Program-made: the position numbers and the translations under genes
Origin: an uncultured Elusimicrobia bacterium
GTDB taxonomy: Bacteria; Elusimicrobiota; Elusimicrobia; UBA1565; UBA9628
Direction: 5' to 3'
NCBI GenBank assembly: GCA_903874575.1
Contig: CAIQSZ010000370.1
Location: 1 to 38,552 of the forward strand
Length of the DNA: 38,552 bases
In this document: piece by piece, positions 1-38,552 of the stretch
How the letters are laid out: the number at the start of each line of letters is the position of its first letter
Numbering within the stretch: position 1 is the first letter of the stretch
Notes under the pieces: model-generated
Seen by the model: the letters and a program-made list of their open reading frames with translations, nothing else
Database searches by the model: none
Told to the model about the DNA's origin: nothing

Positions 1-2
1 GA

Positions 3-30
3 AGGTATGAAGGTGTGGTCCTTCATACCT
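3..30. repeat. 11-bp perfect inverted repeat (stem 3-13 / 20-30, loop TGTGGT) at the extreme left edge
   Basis: AGGTATGAAGG (3-13) is the exact reverse complement of CCTTCATACCT (20-30). It lies in a ~75-nt AT-rich stretch that contrasts with the GC-rich rest of the window. Confidence 0.6.
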
Positions 31-76
31 CATTAATATTACAGGGTACCTGGTGATACAGTAATAAGTGTAGTTG

Positions 77-149
77 GGAACTGGCATACGCAAGCGACTT
101 AAAATCGCTCGGGAGAAATCCCATGTGGGTTCGACCCCCACCGTCGCCA
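77..149 (+). tRNA. tRNA-Leu(UAA)-like sequence, apparently lacking a pairing 5' acceptor strand (truncated tRNA or att-type remnant)
   Basis: D-loop-like GGAACTGGCATACGC. Anticodon arm AGCGA-CTTAAAA-TCGCT gives anticodon UAA. Long variable arm CGGGAGAAATCCCATG. T-arm GTGGG-TTCGACC-CCCAC. 3' acceptor strand CGTCGCC plus discriminator A, with no encoded CCA. The expected 5' strand GGCGACG is absent; sequence upstream of ~77 is AT-rich and does not pair. Confidence 0.45.
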
Positions 150-192
150 CGAGCTTTGATCGTTCGAATTTCGCGTTTGGTATGAGGTTCCC

Positions 193-837
193 GTGAAAAT
201 CGCTTCTCAAGCATGGCGTTTCGTCGTTCCCGCGTTCGTGGTCGGCGCCCTCGGGTTCTGGCCGGCGAAGGAGCCCGGCGCCGCCCTCTTCGGCGCGGTC
301 GTCTCTTTTCTCGCGTTCGGCTTCGCGTGCTTCTGCCTATACTTCTTTCGCGACCCGGAGCGCGAACTGCCGAAGGACGCGTCCAAGATATACTCTCCCG
401 GCGACGGCGTCGTGCTCTCCGCGGCCCGCGAAGGTTCCGACGACCGCGTCACGCTGCGCATCTTCCTTTCCGTGTTCAACGTCCACATCCAGCGCGCCCC
501 GTGCGCGGGAGCGGTGACGGAAGTCCAGGTTATTCAGGGCTCTTTCGCCGCGGCGATGAAGGCCGAGGCCCGGGGGAACGCCCGCGTCGTCATGACCGTC
601 GATCCCGGGGCGGGCCGCGAACCTTTGATCGTGGAGCAGATCGCGGGGCTGATCGCGCGCCGCATCGAGTGCTGGCCGAAGCCGGGCGAGAGGGTGCTCG
701 CCGGACAGCGCTACGGCATCATCTATTTCGGCTCCCAGGCCGCCGTGCGCTTCCCGGCCGGCTCGAAGTGCACCGCCAGGGTCGGCGACAAGGTGACGGC
801 GGGCGTCACGGAGATCGGCCAATGGACCGCCAAGTAA
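193..837 (+). CDS. psd: phosphatidylserine decarboxylase proenzyme (short form)
   Basis: GTG-start ORF with N-terminal TM helices. Motifs FFRDPER, SPGDG, NVHIQRAP and the FGSQ Gly-Ser self-cleavage site. Immediately followed by pssA. Confidence 0.85.
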   Translation: MKIASQAWRFVVPAFVVGALGFWPAKEPGAALFGAVVSFLAFGFACFCLYFFRDPERELPKDASKIYSPGDGVVLSAAREGSDDRVTLRIFLSVFNVHIQRAPCAGAVTEVQVIQGSFAAAMKAEARGNARVVMTVDPGAGREPLIVEQIAGLIARRIECWPKPGERVLAGQRYGIIYFGSQAAVRFPAGSKCTARVGDKVTAGVTEIGQWTAK

Positions 838-1634
838 TCAAGCGCGGCGGGCGCGTCCTGGCGCCGTCGCTGTTCACGCTGGGCAACATGGCGTGCGGTT
901 TCTACGCGTTGTTGTCGTCGGTGCGCGGGGAGTTCGTGTCGTCCGCCTACGCGATCATCGCGGGCATGGTGTTCGACGCGCTGGACGGCCGGGTGGCGCG
1001 TTTGGTGAACGGGGAGTCGTCGTTCGGCGTCGAGTTCGACTCGATGGCGGATTTCCTGAGCTTCGGCGTGGCTCCGGCGCACATGATGTATGCCTTTATT
1101 CTGAAGGACTACGGGGCGTGGGGCTATCCCATGGCGTTCCTGTACGCGCTGTGCGGAGGCCTGCGTCTGGCGCGCTTCAACGCGATGGCGCACGACGGCG
1201 CGGGCTCGAAATCGCACTTCACCGGACTGCCGATCCCCGGAGGCGCCGGTTTCCTGGCCAGCTTCGTCCTCCTGTACCAGATCATCGAGGAAGGCCGTCC
1301 CGCGCACACCTGGAAATTCCTGATGGACCAAATCCCGTCGTTGTACGGCGTGGCGCCGCTGATGACCATCGTCGTGGCCCTTCTGATGGTTTCGACCATC
1401 CCCTACCCGGCCTTCAAGCAGTCGGGCGTTCTTCGGCCGAAGTCGCTATTCTCGATCCTGCTCGTGCTCACGATCGGATTTCTGCTGGCGTACTGGCCGC
1501 TGATGATGATCTTCCTGGTCTTCACCGGATACGTCGCTTTGGGCCCGGTCTCTTGGGCGGTGCGGATGGCGGGCCGCGTGGTCGGCTGGACGCCGCGTCC
1601 CATCGAGGAAGAATCCCCGGGCGAGAATCCATGA
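822..1634 (+). CDS. pssA: CDP-diacylglycerol--serine O-phosphatidyltransferase
   Basis: CDP-alcohol phosphatidyltransferase signature FDALDGRVARLVNGESSFGVEFDSMADF, which fits D-x2-DG-x2-AR-x8-G-x3-D-x3-D. Polytopic. The ATG at 822 is in frame with the 213..1634 ORF, whose upstream part is Arg-rich read-through over psd. Confidence 0.85.
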   Translation: MDRQVIKRGGRVLAPSLFTLGNMACGFYALLSSVRGEFVSSAYAIIAGMVFDALDGRVARLVNGESSFGVEFDSMADFLSFGVAPAHMMYAFILKDYGAWGYPMAFLYALCGGLRLARFNAMAHDGAGSKSHFTGLPIPGGAGFLASFVLLYQIIEEGRPAHTWKFLMDQIPSLYGVAPLMTIVVALLMVSTIPYPAFKQSGVLRPKSLFSILLVLTIGFLLAYWPLMMIFLVFTGYVALGPVSWAVRMAGRVVGWTPRPIEEESPGENP

Positions 1635-2056
1635 GCGCCGTCCTTCCGATCCGCCGCCTGGATGCGGCCGCCGTCCTGCCCACCCGCGCCCACCACGACG
1701 ACGCGGGTCTGGATTTGTACGGCTTGGAGGACGCGGTCGTCCCCCCGGGCGAAGGTCGCGTCCTGCGCACCGGCGTGGCGGTGGCCGTCGCCGCCGGCCA
1801 TGTGGGCCTGGTCTGCGACCGTTCGTCGATGGCCAAGCGCGGCCTCAAGACCGCGGGCGGCGTCATCGACGCCGGCTATCGCGGAGAGGTCGGCGTCGTC
1901 GTCTGGAACCTTTCGCGCGAGCCGCAGTCCGTCAAGAAAGGCGAGCGCGTCGCGCAGATGCTCGTGGTCCCCATCGCCGTCCCCGCGCCGATCGAGTCCT
2001 CGGATTTGGGCGAGACGAAGCGCGGCGCGGGAGGTTTCGGAAGCACCGGTCGTTAA
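1631..2056 (+). CDS. dut: dUTP diphosphatase (trimeric dUTPase)
   Basis: Motifs AGLDLY, GVIDAGYRGEVGVV, GERVAQML and C-terminal RGAGGFGSTG. ATGA overlap with the pssA stop. Confidence 0.9.
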   Translation: MSAVLPIRRLDAAAVLPTRAHHDDAGLDLYGLEDAVVPPGEGRVLRTGVAVAVAAGHVGLVCDRSSMAKRGLKTAGGVIDAGYRGEVGVVVWNLSREPQSVKKGERVAQMLVVPIAVPAPIESSDLGETKRGAGGFGSTGR

Positions 2057-2060
2057 GATC

Positions 2061-2435
2061 ATGAAGTGCCCGAACTGTTCGCGGGAAGCGTCCCCGGACG
2101 CGGTCGAATGCGCGGCCTGCGGGCTCGTCTTCGATAAGTGGAAGAAGCGCAAAGAGTTCGAAGACGAACTCAGCCGCGAGGAGAAAGCCCGGGCGCTGGC
2201 CGCTTTGGAGTCGGGAGCGCCGCCGCCGGTCGATTCCCTGACCGGGCGCTGGATCGCGGCGGGCATCGCTGTGGTTTGGCTTGTCGGTTTCGCGGCCTAT
2301 TTCCATCGCCGCTATGCGCGCGCGTCCGGCGGCGCGCCGGCGGTGGAGTTCGTGGAGCGCCGCGATCCCGAGACCGGGGAGATACGCCGCCTGCCGATCC
2401 GCCGTCCCGCTTCCGGCGCGCCGGGCAAGCGCTGA
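2061..2435 (+). CDS. zinc-ribbon (CPNC...CAAC) protein with one TM helix, function unknown
   Basis: N-terminal MKCPNCSREASPDAVECAACG zinc ribbon, a charged linker and the hydrophobic segment WIAAGIAVVWLVGFAAYF. ATG at 2061 is 5 nt after the dut stop. Confidence 0.6.
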   Translation: MKCPNCSREASPDAVECAACGLVFDKWKKRKEFEDELSREEKARALAALESGAPPPVDSLTGRWIAAGIAVVWLVGFAAYFHRRYARASGGAPAVEFVERRDPETGEIRRLPIRRPASGAPGKR

Positions 2436-2453
2436 CGTCCAGGCCCGGCCGGC

Positions 2454-3968
2454 TCACTCCTTTCGGGGAAACAGCGGCGGGCTCTTGCGGATCTCTCCCG
2501 GATGCTGCTGGACGCCGTTGAGCACGTCCTCCGCGGTCAGCGGGTCTAGAACCAGGCGTACGCCCAATTGTGTCTGCATCTCGGCGGCCTTGCACGGCAT
2601 GAAGGGCTCGATCCAGCGCGCGACCAGGCGCAACGACCATATCAGGTCGAAGAGCACCTTCTCGCATTCCGTCATGTCCGTTTTGGCCAACTTCCACGGC
2701 GCCTTCTCGTTGACCCTTCCGTTGAGGCCTCGGACCACTTCCCATATGACGTCGAGCGCGCCGCTGAAGTCCAACGCGTCCATTTTCGCGTCGATCTCGC
2801 CGGCGCGTTTGGCGACGGAGGCGGCGTGGTCGTCGTCCTTGAACTCCGGCTTGCTCGGCAGGCGCCCGCCCAAGAAGTTGTCGGTCATGTCCACGACGCG
2901 CTTGACCAGGTTGCCCAGGTCGTTGGCCAGCTCGGCGTTGTAGCGCTTCTTGAGCGCGGCCTTCGAGAAGTCCCCGTCGTTGCCGAACGGCATCTCGCGC
3001 ATCAGGAAGTAGCGGAAGGCGTCGACGCCGTATTCCCGGGTGATCTCGTACGGGTCGAGAAAGTTTCCCGCCGACTTGGACATTTTCTTGCCTTCGACCG
3101 TCCACCAGCCGTGCGCGAAGATCTTCTTGGGCAGGGGCAGTCCGGCGGCCATCAGCATGGCGGGCCAGATGACCGCGTGAAAGCGGTAGATTTCCTTGCC
3201 GACGATATGGACGTCGGCCGGCCAGAGGTCGGAGGTGCCGGCGGTCGCCGACCAGTAGTTGATCAAGGCGTCGAACCAGACGTAGATGGTGTGGGACTCG
3301 TCGCCGGGGACCGGGATGCCCCACTTCACCTTCTGGCGCGAGACCGACAAGTCCTGCAGACCGCCCTCGACGAAGCGCAGTATCTCGGACGCGCGGTGCG
3401 CGGGCGCCAGGAAGCCGGGGTTCGCCGCGTAATGGTCGAGCAGCGGCCCCTGGTACTTCGAGAGCTTGAAGAACCAGCTCTCCTCCTCGACCTGTTGGAG
3501 CGGCTTGCGGCACTCGGCGTTCGGGCAGAGGCGGCGGCCCTTGTCGTCGGGCGCCGCTTCCGTTTCGGTGAAGAAGGTCTCGTCGGAGACGCAATACCAG
3601 CCGCGGTAGCGGCCCTTGTAGACGTCCCCGCTCTTGATGAGGAGCGCGAACAATTCCTGGACCTTGTCTTCGTGACGCTTTTCGGTGGTCCGGATATAGT
3701 CGTCGAAGCGGATATCGAGATGCTTCCAAAGATCGCGGAATTTCGCCGAGGTGAGGTCGCAGAAGTCGATGGTGTGCCTGCCGACGGCCTTCGCCGCCTC
3801 CTCGATCTTGAGGCCGTGCTCGTCGGTGCCGGTGAGCAGGTGCGCGGGCACCGCGCGGGCGCGCTTGTGGCGCGCCAGGACGTCGGCGGCGATGGTCGTG
3901 TACGCGTGGCCCACGTGCGGGGCCGCGTTCACGTAATAGATTGGAGTGGTCACGTAATATTTTTTCAT
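2454..3968 (-). CDS. metG: methionine--tRNA ligase
   Basis: Begins [23 protein letters not shown] (HIGH-type motif). KMSKS is present, with a zinc knuckle CPNAECRK. The ATG at 3968 is in frame with the 2454..4709 ORF, whose upstream part is Arg/Pro-rich junk overlapping holB. Confidence 0.9.
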
Positions 3969-4894
3969 GGAACGGCCTCGGCTTCCAGCATGGCGAGAGT
4001 CAGGATGAGCTTGGGATCGGCGTTGGCGCGCAAGGCGGCGCGCAGACGGGCCAGTTCGCGCAACGGGCCCTCGACGACGGAGAACGGACGCTCTCCGTCG
4101 AGGTGTTCGAGCCGCAGTTCCTGGCCGAAGGCGAACAGCGCGCGCTCCACTTGGATGCGCGCGGCGGCCAGGTCCTTGGGCAGGGAGTCGGCGGCGGTGA
4201 CGGCGGAGAGCGGTCCGTCTCCGCGCGGACTTTCGGCCGGAGCCAGTTCCAGGGCGCGCCCGGCGGAGCCGTCGGAAAGCGCGGCCAGAGTCCTGGCGCG
4301 CGCCGGCGGGATCGCGCGGCCGGCCAGTATCTTCTCGAGCACCGCGCCCGGCAACGGTCCGAACGGGACCGTGAAGCAGCGCGAGACGATGGTCTTGGGC
4401 AGGCGCTCGCGCTGGGTCGCGGCCAAGATCCAGAGCGTGCGCGGCAAGGGCTCTTCCAGAAACTTGAGCATCGCGTTGCCCGAGGCCTCGTTGAGGCGCT
4501 GGGCGTCGGGGACGACGGCGACCTTCCAGCCGTCCCGCATCGACTTGAGGCCCAGGTCCTTGAGGAGGCGGCGCACGGTGTCCACCTTCCATGTCTTCTG
4601 CTTTTGAGGCTCTTCGTTCTCCAGCCCAGCCTGATAGGTTTCGTCCAGGACGGGCACATCGGGGTGCGCGCGGCCTTCGACGGCGGCGCAATCCGGACAG
4701 GTTCCGCAAGAGGCCTCTCCGGTGAACGGGCGCTCGCGGCAGACCAGGGCCTTGGCGAACTCCAGGGCGGCCAGGCGCTTGCCGACCCCGTCGGGACCGA
4801 CGAACAGCATCGCCGAAGGCAGGCGGCCGGTGACAAGCAGGCCTTCCAGGGTCTTGCGCGCGCGCGCTTGCCCGAGGACCTTTTCCAGGTTCAC
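3965..4894 (-). CDS. holB: DNA polymerase III delta-prime subunit (clamp-loader AAA+)
   Basis: Walker A-like GPDGVGK, zinc module CGTCPDC, FLEEP and SRC motifs, about 309 aa. 4-nt overlaps with tmk upstream and metG downstream. Confidence 0.8.
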
Positions 4895-5511
4895 TTCGAC
4901 AGCCTCTTCACCCGCGCGACGATTTCCTCATGGAGCTCATCGGCGGCGCGCGTTCCGTCCACTAACAGGGTGCGCGGGGCCTTCTTGGCGAGCGCCCGGT
5001 AGCCCGCGCGCACGGCGCGGTGGAAGGGGGCGTCCTCGCGCTCGATGCGGTCCAAGACGCGGCCCCGGTCGCGCGCATGGAACTCGCGGTCCGGAATGTC
5101 GAAGACGACGGTCAGGTCCGGGGCCAGGCTCCCCGTCGCGACCTTGTTGAGCGTCGTCGTGGTCTTCAGGCCCAGGCCTCGCGCCAGGCCCTGGTAGACG
5201 TCGGTGGAGAGAGTATAGCGCTCGCAGACGACGACGCGGCCCTCGGCCAGCGCGGGGCGCAGGACCTGTTCCGTGTGCTGGGCGCGCGAGGCCTCATAGA
5301 GGAAAAGCTCGGCGGTCGGCGAGACGCGCAGGCTCGGGTCGAGGAGAATTTTGCGGATGGCCTCCGCCACGCCGGTGCCGCCGGGTTCGCGGGTGTGCAG
5401 GCACTTGATCCCGCGCGACAGCAGGGCGCCGATCAGACGTCGGGCCTGGGTGGACTTGCCGGATTTATCGGGGCCTTCCAGAACGACGAACAGGCCTTTT
5501 CGGCGGGTCAT
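4891..5511 (-). CDS. tmk: thymidylate kinase
   Basis: P-loop [18 protein letters not shown] motif and DRY-like CERY. First gene of the tmk-holB-metG operon. Confidence 0.9.
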
Positions 5512-5597
5512 GGCGGGATTCTATCAAAATCACTACGGCGCGCCCTTCGAACCGGAGCCTCCGCGCCGGGAACGCCGTTCGTTTCTTCCATTTTTCC

Positions 5598-5626
5598 TTG
5601 ATTTGGGGGGGTAAACAGCCTATACT
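5598..5626 (+). promoter_or_regulatory. putative sigma70-type promoter TTGATT-17 nt-TATACT ahead of the pilin-like operon
   Basis: TTGATT (5598-5603), a 17-nt spacer and TATACT (5621-5626). The -10 element ends 12 nt before the ATG at 5639, which implies a very short or absent leader. No Shine-Dalgarno sequence seen. Confidence 0.4.
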
Positions 5627-5638
5627 TCGTCGCAACAG

Positions 5639-8248
5639 ATGACTATGATCGCGGGGCCTTCGCGCCGATTCGCTTCAAGGCGTCGATCGGGAGCGACTCT
5701 CACCGAGCTCATGATCGCCACGGCGGTCATGACCATCGCGGTGGTCGGCTTTACCGGGGCCTTCCTCAACATCCAGAAAGCGGTCCAGTTCGCCAAGAAC
5801 AAGACCCTCGCCTCGAACCTGGCTCAGGAGCAGATTCAGGTCCTGACCCAGAAGGTCTATTACGAGGTGCTCGTGAGTCCGGCGACGAACGTCCGCAGCG
5901 ACGTCAATCCTCCGATCCTCTACGACACGGCCTATTTCCCCCCGGAGACCGTCCTCGAAGGCGCAGTCCGTTATACCCGCTACACCTACGTCCAGGTCGT
6001 CACCGAGAGCGCCGGCAACATTATGGTCCTGCCGCCGTCCACGCCGGATACCGGCATGCGGCTGATCACCGTCAGCGTCGTTTGGAACTCCGGCTCCGAG
6101 GTCAAGCAGGTGGTCGTCAACACGGTCATGACCAACCCGAGTTCCGTGATGACCGCCTCGCGCCTCAACGGGACCGTCACGGATCAGGCCAGCGGTAATC
6201 CCGTCCCCGGAGCGGTCATCGACTTGGCCGAGAACATGGGCTGGCGCGCGGTGACGGGCGCCTCCGGCGGTTACAGCATCAACATGGCGCCCGGCAATTT
6301 CACGCTGGTCGCCTCGGGGCCGGGCTACTTCAAGCAGTTCATCCCGATCTCGATCGCGGCGAACGCGGTTCAGACGCAAAACGTCGCTCTTCAGCAAATA
6401 AGCTCGGGCACGGTCCGGGGCACCGCGTGGATCAACGATCGCCTGCTCATCAGCCAGATCGTGGCCTCGACGGTCCAGGCGGACATGTCGGGTTTCGTCG
6501 CCCAGTACATCGAACTCTACAACCCGACGCCGAACGCGATTTCGATCGACGGCGCCGGTCCTCCCGACGTCCGGATCAATTACTCGAATTCCCCCGGCGA
6601 CCACGACGGCCGAACATGCGCCCACGCGACGTGGGGCATCAAGCTCGCGTACAACAACACGTCGGTGGCTTCCCATGCCTACTACATCGTCGCCAACACC
6701 GGGACTTTCACGGTCAACGGAATCGTCACCCAAGCCGACGCGGTCTATGCCGACAACGCCGACGCGTTTTGTTCGGTCGCCCCGTCGAATTGGGACGCGA
6801 GCTCCACCCCCAAGGTGAAACAGATCGTCGACGTCGGCCACGGCGGGGCCGTGTGGCTGTCGGACTCCGCGGGCGACGTCATCGACTCCGTCGGCTTCGT
6901 CCATAACGGCCATACCCACGCGCAGTGCGCGCCGAACTGCATCCAGCTGCCCAGCGGCTTCGACGACGGCATCCAGATCGTGCGCGCCTCGTCGCCGAGC
7001 TACGTCGGCAACTCCGACGGCCGCGCGTACGATACGAACATGAGTTCCATCGATTTTATCTACACCTCGGCTGGCGCGGGATTGCCCTACCGGCCGTTCG
7101 GCTCCGCCACGGCGCAGCTTCCCGTCGCCGGACGTCCCGCCGTGGGCGCCATCGTCACCGCGACCGACGGTCTTTCCAACCCGGCGACCGCCTATTCGGT
7201 GGGCTCTCCTCCCCGCGCGGACTTCGTCCTCGTCGGCGTCGCCACCGCGGCGCCCGCCTATCCTTGGACGGTCGTGGTCAGCAGCGGCGGCGTCATGTTC
7301 GAGAGCGATACGGTCGTGATTCCGAGCCAGGGGTACGTCTATAGCTTCCCGAGCAGCACGACCTTCATCGACCAGGCCGCGACTCTCGGCGTGGTCAGCG
7401 GGAGGGTCACCGACGTGCTCGGTTTGCCCATCGCGTCGCCGGTGGCGATCCCGGTGACGGGAGGCGGCGCGAGCGCGAACGCCAGCGTCGTCAACGGGCG
7501 CTACATGCTCCGCGTCCCGGGCGGGTCGATCGACGTGACGGCCAACTCGGGGGGCGCGAACCAAAACTACGTGTCGATCTCGTCTTTGGCCGTCACGGTC
7601 AACGCCGGGCAGGTCAGCGACGGCGTCGACTTCGTCCTTCCTCAAGGGGGGCAAATCACCGGCTTCGTCACGCGCGACGGGATCAATCCCCTGCCCGGGG
7701 TCACCGTCTCCGCGCTCGACGCCAATAACTACGCGCGCGACACCCAGGTCTCCGACGCGGCGGGCCGCTTCACCACCATCATCATCTCGACCGGTCTCTA
7801 CAGGATCGCGCCGCAGTTGGATTCGCTCGAGACGTCCACTCCGACTTGGGCGTCCCTGACGCTTGCGGTGGGCCAGACCGCGTTCTCCTCGACGTTCACC
7901 GTGACCGGGGCGCTCGGCTCCGTGTCGGGCCGCGTGAGCCAGGGGGGCCAGCCGATCTCGACCGGAGTGCTCATCGTCCTCACCACCTCGACTTTAGCCG
8001 GGACTCCCCCCGCCCTACCGGCCCTCAGTTCGGCGTCTCTCACCGGAGCATCCTATTACACGGCCTCCAGCCGCGAGGACGGAACCTACTCGATCGACGT
8101 CCGGCAGAGCACCTCGCCTGCGTACCGTTTGTACGGCTACTACTCGACGGTGTCCAGCACCGGGGGCGTCGTCATCCAGGCCCAGACGTTGACCGGCGTG
8201 CAGGTCCTGGCGGGGCAGTCCGTCACGGGACAGGACCTCGCATGGTGA
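5639..8248 (+). CDS. large pilin-like (prepilin N-terminal methylation motif) surface protein with lamin-tail-like and repeated CarboxypepD_reg-like beta-sandwich domains
   Basis: The N-terminus RRSGATLTELMIATAVMTIAVVGF resembles the G/FTLIE class III signal. YIELYNPTPNAISIDG is an LTD-like motif. Several G(T/R)VTD...G..V..... repeats, for example GTVTDQASGNPVPGAVIDL and GRVTDVLGLPIA. Thr/Ser/Val-rich extracellular composition. Confidence 0.7.
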   Translation: MTMIAGPSRRFASRRRSGATLTELMIATAVMTIAVVGFTGAFLNIQKAVQFAKNKTLASNLAQEQIQVLTQKVYYEVLVSPATNVRSDVNPPILYDTAYFPPETVLEGAVRYTRYTYVQVVTESAGNIMVLPPSTPDTGMRLITVSVVWNSGSEVKQVVVNTVMTNPSSVMTASRLNGTVTDQASGNPVPGAVIDLAENMGWRAVTGASGGYSINMAPGNFTLVASGPGYFKQFIPISIAANAVQTQNVALQQISSGTVRGTAWINDRLLISQIVASTVQADMSGFVAQYIELYNPTPNAISIDGAGPPDVRINYSNSPGDHDGRTCAHATWGIKLAYNNTSVASHAYYIVANTGTFTVNGIVTQADAVYADNADAFCSVAPSNWDASSTPKVKQIVDVGHGGAVWLSDSAGDVIDSVGFVHNGHTHAQCAPNCIQLPSGFDDGIQIVRASSPSYVGNSDGRAYDTNMSSIDFIYTSAGAGLPYRPFGSATAQLPVAGRPAVGAIVTATDGLSNPATAYSVGSPPRADFVLVGVATAAPAYPWTVVVSSGGVMFESDTVVIPSQGYVYSFPSSTTFIDQAATLGVVSGRVTDVLGLPIASPVAIPVTGGGASANASVVNGRYMLRVPGGSIDVTANSGGANQNYVSISSLAVTVNAGQVSDGVDFVLPQGGQITGFVTRDGINPLPGVTVSALDANNYARDTQVSDAAGRFTTIIISTGLYRIAPQLDSLETSTPTWASLTLAVGQTAFSSTFTVTGALGSVSGRVSQGGQPISTGVLIVLTTSTLAGTPPALPALSSASLTGASYYTASSREDGTYSIDVRQSTSPAYRLYGYYSTVSSTGGVVIQAQTLTGVQVLAGQSVTGQDLAW

Positions 8249-8739
8249 GAAATCCGCGCCGCGGCTACTCATTGATCGAGGTCATGGTGGTCGTGGCCAT
8301 ACTGGGCATCATGTCGGGCGTCGGCGCGAATCTGATGCTCCAGATCAACCGTTTTTTCATCCTGACGCGCTCGCGCATCGACCTACAAAGGGAAGCGCGC
8401 GCGGCGATATACGTCATCACGCGCGAACTGCGCCAAGCTCAATCGAACACGATCGTCATCGACCGTTTCGCCGCGAACCAGCCGTTCTTCTCGCGCATCT
8501 CGTTCCAGCAGATACAGGGGCAATCGGTCGTCTTCTACCAGAGCGGTAATCAATTAATCCAGAGCGTGAACGGCCGCAGGTCCACGTTCAGCAAGAACGT
8601 CCGCTATCTGGCGTTCTCGTTCCCGCGTTCGGACGACATGACGATCGTGTCCGTGGCGATGACCCTTCAGCAGACCGTCTATCAGGGCCGGCTGAAGGCC
8701 CTCCATATGGCGTCGGAAAAAGTCCAGGTGATGAACTGA
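8242..8739 (+). CDS. type IV pilin / pseudopilin-like protein
   Basis: MVRNPRRGYSLIEVMVVVAILGIMSG is a canonical prepilin cleavage/methylation motif (G|YSLIE). About 165 aa. Overlaps the upstream stop by 7 nt. Confidence 0.8.
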   Translation: MVRNPRRGYSLIEVMVVVAILGIMSGVGANLMLQINRFFILTRSRIDLQREARAAIYVITRELRQAQSNTIVIDRFAANQPFFSRISFQQIQGQSVVFYQSGNQLIQSVNGRRSTFSKNVRYLAFSFPRSDDMTIVSVAMTLQQTVYQGRLKALHMASEKVQVMN

Positions 8740-10184
8740 TGAAGAACCATACCCCCGGAACCGGACGCAAAGGCCAAGTGCTGGCCGGCGTGATTCTCCT
8801 TTTGATGATCCTGCTCATTTTGGTGCCCGCGATGGTCCAATGGATTCAGGTCGAAACGAAGGCGACCGTCCGCAGCCAGCGCACGACGCGGGCGCTGAAC
8901 CTGGCGGAGGCCGCGGTCGAGCGCGGCTACTGGCGCGTCAAGAGCTCGACGGCCGCCTACAATCAGGCGAGCGCCGGGAGCGTCATCGCCGGCTACAATT
9001 TCGACGTGACCTACCGCGACGTCGTCGGCGGCTCCTACCGGATCATGCTGTCGAGCGGGGGCTCGGGCAACAACAGCTTCACCGTCGTCGGGGAGGGTCG
9101 CGACGACTCAACCAAGGAGGTCCGCGCCATCTCCGCGGTGTTCAAGAACCAGACCATCTACAGTCCCCTGATGGCCAGCCAGCGCGTCAACTGGGGCAAG
9201 GGCCTGGGTCCCGATTGGGGACCGATCATGTCCCAGAGCGACATCAATATCACCGACGACTTCGTCGCCAACTGGTATTTCCCGCGGAAGTTCGCCAAAG
9301 GCGTGGTCAACGGGACCGCGGCCAACCCGCGCGACACGAACGGCCTGAATCCTCCGAACACGGACAACGTCGAGTGGTGGTCGAACTGGAAGTTCGTCCC
9401 CGATCTTCCGGTGATCGATTTCGCGACCTTGCGCTCGTCGGCCGCCGCCACGGGGACCTTGAACGTCTACGGCTGCCGGCAAAGCGCGACCCATACCGAC
9501 GCCGCGACTTCGGCCGTCGTCGCGGGCCCCGCTCCCTGGGACACCCGTGCGAACTGCGGCAATATCGGCGCTCATGCGTCCCACTTCGCCGAGTCGGCCA
9601 ACCATGCGCGCGGCGCGTTGACCTCTCCCCCGGCAAATACGTACGTCTGGTACTACGACAACGACGTGACTTTGGCGGGCAATTACGTCACGGCGGCGGG
9701 CACCGGGCTCCATGGAACCCTGATCGTGCGCGGAAACCTCACGCTGGACTCCAGCGGAAAATACAACTTTACGGGCGCGGTCCCCGCCAACGCCTGGGCG
9801 GATTACGGGAAGCTGACCGCTACGACTTTCGATACGGCCGCTGTGAACGAATATCCGGCCGACAATGGATTCCGGACCAACCGTCCGACCTTCAACTTCG
9901 GCACTGAAAACTTTACTATCCCGGCGAGCGGCGCTGGCTGGCATCACACCGTCGGCATGCGCGGCTTCACCTACGTCGGGGGCGATTTGATCATCACCAA
10001 CAACGGCTTCATGGACTTCATCGGCGCGGTCTGGGTCAATGGCCAGGTGATCGCCGCCGGCGCCAGCAATACCCAGTTCTGCGGCGTCTATTACGATGAC
10101 GCATTGACTCTGCCGACGCTGAACGTAGTGATCACCCAGCAATCCTGGCGGGAGCAGAAGCCGAGCGCGGCGGCGTGGCCTTAG
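8739..10184 (+). CDS. PilX-N-like pilus-associated protein (minor pilin/tip-like)
   Basis: N-terminal hydrophobic anchor GQVLAGVILLLMILLILVPAMV is followed by the RALNLAEAAVERGYW helix typical of PilX N-terminal domains. Large Gly/Asn/Thr-rich beta region. TGATG overlap with the previous gene. Confidence 0.6.
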   Translation: MKNHTPGTGRKGQVLAGVILLLMILLILVPAMVQWIQVETKATVRSQRTTRALNLAEAAVERGYWRVKSSTAAYNQASAGSVIAGYNFDVTYRDVVGGSYRIMLSSGGSGNNSFTVVGEGRDDSTKEVRAISAVFKNQTIYSPLMASQRVNWGKGLGPDWGPIMSQSDINITDDFVANWYFPRKFAKGVVNGTAANPRDTNGLNPPNTDNVEWWSNWKFVPDLPVIDFATLRSSAAATGTLNVYGCRQSATHTDAATSAVVAGPAPWDTRANCGNIGAHASHFAESANHARGALTSPPANTYVWYYDNDVTLAGNYVTAAGTGLHGTLIVRGNLTLDSSGKYNFTGAVPANAWADYGKLTATTFDTAAVNEYPADNGFRTNRPTFNFGTENFTIPASGAGWHHTVGMRGFTYVGGDLIITNNGFMDFIGAVWVNGQVIAAGASNTQFCGVYYDDALTLPTLNVVITQQSWREQKPSAAAWP

Positions 10185-10191
10185 GGCGCCC

Positions 10192-11904
10192 ATGAGGACC
10201 GCGACCGGAGATCGCGCGCGGGACGTCCTGCGCGGGGCGGGCTTGCTCGCCGCCTTGGCCCTCAGCGGCGTCTCGATCCTCGATCCGGACCTTCCCTGGC
10301 ACCTGTCCGCCGCGCGGCGCCTCGTTGAGACGCGCGCCTTACCGCGCGCGGACTTCCTGTCCTGGACGATGGGCGGCAAGCCTTGGGTCGATTTCGAGTG
10401 GGGCTCGGAACTCGCCTTCTACGGACTGGAGCGGATGGGCGGCTCGGCGGCGCTGTGGCTGTTCCGCTCGGCCGCGTTGTTCGGCCTCACCTTGGCGTTC
10501 CTGGGGCTGCTCCGCCTTTGGAAACTGCCCAAGATCTGGGAGGCGCTGGCGGCGCCCGCGCTGGCGGGCGCGCTGTTTCCCCTGTTCGGGCTGCGTCCGG
10601 AGATATTCTCCCTCCTGCTTTTCATGCTGGAGTTCCACCTGCTTGAGCGACGCCGGACGGGCCGGCTCAAGATCGGCGCGGGACGCTTCGCGCTCCTGCA
10701 CGCCGGGCTCTACGCGGCCTGGGCGAACCTCCACGCGGGCTTTCCCGCGGGGCTGCTGCTCTGCGCCTGCTACGGTCTGGGGGAGATGTTCAGCCGGCCG
10801 GAGGAAACGGTCCCTCTCTCGTTTCTCGCCGCCGGGGCGGGCTTGGCCGGGACTTTGGCGACGCCTTACGGACCGGGCCTGTACGCCGTCCTGTTCGAGC
10901 ATTGGCGCCACGTCGGGTCCCTGCGGCGCCTGATCACCGAATGGAACGCGCCGACCTTCTTCCAAGCCTACCTGACGGGCTACTGGCTGATCCTCGTCGC
11001 CGCCTTCGCCGGCCTGCTGGCGGCGAGCGTCCGCGGGCAATCCCTGCCCGCGGAGCACGTGGCCGTCGTCGTCGCGTTCGCCTTCTTCGGATCGCGCGCG
11101 ATACGCGGCACGCCGTACGCGATTCTGACCGCCGCGCCGCTGGGCCTGTGGGCCTGGAGCCGGCTGTCACTGCCGCCGATCTCGCGCCGTCCGTTGCTCT
11201 TGGCCGCGCTGGTCGCTGCGGTGGTCGTTCCTTGGAGGGGATACCACTGGGCTCGGGACATGCGCTTCTTCGGCTGGCCGGAGCCGCTCGCCGCCCAGGG
11301 GCCGTCGCGCGCGGTGGAATTCCTGCGCCGGGAGAAGGCCGTGTTGGCGGGGCTGAAAATGTACAACTCCTACAATTGGGGCGGCATCCTCGGCTACGGC
11401 CTGTTCCCGGATTACAAGGTCTTCATCGACGGCCGCTACCTTTTCGCGGACCTGCTCGCCGAGGTCGACGCGGCGCAGGACTCGCCGCGCTCGTTCCGGT
11501 CGTTCATCGACCGGTACGGCGTCGCGCTGGCCGTGCAGCCTAACGACGGCCTGATGCTGCGGGATCCGAGCGACCCGTCGAGTCTGAGCGCGCGTCCCTA
11601 CCTCGCCGCCGCCTGGCCGCGGGCCCAATGGGCGCTCGTCTACTGGGATTCGGACGCGGTCGTGCTCGTCCGGCGATCGGCGGTCCCGGCCGGCTGGCTG
11701 GCTCGCCGCGAGTTCCGCTGCCTTCGGCCGCACGACCTGCGCCAGATCGGCCTCTACGTGGTCGGCGGGGCGCTCCGCCTCCAAGACGTCGAGGCGGAGA
11801 TTGCCCGCTATCGCCGCGAGATCGGCGATCCGCGCGAGAGCGCCGAACTCGAGTCTTGGTTCGAAAGGTTCCGCGGGAATTTTCCCGCGCCGCGCCGCCG
11901 ATAG
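10192..11904 (+). CDS. polytopic membrane protein, GT-C-like (glycosyltransferase-like) with C-terminal soluble domain
   Basis: About 10 or more hydrophobic helices in the first ~330 aa, then a soluble domain. No catalytic motif could be verified by eye. Confidence 0.5.
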   Translation: MRTATGDRARDVLRGAGLLAALALSGVSILDPDLPWHLSAARRLVETRALPRADFLSWTMGGKPWVDFEWGSELAFYGLERMGGSAALWLFRSAALFGLTLAFLGLLRLWKLPKIWEALAAPALAGALFPLFGLRPEIFSLLLFMLEFHLLERRRTGRLKIGAGRFALLHAGLYAAWANLHAGFPAGLLLCACYGLGEMFSRPEETVPLSFLAAGAGLAGTLATPYGPGLYAVLFEHWRHVGSLRRLITEWNAPTFFQAYLTGYWLILVAAFAGLLAASVRGQSLPAEHVAVVVAFAFFGSRAIRGTPYAILTAAPLGLWAWSRLSLPPISRRPLLLAALVAAVVVPWRGYHWARDMRFFGWPEPLAAQGPSRAVEFLRREKAVLAGLKMYNSYNWGGILGYGLFPDYKVFIDGRYLFADLLAEVDAAQDSPRSFRSFIDRYGVALAVQPNDGLMLRDPSDPSSLSARPYLAAAWPRAQWALVYWDSDAVVLVRRSAVPAGWLARREFRCLRPHDLRQIGLYVVGGALRLQDVEAEIARYRREIGDPRESAELESWFERFRGNFPAPRRR

Positions 11905-13487
11905 ATCGCGGTCTCGGCGTTTTCGAACACCTTGTCGGCTTGGGCGACCAAGGCGGCCGCGCTCCCCGTCGCGAAACGCTCCCGCCAATCGCCGTCGACG
12001 AGGACGTAGTCGATCCCGAAGTCCCAGAAACGGCGCCGGCGCGCGGAGGGGGGGAGCCAGGAGTCGTCCGAGGAGATGGTCCTGATCATGTCGGCCTGCC
12101 CGTCGAGGTCCACGGCCTGGGCCCAGTGCCCCCAGAACACGGTGTCGCCCGCGTAGGCGCAGACCTTGGCGCTGGTCGGCGGCGTCGCGAACACGACGTC
12201 CGATTTCGCGCCGTGGGCGTCCAGATACGTCAGCGCCTGGCGCATGCCGGGGGAGATTCGGTAGGCCGTATCCGGGTTCCGCGCGACCTCGGACAGCGCG
12301 TCGACGAAGTGGACGAGCTGGGTGAAAGGCAGGGCGATCAGCGCGAGCGTCGCGATCGCCGCGTTCCGCCTCAAGCCCGCGAAGAAGTCGCCCGCGGCCG
12401 CGCCGGCCAGCAGGCACACCGGCAGATGGGAACCGAACAGATACTTGCTGCGCAGCCACACCGGGCAGAGCGCGAGCGTCACGCAGAGCCCGGCCCACGC
12501 CAGCAACAGCCAATGCCTTCGGACGAAGGCCGCCCCTCCGGCGTAGGCTCCGGCCCCGGCGAGCGCCAGGGGCAGTCCCATGCCGGAGAAAATCGCGAAT
12601 ATAGTCACTTTCTGCGCCGAGCCGATCTCGTTGTGGGCGCGGATGAGCGGGTGAAGCAACGAGAGGCCGGCCACGTAGCCCGCGCCCGGAAGCGCCGCGA
12701 CGGCGAGCCTCAGCCACAGTCCCAGCGCCCCTCGCGGGCGCTTGACGACCGCGAGGAGCGCCGTCAACGGGAGCAGGACCGCGACGGGGTAGGGATGGAG
12801 CACGGCCAGGGCGCAGACGCAGAACCCCGAGAGGTAGGCCTTGCGGGCGTCGCCATCGCCGAACGCTTCGTCGGCGAAGCGCAGGGACAGGACGATCAGC
12901 GCCAAGGAGAACGGGTAGACGGGGCTCCAGAGCAAGGACCAGAAGGTGTTCGAGTCGACCAGCCAGGCGTCCGTCGGCGTCCAGGCGCGGGGCAGCGGCG
13001 ACTGCCGGATCAGCGGCAGGAGGCCGCCCAGTCCGGACGAGATTCCGGCGAACACGCAGGCGGCGACGGATTGAAACGGATTCAGGCGCAGGCGGCGCAG
13101 GAGTCCGCCGAACGCCCAGAAGAAGAGGCCCGTCCCCGCGGCTTTGAGCGACAGGTGGACCAGGCCGATGTCGATTCCGCCCAGGCGCGCCAGTCGTCCC
13201 GCGAGCGCGAAGAAGGGGAGAAACAGGAACGGGCGGTTCGCGCGCGGCGTGAACTTTAAGGAGAACAGCCAGGCGCCGTCGAAGGCTTGTTTCGACCAGG
13301 CTCGATAGGCGTAGGAATCGGCCGGGTACGGGGGCAGGATCCAGGCGTAAGACCAGTCCTTCGGAGTCGTCAAAAAGGCCGCGAGATAGGGCGCGGTCGT
13401 CAGAACGACGATGAACGCGGCCCAAGCCGGCAGGAACAGACGCGGCGTTCCGTACCTCTCCGCCCGCGCGGCGACGCTTCCGGACAT
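11808..13487 (-). CDS. polytopic membrane protein, GT-C-like (glycosyltransferase-like)
   Basis: The 559-aa ORF has many TM helices and a C-terminal soluble domain. Its 3' end converges on and overlaps the previous gene by 97 nt. Confidence 0.5.
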   Translation of the reverse strand: MSGSVAARAERYGTPRLFLPAWAAFIVVLTTAPYLAAFLTTPKDWSYAWILPPYPADSYAYRAWSKQAFDGAWLFSLKFTPRANRPFLFLPFFALAGRLARLGGIDIGLVHLSLKAAGTGLFFWAFGGLLRRLRLNPFQSVAACVFAGISSGLGGLLPLIRQSPLPRAWTPTDAWLVDSNTFWSLLWSPVYPFSLALIVLSLRFADEAFGDGDARKAYLSGFCVCALAVLHPYPVAVLLPLTALLAVVKRPRGALGLWLRLAVAALPGAGYVAGLSLLHPLIRAHNEIGSAQKVTIFAIFSGMGLPLALAGAGAYAGGAAFVRRHWLLLAWAGLCVTLALCPVWLRSKYLFGSHLPVCLLAGAAAGDFFAGLRRNAAIATLALIALPFTQLVHFVDALSEVARNPDTAYRISPGMRQALTYLDAHGAKSDVVFATPPTSAKVCAYAGDTVFWGHWAQAVDLDGQADMIRTISSDDSWLPPSARRRRFWDFGIDYVLVDGDWRERFATGSAAALVAQADKVFENAETAIYRRRGAGKFPRNLSNQDSSSALSRGSPISRR

Positions 13488-13515
13488 GGGGACATTAAAC
13501 CAATAAACGTAAACG

Positions 13516-13552
13516 GGGCGGCCGGCCTCGAAACTTCCGAGGCCGGCCGCTT
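13516..13552 (-). terminator. rho-independent terminator-like hairpin downstream of nrdJ
   Basis: Perfect 13-bp GC-rich stem, GCGGCCGGCCTCG (13518-13530) with CGAGGCCGGCCGC (13538-13550), and loop AAACTTC. On the minus strand it is followed by the T-rich GTTTACGTTTATTGGTTTAAT. It sits between the nrdJ stop (13580) and the next gene start (13487). Confidence 0.6.
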
Positions 13553-13579
13553 GCTTGGCGGTCCGCGTTCGTCAGGCCG

Positions 13580-16081
13580 TTACGAGCACTTCGAGAAGCC
13601 GCAGTCGTGGCAGGTCGGGCCGGAACAGCCGGACTCGAACGAGACGTTGGACGAGTAGCACTTGGGGCAATGTTCGGTCACGGGCATGTCCGCCAGCGGC
13701 CGGGGCGCGGACGCTCCGCCGTTCTCTTCCGACATCCAGCCGGTCTTCTTCAGGTGCGCGCGCATCGCGATCGCGATCGCGTGCGGGATCGAGTCGACGC
13801 GCGACGGTCCCAGGCCGATCGGACGGTCTCCCTTCACCGAGTTCAGGTGCTTGAGCAGGTTCATCGGGTCGCCGCCCTCCGCGAGGTACTTGGAGATGAG
13901 GATGCCGACCAACGAGGTCAGCCCCGATATTTCGGTGCCCAGAGGAGGAATGTTGGTGAACACCTGCATCGGCCCGCGCTCGTCGTAGTTGACGTGGATG
14001 TGGAGCGGTCCGTAGCCGGTGCGGATCTGGAAGTACTCGGAGGCCAGGCCGAAGGTCGTCGAGGTTTCGCGACGCTTGGACTTCGTCGGCGTCGGCGCCA
14101 GGTTGAGCACCTGCTGGACCTTCGAGCCGTCGCGGTAGACGGTGATGCCTTTGCACCCCAGCTCGTAGCTCAGCATGTACGCCCGGCGGATGTCCTCCAC
14201 GGTGGCGGTCGAGGGCATGTTGATGGTCTTGGAAACGCCGTTGTCCACGTGCCGCTGGTACGCGGCCTGCATCCTCACGTGCGTTTCGGGCGAGACGTCG
14301 TGAGCCGAGGCGAAGGCGCGTTGGACCTTCTCCGGGATCTCCTTGATGCCGCGCACCGACTTGTGGTTCTCGTCGATCCTGCGGAAGAGCGTCTTCTCGC
14401 CCAGGCCGAACCAGTCGTGCGCTTGCGCGACCTCGCGGAACAGGGGGTTCACCTCGAAGAACACGTCCTTGTCGTCGGGCTTGTGGCCCTTCTTCAGCGC
14501 CTCGAGCGCCTTCGCGTTGTAGCGGGTGTAGGCGATCGCGAAGAAAGGCTCGATGCCGCCTCCCTGGATGCCGGCCGTGATCGCGATCGTGCCGGTCGGC
14601 GCGATGGTGGTTCGCGCGCAGTGCCTGGGGTAGCGCTCGTCGCCGCGGAAGTGGGGGCCGGTCGGATCGTAGATGGAGTCCTTCCAGTTCGGGAAGACGC
14701 CGCGTTCCTTGGCCAGAGACTCGGACGCGTCCAGCGCCGCGCCGTTGATGAACGACATCACTTTTTCAGCCGCGGCCAAGCCCTCGGCCGAATCGTAGGC
14801 CAGGCCCATCTTGCCCAGCGCCTCGGCCCAACCCATCACGCCCAAACCGATGCGGCGGTTGCCCTTCGCGTGGGCCTCGATCTCGGGGAGAGGATAGTTG
14901 TTGACGTCGATGACGTCGTCCAGGAAGCGTACCGCCAGTTGGACGGCCTCCTTCAGGCGGGGGAAATCGACTTTGCCGTTCATGAGATCGCCGACGACGA
15001 AGTTCGACAGGTTGAGCGAGCCCAGGTTGCAGGGCTCCCACGGCAGGAGCGGCTGCTCGCCGCAGGGGTTGGTGCTCTCGATCTGGCCCAGGGCCGGGGT
15101 CGGGTTGGACCCCGACGCGTTGATGCGGTCCAGGACGATGAGCCCCGGGTCGCCGGTCTTCCAGGCGAACTCGCACATCGCGTCGAAAATCTCCTTGGCG
15201 CGCGCCTTGGCGACCGCCTCTCCGGTGCGCGGGTTGACGAGATCGTACTCGGCGTCGGCCAGGACCGCCTTCATGAAGGCGGCGTCGACGCCGACGGAGA
15301 CGTTGAAGTTCTCCATGACGCCGGGGGTCTGCTTCATCTTGATGAAATCTTGGATCTCCGGGTGGTCGTAGCGCAGGATCGCCATGTTGGCGCCGCGGCG
15401 CGTGCCGCCCTGCTTCACCACGTCGGTCATGGTGTCGAACAGGCGCATGAAGGACAGCGCGCCCGACGCGATGCCGCGGGACTTCATCACCGAGTCCCCG
15501 GCCGGGCGCAGGCGGGAGAACGAGAACCCGGTGCCGCCTCCGGACTTCTGGATCAGGGAGGTCGCCGTCACCGACTTCATGATGCCTTCCATGGAGTCCG
15601 GCACCGGCAGGACGTAGCACGCGGACAGCTGCTGCAGCTCGCGGCCCGCGTTCATGAGGGTCGGGGAGTTCGGGAGGAAGTCCCAGCGGGACATCAACGC
15701 GTAGAAGCGGTCGGCCCATTCGTCGCGCAGTCGCCGGGCGTCGGGGTGCTTCGCGCAGGCGTGCTCGAGGTTGACGATCAGGCGGTTGAAATTGGAGGTG
15801 CGCGACTCGGAGTCCGTGCCGGCGTGATAAAGGGTCATCTTGGACGCGGCGGCGGTGCCGTGCGAGGGGACGGCGACGACGCGGTGCTCGACGCCTTCGT
15901 AAAGGCCCCACTTCTCGGCGTCGGGATGGGACAGCAGTTCGGCGAGCGCGATGTTGCGGGCGACGCCTTCCAGCCAAGCCTCGACGGATGGGGCGTCCCG
16001 CAGGTACTTGTCCTTGATCACCTTCAGTTGATTCTCCGACACCCGTAGTTTGTCCGGGGTGCGCGTCTTACGCTCGCTCAT
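13580..16081 (-). CDS. nrdJ: adenosylcobalamin-dependent (class II) ribonucleotide reductase
   Basis: Motifs LMNAGR, NPCGEQPLLPWEPCNLGS (active-site Cys) and TIAPTGTIA, plus a C-terminal zinc ribbon CPKC...CHDC. The ATG at 16081 is preceded by AGGAG at 7 nt. The in-frame upstream Met codons of the 851-aa ORF lack an RBS. Confidence 0.85.
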   Translation of the reverse strand: MSERKTRTPDKLRVSENQLKVIKDKYLRDAPSVEAWLEGVARNIALAELLSHPDAEKWGLYEGVEHRVVAVPSHGTAAASKMTLYHAGTDSESRTSNFNRLIVNLEHACAKHPDARRLRDEWADRFYALMSRWDFLPNSPTLMNAGRELQQLSACYVLPVPDSMEGIMKSVTATSLIQKSGGGTGFSFSRLRPAGDSVMKSRGIASGALSFMRLFDTMTDVVKQGGTRRGANMAILRYDHPEIQDFIKMKQTPGVMENFNVSVGVDAAFMKAVLADAEYDLVNPRTGEAVAKARAKEIFDAMCEFAWKTGDPGLIVLDRINASGSNPTPALGQIESTNPCGEQPLLPWEPCNLGSLNLSNFVVGDLMNGKVDFPRLKEAVQLAVRFLDDVIDVNNYPLPEIEAHAKGNRRIGLGVMGWAEALGKMGLAYDSAEGLAAAEKVMSFINGAALDASESLAKERGVFPNWKDSIYDPTGPHFRGDERYPRHCARTTIAPTGTIAITAGIQGGGIEPFFAIAYTRYNAKALEALKKGHKPDDKDVFFEVNPLFREVAQAHDWFGLGEKTLFRRIDENHKSVRGIKEIPEKVQRAFASAHDVSPETHVRMQAAYQRHVDNGVSKTINMPSTATVEDIRRAYMLSYELGCKGITVYRDGSKVQQVLNLAPTPTKSKRRETSTTFGLASEYFQIRTGYGPLHIHVNYDERGPMQVFTNIPPLGTEISGLTSLVGILISKYLAEGGDPMNLLKHLNSVKGDRPIGLGPSRVDSIPHAIAIAMRAHLKKTGWMSEENGGASAPRPLADMPVTEHCPKCYSSNVSFESGCSGPTCHDCGFSKCS

Positions 16082-16133
16082 CGAATTGCTCCTGGTCATG
16101 TCGATATGCCAGCCTCGGCGGAGGCGACCGGTC

Positions 16134-16147
16134 ATTATATAACATTG
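16134..16147 (-). promoter_or_regulatory. AT-rich element upstream of nrdJ: possible -10 box (TATAAT on minus strand) and/or degenerate NrdR-box-like site
   Basis: The minus strand reads CAATGTTATATAATGA about 50 nt upstream of the nrdJ ATG. It is the only AT-rich island in this intergenic region. The palindromy is imperfect. Confidence 0.25.
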
Positions 16148-16171
16148 CGCGCGTCGGGTTCCTGCTGCGTC

Positions 16172-17128
16172 TTAGGCGGCCGTCGGATCGAGCTTGCGAC
16201 GCCGGCGCAGCCCGCGGCGGGAGATCTGCTCTTGCGTTCCGCACGAGCACAGGTACGCCCCGAGGGTGCGGCAGTTTTCCGCGGCGAACAGGAGGAGCTC
16301 AAGGCAGCTTTCCAGGCTGCGCGCGGTCGGGCGCCAGAGGAGGTGAGGGGACTGCTCGCCCTCTTTAGGCTTTTCGCCCTTGGCCAGCACGCGGTCCTGA
16401 TTCTCCGCGCACAGGAACAGCTCGTGGATGTTCAAGTGAGGCACCTTCATCGCGTCCAGGGCGAGGACCATCGCTTCCAGCTTCGGAAGGTCTTCCGGCA
16501 CGACGGGAATCTCGACGGCGACCTCCTCGAAAATCGACTTCGCCAGCTTCACGGGAGCCAGGTCGTAGTCGCGCGCAGCGGCGTCGAAGCGGATCGAATC
16601 CAGGCCCGCGCCCTTAAGGCGGCGCAGGATATCCTCGTCGGCTCGGTCCCCGTTGGTGTATAGATCCACCCGCGGCGGCCGCGGCATGGTCTTCAGCGCC
16701 TCCAGGATGGCGAGCACGCGTTCGGGAAACAACAGAGGCTCGCCGCCGGACAACCCGACGCTGCGCAGGCCGAAGCGCTCGACGATGGCCGGAGCCTCGG
16801 ATGGCTCCTTGACCGGGATGCCGTGGACGACCGTCTCGTCCTTGCGAGGCTTCTGATTGAAGCAGAAAAAACAGTCGCGCGTGCACAGTCCCGTCACATA
16901 GAGGTTCGTTCCCTTGCCCGCCAGGCACGGCTTGCAGCCCGCCGGCAATCCGCGCGTGAACAAGGTCATGCTCGCGCCGTCGCCGCGCACCCCGGCCGCG
17001 CGCAGGCGTTCGAGCAGGCCGGCGATGCGCTCGACTTGCGCGGGCTCGGGCTCGGCGCCGGGCGCGACCGTGGAGCGCGCGGCCCGCCGCGCGTACCACG
17101 AGAGGTCGTCGCCCTCCTTCAGCCCCAA
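16172..17128 (-). CDS. radical SAM protein (unclassified; small activase-like)
   Basis: CTRDCFFC is a CX3CX2C motif. GLSGGEPLL is a SAM-binding GGE motif. An upstream Cys pair CKPC is present. The start is uncertain: TTG at 17128 or ATG at 16969. Confidence 0.7.
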   Translation of the reverse strand: MGLKEGDDLSWYARRAARSTVAPGAEPEPAQVERIAGLLERLRAAGVRGDGASMTLFTRGLPAGCKPCLAGKGTNLYVTGLCTRDCFFCFNQKPRKDETVVHGIPVKEPSEAPAIVERFGLRSVGLSGGEPLLFPERVLAILEALKTMPRPPRVDLYTNGDRADEDILRRLKGAGLDSIRFDAAARDYDLAPVKLAKSIFEEVAVEIPVVPEDLPKLEAMVLALDAMKVPHLNIHELFLCAENQDRVLAKGEKPKEGEQSPHLLWRPTARSLESCLELLLFAAENCRTLGAYLCSCGTQEQISRRGLRRRRKLDPTAA

Positions 17129-17275
17129 GCGGCCTTCGTCCGGGTATTAGGGAACACCGTCCATATTGTGTGAAATATCCGGCGAGTCCGCCAATCGCCA
17201 TCGCCTCGTGCGCGCCCGACTCTATGACCATTGCCATAGTCAGCTCGTTTGGGCGGGGCTATACTCCGGGTATCT

Positions 17276-18043
17276 ATGGAACACTCCATCGACATCCGGT
17301 TGCGCCTTCACTTCGAACCTCGCACCCTGCGCCCGGTTCTCGCGGGGCTGTTCGTGTTCCTGCTGGCGGCGGACCTCGCGTCCGAGAGCGTCACGCTGAC
17401 CACCTATTACCCGGCCCCGTCGGGGGTCTATACGCAGATGATCACGACCAACAATACGTTTCTGGCCCGCGACGCCGGCAACGTCGGCATTGGGACGGCC
17501 GCGCCCGTGTCTAAACTCGACGTGACGGGGACCGCCTACGTCAGCAAGTTGGTCATGAAAGGGAACAACACCGCGAACACCGCCGATCCGCTTGCGGCGG
17601 ACTTCGTGATCGGCAGCAACAGCCTAGGCGCGGTGCGCCACGACTCAAGCATCATGTTTTGGAGCAATGCGAGCGCCTCGCGCATTTTTAACCAAAACGA
17701 CAGTTTCTTCCTAAGTGCTTGGAATCAAAATCCGACCGCCGCCGCCAACGTCGTTCTGGGCGCGGGGCCCGGCTTCTCCAGCCACTTCGGCGGCAACCTT
17801 GGCGTCGCCGGGACTCCGCCGGGCGCCAGTCCATATTTATACGTGAACGCGGCCAACGCTCCCGGCTGCGCCGTGACCTTTGGGAACTGCGCTCCGGGTC
17901 AGTACATCACCTGGGTGCCCGGCATCTATGTCGACAATGCTTGGTGGTATACCGGAGATACTTTGAACTTCGTGCCCCATGGGGGTATTTCGGGGTTCGA
18001 CGTCACAACGGCGCCTACCCCCCATTATTGTTGCAATCAATAA
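17276..18043 (+). CDS. secreted or membrane-anchored protein with tail-fibre-like GNVGIGT motif, C-terminal ...HYCCNQ
   Basis: N-terminal hydrophobic anchor LAGLFVFLLAADLA, then TLTTYYPAPSGVYTQM and AGNVGIGTAAPVSKLDVTG. First gene of the long plus-strand operon. The start is uncertain: ATG at 17276 or TTG at 17249. A weak TAGTCA-17-TATACT promoter-like element lies at 17237-17265. Confidence 0.55.
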   Translation: MEHSIDIRLRLHFEPRTLRPVLAGLFVFLLAADLASESVTLTTYYPAPSGVYTQMITTNNTFLARDAGNVGIGTAAPVSKLDVTGTAYVSKLVMKGNNTANTADPLAADFVIGSNSLGAVRHDSSIMFWSNASASRIFNQNDSFFLSAWNQNPTAAANVVLGAGPGFSSHFGGNLGVAGTPPGASPYLYVNAANAPGCAVTFGNCAPGQYITWVPGIYVDNAWWYTGDTLNFVPHGGISGFDVTTAPTPHYCCNQ

Positions 18044-18084
18044 TGACGGGCCGGCATATCCGCAGTGGAAGTTCGGAACGTTGA

Positions 18085-19026
18085 ATGGCTGAGCTCGCCT
18101 ATCTCCAGGTCGCGCGAGTTTGCAACCAGAAGTGTCTCTTCTGTTCGAATCCGGAGAACGGACGCGTCATCAGCTGGGAGGAGGCGGTGTCCTTCGTGGA
18201 CTCCTCCGCGGCCCAAGGGGCGGCCGGTCTTATCCTCACCGGTGGAGAACCGACGTTGTTCGAGCGCCTTCCCGAGTTGGTCGCCTATGCCCGCAAAAAG
18301 GGACTGCCCGCCAGGATGATCACCAACGGCCAGCGCGCCGCTCGGCCGGGCTTTCTGCGCGCACTCGCCGCCGCGGGTCTGGAGCATATGCACGTCTCCG
18401 TTCATTCCGTCAAACCCCGCGTCCAAGGGCGCCTGACCGGCAATCCGCGGTCTTTGGCCAATATTTTCAAGGCCATAGAATACGCCGGCCGCGAAGGCGT
18501 GAGGGTGGACGTCAACATGGTCATCAATGCGTTGAACGCCGATCACTTGAGCCTCAACGTCCAGGTTTTGGCGGAAAGATTCCCGTTTCTGCGTCATTTC
18601 GTTTGGAACAACCTGGACCCGATGATGAACCGCGCCTCGCTCAATCCGGACCTGGTTCCCAAACTACGCGCTTTCGAGGTGGAACTCCACAAGGCCATGG
18701 TTTGGCTGGACGCGACGGGGAGGACCTTCCGCGTCGAGAGGGTCCCCCTGTGCTTCATGTCCGACTTCCCTCACCGCTCGACCGAGACGCGCAAGATCGT
18801 CAAGGACGAGAACCGCGAGATATACTTCCTCGATGAGAAAGGCCTGCGCCGCCAAGGCCGGAGCGCCTGGACCTACGAAAAGCCGGCGCGGTGCGCCGAC
18901 TGCTCCCTGACGACGATCTGCGCGGGTCTTTACCAGATGGACGTCTATTATTCCTCGGAGGAACTCTGCCCGGTTTTCACGCCCGTCGAAAGCGTGCGGG
19001 CGGCCGTCAAGGCGGACGCTCCATGA
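18085..19026 (+). CDS. radical SAM enzyme, HxsC-like paralog 1
   Basis: CNQKCLFC (CX3CX2C), LTGGEPTL, ITNGQR and the C-terminal CADCSLTTIC (CxxCx5C) motif, which is shared with four other domains in the operon. Confidence 0.75.
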   Translation: MAELAYLQVARVCNQKCLFCSNPENGRVISWEEAVSFVDSSAAQGAAGLILTGGEPTLFERLPELVAYARKKGLPARMITNGQRAARPGFLRALAAAGLEHMHVSVHSVKPRVQGRLTGNPRSLANIFKAIEYAGREGVRVDVNMVINALNADHLSLNVQVLAERFPFLRHFVWNNLDPMMNRASLNPDLVPKLRAFEVELHKAMVWLDATGRTFRVERVPLCFMSDFPHRSTETRKIVKDENREIYFLDEKGLRRQGRSAWTYEKPARCADCSLTTICAGLYQMDVYYSSEELCPVFTPVESVRAAVKADAP

Positions 19027-20198
19027 GCGGAAACTTATTTCTCGGCGTGATTCTTCTTCTCGGAGGGGCGGCGACCATGTCGGATTGGCGGGAGAGCCGC
19101 GTGCCGAACCGGCTCGTCCTGCTGGGCCTGGCCGCCTTCGCCGGCGGACTGGTCTATCACCTGCTCTCCTCGGTCCTCGGGCATCGGGGATGGCGCCTGC
19201 TCGACATAGGTGAATATTATTTGCCCTGGCGTTTTTTCTCGATGCTGGGCGTTCACGCGATTTTGAGTCTCATCGCCGGTTGGACTCTGTGGCGTGTCGA
19301 CGTTTGGCCCGCCGGCGACGCCAAGCTTTATATTGTAATTTCTTGGCTCCTGCCTCTGGCCAACGCGAATTTGACGGGTTTCCCGAGACTCCTCTTCATC
19401 GTACTCCTCATCAATTGCTTCGTGCCGCCGGGTATACTCTTCGCCTGCGAGGGGGTCATCCGGCTCGCGGCCGCGGTCCCGGCGTTCTTTTCCGAAGGGA
19501 TATTCCGCGCGCTCAAGTCCGCCGTGAGCCGCGTCGTCCGGCGGATCAAGGACCTGCGGCCCATGCGACTGGAGGTGGCCGCCTTGCTGGTCAATTTGGC
19601 GTGCTTGTTCTTCGTCATGCGCTTGCTCGAGGCGCAGCTTCACCGCCAGCCGTTCGGGGCTTTAGGCCAGCTCGCGGTGTTTCTATCGATGCTCGTGGTC
19701 TGGCCTCGGCTTGTCGTCCTCCTCTATCGACCCCGATTAGGCGCCGCGGCGCTGTGTCTGTTTTTCGTCGGAGCAGTCTGCGCCGTCGTCGCGGGATTGG
19801 ACTTGGGGGCGGTTGTCTGGCGCGCGGCCAAGATGATGGTCAACTTCGGTTTCGCTCTTTCTTTGGCGCGCGTGGTCTTCAGCCGCGTCATCGAGCGCTC
19901 GAGTCTGCGGGACGTCGCCCCCGACGAATTGCGCCCGGGCGCCTTGCTGGCGGACACGGAGTGGGAAGCGCTTTCCAAGGACGAGGGCTCGCGCGGGATC
20001 GTGGAAGAGAGGAACTGCGACGGCCTGACGCGCGTCGAGGCCGAAGCTCTCCGCAGCAGCCTGTCGGGCCGCGGCGTCCGTTCCTTGTGCGTTTACCGGA
20101 CCGTTCCTTTCGCGGCCTGGATATTCCTGGGCACGGTATTGACCCTCGCGCATCAGGGGACCATCGTGTCTTGGGCTCGGAGTTGGATGGCTCGATGA
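19023..20198 (+). CDS. A24-family (prepilin peptidase-like) polytopic aspartyl protease with an inserted or extended C-terminal region
   Basis: The first Asp context MSDWRESRVPNRL resembles the D-x-R-x-x-IPN of CpaA/TadV. The second is WPAGDAKLY, a GxGDxKL-like motif. The C-terminal TVPFAAWIFLG resembles the PFGPFL end of prepilin peptidases. ATGA overlaps on both sides with radical SAM genes. Confidence 0.6.
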   Translation: MSGNLFLGVILLLGGAATMSDWRESRVPNRLVLLGLAAFAGGLVYHLLSSVLGHRGWRLLDIGEYYLPWRFFSMLGVHAILSLIAGWTLWRVDVWPAGDAKLYIVISWLLPLANANLTGFPRLLFIVLLINCFVPPGILFACEGVIRLAAAVPAFFSEGIFRALKSAVSRVVRRIKDLRPMRLEVAALLVNLACLFFVMRLLEAQLHRQPFGALGQLAVFLSMLVVWPRLVVLLYRPRLGAAALCLFFVGAVCAVVAGLDLGAVVWRAAKMMVNFGFALSLARVVFSRVIERSSLRDVAPDELRPGALLADTEWEALSKDEGSRGIVEERNCDGLTRVEAEALRSSLSGRGVRSLCVYRTVPFAAWIFLGTVLTLAHQGTIVSWARSWMAR

Positions 20199-21106
20199 GC
20201 GAACGCATCGACCTTAAAGTGGGTTTTCGCTGCAACAACTACTGCACGTTCTGCGTCCAGGGCGACAAACGTCAGCGTCTGCCCTCCAAGCCCGAGGGCG
20301 AACTTTTCAAAGCGCTCGAGGAGGGCCGGCTTGAAGGCGCCGACGGCGTCGTTCTCACCGGCGGCGAGCCGACGCTTCATCCTAAGATCGTCGCCATCGC
20401 GGCCAAAGCCAAGAGCCTCGGCTATCGGACGATCCAGGTCCAGACCAACGGGCGGACCTTCTGCTACGGCGACCTTATCAAGCGCCTGGCCGACGCGGGC
20501 GTCAACGAGTTCGGTCCATCCCTGCATGGTTCCACGGCGAGGATACACGATTGGCTCACCGGCGCGCCGGGGGCCTTCCTTCAGACCGTCTCGGGCATGC
20601 GCAACATAAAGAAACACGGAATGCGCCTCATCACCAACTCCGTCATTACGAGAGCCAATTATCGAGATCTCCCTAATTTGGCGAAGCTTCTCGTGTCGCT
20701 CGGCGTCGATCAGTTTCAATTCGCGTTCATGCACATGACCGGGCGCGCCGGAGAGAACAAGAATTGGCTGACGGCGCGCATGGCGATCGCCGAGCCTTGG
20801 GTGAAAAAGGCTCTTGACGTCGGCATCGCCGCCGGCCGGACCGTCATGACCGAGGCTATTCCTTACTGCCGCATGTCCGGGTATGAGGACTATGTCGCCG
20901 AGAGGATCATTCCCCGCACCCGAATCTACGACGCCGACTGCGTCATCGCCGACTACACCAAGACCCGTTTGGACGAAGGGAAGGCTCGCGGACCGCTTTG
21001 TCCGAAATGCGATTGGAACGACCGTTGCGAGGGTCCGTGGCGGGAATATCCGGAACTTTTCGGTTGGGATGAATTCGTTCCGGTTTTGCGAACTGGGGGG
21101 GCTTAG
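20195..21106 (+). CDS. radical SAM enzyme, HxsC-like paralog 2
   Basis: CNNYCTFC, LTGGEPTL, QTNGRTF and C-terminal CPKCDWNDRC (CxxCx5C). Confidence 0.75.
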   Translation: MSERIDLKVGFRCNNYCTFCVQGDKRQRLPSKPEGELFKALEEGRLEGADGVVLTGGEPTLHPKIVAIAAKAKSLGYRTIQVQTNGRTFCYGDLIKRLADAGVNEFGPSLHGSTARIHDWLTGAPGAFLQTVSGMRNIKKHGMRLITNSVITRANYRDLPNLAKLLVSLGVDQFQFAFMHMTGRAGENKNWLTARMAIAEPWVKKALDVGIAAGRTVMTEAIPYCRMSGYEDYVAERIIPRTRIYDADCVIADYTKTRLDEGKARGPLCPKCDWNDRCEGPWREYPELFGWDEFVPVLRTGGA

Positions 21107-21116
21107 GCCAACGACT

Positions 21117-22289
21117 ATGAGCAGGTTAATAAAGCGGTTCCGTCGCGTTTTTTTCGCCGTCCTTGCCGTCTTGACGGTCGGGGTGTGCCATGCCGCTCCG
21201 CCTTCCCAGCCGCAACAAGCCAAGCTCGGCCAGAAGGATGCAGGTAAAAATACCGGCAAAAGCGAGGAAAGAGACAGGAGCAAAGACAAGGAGCAGCAAG
21301 CGAACCTGAGAAAATTTTCCGCTTGGGACGAACTGTGCCGGGCGGGGACGTTCGATATTCGCGCCGTCAAGGGCCGCGATTCGGGCTCTCCGCCTGAATT
21401 GGGCGTGGCGTATGCGTGCCTTGCGCTGGCGTCTTCCGCGGCGGCTCCGGCCAAGGCGTCGGGCAATCCGGGATTGGACGAGGACGTCCGCAGCCTGACC
21501 GGGAGCGTCTTAGCCATTCACGGCGTCCTGTCGGGAGGTGGTTACACGGAGAAAGCATGCCGGTTGATGGCCGGGACGCCTGAGGGCCAGGCGCCCTCCT
21601 CCGCGAGCAAGCAGCAGTGCCAGCTTTTTTTCTCGGCCCTCCGGGAGAACAAGGGCGGCGGCTTATTGTGCGATCAGGCCAAGGCGAAAGGTCTTGCGGG
21701 CGCAGGCTTTGATTGTTCTCTGGCCGCCAACGTCGTGGATGGGAATTCCAAACGATGCGGCGGTCCCGATGCTTTGCGCTGCCAGGAACTGGCGGGTCTC
21801 GTCGCGGCGTTGCGTTCCAAGGATCCGGGAGGGTGCTCGTCCTCCGTGTTCTGCAAGGTCTTGAAGAGTCGCGACGCCAGGGATTGCGAGCCGTATTTGA
21901 AAAAAGCGGACGTCGGGTTCTGCGCTCGGAACGCCGAGGAATTAGGTAAGCTGAAGCAAGCGGCCCGCGGCGATGCGGATCGTGAGAAAAAAGACAAGGA
22001 CGAGCTCGCCGCAAAAATCCGCGACCAGCAGGCGCAGATTCAAGCCGAAGCCAAGAAAGCCCAGGAGGACCTCGCTGCAAAAACAAGAGATCAGAAACTG
22101 ATGCCCGCGGATGCCGCAGCCAAATTAGCCCGCAGCGAGCAGCAGGCGGAGGCGATGGCCAAAAAAGCGGCCGCCAAAAAAGCGGCGGATGAAAAATTTC
22201 ATAAAGATAAATTTAATAAAATGCAGCCCATGCAGGCCGTCTCGACGGATATCCAGAAGCGAATGAAAGAGATCGAAGGGAAGAAGTGA
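21117..22289 (+). CDS. secreted Cys-rich protein with C-terminal Lys/Ala/Glu-rich coiled-coil tail
   Basis: Signal peptide MSRLIKRFRRVFFAVLAVLTVGVCHA. Repeated short D/K-x(2-4)-C spacing, seen in KDPGGC, RDARDC, ADVGFC and PDALRC. The last ~110 aa are low-complexity K/A/E/Q. Confidence 0.6.
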   Translation: MSRLIKRFRRVFFAVLAVLTVGVCHAAPPSQPQQAKLGQKDAGKNTGKSEERDRSKDKEQQANLRKFSAWDELCRAGTFDIRAVKGRDSGSPPELGVAYACLALASSAAAPAKASGNPGLDEDVRSLTGSVLAIHGVLSGGGYTEKACRLMAGTPEGQAPSSASKQQCQLFFSALRENKGGGLLCDQAKAKGLAGAGFDCSLAANVVDGNSKRCGGPDALRCQELAGLVAALRSKDPGGCSSSVFCKVLKSRDARDCEPYLKKADVGFCARNAEELGKLKQAARGDADREKKDKDELAAKIRDQQAQIQAEAKKAQEDLAAKTRDQKLMPADAAAKLARSEQQAEAMAKKAAAKKAADEKFHKDKFNKMQPMQAVSTDIQKRMKEIEGKK

Positions 22290-22302
22290 ACGCAGTTCCG
22301 AT

Positions 22303-22929
22303 ATGTCGGCGCGCAGGGAGAATATCAGGGTGAAAAAGCAATCGAAGGAATCTAAGATCGTGGTGGACCTTTCGGTGTATCCATTGGAGGCGGTCCAGGC
22401 CGTGGCTTACTCGCTGATGGAGCGCCTTTCCGTTCGCATAGAACGCGGCGGGAATAAAGCGGTTTCCGTCATCCTGAAGCCGAAGTCGGGCGGGAATCCC
22501 GAGGCGCTGGCCGACGAATTCCAAGGCGAGCTTCTGCATGAGACCCTCCGTCTCCAGGTGTCGCTGGCGAATCAAAAGATCCGAGAGTACATCGTGACGA
22601 AGGCCTTGGTTTCGGCCCAGGTTCCCAGTGTGGTTCCGGAAGCGGTCTCTGATTCGGCCTCGTCGGCGGCGGCTGAGTCCTGTCCCGAGTGCCAGGCCCA
22701 ACAGGCCCAAGCCGCGCCGCCTCCGGTCGACGCGGAATTGGAGAAAGAGATCGAGAAACTTCTCGTTGAAATCGAGAAGGGCGACGGCGGAGACGATCCT
22801 CTGGGAGTGGCGGTGCCGTGGGAAGAGAAGTACGGCAAGGCGTCCGAAGCCGCGCCGCCGCCTTCGGATAAAGAGCCCTCGAAAATGAAATCAAAAACGG
22901 CAAAGCCGGCGAAGCCGGGGGCTGCATGA
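22303..22929 (+). CDS. hxsD: HxsD-like protein (His-Xaa-Ser system accessory protein) with ~100-aa low-complexity C-terminal extension
   Basis: FQGELLHETLRLQVSLANQKIREYIVTKAL resembles the LLNDYxLRE signature I recall for HxsD. The gene sits directly upstream of hxsB with an ATGA overlap. The tail contains CPEC and Pro/Ala/Lys-rich sequence. Confidence 0.55.
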   Translation: MSARRENIRVKKQSKESKIVVDLSVYPLEAVQAVAYSLMERLSVRIERGGNKAVSVILKPKSGGNPEALADEFQGELLHETLRLQVSLANQKIREYIVTKALVSAQVPSVVPEAVSDSASSAAAESCPECQAQQAQAAPPPVDAELEKEIEKLLVEIEKGDGGDDPLGVAVPWEEKYGKASEAAPPPSDKEPSKMKSKTAKPAKPGAA

Positions 22930-24395
22930 GCGGGGAAGCCCCCATCGTGGAGTTCCCACGCCTCAATCCGGAAAAGACGGGTTTTTTTCGGTTTCGACGG
23001 CTCAAGGATGATTATCTCATCACCAATGATTTCGGCCGGCACTGCCTCTTAACGGCGGCGGAGTTCAAGAGCTTCGTCGAGGGCTCGATGGACGCATCCT
23101 CGCCGTTGTACGCGCGGCTGGCGCAGGACGGATTCATCCGCGACAGCATGGATTTCGAGGCGTTGACGTCCGTTTGGCGGACTCGCAACCGCTTCCTATG
23201 GCAGGCCCCCAATCTTCATATCATCGTCGTCACTTTGCGCTGCAACCACCGTTGCCTCTACTGTCAGGCCAACTCGGTCTCGATGAAGGATGAGTCGTCG
23301 GATATGAGTTTGGAGACGGCGCGCAAGGTCGTGGACCGGATATTCGAGAGCGTAAGCCCCGCCATCACCATCGAGTTCCAGGGCGGGGAACCCTTGGCCA
23401 ACTGGCCGGTCGTTCAGTTCATCGTCGAGTACGCCCGCACGAAGAACCGCGAGGCCGGCAAGAGCCTGTGGATCAACTTAGTCACCAACCTGAGTCTCAT
23501 GGACGACGAGAAGTTGAAATTCCTCCTCAAGAACGAGGTCAACTTTTGCACTTCGCTCGATGGGCCCGCGGACCTGCACGACAAGAACCGCGTTTTCTCC
23601 GGCGGCAACAGCCATGCCGGCGCCGTGCGGTGGTTCAAGAAGATTCAGAAGAAGACGGTGGGCAAAGCCTTCCGCATCGATGCCTTGCTGACGGTGACGC
23701 GGTTCTCGCTGTCGCGCCACAAGGACATCATCGATGAGTATATCGGTCTCGGCATGCGCGGGATATACCTGCGGCCTTTAAGCCGGCTCGGCCTGGCGCG
23801 CGGGACCTGGGACCGGATCGGCTACGAGCCGGACGAGTTCCTCGAATTCTATCGGAAGTCGCTCGATTACATCCTTGAAATCAACAAACGCAAGAATTTT
23901 TTCGAGCAGACCTCCCGCTTGTTCCTGGCTAAGATTTTGGGAGACAACGATCCCAACTTTTTGGACCTCCGTTCGCCCTGCGGCGCGGGGATCGGCCAGA
24001 TCGCCTACAACTTCAACGGCGATCTTTATACCTGCGACGAAGGACGGATGTTCTCGCGCATGGGAGACGAATCCTTCCGCATCGGGGGCGTCAACGAGGG
24101 ATCTTACCAGGAAAGCGTGAGCCACCCGACCGTGCGCGCCATCACGGTGGCTTCCACCCTGGATAACCAACCGCAGTGCTCGAAATGCGCTTATAAGCCC
24201 TACTGCGGCGTGTGCCCGGTGCAGTGCTACGGTGAACAAGGCGATATCATGGGCCGCATGCCGTCCAACACGCGTTGCCGCTTGAACATGGGCGTCCAGG
24301 ACGCTTTATTCGAGCGGCTTCGGGATCCTAAGACGGAAAAGACTTTCAGGAAATGGATTCGTGAAAGAAAAGAACCGGCCGTCTCTCCGCGCTAG
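22926..24395 (+). CDS. hxsB: radical SAM/SPASM maturase, HxsB-like
   Basis: CNHRCLYC lies ~110 aa from the N-terminus. FQGGEPL is present. C-terminal SPASM-type Cys cluster CGAG...YTCDEG...CSKCAYKPYCGVCP. Directly upstream of the His-Xaa-Ser repeat gene. Confidence 0.75.
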   Translation: MSGEAPIVEFPRLNPEKTGFFRFRRLKDDYLITNDFGRHCLLTAAEFKSFVEGSMDASSPLYARLAQDGFIRDSMDFEALTSVWRTRNRFLWQAPNLHIIVVTLRCNHRCLYCQANSVSMKDESSDMSLETARKVVDRIFESVSPAITIEFQGGEPLANWPVVQFIVEYARTKNREAGKSLWINLVTNLSLMDDEKLKFLLKNEVNFCTSLDGPADLHDKNRVFSGGNSHAGAVRWFKKIQKKTVGKAFRIDALLTVTRFSLSRHKDIIDEYIGLGMRGIYLRPLSRLGLARGTWDRIGYEPDEFLEFYRKSLDYILEINKRKNFFEQTSRLFLAKILGDNDPNFLDLRSPCGAGIGQIAYNFNGDLYTCDEGRMFSRMGDESFRIGGVNEGSYQESVSHPTVRAITVASTLDNQPQCSKCAYKPYCGVCPVQCYGEQGDIMGRMPSNTRCRLNMGVQDALFERLRDPKTEKTFRKWIRERKEPAVSPR

Positions 24396-24404
24396 AGGTA
24401 TTCC

Positions 24405-24872
24405 ATGGGCAAAGAAATCATTCCTAAAATCAAAAAAGACCTCACTCGGTTCTTGACGAGTGAAGAAGGTAAGATGCTCAAGAAGGACATCCTTAAGGCC
24501 GCAGCCATCCTGGGCATCGTCGGAGCGACCATGATGAAGGCGGAGGACGTCCTCGCTCAGACCCACACCAACGCCCTCCATAATTCGGGCGGACAGGCGT
24601 CGAGCCATGTGAGCCATAGTTCGCATGCCAGCCATGCTTCTCACGGCTCTCACGGCAGCCACGGTTCGCACGGCAGCCACGGTTCGCACGGCTCCCATGG
24701 CTCGCACGGAAGCCACGGCAGCCACGGGTCCCACGGCTCGCACGGATCCCATTCATCCCACGGCAGCCACGGCAGTCATGGGAGCCATGGCAGCCACGGC
24801 AGTCATGGCAGCCACGGCAGCCACGGCAGCCACGGCAGTCATGGGAGCCATGGCAGCCACGGGAGTTGGTAG
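24405..24872 (+). CDS. hxsA: His-Xaa-Ser repeat precursor protein (29 H-x-S triplets, 24 of them HGS)
   Basis: GAGG RBS 7 nt upstream of the ATG. A 67-aa N-terminal region contains the Sec-like hydrophobic segment KKDILKAAAILGIVGATMMKAEDVLAQ. Then HVS-HSS-HAS-HAS-(HGS)12-HSS-(HGS)12-W-stop. Confidence 0.85.
   Translation: MGKEIIPKIKKDLTRFLTSEEGKMLKKDILKAAAILGIVGATMMKAEDVLAQTHTNALHNSGGQASSHVSHSSHASHASHGSHGSHGSHGSHGSHGSHGSHGSHGSHGSHGSHGSHSSHGSHGSHGSHGSHGSHGSHGSHGSHGSHGSHGSHGSW
24606..24866 (+). repeat. coding tandem repeat, 9-nt period x 29 (CAY-GGN-TCN/AGY)
   Basis: Read directly from the sequence. The first 12 HGS units mix TCT/TCG/TCC/AGC Ser codons, while the last 12 use only AGC/AGT. The last 12 also contain an exact 36-nt duplication, units 1-4 equal to units 8-11 of that block. 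Confidence 0.95.
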
Positions 24873-26652
24873 CGGAGCAACGTCCGGAAGCAACTGGTCG
24901 AAGGCGCTGCTCAAGGTCGGCTACGCCTGCAATAATCGCTGTGTCTTCTGCCATTCGGAGTCGTTCCGGGTCATCCATCCCGAACTGACGACGCGGGACC
25001 TCCAGGCTCGGATACTGGAGGTCAAGGCGCGCGGCGTCGAGATGGTGGTTTTTTCCGGCGGCGAGCCGACGCTGCGTTCCGACATCTCTGAGTTGGCCCG
25101 TTTCGCGCATCAACAGGGGCTGAAAACCGGCTTTATCACGAACGGGCGTCGGTTCGCGTACCCCTCGTTCGTTCGGGATATGCGCGCCTGCGGGCTCCGC
25201 TTCGTTTATACGTCCTTCCATTCGCCCCTTCGTCGCGCTCATGAGTCGTCGAGCGGCGCCGACAGCCTCACGCAAGTCCTGGCCGCGTTGCGCCACTTGT
25301 CGCGTTCGGAAGTCGAACTGACCGTCAACACGGTCGTCACGCGCCATAACATCGGGAGCCTGTCGGAGGTCGTCGACCTTTTAGCCGCGTTCGCCCCCGC
25401 GAGGATTAAGTTCTCGGTCGTCGAGCCGAAGGGCGCGGCTCTCGAGAATCCGACGCTCTGTCCCCCGCTGAAGGAGAGCGCGGCGGCGATTTCGGACGCG
25501 ATCCGATATGGGGAATCAAGGCATCCGAACGTTCGCTTCGCTTGCGAAGGGCTGACGCCGTGCCTTATCGACGATTTCGACCGACTCAACGACGACCTGG
25601 TTTCGAACGGATTCGTGCTTTTTCAGGAGACGTTCGAGTCTCGTCCCGTCCGCCCCGATTACGGCAATCGCGCGAAAGCGGCGGCGTGTTGGGATTGCGC
25701 GCGGCACGATTCGTGCCCCGGCGTGTTTCAGGGCTATCTTTCCTCCGATCACGATCTCCCGATTCAGCCGCGGCCGAGCCGCATTTCCAATTCCTTCGTT
25801 TTCCTGCGCGGGGATCTCGCCGCCCCTCCGCGCGTCCCGGCGGAGTGCTCCTTGGAACGGGGCGACGTCCGCGGCATTTTCGTCGCCGAAGGGAATCGAC
25901 TGCGCTCGTATCGGACGCCCACGTCCGATTTTTCCGACGCCGAGATCGCGGAGACATTGCGTCTCGGCCAAGTGTATAAGACCCGCGGCGCGAAGCATAA
26001 GGGACTCGAGTATGGGCGCGACCTGGTCAAATACCGCGTCTCGCGGCTGTGCCGCTCGTGCGACCGTCGCGTCGGGTGCTCCCGCATCTACGAGAGGAGT
26101 CCGGGCAACGCCTTCGCTCCGTTGGAATCGGCGTTGGAGGACGTCGTGCGCGGCCTGCGCGGCGATATCCTGGAGGTCGGCTGCGGCAATATCCGGTTCC
26201 GAAGCGTACTCGAGGCCCTCGTTCGGGCGGGGCGCATGAGGTACGTCGGCATCGATCCGCATCTACCGCGGATGGCGGTTCCGCGCGGCATGTCGGTGCG
26301 CCGCGTCGATATCGAGGATTTCGACGCGGCCGCCGCCGCGTTCGATCATATCCTGATTTCGCGCAGCTACAACCATATCCGGCTTCCCTCCGTGGCTTTC
26401 CCGAAAATCCGACGATTATTGAGGGCGAAAGGCCGCTTGACCGTCGTCGACGGAGTTTCCTGCGGGATACTCCTGCCGCGTCGGCCTCCCGAGGCGTCCG
26501 CGTCGGAGTTCCAACACTATCGGAACCATTCGTCGGGGCAGGCTAAGGAGATGATCGCGTCGTTCGGCTTTTCCGCGGTCCGCGAGATCCCGGTCGATCC
26601 CGGCGGCGGCAGCGAGTGGCTGCTTTCCTTCCGCAAGAAGAGCCTCGAATGA
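24841..26652 (+). CDS. hxsC: radical SAM enzyme (HxsC-like, paralog 3) fused to a C-terminal class I SAM-dependent methyltransferase-like domain
   Basis: CNNRCVFC, FSGGEPTL, ITNGRRF and CWDCARHDSC (CxxCx5C). The C-terminal ~200 aa carry DILEVGCGNIRF, a motif I GxGxG-like sequence. No start codon exists after the hxsA stop. The candidate ATGs at 24841 and 24850 lie inside the hxsA repeat in the +1 frame, so the start is uncertain. Confidence 0.7.
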   Translation: MGAMAATGVGSGATSGSNWSKALLKVGYACNNRCVFCHSESFRVIHPELTTRDLQARILEVKARGVEMVVFSGGEPTLRSDISELARFAHQQGLKTGFITNGRRFAYPSFVRDMRACGLRFVYTSFHSPLRRAHESSSGADSLTQVLAALRHLSRSEVELTVNTVVTRHNIGSLSEVVDLLAAFAPARIKFSVVEPKGAALENPTLCPPLKESAAAISDAIRYGESRHPNVRFACEGLTPCLIDDFDRLNDDLVSNGFVLFQETFESRPVRPDYGNRAKAAACWDCARHDSCPGVFQGYLSSDHDLPIQPRPSRISNSFVFLRGDLAAPPRVPAECSLERGDVRGIFVAEGNRLRSYRTPTSDFSDAEIAETLRLGQVYKTRGAKHKGLEYGRDLVKYRVSRLCRSCDRRVGCSRIYERSPGNAFAPLESALEDVVRGLRGDILEVGCGNIRFRSVLEALVRAGRMRYVGIDPHLPRMAVPRGMSVRRVDIEDFDAAAAAFDHILISRSYNHIRLPSVAFPKIRRLLRAKGRLTVVDGVSCGILLPRRPPEASASEFQHYRNHSSGQAKEMIASFGFSAVREIPVDPGGGSEWLLSFRKKSLE

Positions 26653-28916
26653 CGAAAAGACGGCGCGTGCTGCTGGTGAATCCTCCGGCGCTCCTGGACC
26701 GGGATTTCATCGATTATCCTCAATTCGTCGGGTTGGGGGTCGCGTCGAACGCCGCGGCTCTGCGCGCGCGGGGGCTTGCCGTGACGGTGGCGGACGCCCA
26801 GATGTCGGCGCAGGCCGAGGTCGCGGCAAGGGACGACGGCCGAGTGCGGCTTGGCTGCGATCTGGAACGGCTTCTGAAGACCGTCCCCGGCGATTTCGAC
26901 GACGTCGTCGTCGGAGTGTCCCCCTACGCGAAGCCGCACGCGCGCACCGAATTCACCGCGCGGCAGTTCGCCGCGGCGCGCGCGCGCTTCCCTTCCGCGA
27001 GGCTGGTGGCGGCGGATTTCTATTTCGGCGGCATCCACTATATCGAGTACGACGGCGAACGGTTTTTGCGCGATTATCCCCAAGTGGACGCCGTGGTGAA
27101 ATATGAGGGCGAATCGGCGCTTGCCGCTCTTCTGAAGTCCTCCGGCCCGCTGCCGCGCGTGACGCGCGCGGTCGCGGAGGACATCCCGGTGGACTCCCTG
27201 CCTTATCCCGCTTGGGACCCGAAGTTCGTCGAAGGGCACGGAGACTTGTCGGCGAAGTTTTATGCCGCGAGCGGCCGTCCGGCGCCCTATCCGCCCGGCG
27301 TCGTGACCTTGCCCGCGGTGACTTCCCGGAGCTGCGCTTACCGCTGTTCCTTCTGCACCTCGAATCCGGGCCAGAGCCGAGCGTCGTTCCGGCCGCATGG
27401 GGCGGCTTACCTGCGGCGATATTTTTCCGAACTAAAAAATAAATTCTCCGTCCGACGCCTGGTCCTTCTTGACGGATGCGCCAATTACGATCCGGCGCGT
27501 TTCGACGAGATATTATCGATTATCGGAGAACTCGGCTTGCGCTGCGATTTCCCGAACGGGCTTCGAGCGGACAAATTGACTTTTGCGGCGCTCCGGGCGC
27601 TGAGCGCCGTCTCGGACGGCGTTTCCATCAGCGCGGAATCAGGCGATCCCGAGGTCCTTTCGCATATTTTTAAGAAAGGGATGGATCTTTCGGCCGTCGA
27701 GAGAGTCGCGTCCTGGTGCCGCGAGCTCCGGCTGCCTATAGGCATTCATTATATCGTCGGCGCTCCCGGGGAGACGCCGGAGAGCGTCAATCGGACCCTG
27801 CGCCACGCGTTGAGGATGACGGACGATTTCGGGGCCCGGCCGCTGCTGCAGAATTTCGTGCCTATTCCCGGCACGGCGCTTTATGGGGAGTGCGAGCGGC
27901 GGGGGCTTCTGAAGAGGTTCGACGCGGAGAATCTCCATCGATATTTTCAGGGAGAGCCGGCCCTGTCCACGCCCTCGCTGAGCCGGGCGAAGCTGTCGCG
28001 CATGGTCCGTCTGTTCCGGAGCAGGCTGGAGGCTTCGTCGCTGCAGAAAGTCATCGTCAACCTCACCTATCACTGCAACAACAACTGCCGGTTCTGCGCC
28101 GTCGGGGACCGGGGCAAGCGGCATGGGGACTTCGAGCGCTATGGGCGGCTTCTGGCCGACTATAGAAAGCGCGGAGTCACGGCTCTGGATTTGGACGGAG
28201 GCGAGCCGACGCTGTATCCGGAATTTTTTCCGCTCGTCCGCCTGGCGCGGCGATGCGGCTATGAGAAGATCACGGTCACGACCAACGGCCGGCGGCTCGC
28301 CGATCGCGCCTTCGCGGCTCGTTTTCTTCTCAGCGGCATCTCCGACCTGCTGATCTCCCTGCACGGGCATACGCCGGAGATCCACGAATATCAAACGAGA
28401 CGAAAGGGGAGCTTCGCCGAGGCCGTCCAGGGCCTCCGCCATGCGTTGAGGCTCAAGCCCGGCCGCATGACGGTGGGGGTCAATACCATGCTCCTCGCGG
28501 AGAACGCCCGGCATCTTCCGAGCTTCCTCGATTTCATGGATGAATTGGGGGTGGAGAAGGTGAACGTCCAACTGCTGACCCCCTTCGGCAACGCGGCGGC
28601 CGCGCCCGGTCGGGGCGATTTCGACGTCTACGGACATGCGGCTCGCGCGCTGCGGCGTCGGAAGAAGACGCCGGCCGTTCAACTCGTCAACGTCGTTCCC
28701 TGCCTGCTCGCGGGGCACGCGCGAGGCGTGCCGGCCGAACTCGGCAAGCATGGGCGGGAGATGGTGTTCGTGGACGCGGCTCCTCGCAATCTCGCCGCAT
28801 ACCTTGACGCTCGGAGGCATAAGACTGATCAATGTCGAGGCTGTGAATTTGATATCGGATGCGGCGGCTTCCATGTCTTCAACGCTGAAGAAGATCGAAC
28901 TGATCCTCTGGTTTAA
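26649..28916 (+). CDS. double radical SAM fusion: N-terminal class-B-like (B12-binding-like domain + rSAM) and C-terminal HxsC-like rSAM (paralog 4)
   Basis: The N-terminus RRVLLVNPPALLDRDFIDYPQFVGLGVASNAAALRARGLAVTVAD is B12-binding-domain-like. The first cluster motif is CAYRCSFC. The second half has CNNNCRFC, LDGGEPTL, TTNGRRL and CRGCEFDIGC (CxxCx5C). ATGA overlap with the upstream stop. Confidence 0.7.
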   Translation: MTKRRRVLLVNPPALLDRDFIDYPQFVGLGVASNAAALRARGLAVTVADAQMSAQAEVAARDDGRVRLGCDLERLLKTVPGDFDDVVVGVSPYAKPHARTEFTARQFAAARARFPSARLVAADFYFGGIHYIEYDGERFLRDYPQVDAVVKYEGESALAALLKSSGPLPRVTRAVAEDIPVDSLPYPAWDPKFVEGHGDLSAKFYAASGRPAPYPPGVVTLPAVTSRSCAYRCSFCTSNPGQSRASFRPHGAAYLRRYFSELKNKFSVRRLVLLDGCANYDPARFDEILSIIGELGLRCDFPNGLRADKLTFAALRALSAVSDGVSISAESGDPEVLSHIFKKGMDLSAVERVASWCRELRLPIGIHYIVGAPGETPESVNRTLRHALRMTDDFGARPLLQNFVPIPGTALYGECERRGLLKRFDAENLHRYFQGEPALSTPSLSRAKLSRMVRLFRSRLEASSLQKVIVNLTYHCNNNCRFCAVGDRGKRHGDFERYGRLLADYRKRGVTALDLDGGEPTLYPEFFPLVRLARRCGYEKITVTTNGRRLADRAFAARFLLSGISDLLISLHGHTPEIHEYQTRRKGSFAEAVQGLRHALRLKPGRMTVGVNTMLLAENARHLPSFLDFMDELGVEKVNVQLLTPFGNAAAAPGRGDFDVYGHAARALRRRKKTPAVQLVNVVPCLLAGHARGVPAELGKHGREMVFVDAAPRNLAAYLDARRHKTDQCRGCEFDIGCGGFHVFNAEEDRTDPLV

Positions 28917-29760
28917 ATGCAACTGCCGCTGCGCTTTCTGCGTCGTCGACGCGGAGACGGCGCGTCAGTCCATGACGACGGCCGAAGCCGTGCGTCACAT
29001 GGGGCGAGCCCGGAAGGAGGGCGCGAGCGCGGTGGATTTCGGCGGCGGGGAGCCGACGCTGCGCGACGACTTGGCCGCGCTCGTCCGGGCCGCCGCCGCG
29101 TTCGGGTATTCGGACATCGGCGTCAAGTCGAACGGATTGATGTTCTGCTATCCGGAATACGTCGAGACGTTGCGCCGCGCGGGGGCGGACCGTTTTTCCG
29201 TCTCCGTTTGGGGCGATTGCCCGTCCGTCCATGACGCGCTCTGCCGGACGCCGGGGGCCTTCGAGAAGATGGAGATGGGGATAAAAAACGTCGTCGATTC
29301 GGGGGGCGATCCTGAGGCCGAGGTTCTGCTGACCGTCGGGTCCGTCCCGCGGTTGGGGCGCATCGTGGGGGCGTTCGCGGACATCGGGGTGAAGCGGTTC
29401 CGGTTCTGGCTCTATTCGCTCTTCGGGGCGGATTCCCGTTTTCCGGAGCTTCTGCCGACGTTGACGGACGCGGGAGCGGCGATCTCGCGGACGTCCTCCT
29501 CCTTCGCATCCCGAGGACTGATTTTTTCGACGAGCCACGTCCCGCCCTGTTTTCTGCGCGCGCGGGGCGTCTACGCTCCCATTGCCGACGAAGGACTGCG
29601 CATCATCACGCCGGGCGGAGCGTTCGCCGCCGAGCGTTCGCCGTTCGAGGCCGGCGTCAAGACGCGGCGGTGCGCGGGATGCTCCCACGCCGACCGTTGC
29701 GGAGGGGTTCGTCACGAATATCTCCAGCGTTTCTCCGATGCCGAAATCACGCCGATCTGA
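28873..29760 (+). CDS. radical SAM enzyme, HxsC-like paralog 5
   Basis: CNCRCAFC, FGGGEPTL, KSNGLMF and CAGCSHADRC (CxxCx5C). The ATG at 28873 overlaps the previous gene by 44 nt. Confidence 0.7.
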   Translation: MSSTLKKIELILWFKCNCRCAFCVVDAETARQSMTTAEAVRHMGRARKEGASAVDFGGGEPTLRDDLAALVRAAAAFGYSDIGVKSNGLMFCYPEYVETLRRAGADRFSVSVWGDCPSVHDALCRTPGAFEKMEMGIKNVVDSGGDPEAEVLLTVGSVPRLGRIVGAFADIGVKRFRFWLYSLFGADSRFPELLPTLTDAGAAISRTSSSFASRGLIFSTSHVPPCFLRARGVYAPIADEGLRIITPGGAFAAERSPFEAGVKTRRCAGCSHADRCGGVRHEYLQRFSDAEITPI

Positions 29761-31156
29761 GGGGTTGCCGCCGGCGCAGGCGCGCGACTTTCAACGCTAT
29801 CTCGAAATGGCCCGCGGGCTTCCTTGGGAGGCCGAGCAGCTGCCGGCCTGCGAACTGCACGGCGCGCCGCTCTCCGGAGAGGCTGTCGGCGCGCTTTGGG
29901 CTCAGGCCGTCCGGGCGGGCTCTTTCGGGGGGGGCCTCGGCCTCTATTGCCACATTCCGTTCTGCGCGAGCCGTTGCGGCTATTGCCATTGCTTTTCCGA
30001 CGCCTTGAAGCGCCCGGATGAGTTAAGCGACCACCTCCGCCTGCTCTTGACGGAGATCTCTCTCTGGGGGCCGACGTTCGCCCGGAGCCGCTTCACCAAC
30101 GCCTACATCGGCGGCGGGACGCCCACGCTCCTGCCTCCGAAAGGCCTGGCGCTTCTATTGGGCGCGATACGAAGCGCCTTCCGTTTCACGGATGACGCTC
30201 AGATTACCGTCGAGTCCACGCCGAGGACCGCCGACGCGAACCGTTTGGCCGTCCTGCGCGCCCATGACGTCCGTCGCCTGAGTCTCGGCGTTCAATCCTT
30301 GGATCGCGCGGTGCTGGCCCGCGCGGATCGACAATGGCAGACCTTCGAGATGGTGGAACGCGCCTGCCTCAACGCCCGCCGGGCGGGGTTCCCCATCGTG
30401 AACGCCGACCTCATCGCGGGCCTTCACGGTCAATCCGTCGCCTCGCTCATCGCGGACGCGCAAGCGGTGGCTCGGCTGGGATTCGATACGATACACGTCT
30501 ACTACTTCGAACCGAACAAAGGCGCCTACGACGGCCGCGGTCGCCTCGGCGCCGCCTGGCGACGGCGCCGTCAGGCCATGCTGGCGGCGGTCGGTCCCGC
30601 CCTGGCTCCTTACGGCTACCGGGCCATCTTCGGCGAGACGATCTACGCGTTGCGCGAGGGGGCGGAGAACCGCTACGATTTCGAACGGTACTTCCGAGCG
30701 GGTTCGATCCTCGGTCTGGGATGGCAGGCTGAATCCCATGCTTTCCCGGGAACCAACTACAGACATCTTTCGAGGCAATCGTGGCAGGAAAGCCTTCGGG
30801 CCGGTCGCATGCCGCCCGTGCGGTCGTACCGGGGCGGACCGGACTGGGAAATGCGGGAGTTTCTCGTCTTCCGTCTGCGCCAAGGGGTCGATTATGGCGT
30901 TTTCCGGAGACTTTTCGGCTGTCGGCCTCAGGACGCGTTTCCGGCCGCCTTCCGCGCCCTCCGGCGGGCCGGCCGCCTTCGCGAGCGGACCGGCTTCGTT
31001 CAGGCGGTGTTCGGCTCACAGTTGGAGTATCTGGCCGTCACTTTGCATTTTTTCCCCGAAGAATCTCTTTTGAGGGCATTGTCGATGCGCCCATCGGTCC
31101 AGACGGATGGAGGGCGAGAGTCGCCCGTGCGTCGCGGCTCGCGCCCGGAGGCGTAG
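29738..31156 (+). CDS. HemN-like (class C) radical SAM enzyme
   Basis: YCHIPFCASRCGYCHC (CX3CX2C followed by an extra Cys), YIGGGTPTLL, SLGVQS and a HemN_C-like tail. The start is uncertain: ATG at 29738 or 29810. Confidence 0.75.
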   Translation: MPKSRRSEGLPPAQARDFQRYLEMARGLPWEAEQLPACELHGAPLSGEAVGALWAQAVRAGSFGGGLGLYCHIPFCASRCGYCHCFSDALKRPDELSDHLRLLLTEISLWGPTFARSRFTNAYIGGGTPTLLPPKGLALLLGAIRSAFRFTDDAQITVESTPRTADANRLAVLRAHDVRRLSLGVQSLDRAVLARADRQWQTFEMVERACLNARRAGFPIVNADLIAGLHGQSVASLIADAQAVARLGFDTIHVYYFEPNKGAYDGRGRLGAAWRRRRQAMLAAVGPALAPYGYRAIFGETIYALREGAENRYDFERYFRAGSILGLGWQAESHAFPGTNYRHLSRQSWQESLRAGRMPPVRSYRGGPDWEMREFLVFRLRQGVDYGVFRRLFGCRPQDAFPAAFRALRRAGRLRERTGFVQAVFGSQLEYLAVTLHFFPEESLLRALSMRPSVQTDGGRESPVRRGSRPEA

Positions 31157-31157
31157 C

Positions 31158-32300
31158 GTGACCTCCGTCAAAGGAAGCCCGGAAATATATCTCGACAATG
31201 CCGCCACCACGCCGCTGCGCCCGGCCGCGTTGCGCGCGATGATGGATTGCTCCCGGCGTTTCTACGGCAATCCCTCCTCGTGGCATCGCAAGGGCGTCGA
31301 GGCGTCTCGGGCCGTGGAGAAAAGCCGCCGAATCCTCGCGCTGGCTCTGGGTTGCGAGCCGGACGAGATCGTCTTCACTTCCGGGGGTACGGAAGCCAAT
31401 AATCTCGCCGTCAAAGGGGTGGCGCGGGCTTTAGGGAGGCGCCGGGCCCACGCCGTCGTCTCGGCCGTCGAGCATCCCAGCGTGGCGGCCGCCGTCCAGT
31501 CGCTGAAGGCGCGGGGCTGGTCGATCACCGTCGTGAAGACGGACGAAGATGGGATGGTCGCGCCCCGCCGCGTCGCCGAGGCGCTGACCTCCTCCACCGC
31601 TTTGGTCAGCGTCATGCACGCCAACCATGAGATCGGGACGATCGAGCCCATCGCCGAGATCGGCCGCCTCTGTCGACGGGCCGGAGTCCTCTTTCACAGC
31701 GACGCCTGCCAAAGCTTCATGAAGGAGCCGCTGGATTTGAGACGGGTTGCGGTGGATTTGGTCAGCGTCAACGCCCACAAACTCCATGGACCAAAGGGCG
31801 TCGGCGCCTTGGTCGCGCGCCGAGGATCGTCTCTGGCGCCGCTCCTGGACGGGGGCGGACAGGAAGGCGGACGTCGTTCCGGGACCCACAATACCCCCGC
31901 CATCGCGGGGTTCGCCGCCGCCGTGGAGGACTCCGACCCCGGGGCGCCCGAGAAGATGCGGCGTCTGCGTGACAGGCTCTTTGCGGCGCTCGTTCGGACG
32001 ATACCGGGGCTGAGCCTTAATGGGCCGCGTCATGGCCGCCTCTGCAGCCATCTGAATCTGCTGCTGCCGGGGCTCCAGGCCAAGCCCTTCCTCCAAAAAC
32101 TCAGCGCCGCGGGGATATACGCTTCCGCCGGAGCGGCCTGTTCCTCAGCCAAGACCACTCCTAGTCCCGTGCTGCTCGCCATTGGAAGGACTCCCGAGCA
32201 GGCGTCGTGCAGCGTGCGCTTGAGTTTGAGCCGCTCGACCACTCCGTCCCAGATCGACGCGGCGGCTCGGACGATGGCGTCGCTCGCCCGCGGCCTATGA
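31158..32300 (+). CDS. cysteine desulfurase (NifS/IscS-like, class V aminotransferase)
   Basis: IYLDNAATTP, TSGGTEANN, PLP-lysine context SVNAHKLHGPKGVGAL, RSGTHN and active-site loop SAGAACSS. A GTG start at 31158 lies 1 nt after the upstream stop. The ATG at 31107 would overlap by 50 nt. Confidence 0.8.
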   Translation: MTSVKGSPEIYLDNAATTPLRPAALRAMMDCSRRFYGNPSSWHRKGVEASRAVEKSRRILALALGCEPDEIVFTSGGTEANNLAVKGVARALGRRRAHAVVSAVEHPSVAAAVQSLKARGWSITVVKTDEDGMVAPRRVAEALTSSTALVSVMHANHEIGTIEPIAEIGRLCRRAGVLFHSDACQSFMKEPLDLRRVAVDLVSVNAHKLHGPKGVGALVARRGSSLAPLLDGGGQEGGRRSGTHNTPAIAGFAAAVEDSDPGAPEKMRRLRDRLFAALVRTIPGLSLNGPRHGRLCSHLNLLLPGLQAKPFLQKLSAAGIYASAGAACSSAKTTPSPVLLAIGRTPEQASCSVRLSLSRSTTPSQIDAAARTMASLARGL

Positions 32301-32536
32301 CCGAATCCGAAGAGACCCTTGATCTTCGCGGCGTTCCTTGTCCAGCCAACGCGGCTCGGGCGCTGATGGCGCTCGAGGGGTGCGAGGCCGGAGACCTGCT
32401 GAGGCTACTGCTGGACGACGGCGAGCCCATCGAGAACGTGCCTCCCTCGCTGGAGGAGCAGGGCCATGCCGTGGTCGGGAAATCCTGGCGGGGAGGGGCG
32501 TGGGAACTGTCGGTGAGGGCGGGAGGTCCATCCTGA
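32297..32536 (+). CDS. TusA/SirA-like sulfurtransferase
   Basis: LDLRGVPCPANA matches the DxRGxxCPxP persulfide-carrier motif. About 79 aa. ATGA overlap with the cysteine desulfurase gene. Confidence 0.75.
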   Translation: MTESEETLDLRGVPCPANAARALMALEGCEAGDLLRLLLDDGEPIENVPPSLEEQGHAVVGKSWRGGAWELSVRAGGPS

Positions 32537-33558
32537 TGGAAACGAGGCTGTGCGGCCGATGCGTTCTTCCCGAGTCCGCGCCGGACATCCATCTGGATTC
32601 GCAGGGGGTTTGCAACCTCTGCCGCGATCACGAGAAGCGCCGTCCGGAGGCGGGGGCTTCGCGTCTTTTGGAATCGGACTTCACGAAGATCATTGAGAAG
32701 CACCGCGGACGGCATGAGTTCGATTGTCTCGTGATGTGCAGCGGCGGCAAGGACAGCACGGCGGCTCTCTATTACGCCAAGCGTCGCTATAAACTCAATG
32801 TCCTGGCATTTACCTTCGACCATGGATTCGAGACGGAGGAAGCCCTCGACAACGTCCGCCGCGCCGTCGAGACGCTCGACGCGACGTTTCTGACCTACCG
32901 GTCGACCTTCATGCGCGACATGTTCGCCAGACTTTTGAAGTCGGGCTCTCCCGCGGTCATCTGCCACGTCTGCGCGATCTGGTACATGGGCCTGACCTAT
33001 CGGATGGCCGAGCGCTTCGACGTCCCCCTGATCATCGCCGGCTGGACCAAGGGGCAGATGACCTCTCAGCCGGTCCTGACCAAGTGCGCCTGCAACCTGG
33101 CGGCGCCCGAATACGCTCGGATGGGACGGGCGACGAAGGACTTTCTCGCCGGACTGAAGGACGACCCCAAGTACAAGGATTTCCCGGGGAGCATCGAGGA
33201 GGTCGTCGCTCGGGCTCAGAAGCGCCATAAATCGCTCGTCCTTTCTCCCCACTGGTTCCTGCCCTACTCCGCCGACGAATACGTCCCCGTCATCGAGAAG
33301 GAACTGGGCTGGCGCCAGCCGCGCCTCAGCTATCCGGCCAAGACCACGAATTGCGCCCTCAATTTCATCTCGGTGCAATGGGCGTTGAAGCACTACGGCT
33401 ACACGCATTACCATGTGGAGATGAGCAAGCTTATCCGCGAGGGTTTGCTGACCCGCGAGGAGGCGCTGGAGCAGTTGCGCGCCGACTTCGACCCCGAATT
33501 GCTCAACCGCATCGCGGGGCCCCTGGGGTTCCGGTTCCCGGATCGGACGGGCGCATGA
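32536..33558 (+). CDS. PP-loop ATP pyrophosphatase family protein (N-acetyl-sugar amidotransferase / WbuX-PseA-like architecture)
   Basis: N-terminal zinc ribbon CGRCVLPES...GVCNLC, PP-loop VMCSGGKDST and a conserved CHVC. TGATG overlap with the tusA-like gene. Confidence 0.7.
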   Translation: METRLCGRCVLPESAPDIHLDSQGVCNLCRDHEKRRPEAGASRLLESDFTKIIEKHRGRHEFDCLVMCSGGKDSTAALYYAKRRYKLNVLAFTFDHGFETEEALDNVRRAVETLDATFLTYRSTFMRDMFARLLKSGSPAVICHVCAIWYMGLTYRMAERFDVPLIIAGWTKGQMTSQPVLTKCACNLAAPEYARMGRATKDFLAGLKDDPKYKDFPGSIEEVVARAQKRHKSLVLSPHWFLPYSADEYVPVIEKELGWRQPRLSYPAKTTNCALNFISVQWALKHYGYTHYHVEMSKLIREGLLTREEALEQLRADFDPELLNRIAGPLGFRFPDRTGA

Positions 33559-33716
33559 AGAAGCTCGTCTTGATCCTGCGCGAGGCCTTCCATTTGGTCC
33601 GGCGGCATAAGTTTTATTTTCTTCTCCCGATATTTCTCGTGCTCGCCGCCCTGGCGTTCCTGGCTTATGAGATCGGGCCGGCCGTCGTCGTCTCCTTCAT
33701 CTACGCGGGACTATGA
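33555..33716 (+). CDS. DUF5989-like small membrane protein
   Basis: The 53-aa MKKLVLILREAFHLVRRHKFYFLLPIFLVLAALAFLAYEIGPAVVVSFIYAGL fits the pattern I recall for this family: a basic stretch, then LLPI..VL...., ending FIY..L. That family usually neighbours carbamoyltransferases. ATGA overlaps on both sides. Confidence 0.6.
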   Translation: MKKLVLILREAFHLVRRHKFYFLLPIFLVLAALAFLAYEIGPAVVVSFIYAGL

Positions 33717-35404
33717 CTTCCCGAGTTCTCGGCCTTTCCTGCCACTACCACGACTCGGCGGCTTGTCTGATGGAGGCGGGCGGCATCGTCGCCGCGGCTC
33801 AAGAGGAACGCTTCCTCCGTAGGAAGAACGCTTCGGGGTTTCCTCTGCACGCGCTCAACTACTGCCTCCAGGCGGGGGCAATCACCGTCTTGGACCTCGA
33901 CGCGGTCGCGTTCTACGAGAAGCCGTTTCTGAAGTTGGCCCGCGTTCTCGAAAGCCACCTGGACTCCTGGCCCCGATCATTCGGTTCTTTCCGGCGGACC
34001 ATGGCGCACTGGCTGGACGATCGTCTGACCCTGCCGCTGTCGTTGAAGTCGCGACTCGGCTTCTCCGGCCGGACGTTTTTCGTCAAGCACCACCTGGCCC
34101 ACGCGGCCTCTGCCTTCTACCCGTCCGGCTTCGAGGAGGCTGCGGTCCTCACCGTCGACGGCGTCGGCGAGTGGGCGACCGTGACCAGGGGGCACGGCGC
34201 GGGCAATCGTCTGCGCATCGATTCCGAGATGCGCTTTCCTTCCTCGCTCGGGCTTCTCTATTCGGCCGTGACGAGTTATCTCGGATTCGAAGTCCATGAA
34301 GGAGAGGGAACGGTGATGGGCTTGGCCGCCTATGGCAGCCCCGTTTTCCTGGATCGTTTGCGGGGGATCGTCCCGTCGACGCCCGACGGCGGATTCATGC
34401 TCGATCGCGGCTGGTTCGATTTCAGCGGGGATGGGAAGATGTATACGCCGCGCTTCGTCGAGGCTTTCGGTCCCGAGCGCGTTCCCGGAGGCCCTCTGGG
34501 GGAGCGTCACTGCGATATGGCGGCCAGCCTGCAGAGCCTCACGGAGGAAATTCTCCTGCGTTTGACCCAAGGCCTGCGCGCGCAAACCAAGTGCGAGTCC
34601 CTCTGTCTGGCGGGCGGGGTAGCCCTCAATTGCGTGGCCAACCAGAAAATTCTCGACTCGTCCGGATTCAAGAAGGTCTTCGTCCAGCCCGCGGCGGGCG
34701 ACGCGGGCGGCTCCCTAGGAGCGGCCGCTTTCGTCAGTCACGCCTTGTGGGGTCATCCGCGGCCGGCTCGGATGAGTCCCTACCTCGGGCCGGACTGCAG
34801 CGCGTCTCGGATCAGAAGGGTTCTGACCAACGCCGGGCTGGACTTCCGCGAATTATCGGAAAAAGAGTTATGCCGAGAAACGGCCGCCAGGCTGGCGCGG
34901 GGTAAAGTGGTAGGCTGGATGCAGGGCCGCATGGAATTCGGTCCGCGGGCTTTGGGCAACCGTTCGATTCTCGGCGACCCGCGCCATCCGAGGATGAAGG
35001 AAATAATCAACGAGCGGGTAAAGCGACGGGAGGAATTCCGTCCCTATGCGCCCGCGGTGCTCGCGGAGGCAGCGAGAGACTTCTTCGAGCTCGAGGGAGA
35101 CAGCCCCTTCATGCTTTTCGCGCCTCGCATCCGCGAGGAGAAAAAATCCGTTCTTCCCGCCGTCGCCCATCCCGACGGTTCGGCGCGCGTGCAGACCGTG
35201 CGCGAGGCGGACAACCCCAGGTTCCATCGCCTGATCGCTTCGTTCGGAGAACTGACCGGCGTTCCCGTGGTCGTCAATACCTCGTTCAACCGCAGGGGCG
35301 AACCGATGGTCTGCGCCGCGGAGGAGGCCGTCGCCGTTTTTAAGGAGAGCCGGATGGACTGCCTCGCCGTCGGCGACTTCTTCGTGGAGCGCGATGGGAA
35401 TTAA
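33713..35404 (+). CDS. carbamoyltransferase (NodU/CmcH family)
   Basis: N-terminus VLGLSCHYHDSAACL...AAQEERFLRRKN, VKHHLAHAASAFY, LCLAGGVALNC, and C-terminal domain motifs GRMEFGPRALGNRSILGDPR, RPYAP and VNTSFN. Confidence 0.85.
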   Translation: MTSRVLGLSCHYHDSAACLMEAGGIVAAAQEERFLRRKNASGFPLHALNYCLQAGAITVLDLDAVAFYEKPFLKLARVLESHLDSWPRSFGSFRRTMAHWLDDRLTLPLSLKSRLGFSGRTFFVKHHLAHAASAFYPSGFEEAAVLTVDGVGEWATVTRGHGAGNRLRIDSEMRFPSSLGLLYSAVTSYLGFEVHEGEGTVMGLAAYGSPVFLDRLRGIVPSTPDGGFMLDRGWFDFSGDGKMYTPRFVEAFGPERVPGGPLGERHCDMAASLQSLTEEILLRLTQGLRAQTKCESLCLAGGVALNCVANQKILDSSGFKKVFVQPAAGDAGGSLGAAAFVSHALWGHPRPARMSPYLGPDCSASRIRRVLTNAGLDFRELSEKELCRETAARLARGKVVGWMQGRMEFGPRALGNRSILGDPRHPRMKEIINERVKRREEFRPYAPAVLAEAARDFFELEGDSPFMLFAPRIREEKKSVLPAVAHPDGSARVQTVREADNPRFHRLIASFGELTGVPVVVNTSFNRRGEPMVCAAEEAVAVFKESRMDCLAVGDFFVERDGN

Positions 35405-35627
35405 GGCGGCCCTGGCGCGCGCGGCGCAGCGCTCAGCCGACGTCATGCGTTCCGCCCTGCTTTCGGCGGGGCTCTTCGTCGTGTATTTTCTCGGGATGGG
35501 GCTGACGCGCGCGCTGGCGGTACTGTTCGGCGGGCGGACGCGCGCGTCCAGCTTTCGCGAGGATCCGGCTTGGCGCCCCGCCGAGGGGTATGACTCCGAC
35601 GAGGAATCCTGCCTCAGGCAGTCCTAA
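35394..35627 (+). CDS. small membrane protein, hypothetical (possibly SxtJ-like companion of the carbamoyltransferase)
   Basis: The 77-aa ORF overlaps the carbamoyltransferase end by 11 nt and has one hydrophobic stretch, LLSAGLFVVYFLGMGLTRALAVLFG. Family assignment is weak. Confidence 0.4.
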   Translation: MGIKAALARAAQRSADVMRSALLSAGLFVVYFLGMGLTRALAVLFGGRTRASSFREDPAWRPAEGYDSDEESCLRQS

Positions 35628-35640
35628 GTCTTCGCGGCTT

Positions 35641-37011
35641 TCAGCGTGCTGCCGGCCGGAGGTCCGCTTTAAGAATTTGCTTGGAGAGATTTCCCACCAG
35701 CAACTTGACGCCCTTGGGGCTGAGATGCCCGAAGTCTCCGCCGTACTGGTCGGCGAACAATTCCGTGAACGGCGTCTTGCGCAGGGCCTTCTTGAACGGC
35801 GCCTCGTTATCGACGAAACGGATCCCTTCCAGTCCGACGAGGGATTTTTTCAGCATGGAGACCCGCCGGACCGGATATTGCATCCAGAACAACGGCAGTT
35901 TTCGAGACAGAATCTTCTGCGCCGTCTCCCGGTTATGGTCCGGGTTGGAGGAGTCGGCGACGAGCGCTTCCAATAATTCGTCCGCTTTATCAAAATAAAG
36001 CCGGGCTTGCGCCTCGTCGCCGCGGGACAGGGCGAGGATGGCGTAGCAGCGCAGCAGGCGGTCGTCGGGAACATAGCCCGACCGTAAATGAGGATGGAGA
36101 CTGCCGGCGCCGACTTGATCGCCATCCTCCAGGTAGAGATAAGAAAGGGAAGCGAAATCGTCCCAGTCGGCGCCGGGCATAGCCACCGCTTTCTGCATCA
36201 GTCGTCGCGCTTCATCGTGGTTGCGGTGGGTGTAATGGGTCCAATAGGCGGCTTTCAGAAGTCTCCGGTCCTCGGGATATTCCCGCATCCCTCGATTTAG
36301 GAGGTCCAGGGCGGTTTCGGCGTCGGAACGTTCGAGCGCTTGCGCCGCCCGCCGCAGGTAGAACAGCGGCCCGTGCTCGGCGCCGCCCGCCGCTTTCTTG
36401 AGGAGTTCAGTGGCCTTGCGGTAGTCTCTGCCGATGAAGTAGTGAATGCCGGCGTCGGCGTCGTTTGCCCGCCAATCAGCGCTTTGCGAGTCCGCTCCGA
36501 GGTCCTGTTTCTGCCGAAGCTGTTCCGCCGCCGTCGCCGCCAGCCTCGCGGTCCGAGATTTCCACCACCAATACCGCTGCGGGCTTTTTCGGTAAAAGCC
36601 GGCGTCGGCGCCGATCATCACGATGACAGCGTCCGGATGGTAGGCGTTTAGATTTTCGTCCACGTGCGCGGCGATGAAAAGGGAGCCGATCCCCGGACGG
36701 CTGCGATCGATGATCCGATAATGGACGCGGCGGTCGAGGCGGTTGAGTTCGTCCTCCAGTTGTGCGGGATAGCCTCCGATGAACGTCATCGAGTCTCCGA
36801 GGCACAAGATTCGGACTTCGTCGGCGGGGGCGGCGCCGGTCGCGGCCCTCCCCCGGAGCAGGGTTCCGAGCGTACTGGAAATCCAAAGGGTCGACTCGAG
36901 GAGAATCGCCGCAACGACCGCCCCGAGCAGGGCGGCGGCGATCTTCTGCTGGGCGGAGGACATTCTTGGAGAGGGAGTTCCGTTCGAACCCGGGATAGAG
37001 CTTGGTTCCAT
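35641..37011 (-). CDS. SGNH/GDSL hydrolase-like protein interrupted by a TPR-like helical region
   Basis: N-terminal TM, then the ILCLGDSMT GDS block. A central helical repeat region contains RDYRKATELLKKA and HDEARRLMQKAV. The C-terminal GGDFGHLSPKG resembles the SGNH block V D-x-x-H. An alternative start lies at 36963. Confidence 0.55.
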   Translation of the reverse strand: MEPSSIPGSNGTPSPRMSSAQQKIAAALLGAVVAAILLESTLWISSTLGTLLRGRAATGAAPADEVRILCLGDSMTFIGGYPAQLEDELNRLDRRVHYRIIDRSRPGIGSLFIAAHVDENLNAYHPDAVIVMIGADAGFYRKSPQRYWWWKSRTARLAATAAEQLRQKQDLGADSQSADWRANDADAGIHYFIGRDYRKATELLKKAAGGAEHGPLFYLRRAAQALERSDAETALDLLNRGMREYPEDRRLLKAAYWTHYTHRNHDEARRLMQKAVAMPGADWDDFASLSYLYLEDGDQVGAGSLHPHLRSGYVPDDRLLRCYAILALSRGDEAQARLYFDKADELLEALVADSSNPDHNRETAQKILSRKLPLFWMQYPVRRVSMLKKSLVGLEGIRFVDNEAPFKKALRKTPFTELFADQYGGDFGHLSPKGVKLLVGNLSKQILKADLRPAAR

Positions 37012-37092
37012 GTGCCTGGGTGTATACTACCAACGAAGTAGCGCCGAGAAAATGTATAACCCTCTGCGATAGGACGGTTTAACGGGCTAATT

Positions 37093-37752
37093 ATGAGATC
37101 ACGGGCGCTTTCACGATGGGCGCGGCGGGCGTGGTTGTTATGGACGGGCGTTCTGGCGGCGGCCTCGAGCGGACCTCCCGGGCGCAGGCCTGAGGCTCAG
37201 AGTAGCCCGCGGCTTTCGCGCCACGAAATTTGCGTGGCTGTAGCTCAGGGCGACCCTGCGGGATGTCGTCATCTTCCTCACTATCCGGGGAGGTCCGGCG
37301 ACTGCCTGCTGTTTTTGAGCCTCAAACTCGCGGCGAAAGGAGACACGCGCGCCTGCGATATAAATACGACGGCGTTCGACCGCCTGTTCTGCGCGATGAT
37401 CGCCGGCGGCGGACTGAGGTGCGGCGACTTGCGCGCGTCGGCCGCGGCCCACGACGCGGCAAGGAGCCATTTCGATCCGGCCGAGAGGCTCATTCGAGCG
37501 TGCGAGCGTCTCGATTCCGAGCGCATCGCCGAATGTCGGGCTTCCGTCCGGTCCGGCGTGGTGTCCGATGAATGCTTGATAGCGCTCAATCTCCTCGCTT
37601 ATCAAAAGCGTGATATAGGCCTTTGCGCCGGGCTCCCCGATCTCCGCTCGCGGGAAAATTGCCGCGTTATGCTGGGGGGAGGCGTCGACGCTTGCTCTCG
37701 GAGCGTTGATTTCGAACACATCGATCCGCCATGGTGGGTCAAGAAAAGATGA
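37093..37752 (+). CDS. secreted Cys-rich hypothetical protein
   Basis: Signal-like N-terminus RRAWLLWTGVLAAASS. About 14 Cys in recurring D/R-x(2-4)-C contexts (GDPAGC, GDTRAC, RDIGLC, SRENC, GVDAC), resembling the 21117..22289 protein. Confidence 0.5.
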   Translation: MRSRALSRWARRAWLLWTGVLAAASSGPPGRRPEAQSSPRLSRHEICVAVAQGDPAGCRHLPHYPGRSGDCLLFLSLKLAAKGDTRACDINTTAFDRLFCAMIAGGGLRCGDLRASAAAHDAARSHFDPAERLIRACERLDSERIAECRASVRSGVVSDECLIALNLLAYQKRDIGLCAGLPDLRSRENCRVMLGGGVDACSRSVDFEHIDPPWWVKKR

Positions 37753-38552
37753 CTTGTCCGGGGGAGCGGCACAACAGGAGCGGCTTCGCGCCCGACGTCA
37801 TCCGGTTCATGCTCATCGCGGGCGTTTCACTGGCGCTCGTCCTGGTCTTTTTCGCCGCGCGCGCATACCGGCATCCGACCGGCATTGTGATTCTCGAGGG
37901 AGATTGGACGAGGGAATTGGATAGGGAGATCGGGTTCGTTCCCGTGAAGAACGGCTCTTCGCGAATGCGAAACCTCTTTGCCGGCCTCAGCTATGACATA
38001 TTCACGGACGACCGGGGGGGGCGAGTCAACTCTCCGGGGCTTAAAGCTCCCGGACGAGTCGACCTTCTGACGCTGGGATGCTCTTTTGCGTGGGGACAGG
38101 GCGTCGATAACCGCAACACCTACACCGAGAGGCTGGGAAGACGCCTGGGGCTCGCGGTGGAGAACTTGGCGGTGCCCGAATACGGCACCGTGCAGTCGCT
38201 TTTAATGCTTGAGCGGAACGCGGCGCTTAAGCCGCGGGTGGTGGTCTACGGGATCATCGAGGACCACCTGAGACGGAACTTGTCTCCGTGCGTCGAAGAC
38301 TTCTATGCCCGGCGTTGCGTCCCTGTCCCGTATGTGGCGCTCGGCGGCGGCGAGGATGTGTTCCTGCACGAAGCGGAGCCGGAACGCGTCTCGATGGAGG
38401 AAATCCGAAAGTACTACCGGGAAAGCCTGGTCGAAACCTATCCCAGCCTGAATAGCGCTCTCTGGCAGATTCGCCGGGATTATAACGCCGTCGTGAACGG
38501 GCTGAGGCATCGATACAAGAACGACGTCGAGACCAGGTCGAAGTCCATCGAC
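37749..38552 (+). CDS. membrane-anchored SGNH-hydrolase-like protein, 3'-truncated by the window end
   Basis: An open frame runs from the ATG at 37749 (ATGA overlap with the upstream stop) to the window end with no stop; I translated it by hand. TM segment FMLIAGVSLALVLVFFAA. The LLTLGCSFAWGQGV block resembles SGNH block I, with Cys-Ser in place of Asp-Ser. Confidence 0.5.
   Translation, partial: MTCPGERHNRSGFAPDVIRFMLIAGVSLALVLVFFAARAYRHPTGIVILEGDWTRELDREIGFVPVKNGSSRMRNLFAGLSYDIFTDDRGGRVNSPGLKAPGRVDLLTLGCSFAWGQGVDNRNTYTERLGRRLGLAVENLAVPEYGTVQSLLMLERNAALKPRVVVYGIIEDHLRRNLSPCVEDFYARRCVPVPYVALGGGEDVFLHEAEPERVSMEEIRKYYRESLVETYPSLNSALWQIRRDYNAVVNGLRHRYKNDVETRSKSID

Follow-up and report, generated by a model that had tools for sequence, protein, structure and literature searches.

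We analysed a 38,552-nt stretch of DNA from an uncultured Elusimicrobia bacterium (hereafter, the window), in which a plus-strand run of six consecutive genes, overlapping by 1–11 nt, is followed by a seventh gene on the opposite strand:

31158–32300, plus strand: type I (NifS/IscS-like) PLP cysteine desulfurase, 380 aa (Pfam, NCBIfam and PDB matches, motifs)
32297–32536, plus strand: TusA-like sulfur carrier, 79 aa (Pfam TusA)
32536–33558, plus strand: zinc-ribbon and PP-loop ATP pyrophosphatase with the N-acetyl-sugar amidotransferase (NASAT) fold, 340 aa (WbuX model, AlphaFold/Foldseek)
33555–33716, plus strand: DUF5989 small membrane protein, 53 aa (Pfam DUF5989, sub-cutoff)
33713–35404, plus strand: TobZ/NovN/NodU-type O-carbamoyltransferase, 563 aa (Pfam Carbam_trans_N/C; PDB NovN, TobZ)
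35394–35627, plus strand: 77-aa single-pass membrane protein of an undescribed family (conserved cluster of ~75-aa proteins)
35641–37011, minus strand: membrane-anchored GDSL/SGNH hydrolase with TPR repeats, 456 aa (weak Pfam Lipase_GDSL_2, TPR)

An earlier, sequence-only reading of this DNA had described the first three genes as a trio joined by ATGA and TGATG overlaps, and direct reading of the junctions agrees: the stop codon of the desulfurase gene (TGA, 32298–32300) overlaps the start codon of the TusA-like gene (ATG, 32297–32299), and the stop codon of the latter (TGA, 32534–32536) overlaps the start codon of the PP-loop gene (ATG, 32536–32538). The three overlapping genes are real, and the chain runs on through three genes that the earlier reading omitted. 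An ATGA at 33555–33558 joins the PP-loop stop to the DUF5989 start, another at 33713–33716 joins the DUF5989 stop to the carbamoyltransferase start, and the carbamoyltransferase and 77-aa ORFs overlap by 11 nt. The GDSL/TPR gene, convergent with this operon, is a looser member of the module. At the upstream end, the candidate GTG start of the desulfurase gene at 31158 lies 1 nt behind the TAG (31154–31156) of a HemN-like radical-SAM gene; the other candidate start, ATG 31107, which yields a protein of 397 aa, was chosen by gene callers for the same contig elsewhere.

Pfam and NCBIfam matches support the assignment of the first two products as a NifS-like desulfurase and a TusA-like carrier. 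The desulfurase matches Pfam Aminotran_5 (231 bits) and cysteine desulfurases in the PDB (E 1e-86), and its translation displays the HK motif with the PLP lysine and the GAACSS motif of the catalytic Cys loop. Its top NCBIfam model, NifS, scores 379 bits and does not reach the cutoff of 530.75, and two other equivalog models likewise fall short (DndA, 316 vs 480; IscS, 296 vs 643). By fold and sequence motifs, the protein is a type I desulfurase, yet it is an equivalog of no named desulfurase. In the PADLOC search, SspA/DndA matches were obtained for the desulfurase only and none for the PP-loop or other module genes, and nothing in the module points to Dnd/Ssp DNA phosphorothioation: its genes include no DndC/SspD-type PP-loop protein or other Dnd/Ssp component. 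The carrier passes the gathering cutoff of the TusA family (PF01206; 59.1 bits vs 28.6), and, in practically all family members, the Cys of its LDLxGvpCPxN motif aligns with Cys19 of E. coli TusA; the motif reads C-P-x-N, not C-P-x-P.

The top model for the PP-loop protein is the WbuX N-acetyl sugar amidotransferase (TIGR03573), which matches over the full length at 163.9 bits, under the cutoff of 203.2; QueC and ThiI matches are weak, and the family is routinely mis-annotated as QueC or TilS. The AlphaFold model (pLDDT 86.5) is best matched in Foldseek by a Legionella NASAT (8wex; TM 0.61, 16% identity), next by TtuA and then by [4Fe-4S]-LarE, and the PP-loop nitrile synthetase ArtA is also among the fold matches. 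The tetracysteine motif CXXCXn[GN]XCXXC, defined for NASATs in PMC10607449, is present as C6, C9, G24, C26 and C29, invariant in 84 of 84 family members, with the four cysteines forming a putative zinc-binding ribbon. The PP-loop S69-G-G-K-D-S74 is invariant as well, except that the lysine is found in 83 of the 84. The zinc-ribbon plus SGGKDS architecture of the NASAT group, proposed in the sequence-only reading, is borne out by the residues present and the best fold match. As a counterpoint, these closest relatives in sequence and fold transfer nitrogen, not sulfur.

A second set of cysteines, C143, C146 and C273, forms a CxxC...C triad that is invariant in all 84 family members and kept in nearly all of the best 150 representatives of clusters at 50% identity, but missing from the canonical NASATs that adjoin HisH/HisF2 genes. 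In an hhalign comparison (probability 83.6%), C143 and C146 fall on C122 and C125 of TtcA, which are experimentally supported [4Fe-4S] ligands (PMC4081106), whereas the third Cys and TtcA C222 are unaligned. The C146-to-C273 spacing is 127 residues, the same as between C157 and C284, the Fe-S ligands of CtaC, a thioamide synthetase proven to depend on ATP and sulfide (PMC6772006). From these correspondences, we infer that the triad is a candidate cluster-binding site. Another pair, C184 and C186, lies in or near a loop predicted with low confidence (residues 171–185) in the AlphaFold model. Where both residues are present, TusA is found in 52 loci and absent in 14; where either is missing, TusA is found in a single locus, next to a second paralog, and absent in seven (Fisher p = 4e-4 for the Cys pair versus adjacent TusA, with phylogeny ignored).

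The PP-loop family is rare and patchy, with 182 relatives among 185,579 species genomes, 80 of which were kept, all MAGs. It is conserved at 55–82% identity over at least 8 phyla, nearly all uncultured, with hosts among Elusimicrobia, Omnitrophota, Planctomycetota, Bacteroidales, Desulfobacterota-type bacteria, Bdellovibrionales and Patescibacteria, along with one archaeal MAG. We compared gene neighborhoods across a non-redundant set of 49 genome loci, each flanked by 4 kb or more on both sides. The PP-loop gene occurs with the carbamoyl gene set in 38 of these and with TusA or the desulfurase in 31: sulfur genes and the carbamoyl set are combined in 22 loci, 16 have the carbamoyl set only, nine the sulfur genes only, and two neither. 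TusA immediately precedes the PP-loop gene in 30/49 loci, and a desulfurase homolog lies just upstream of this pair in 21/49; the carbamoyltransferase is present in 36, the 77-aa family in 35, DUF5989 in 34 and the GDSL/TPR gene in 22. At another locus (L085), the PP-loop gene adjoins a CoA-disulfide-reductase/rhodanese/TusA/DrsE fusion. The PP-loop gene is the hub of a conserved module, in which neither coupling is obligatory because 16/49 loci have the carbamoyl set without sulfur genes and 11/49 are without the carbamoyl set.

The carbamoyltransferase exceeds the cutoffs of both Carbam_trans_N (Kae1-like, 227.4 bits) and Carbam_trans_C (YrdC-like, 240.5 bits) and matches NovN and TobZ in the PDB over its full length (E 1e-99), with a weak match to the HypF model. 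In a reverse test, 80 loci were fetched by the carbamoyltransferase, 78 of them with a family-profile match. The PP-loop gene is nearby for eight of the nine carbamoyltransferases most similar to that of the window (50–59% identity, metagenomic); relatives at 42–49% identity mostly retain the small proteins and the GDSL/TPR gene and have no PP-loop gene. DUF5989, for which the window protein scores marginally under the Pfam cutoff (26.6 vs 27 bits), also adjoins carbamoyltransferase relatives that lack a PP-loop gene, and GDSL/TPR homologs are found beside carbamoyltransferase relatives as well as in locus L086. The 77-aa family adjoins DUF5989 and the carbamoyltransferase, yields no Pfam family match, and has a conserved C-terminal tail (...W..A.GY......RQS-COOH) with an invariant terminal QS. 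A possible parallel to this grouping of a TobZ/NodU-family O-carbamoyltransferase with a DUF5989 protein of ~53 aa and a second small membrane protein is the SxtI-SxtJ-SxtK type of set known from saxitoxin. SxtK is of about the size of DUF5989, and SxtJ/K homologs are found beside carbamoyltransferases; the window differs in having no sxt genes and in that its 77-aa family matches no Pfam model.

Taken together, we consider it somewhat better than an even bet (roughly 55%) that the PP-loop protein is an Fe-S, ATP-dependent O-to-S exchange enzyme that, with its own sulfur relay, has been added to a wider carbamoylation module independent of Hxs. The module would comprise the genes at 31158–35627 and the convergent gene, with a sulfur half and a carbamoyl half. 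In the sulfur half, the NifS-like desulfurase would convert cysteine sulfur to a persulfide and hand this on to the TusA-like carrier at its conserved Cys; the carrier would deliver it to the PP-loop enzyme, probably to C184/C186 on the predicted flexible loop. From there, sulfur would move to the putative [4Fe-4S] cluster on C143, C146 and C273, while the PP-loop site would adenylate a carbonyl oxygen on the substrate, splitting ATP into AMP and PPi and allowing the activated sulfur to displace O-AMP and leave a C=S group. Such chemistry would resemble that of TtcA, TtuA and CtaC, carried out on the NASAT scaffold. The sequence-only reading had anticipated both this relay logic, with sulfur replacing a carbonyl oxygen, and the pairing of a NASAT-type scaffold with a sulfur relay in place of a source of ammonia; the adjacency of TusA and the desulfurase and the presence of the Cys triad, absent from canonical NASATs, point the same way.

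The carbamoyl half, that is, the O-carbamoyltransferase, the two small membrane proteins and the SGNH/TPR protein, would be the more widespread base module, which most likely adds a carbamoyl group to a hydroxyl on a molecule in the envelope or close to the membrane, probably a glycan or glycolipid. One subclade of this base module appears to carry the sulfur half as an add-on, and the target of that half is therefore most likely the same molecule. We infer that the sulfur is probably placed in a carbamoylated or acetylated envelope molecule, either at the new carbamoyl carbonyl, which would give a thiocarbamate, or at a neighboring N-acyl carbonyl, which would give a thioamide. A more specific proposal, speculative and in our estimate rather improbable, is that the TobZ-type enzyme O-carbamoylates a glycan or glycolipid hydroxyl, whereupon the Fe-S PP-loop enzyme adenylates the carbamoyl oxygen and TusA-borne sulfur yields an O-thiocarbamoyl group (thionocarbamate), a thiocarbonyl modification new to biology. 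Adenylation of a related oxygen has precedent in argininosuccinate synthetase, which adenylates the citrulline ureido oxygen. If true, the thionocarbamate proposal would add to the PP-loop enzymes a new sulfur-inserting branch that is widely spread across phyla and active in Elusimicrobia, Omnitrophota, Planctomycetota, CPR bacteria and others.

Few systems are known to carry out enzymatic O-to-S exchange outside tRNA (CtaC, YcfA, LarE, YcaO/TfuA). A close parallel is CtaC, the Fe-S-dependent thioamide synthetase that acts in the making of closthioamide (PMC6772006). This adenine-nucleotide alpha-hydrolase has sites for Zn, ATP and a [4Fe-4S] cluster and performs ATP/sulfide-dependent O-to-S exchange at an amide carbonyl of a non-nucleic-acid substrate. 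However, the substrate of CtaC is a peptide tethered to a carrier protein, and no sulfur-mobilising enzyme is encoded in the CtaC cluster, whereas the window module has a dedicated desulfurase with TusA but lacks a carrier protein and an NRPS; moreover, the sequence around the Cys residues, as compared through primer-derived CtaC peptides, is unlike that of the PP-loop protein. A PP-loop ATPase with a dedicated PLP sulfur-mobilising partner that converts C=O to C=S is described for 6-thioguanine (YcfA-YcfC, PMC12494993), and the IscS-TusA-MnmA pathway couples a persulfide relay to a PP-loop ATPase for the same conversion (PMC6225789). YcfA and MnmA belong to other PP-loop subfamilies and act on guanine nucleotides and tRNA uridine, respectively, and neither pathway has a link to a carbamoyltransferase or membrane proteins. 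Identifying the substrate of the window module could uncover a novel thiocarbonyl modification on envelope molecules and would give a function to four uncharacterised families: the PP-loop protein, DUF5989, the 77-aa family and the GDSL/TPR protein.

Among the alternatives, a role in thiolating tRNA or nucleosides, as a divergent TtcA/TtuA/ThiI analogue that receives its sulfur from TusA, is unlikely, even though tRNA thiolation classically proceeds from IscS through TusA to a PP-loop enzyme (PMC6225789). The order of PP-loop, CxxC and distal Cys parallels TtcA, TtuA and Ncs6, the N-terminal zinc finger is shared with TtuA, and TtuA is the second-best fold class. Nevertheless, by fold the protein is closer to NASAT than to TtuA; in NCBIfam and Pfam, none of the models matching it at E <= 0.01 was for TtcA or TtuA, and PDB TtuA entries reached only E of about 0.7–0.8 by sequence. 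The sulfur source of TtuA is the TtuB thiocarboxylate, not TusA. The gene context and distribution also differ from those of the TtcA/TtuA/Ncs6 enzymes, the window family being scarce and operonic with membrane proteins and an O-carbamoyltransferase. Furthermore, the outgroups closest to this family are domains within NRPS megasynthases, acting on small-molecule substrates; the large set of triad-bearing relatives inside these megasynthases are candidate sulfur-inserting tailoring domains.

It is very unlikely that the PP-loop protein is an ordinary NASAT (WbuX, WbpG, PseA) that uses ammonia to form an acetamidino sugar, in which case the neighboring sulfur genes would be coincidental. Such an enzyme would account for the best sequence model and fold, the shared zinc ribbon, SGGxDS PP-loop and tetracysteine motif, and the sporadic glycan genes nearby, and the presumed first step, adenylation of an amide-type carbonyl oxygen, is common to both. 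However, identity to NASATs is just 16–24% (23–24% to canonical members), the model score is under the curated cutoff, and neither the operon nor the rest of the window contains HisH/HisF2-type genes, both of which accompany the canonical NASAT of locus L088. The partners here are instead TusA, adjacent in more than half of the loci, and the desulfurase; the triad and the C184/C186 pair are both missing from NASATs; and the predicted incoming atom is sulfur.

The sequence-only reading had attached the trio to an Hxs operon, with the HxsA product as a possible thiolation target. Indeed, nine radical-SAM domains, HxsB (530.9 bits, over cutoff) and an HxsD-like gene are encoded upstream on the same strand, ending 1 nt before the desulfurase gene, and the arrangement recurs on two further contigs from this organism. 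In addition, another Elusimicrobia MAG (L019) carries a PP-loop homolog ~3–9 kb from radical-SAM genes 46–54% identical to two of the window's, although that locus is without TusA and desulfurase. Beyond this, the association did not hold up. The product of 20883–22289 has no His-Xaa-Ser repeats and no HxsA model match, and tblastn of 84 related loci, where the trio might have been expected to travel with hxs, returned no HxsD, no homolog of orf20883 and one weak HxsB-like match (27% identity). The three closest relatives (L001, 79%; L091, 78%; L005, 77% identity) carry the module without HxsB, HxsD or the other radical-SAM genes of the window, as do practically all other loci; Hxs genes stand beside it only in the window's own organism, with the partial radical-SAM match in L019. 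The constant partner of the trio is the O-carbamoyltransferase set, and the glycan genes, glycosyltransferases and sugar epimerases, are sporadic neighbors. This is essentially the pattern that the sequence-only reading had named as refuting its proposal, conservation of the trio apart from hxs genes and beside LPS/glycan loci. We therefore regard an Hxs accessory that thiolates an HxsA-type peptide or another upstream radical-SAM product as most improbable, and the trio is not to be counted in the Hxs system; given the 1-nt gap in this genome, the module may still have a lineage-specific extra role with the Hxs/radical-SAM genes.

A HypF/HypE-like scheme is highly doubtful and rests wholly on analogy: a carbamoyl group would be placed on the TusA thiol or persulfide, or on the C-terminal tail of the 77-aa protein, and then dehydrated by the PP-loop protein with ATP to a (thio)cyanate. 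ATP-driven dehydration of this kind is performed by QueC-type nitrile synthetases and HypE; the carbamoyltransferase shares the Kae1-like and YrdC-like build of HypF, and both the ArtA fold match and the invariant terminal QS of the 77-aa family would fit. On the other hand, the base carbamoyl module is widespread without a PP-loop or TusA gene, TobZ-type enzymes are O-carbamoyltransferases of small molecules, and the triad suggests sulfide activation, not dehydration. Least credible is the suggestion, also made in the sequence-only reading, that the sulfur genes serve Fe-S assembly of the nine or so radical-SAM domains; the PP-loop gene would then be an unrelated passenger to the desulfurase and TusA. 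NifS is the top desulfurase model and many Fe-S-dependent enzymes are encoded directly upstream, but the desulfurase scores below the NifS and IscS equivalog cutoffs, the operon contains no recognised scaffold gene of the NifU/IscU/SufBCD type, and TusA, a persulfide relay protein, is not known as a component of ISC/NIF cluster assembly. Moreover, the desulfurase and TusA genes keep company with the PP-loop gene and not with radical-SAM genes, including at loci where the latter are absent.

Sequence and domain models bore out the gene content claimed for 31158–33558 in the sequence-only reading: three overlapping plus-strand genes, encoding a desulfurase, a TusA-like carrier and a PP-loop protein (the trio), with Hxs and radical-SAM genes upstream. 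The chain of overlaps extends beyond that trio, continuing past 33558 into a carbamoyltransferase operon. The relevant genes of the window (G+C, 64%) are:

Upstream of the trio, +, Hxs/radical-SAM genes: HxsB (530.9 bits, above cutoff), an HxsD-like gene, nine radical-SAM domains in total
31158–32300, +, desulfurase with a class-V aminotransferase fold (Aminotran_5, 231 bits)
32297–32536, +, TusA protein, 79 aa (TusA, 59.1 bits; cutoff 28.6)
32536–33558, +, PP-loop protein, 340 aa (WbuX, 163.9 bits; cutoff 203.2)
Start 33555, +, DUF5989 gene, 53 aa, ATGA overlap
Start 33713, +, carbamoyltransferase, 563 aa, ATGA overlap (Carbam_trans_N and Carbam_trans_C)
35394–35627, +, 77-aa ORF, 11-nt overlap with the carbamoyltransferase gene
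35641–37011, −, membrane-anchored GDSL/TPR protein, convergent with the operon

Within the trio, the junctions are ATGA (32297–32300) and TGATG (32534–32538). The desulfurase could start at ATG 31107 or at GTG 31158, the latter lying 1 base past the stop of a HemN-like radical-SAM gene, and its NCBIfam scores (NifS 379 bits, DndA 316, IscS 296–300) are all below the equivalog cutoffs. Scanning 28000–38552 for promoters and terminators yielded nothing informative. A defence-system model search excluded a Dnd/Ssp identity for the trio. Among PDB entries, the carbamoyltransferase matched NovN and TobZ (E 1e-99).

Over 1000 homologs of the PP-loop protein exist; the names given to the best 120 (59–82% identity) vary between QueC, TilS and hypothetical. 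Scanning one genome per species across 185,579 species yielded 182 relatives; the 80 that were kept all come from MAGs, assigned to Elusimicrobia, Omnitrophota, Planctomycetota, Bacteroidales, Desulfobacterota-type lineages, Bdellovibrionales, Patescibacteria and one Thermoplasmatota. We searched the loci with the window proteins and, independently of any expected gene set, clustered their full complement of ORFs, scoring sulfur genes (TusA and desulfurase) and a carbamoyl set (O-carbamoyltransferase, DUF5989, the 77-aa family and, more loosely, GDSL/TPR) in 49 non-redundant loci flanked by 4 kb or more on each side; the genomes are related, such that the counts do not represent independent events.

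Genes near the PP-loop gene (49 loci)
Sulfur genes and carbamoyl set: 22/49
Carbamoyl set only: 16/49
Sulfur genes only: 9/49
Neither: 2/49
Carbamoyltransferase: 36/49
77-aa family: 35/49
DUF5989: 34/49
TusA: 30/49
GDSL/TPR: 22/49
Desulfurase: 21/49

Across these loci, the module genes remain adjacent and mostly co-directional despite their variable order. Independent Pfam-annotated contigs bear out this picture: six module genes are consecutive in L091; DUF5989, TusA, the PP-loop gene and the carbamoyltransferase occur together in L003, a Falkowbacteria contig; in L086, the GDSL/TPR, carbamoyltransferase, DUF5989 and 80-aa genes are divergent from those for the desulfurase, TusA and the PP-loop protein; and in L085, an 818-aa fusion of CoA-disulfide reductase (pyridine-nucleotide disulfide reductase), rhodanese, TusA and DrsE-like domains (7517–9973) lies directly upstream of the PP-loop homolog, which is followed by NadA and a 486-aa class-V aminotransferase. 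The loci with sulfur genes only showed no replacement partner beyond lineage-level synteny. An NMT1-type binding protein and an ABC transporter lie beside the trio in L001 and L003 and are not conserved.

For the reverse test, 80 metagenome loci were fetched by carbamoyltransferase and screened with family profiles, 78 of them giving a family-profile match. A PP-loop gene was nearby in 8 of the 9 loci with the most similar carbamoyltransferases (50–59% identity), and in 9 of 78 overall; loci at 42–49% identity mostly carry the 77-aa family, DUF5989 and GDSL/TPR without the PP-loop gene, TusA or desulfurase. Given these proportions, the carbamoyltransferase and small membrane proteins constitute a wider base module, to which one subclade has added the sulfur trio. 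Occasional neighbours, namely, family-2 glycosyltransferases, NAD-dependent sugar epimerases/dehydratases, AsnB-like amidotransferases and TPR proteins, point to, without proving, a role in envelope glycan or glycolipid metabolism. Our searches of the literature on DUF5989, on TusA with carbamoyltransferase and PP-loop proteins, and on thiocarbamate biosynthesis found no description of the module.

The 77-aa family (35394–35627 (+) in the window; 6116–6337 in L042; 8208–8444 in L005) comprises undescribed single-pass membrane proteins of about 75 aa that accompany DUF5989 and TobZ-type carbamoyltransferases even where the PP-loop gene is missing. No Pfam model, SxtJ included, matches them. Two residues, Y31 and W60, never vary, and nearly all members end in ...RQS; the fixed Gln-Ser suggests a functional tail, either a carrier or a recognition site.

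We then consider what the PP-loop protein does. The N-acetyl-sugar amidotransferase (NASAT) model WbuX is its sole full-length match, those to QueC and ThiI being weak and limited to the PP-loop region, and the AlphaFold model (pLDDT 86.5, pTM 0.86; less confident at residues 38–43 and 171–185) has as its top PDB match the Legionella NASAT 8wex (TM 0.61, 16% identity), with TtuA, asparagine and carbapenam synthetases and [4Fe-4S]-LarE ranking next. The protein is nevertheless unlikely to be an ordinary NASAT that transfers nitrogen: the WbuX score is below cutoff, the HisH/HisF2 partners are missing (one canonical plasmid NASAT adjoins both genes), TusA is adjacent, and the protein carries a Cys triad. 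Alignments of 30 homologs and of 84 distinct sequences delimited the conserved positions, listed here for the 84:

C6, C9, C26, C29: zinc-ribbon tetracysteine, 84/84
C68: Cys before the PP-loop, 80/84
S69–S74: PP-loop, invariant (K72, 83/84)
C143, C146, C273: Cys triad, 84/84
C184, C186: Cys pair, 77/84 and 76/84

Canonical plasmid-borne NASATs, in contrast, lack C143, C146, C184, C186 and C273. The C184/C186 pair tracks TusA: with both cysteines present, TusA is nearby in 52 loci and absent in 14, whereas with either missing it is nearby in 1 (a second paralog) and absent in 7 (Fisher p = 4e-4, loci counted irrespective of relatedness). Some loci hold two PP-loop paralogs (L005, 3708–4847 (−); L069, 8505–10564; L077; L079), and C184/C186 tend to be missing from the second copy, as is C68 in L005.

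In a profile-sequence alignment, C143/C146 align with C122/C125 of E. coli TtcA, where C122, C125 and C222 are experimentally supported [4Fe-4S] ligands (PMC4081106); C273 was not placed on a known ligand. CtaC, the Fe-S thioamide synthetase of closthioamide (ligands C154, C157 and C284), requires ATP and sulfide for its O-to-S exchange (PMC6772006). As far as published residue numbers and primer-derived peptides represent CtaC, its 127-residue C157–C284 spacing equals that of C146–C273, whereas the local sequence around the cysteines in those peptides is unlike that of the PP-loop protein. The TusA cysteine aligns with E. coli TusA Cys19 in practically all members of the family.

The earlier proposal of sulfur insertion, passing from desulfurase through TusA to the PP-loop enzyme, holds up given the TusA adjacency in 30 of 49 loci, the Cys triad and the co-occurrence of C184/C186 with TusA. 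Beyond gene content and conservation, we infer the following steps. The desulfurase would draw persulfide from cysteine, with TusA as its carrier; the PP-loop enzyme would receive the sulfur on a mobile C184/C186 loop and present it at the free iron of a putative [4Fe-4S] cluster held by C143, C146 and C273; ATP would adenylate the substrate carbonyl oxygen, and sulfur would displace AMP. Overall, this would be the TtcA/TtuA/CtaC mechanism on a NASAT scaffold. Because of the operonic coupling to a TobZ-type O-carbamoyltransferase, the substrate is most likely a carbamoylated molecule. The carbonyl under attack may be that of the carbamoyl group, much as argininosuccinate synthetase, a PP-loop enzyme among the fold matches of the model, adenylates the oxygen of a ureido group, or that of an N-acyl group, on the pattern of NASATs. 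A HypF/HypE-like cyanation route, proposed purely by analogy, is improbable. The sequence-only interpretation is supported in part. With moderate confidence, we read the feature as a PP-loop enzyme of Fe-S type that would insert sulfur, built on a NASAT scaffold, served by its own NifS–TusA relay and set within a conserved carbamoylation module.

When 1.84 billion cluster representatives were searched by profile, 385 clusters matched at E ≤ 1e-30, in which the strict PP-loop family forms one 50% cluster and the next tier includes many domains within NRPS-size proteins (P0152, residues 573–910 of 912; P0156, 1533–1871 of 1875; P0224, 3038–3360 of 5376; also P0159, P0162, P0181 and P0189). The triad is kept in nearly all of the top 150 representatives; C68, C184 and C186 occur only in the strict family. 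The NRPS-embedded domains, the nearest outgroups, retain the CxxC...TNC triad along with zinc ribbon and PP-loop, making them candidate in-line sulfur-inserting (thioamide-forming) tailoring domains. These outgroups, the rare and patchy distribution, and the membrane and carbamoyl context all argue against a tRNA thiolase. On the Bacillus thuringiensis HD1002 plasmid NZ_CP009349.1 (L089), a homolog of 27–30% identity (6004–6975) keeps the triad, with an acyl carrier protein on one side and adenylate-forming enzymes, carrier proteins, a ketosynthase and a thioesterase on the other; its label, ‘7-cyano-7-deazaguanine synthase’, is probably a mis-annotation.

The sequence-only reading had attached the trio to the Hxs operon, either to thiolate its product or to supply Fe-S sulfur to the radical-SAM enzymes. 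Both readings are disfavoured by synteny, and the latter also by the absence of a scaffold gene. In tblastn searches of all Hxs/radical-SAM proteins of the window against 84 related loci, HxsD and the 20883–22289 product had no homologs and HxsB a single 27% match. The closest PP-loop relatives (L001, 79%; L091, 78%; L005, 77%) keep the module without an hxs/radical-SAM cluster, and the arrangement of the window recurs only on contigs of the same organism and, in part, in L019 (Elusimicrobia MAG RIFOXYA12_FULL_57_11), so the adjacency is a lineage-specific juxtaposition. Conservation of the module apart from hxs genes is essentially the outcome that the sequence-only reading had itself named as refuting the attachment. 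In L019, the PP-loop homolog lies a few kb from a radical-SAM cluster resembling that of the window (46–54% identity to two of its genes), at a locus without TusA or desulfurase. The order there (5532–8006, 9445–16554) is PP-loop gene, OTCase-family (aspartate/ornithine) carbamoyltransferase with M20 peptidase, then radical-SAM cluster. This tie to a second, unrelated carbamoyltransferase family occurs in L019 only; as a general partner that family was rejected, its distant copies in L012 and L014 being possibly housekeeping.

The Hxs cluster of the window is itself atypical, as seen at 20883–22289 (+) and 17249–18043 (+): HxsB scores above cutoff and HxsD slightly under it, and neither HxsA nor HxsC has a clear equivalog. 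The slot before the HxsD-like gene, where HxsA might be expected, holds a 468-aa ORF (20883–22289 (+)) that has a signal-anchor-like segment, is rich in Cys in its middle and ends in a coiled tail rich in Lys/Glu, showing no His-Xaa-Ser repeats or family match. The radical-SAM block includes two large fusion proteins (26616–28916 (+) and 24625–26652 (+)), one with two radical-SAM stretches and an N-terminal half like B12-binding radical-SAM enzymes, the other with a class-I methyltransferase domain C-terminal to its radical-SAM domain.
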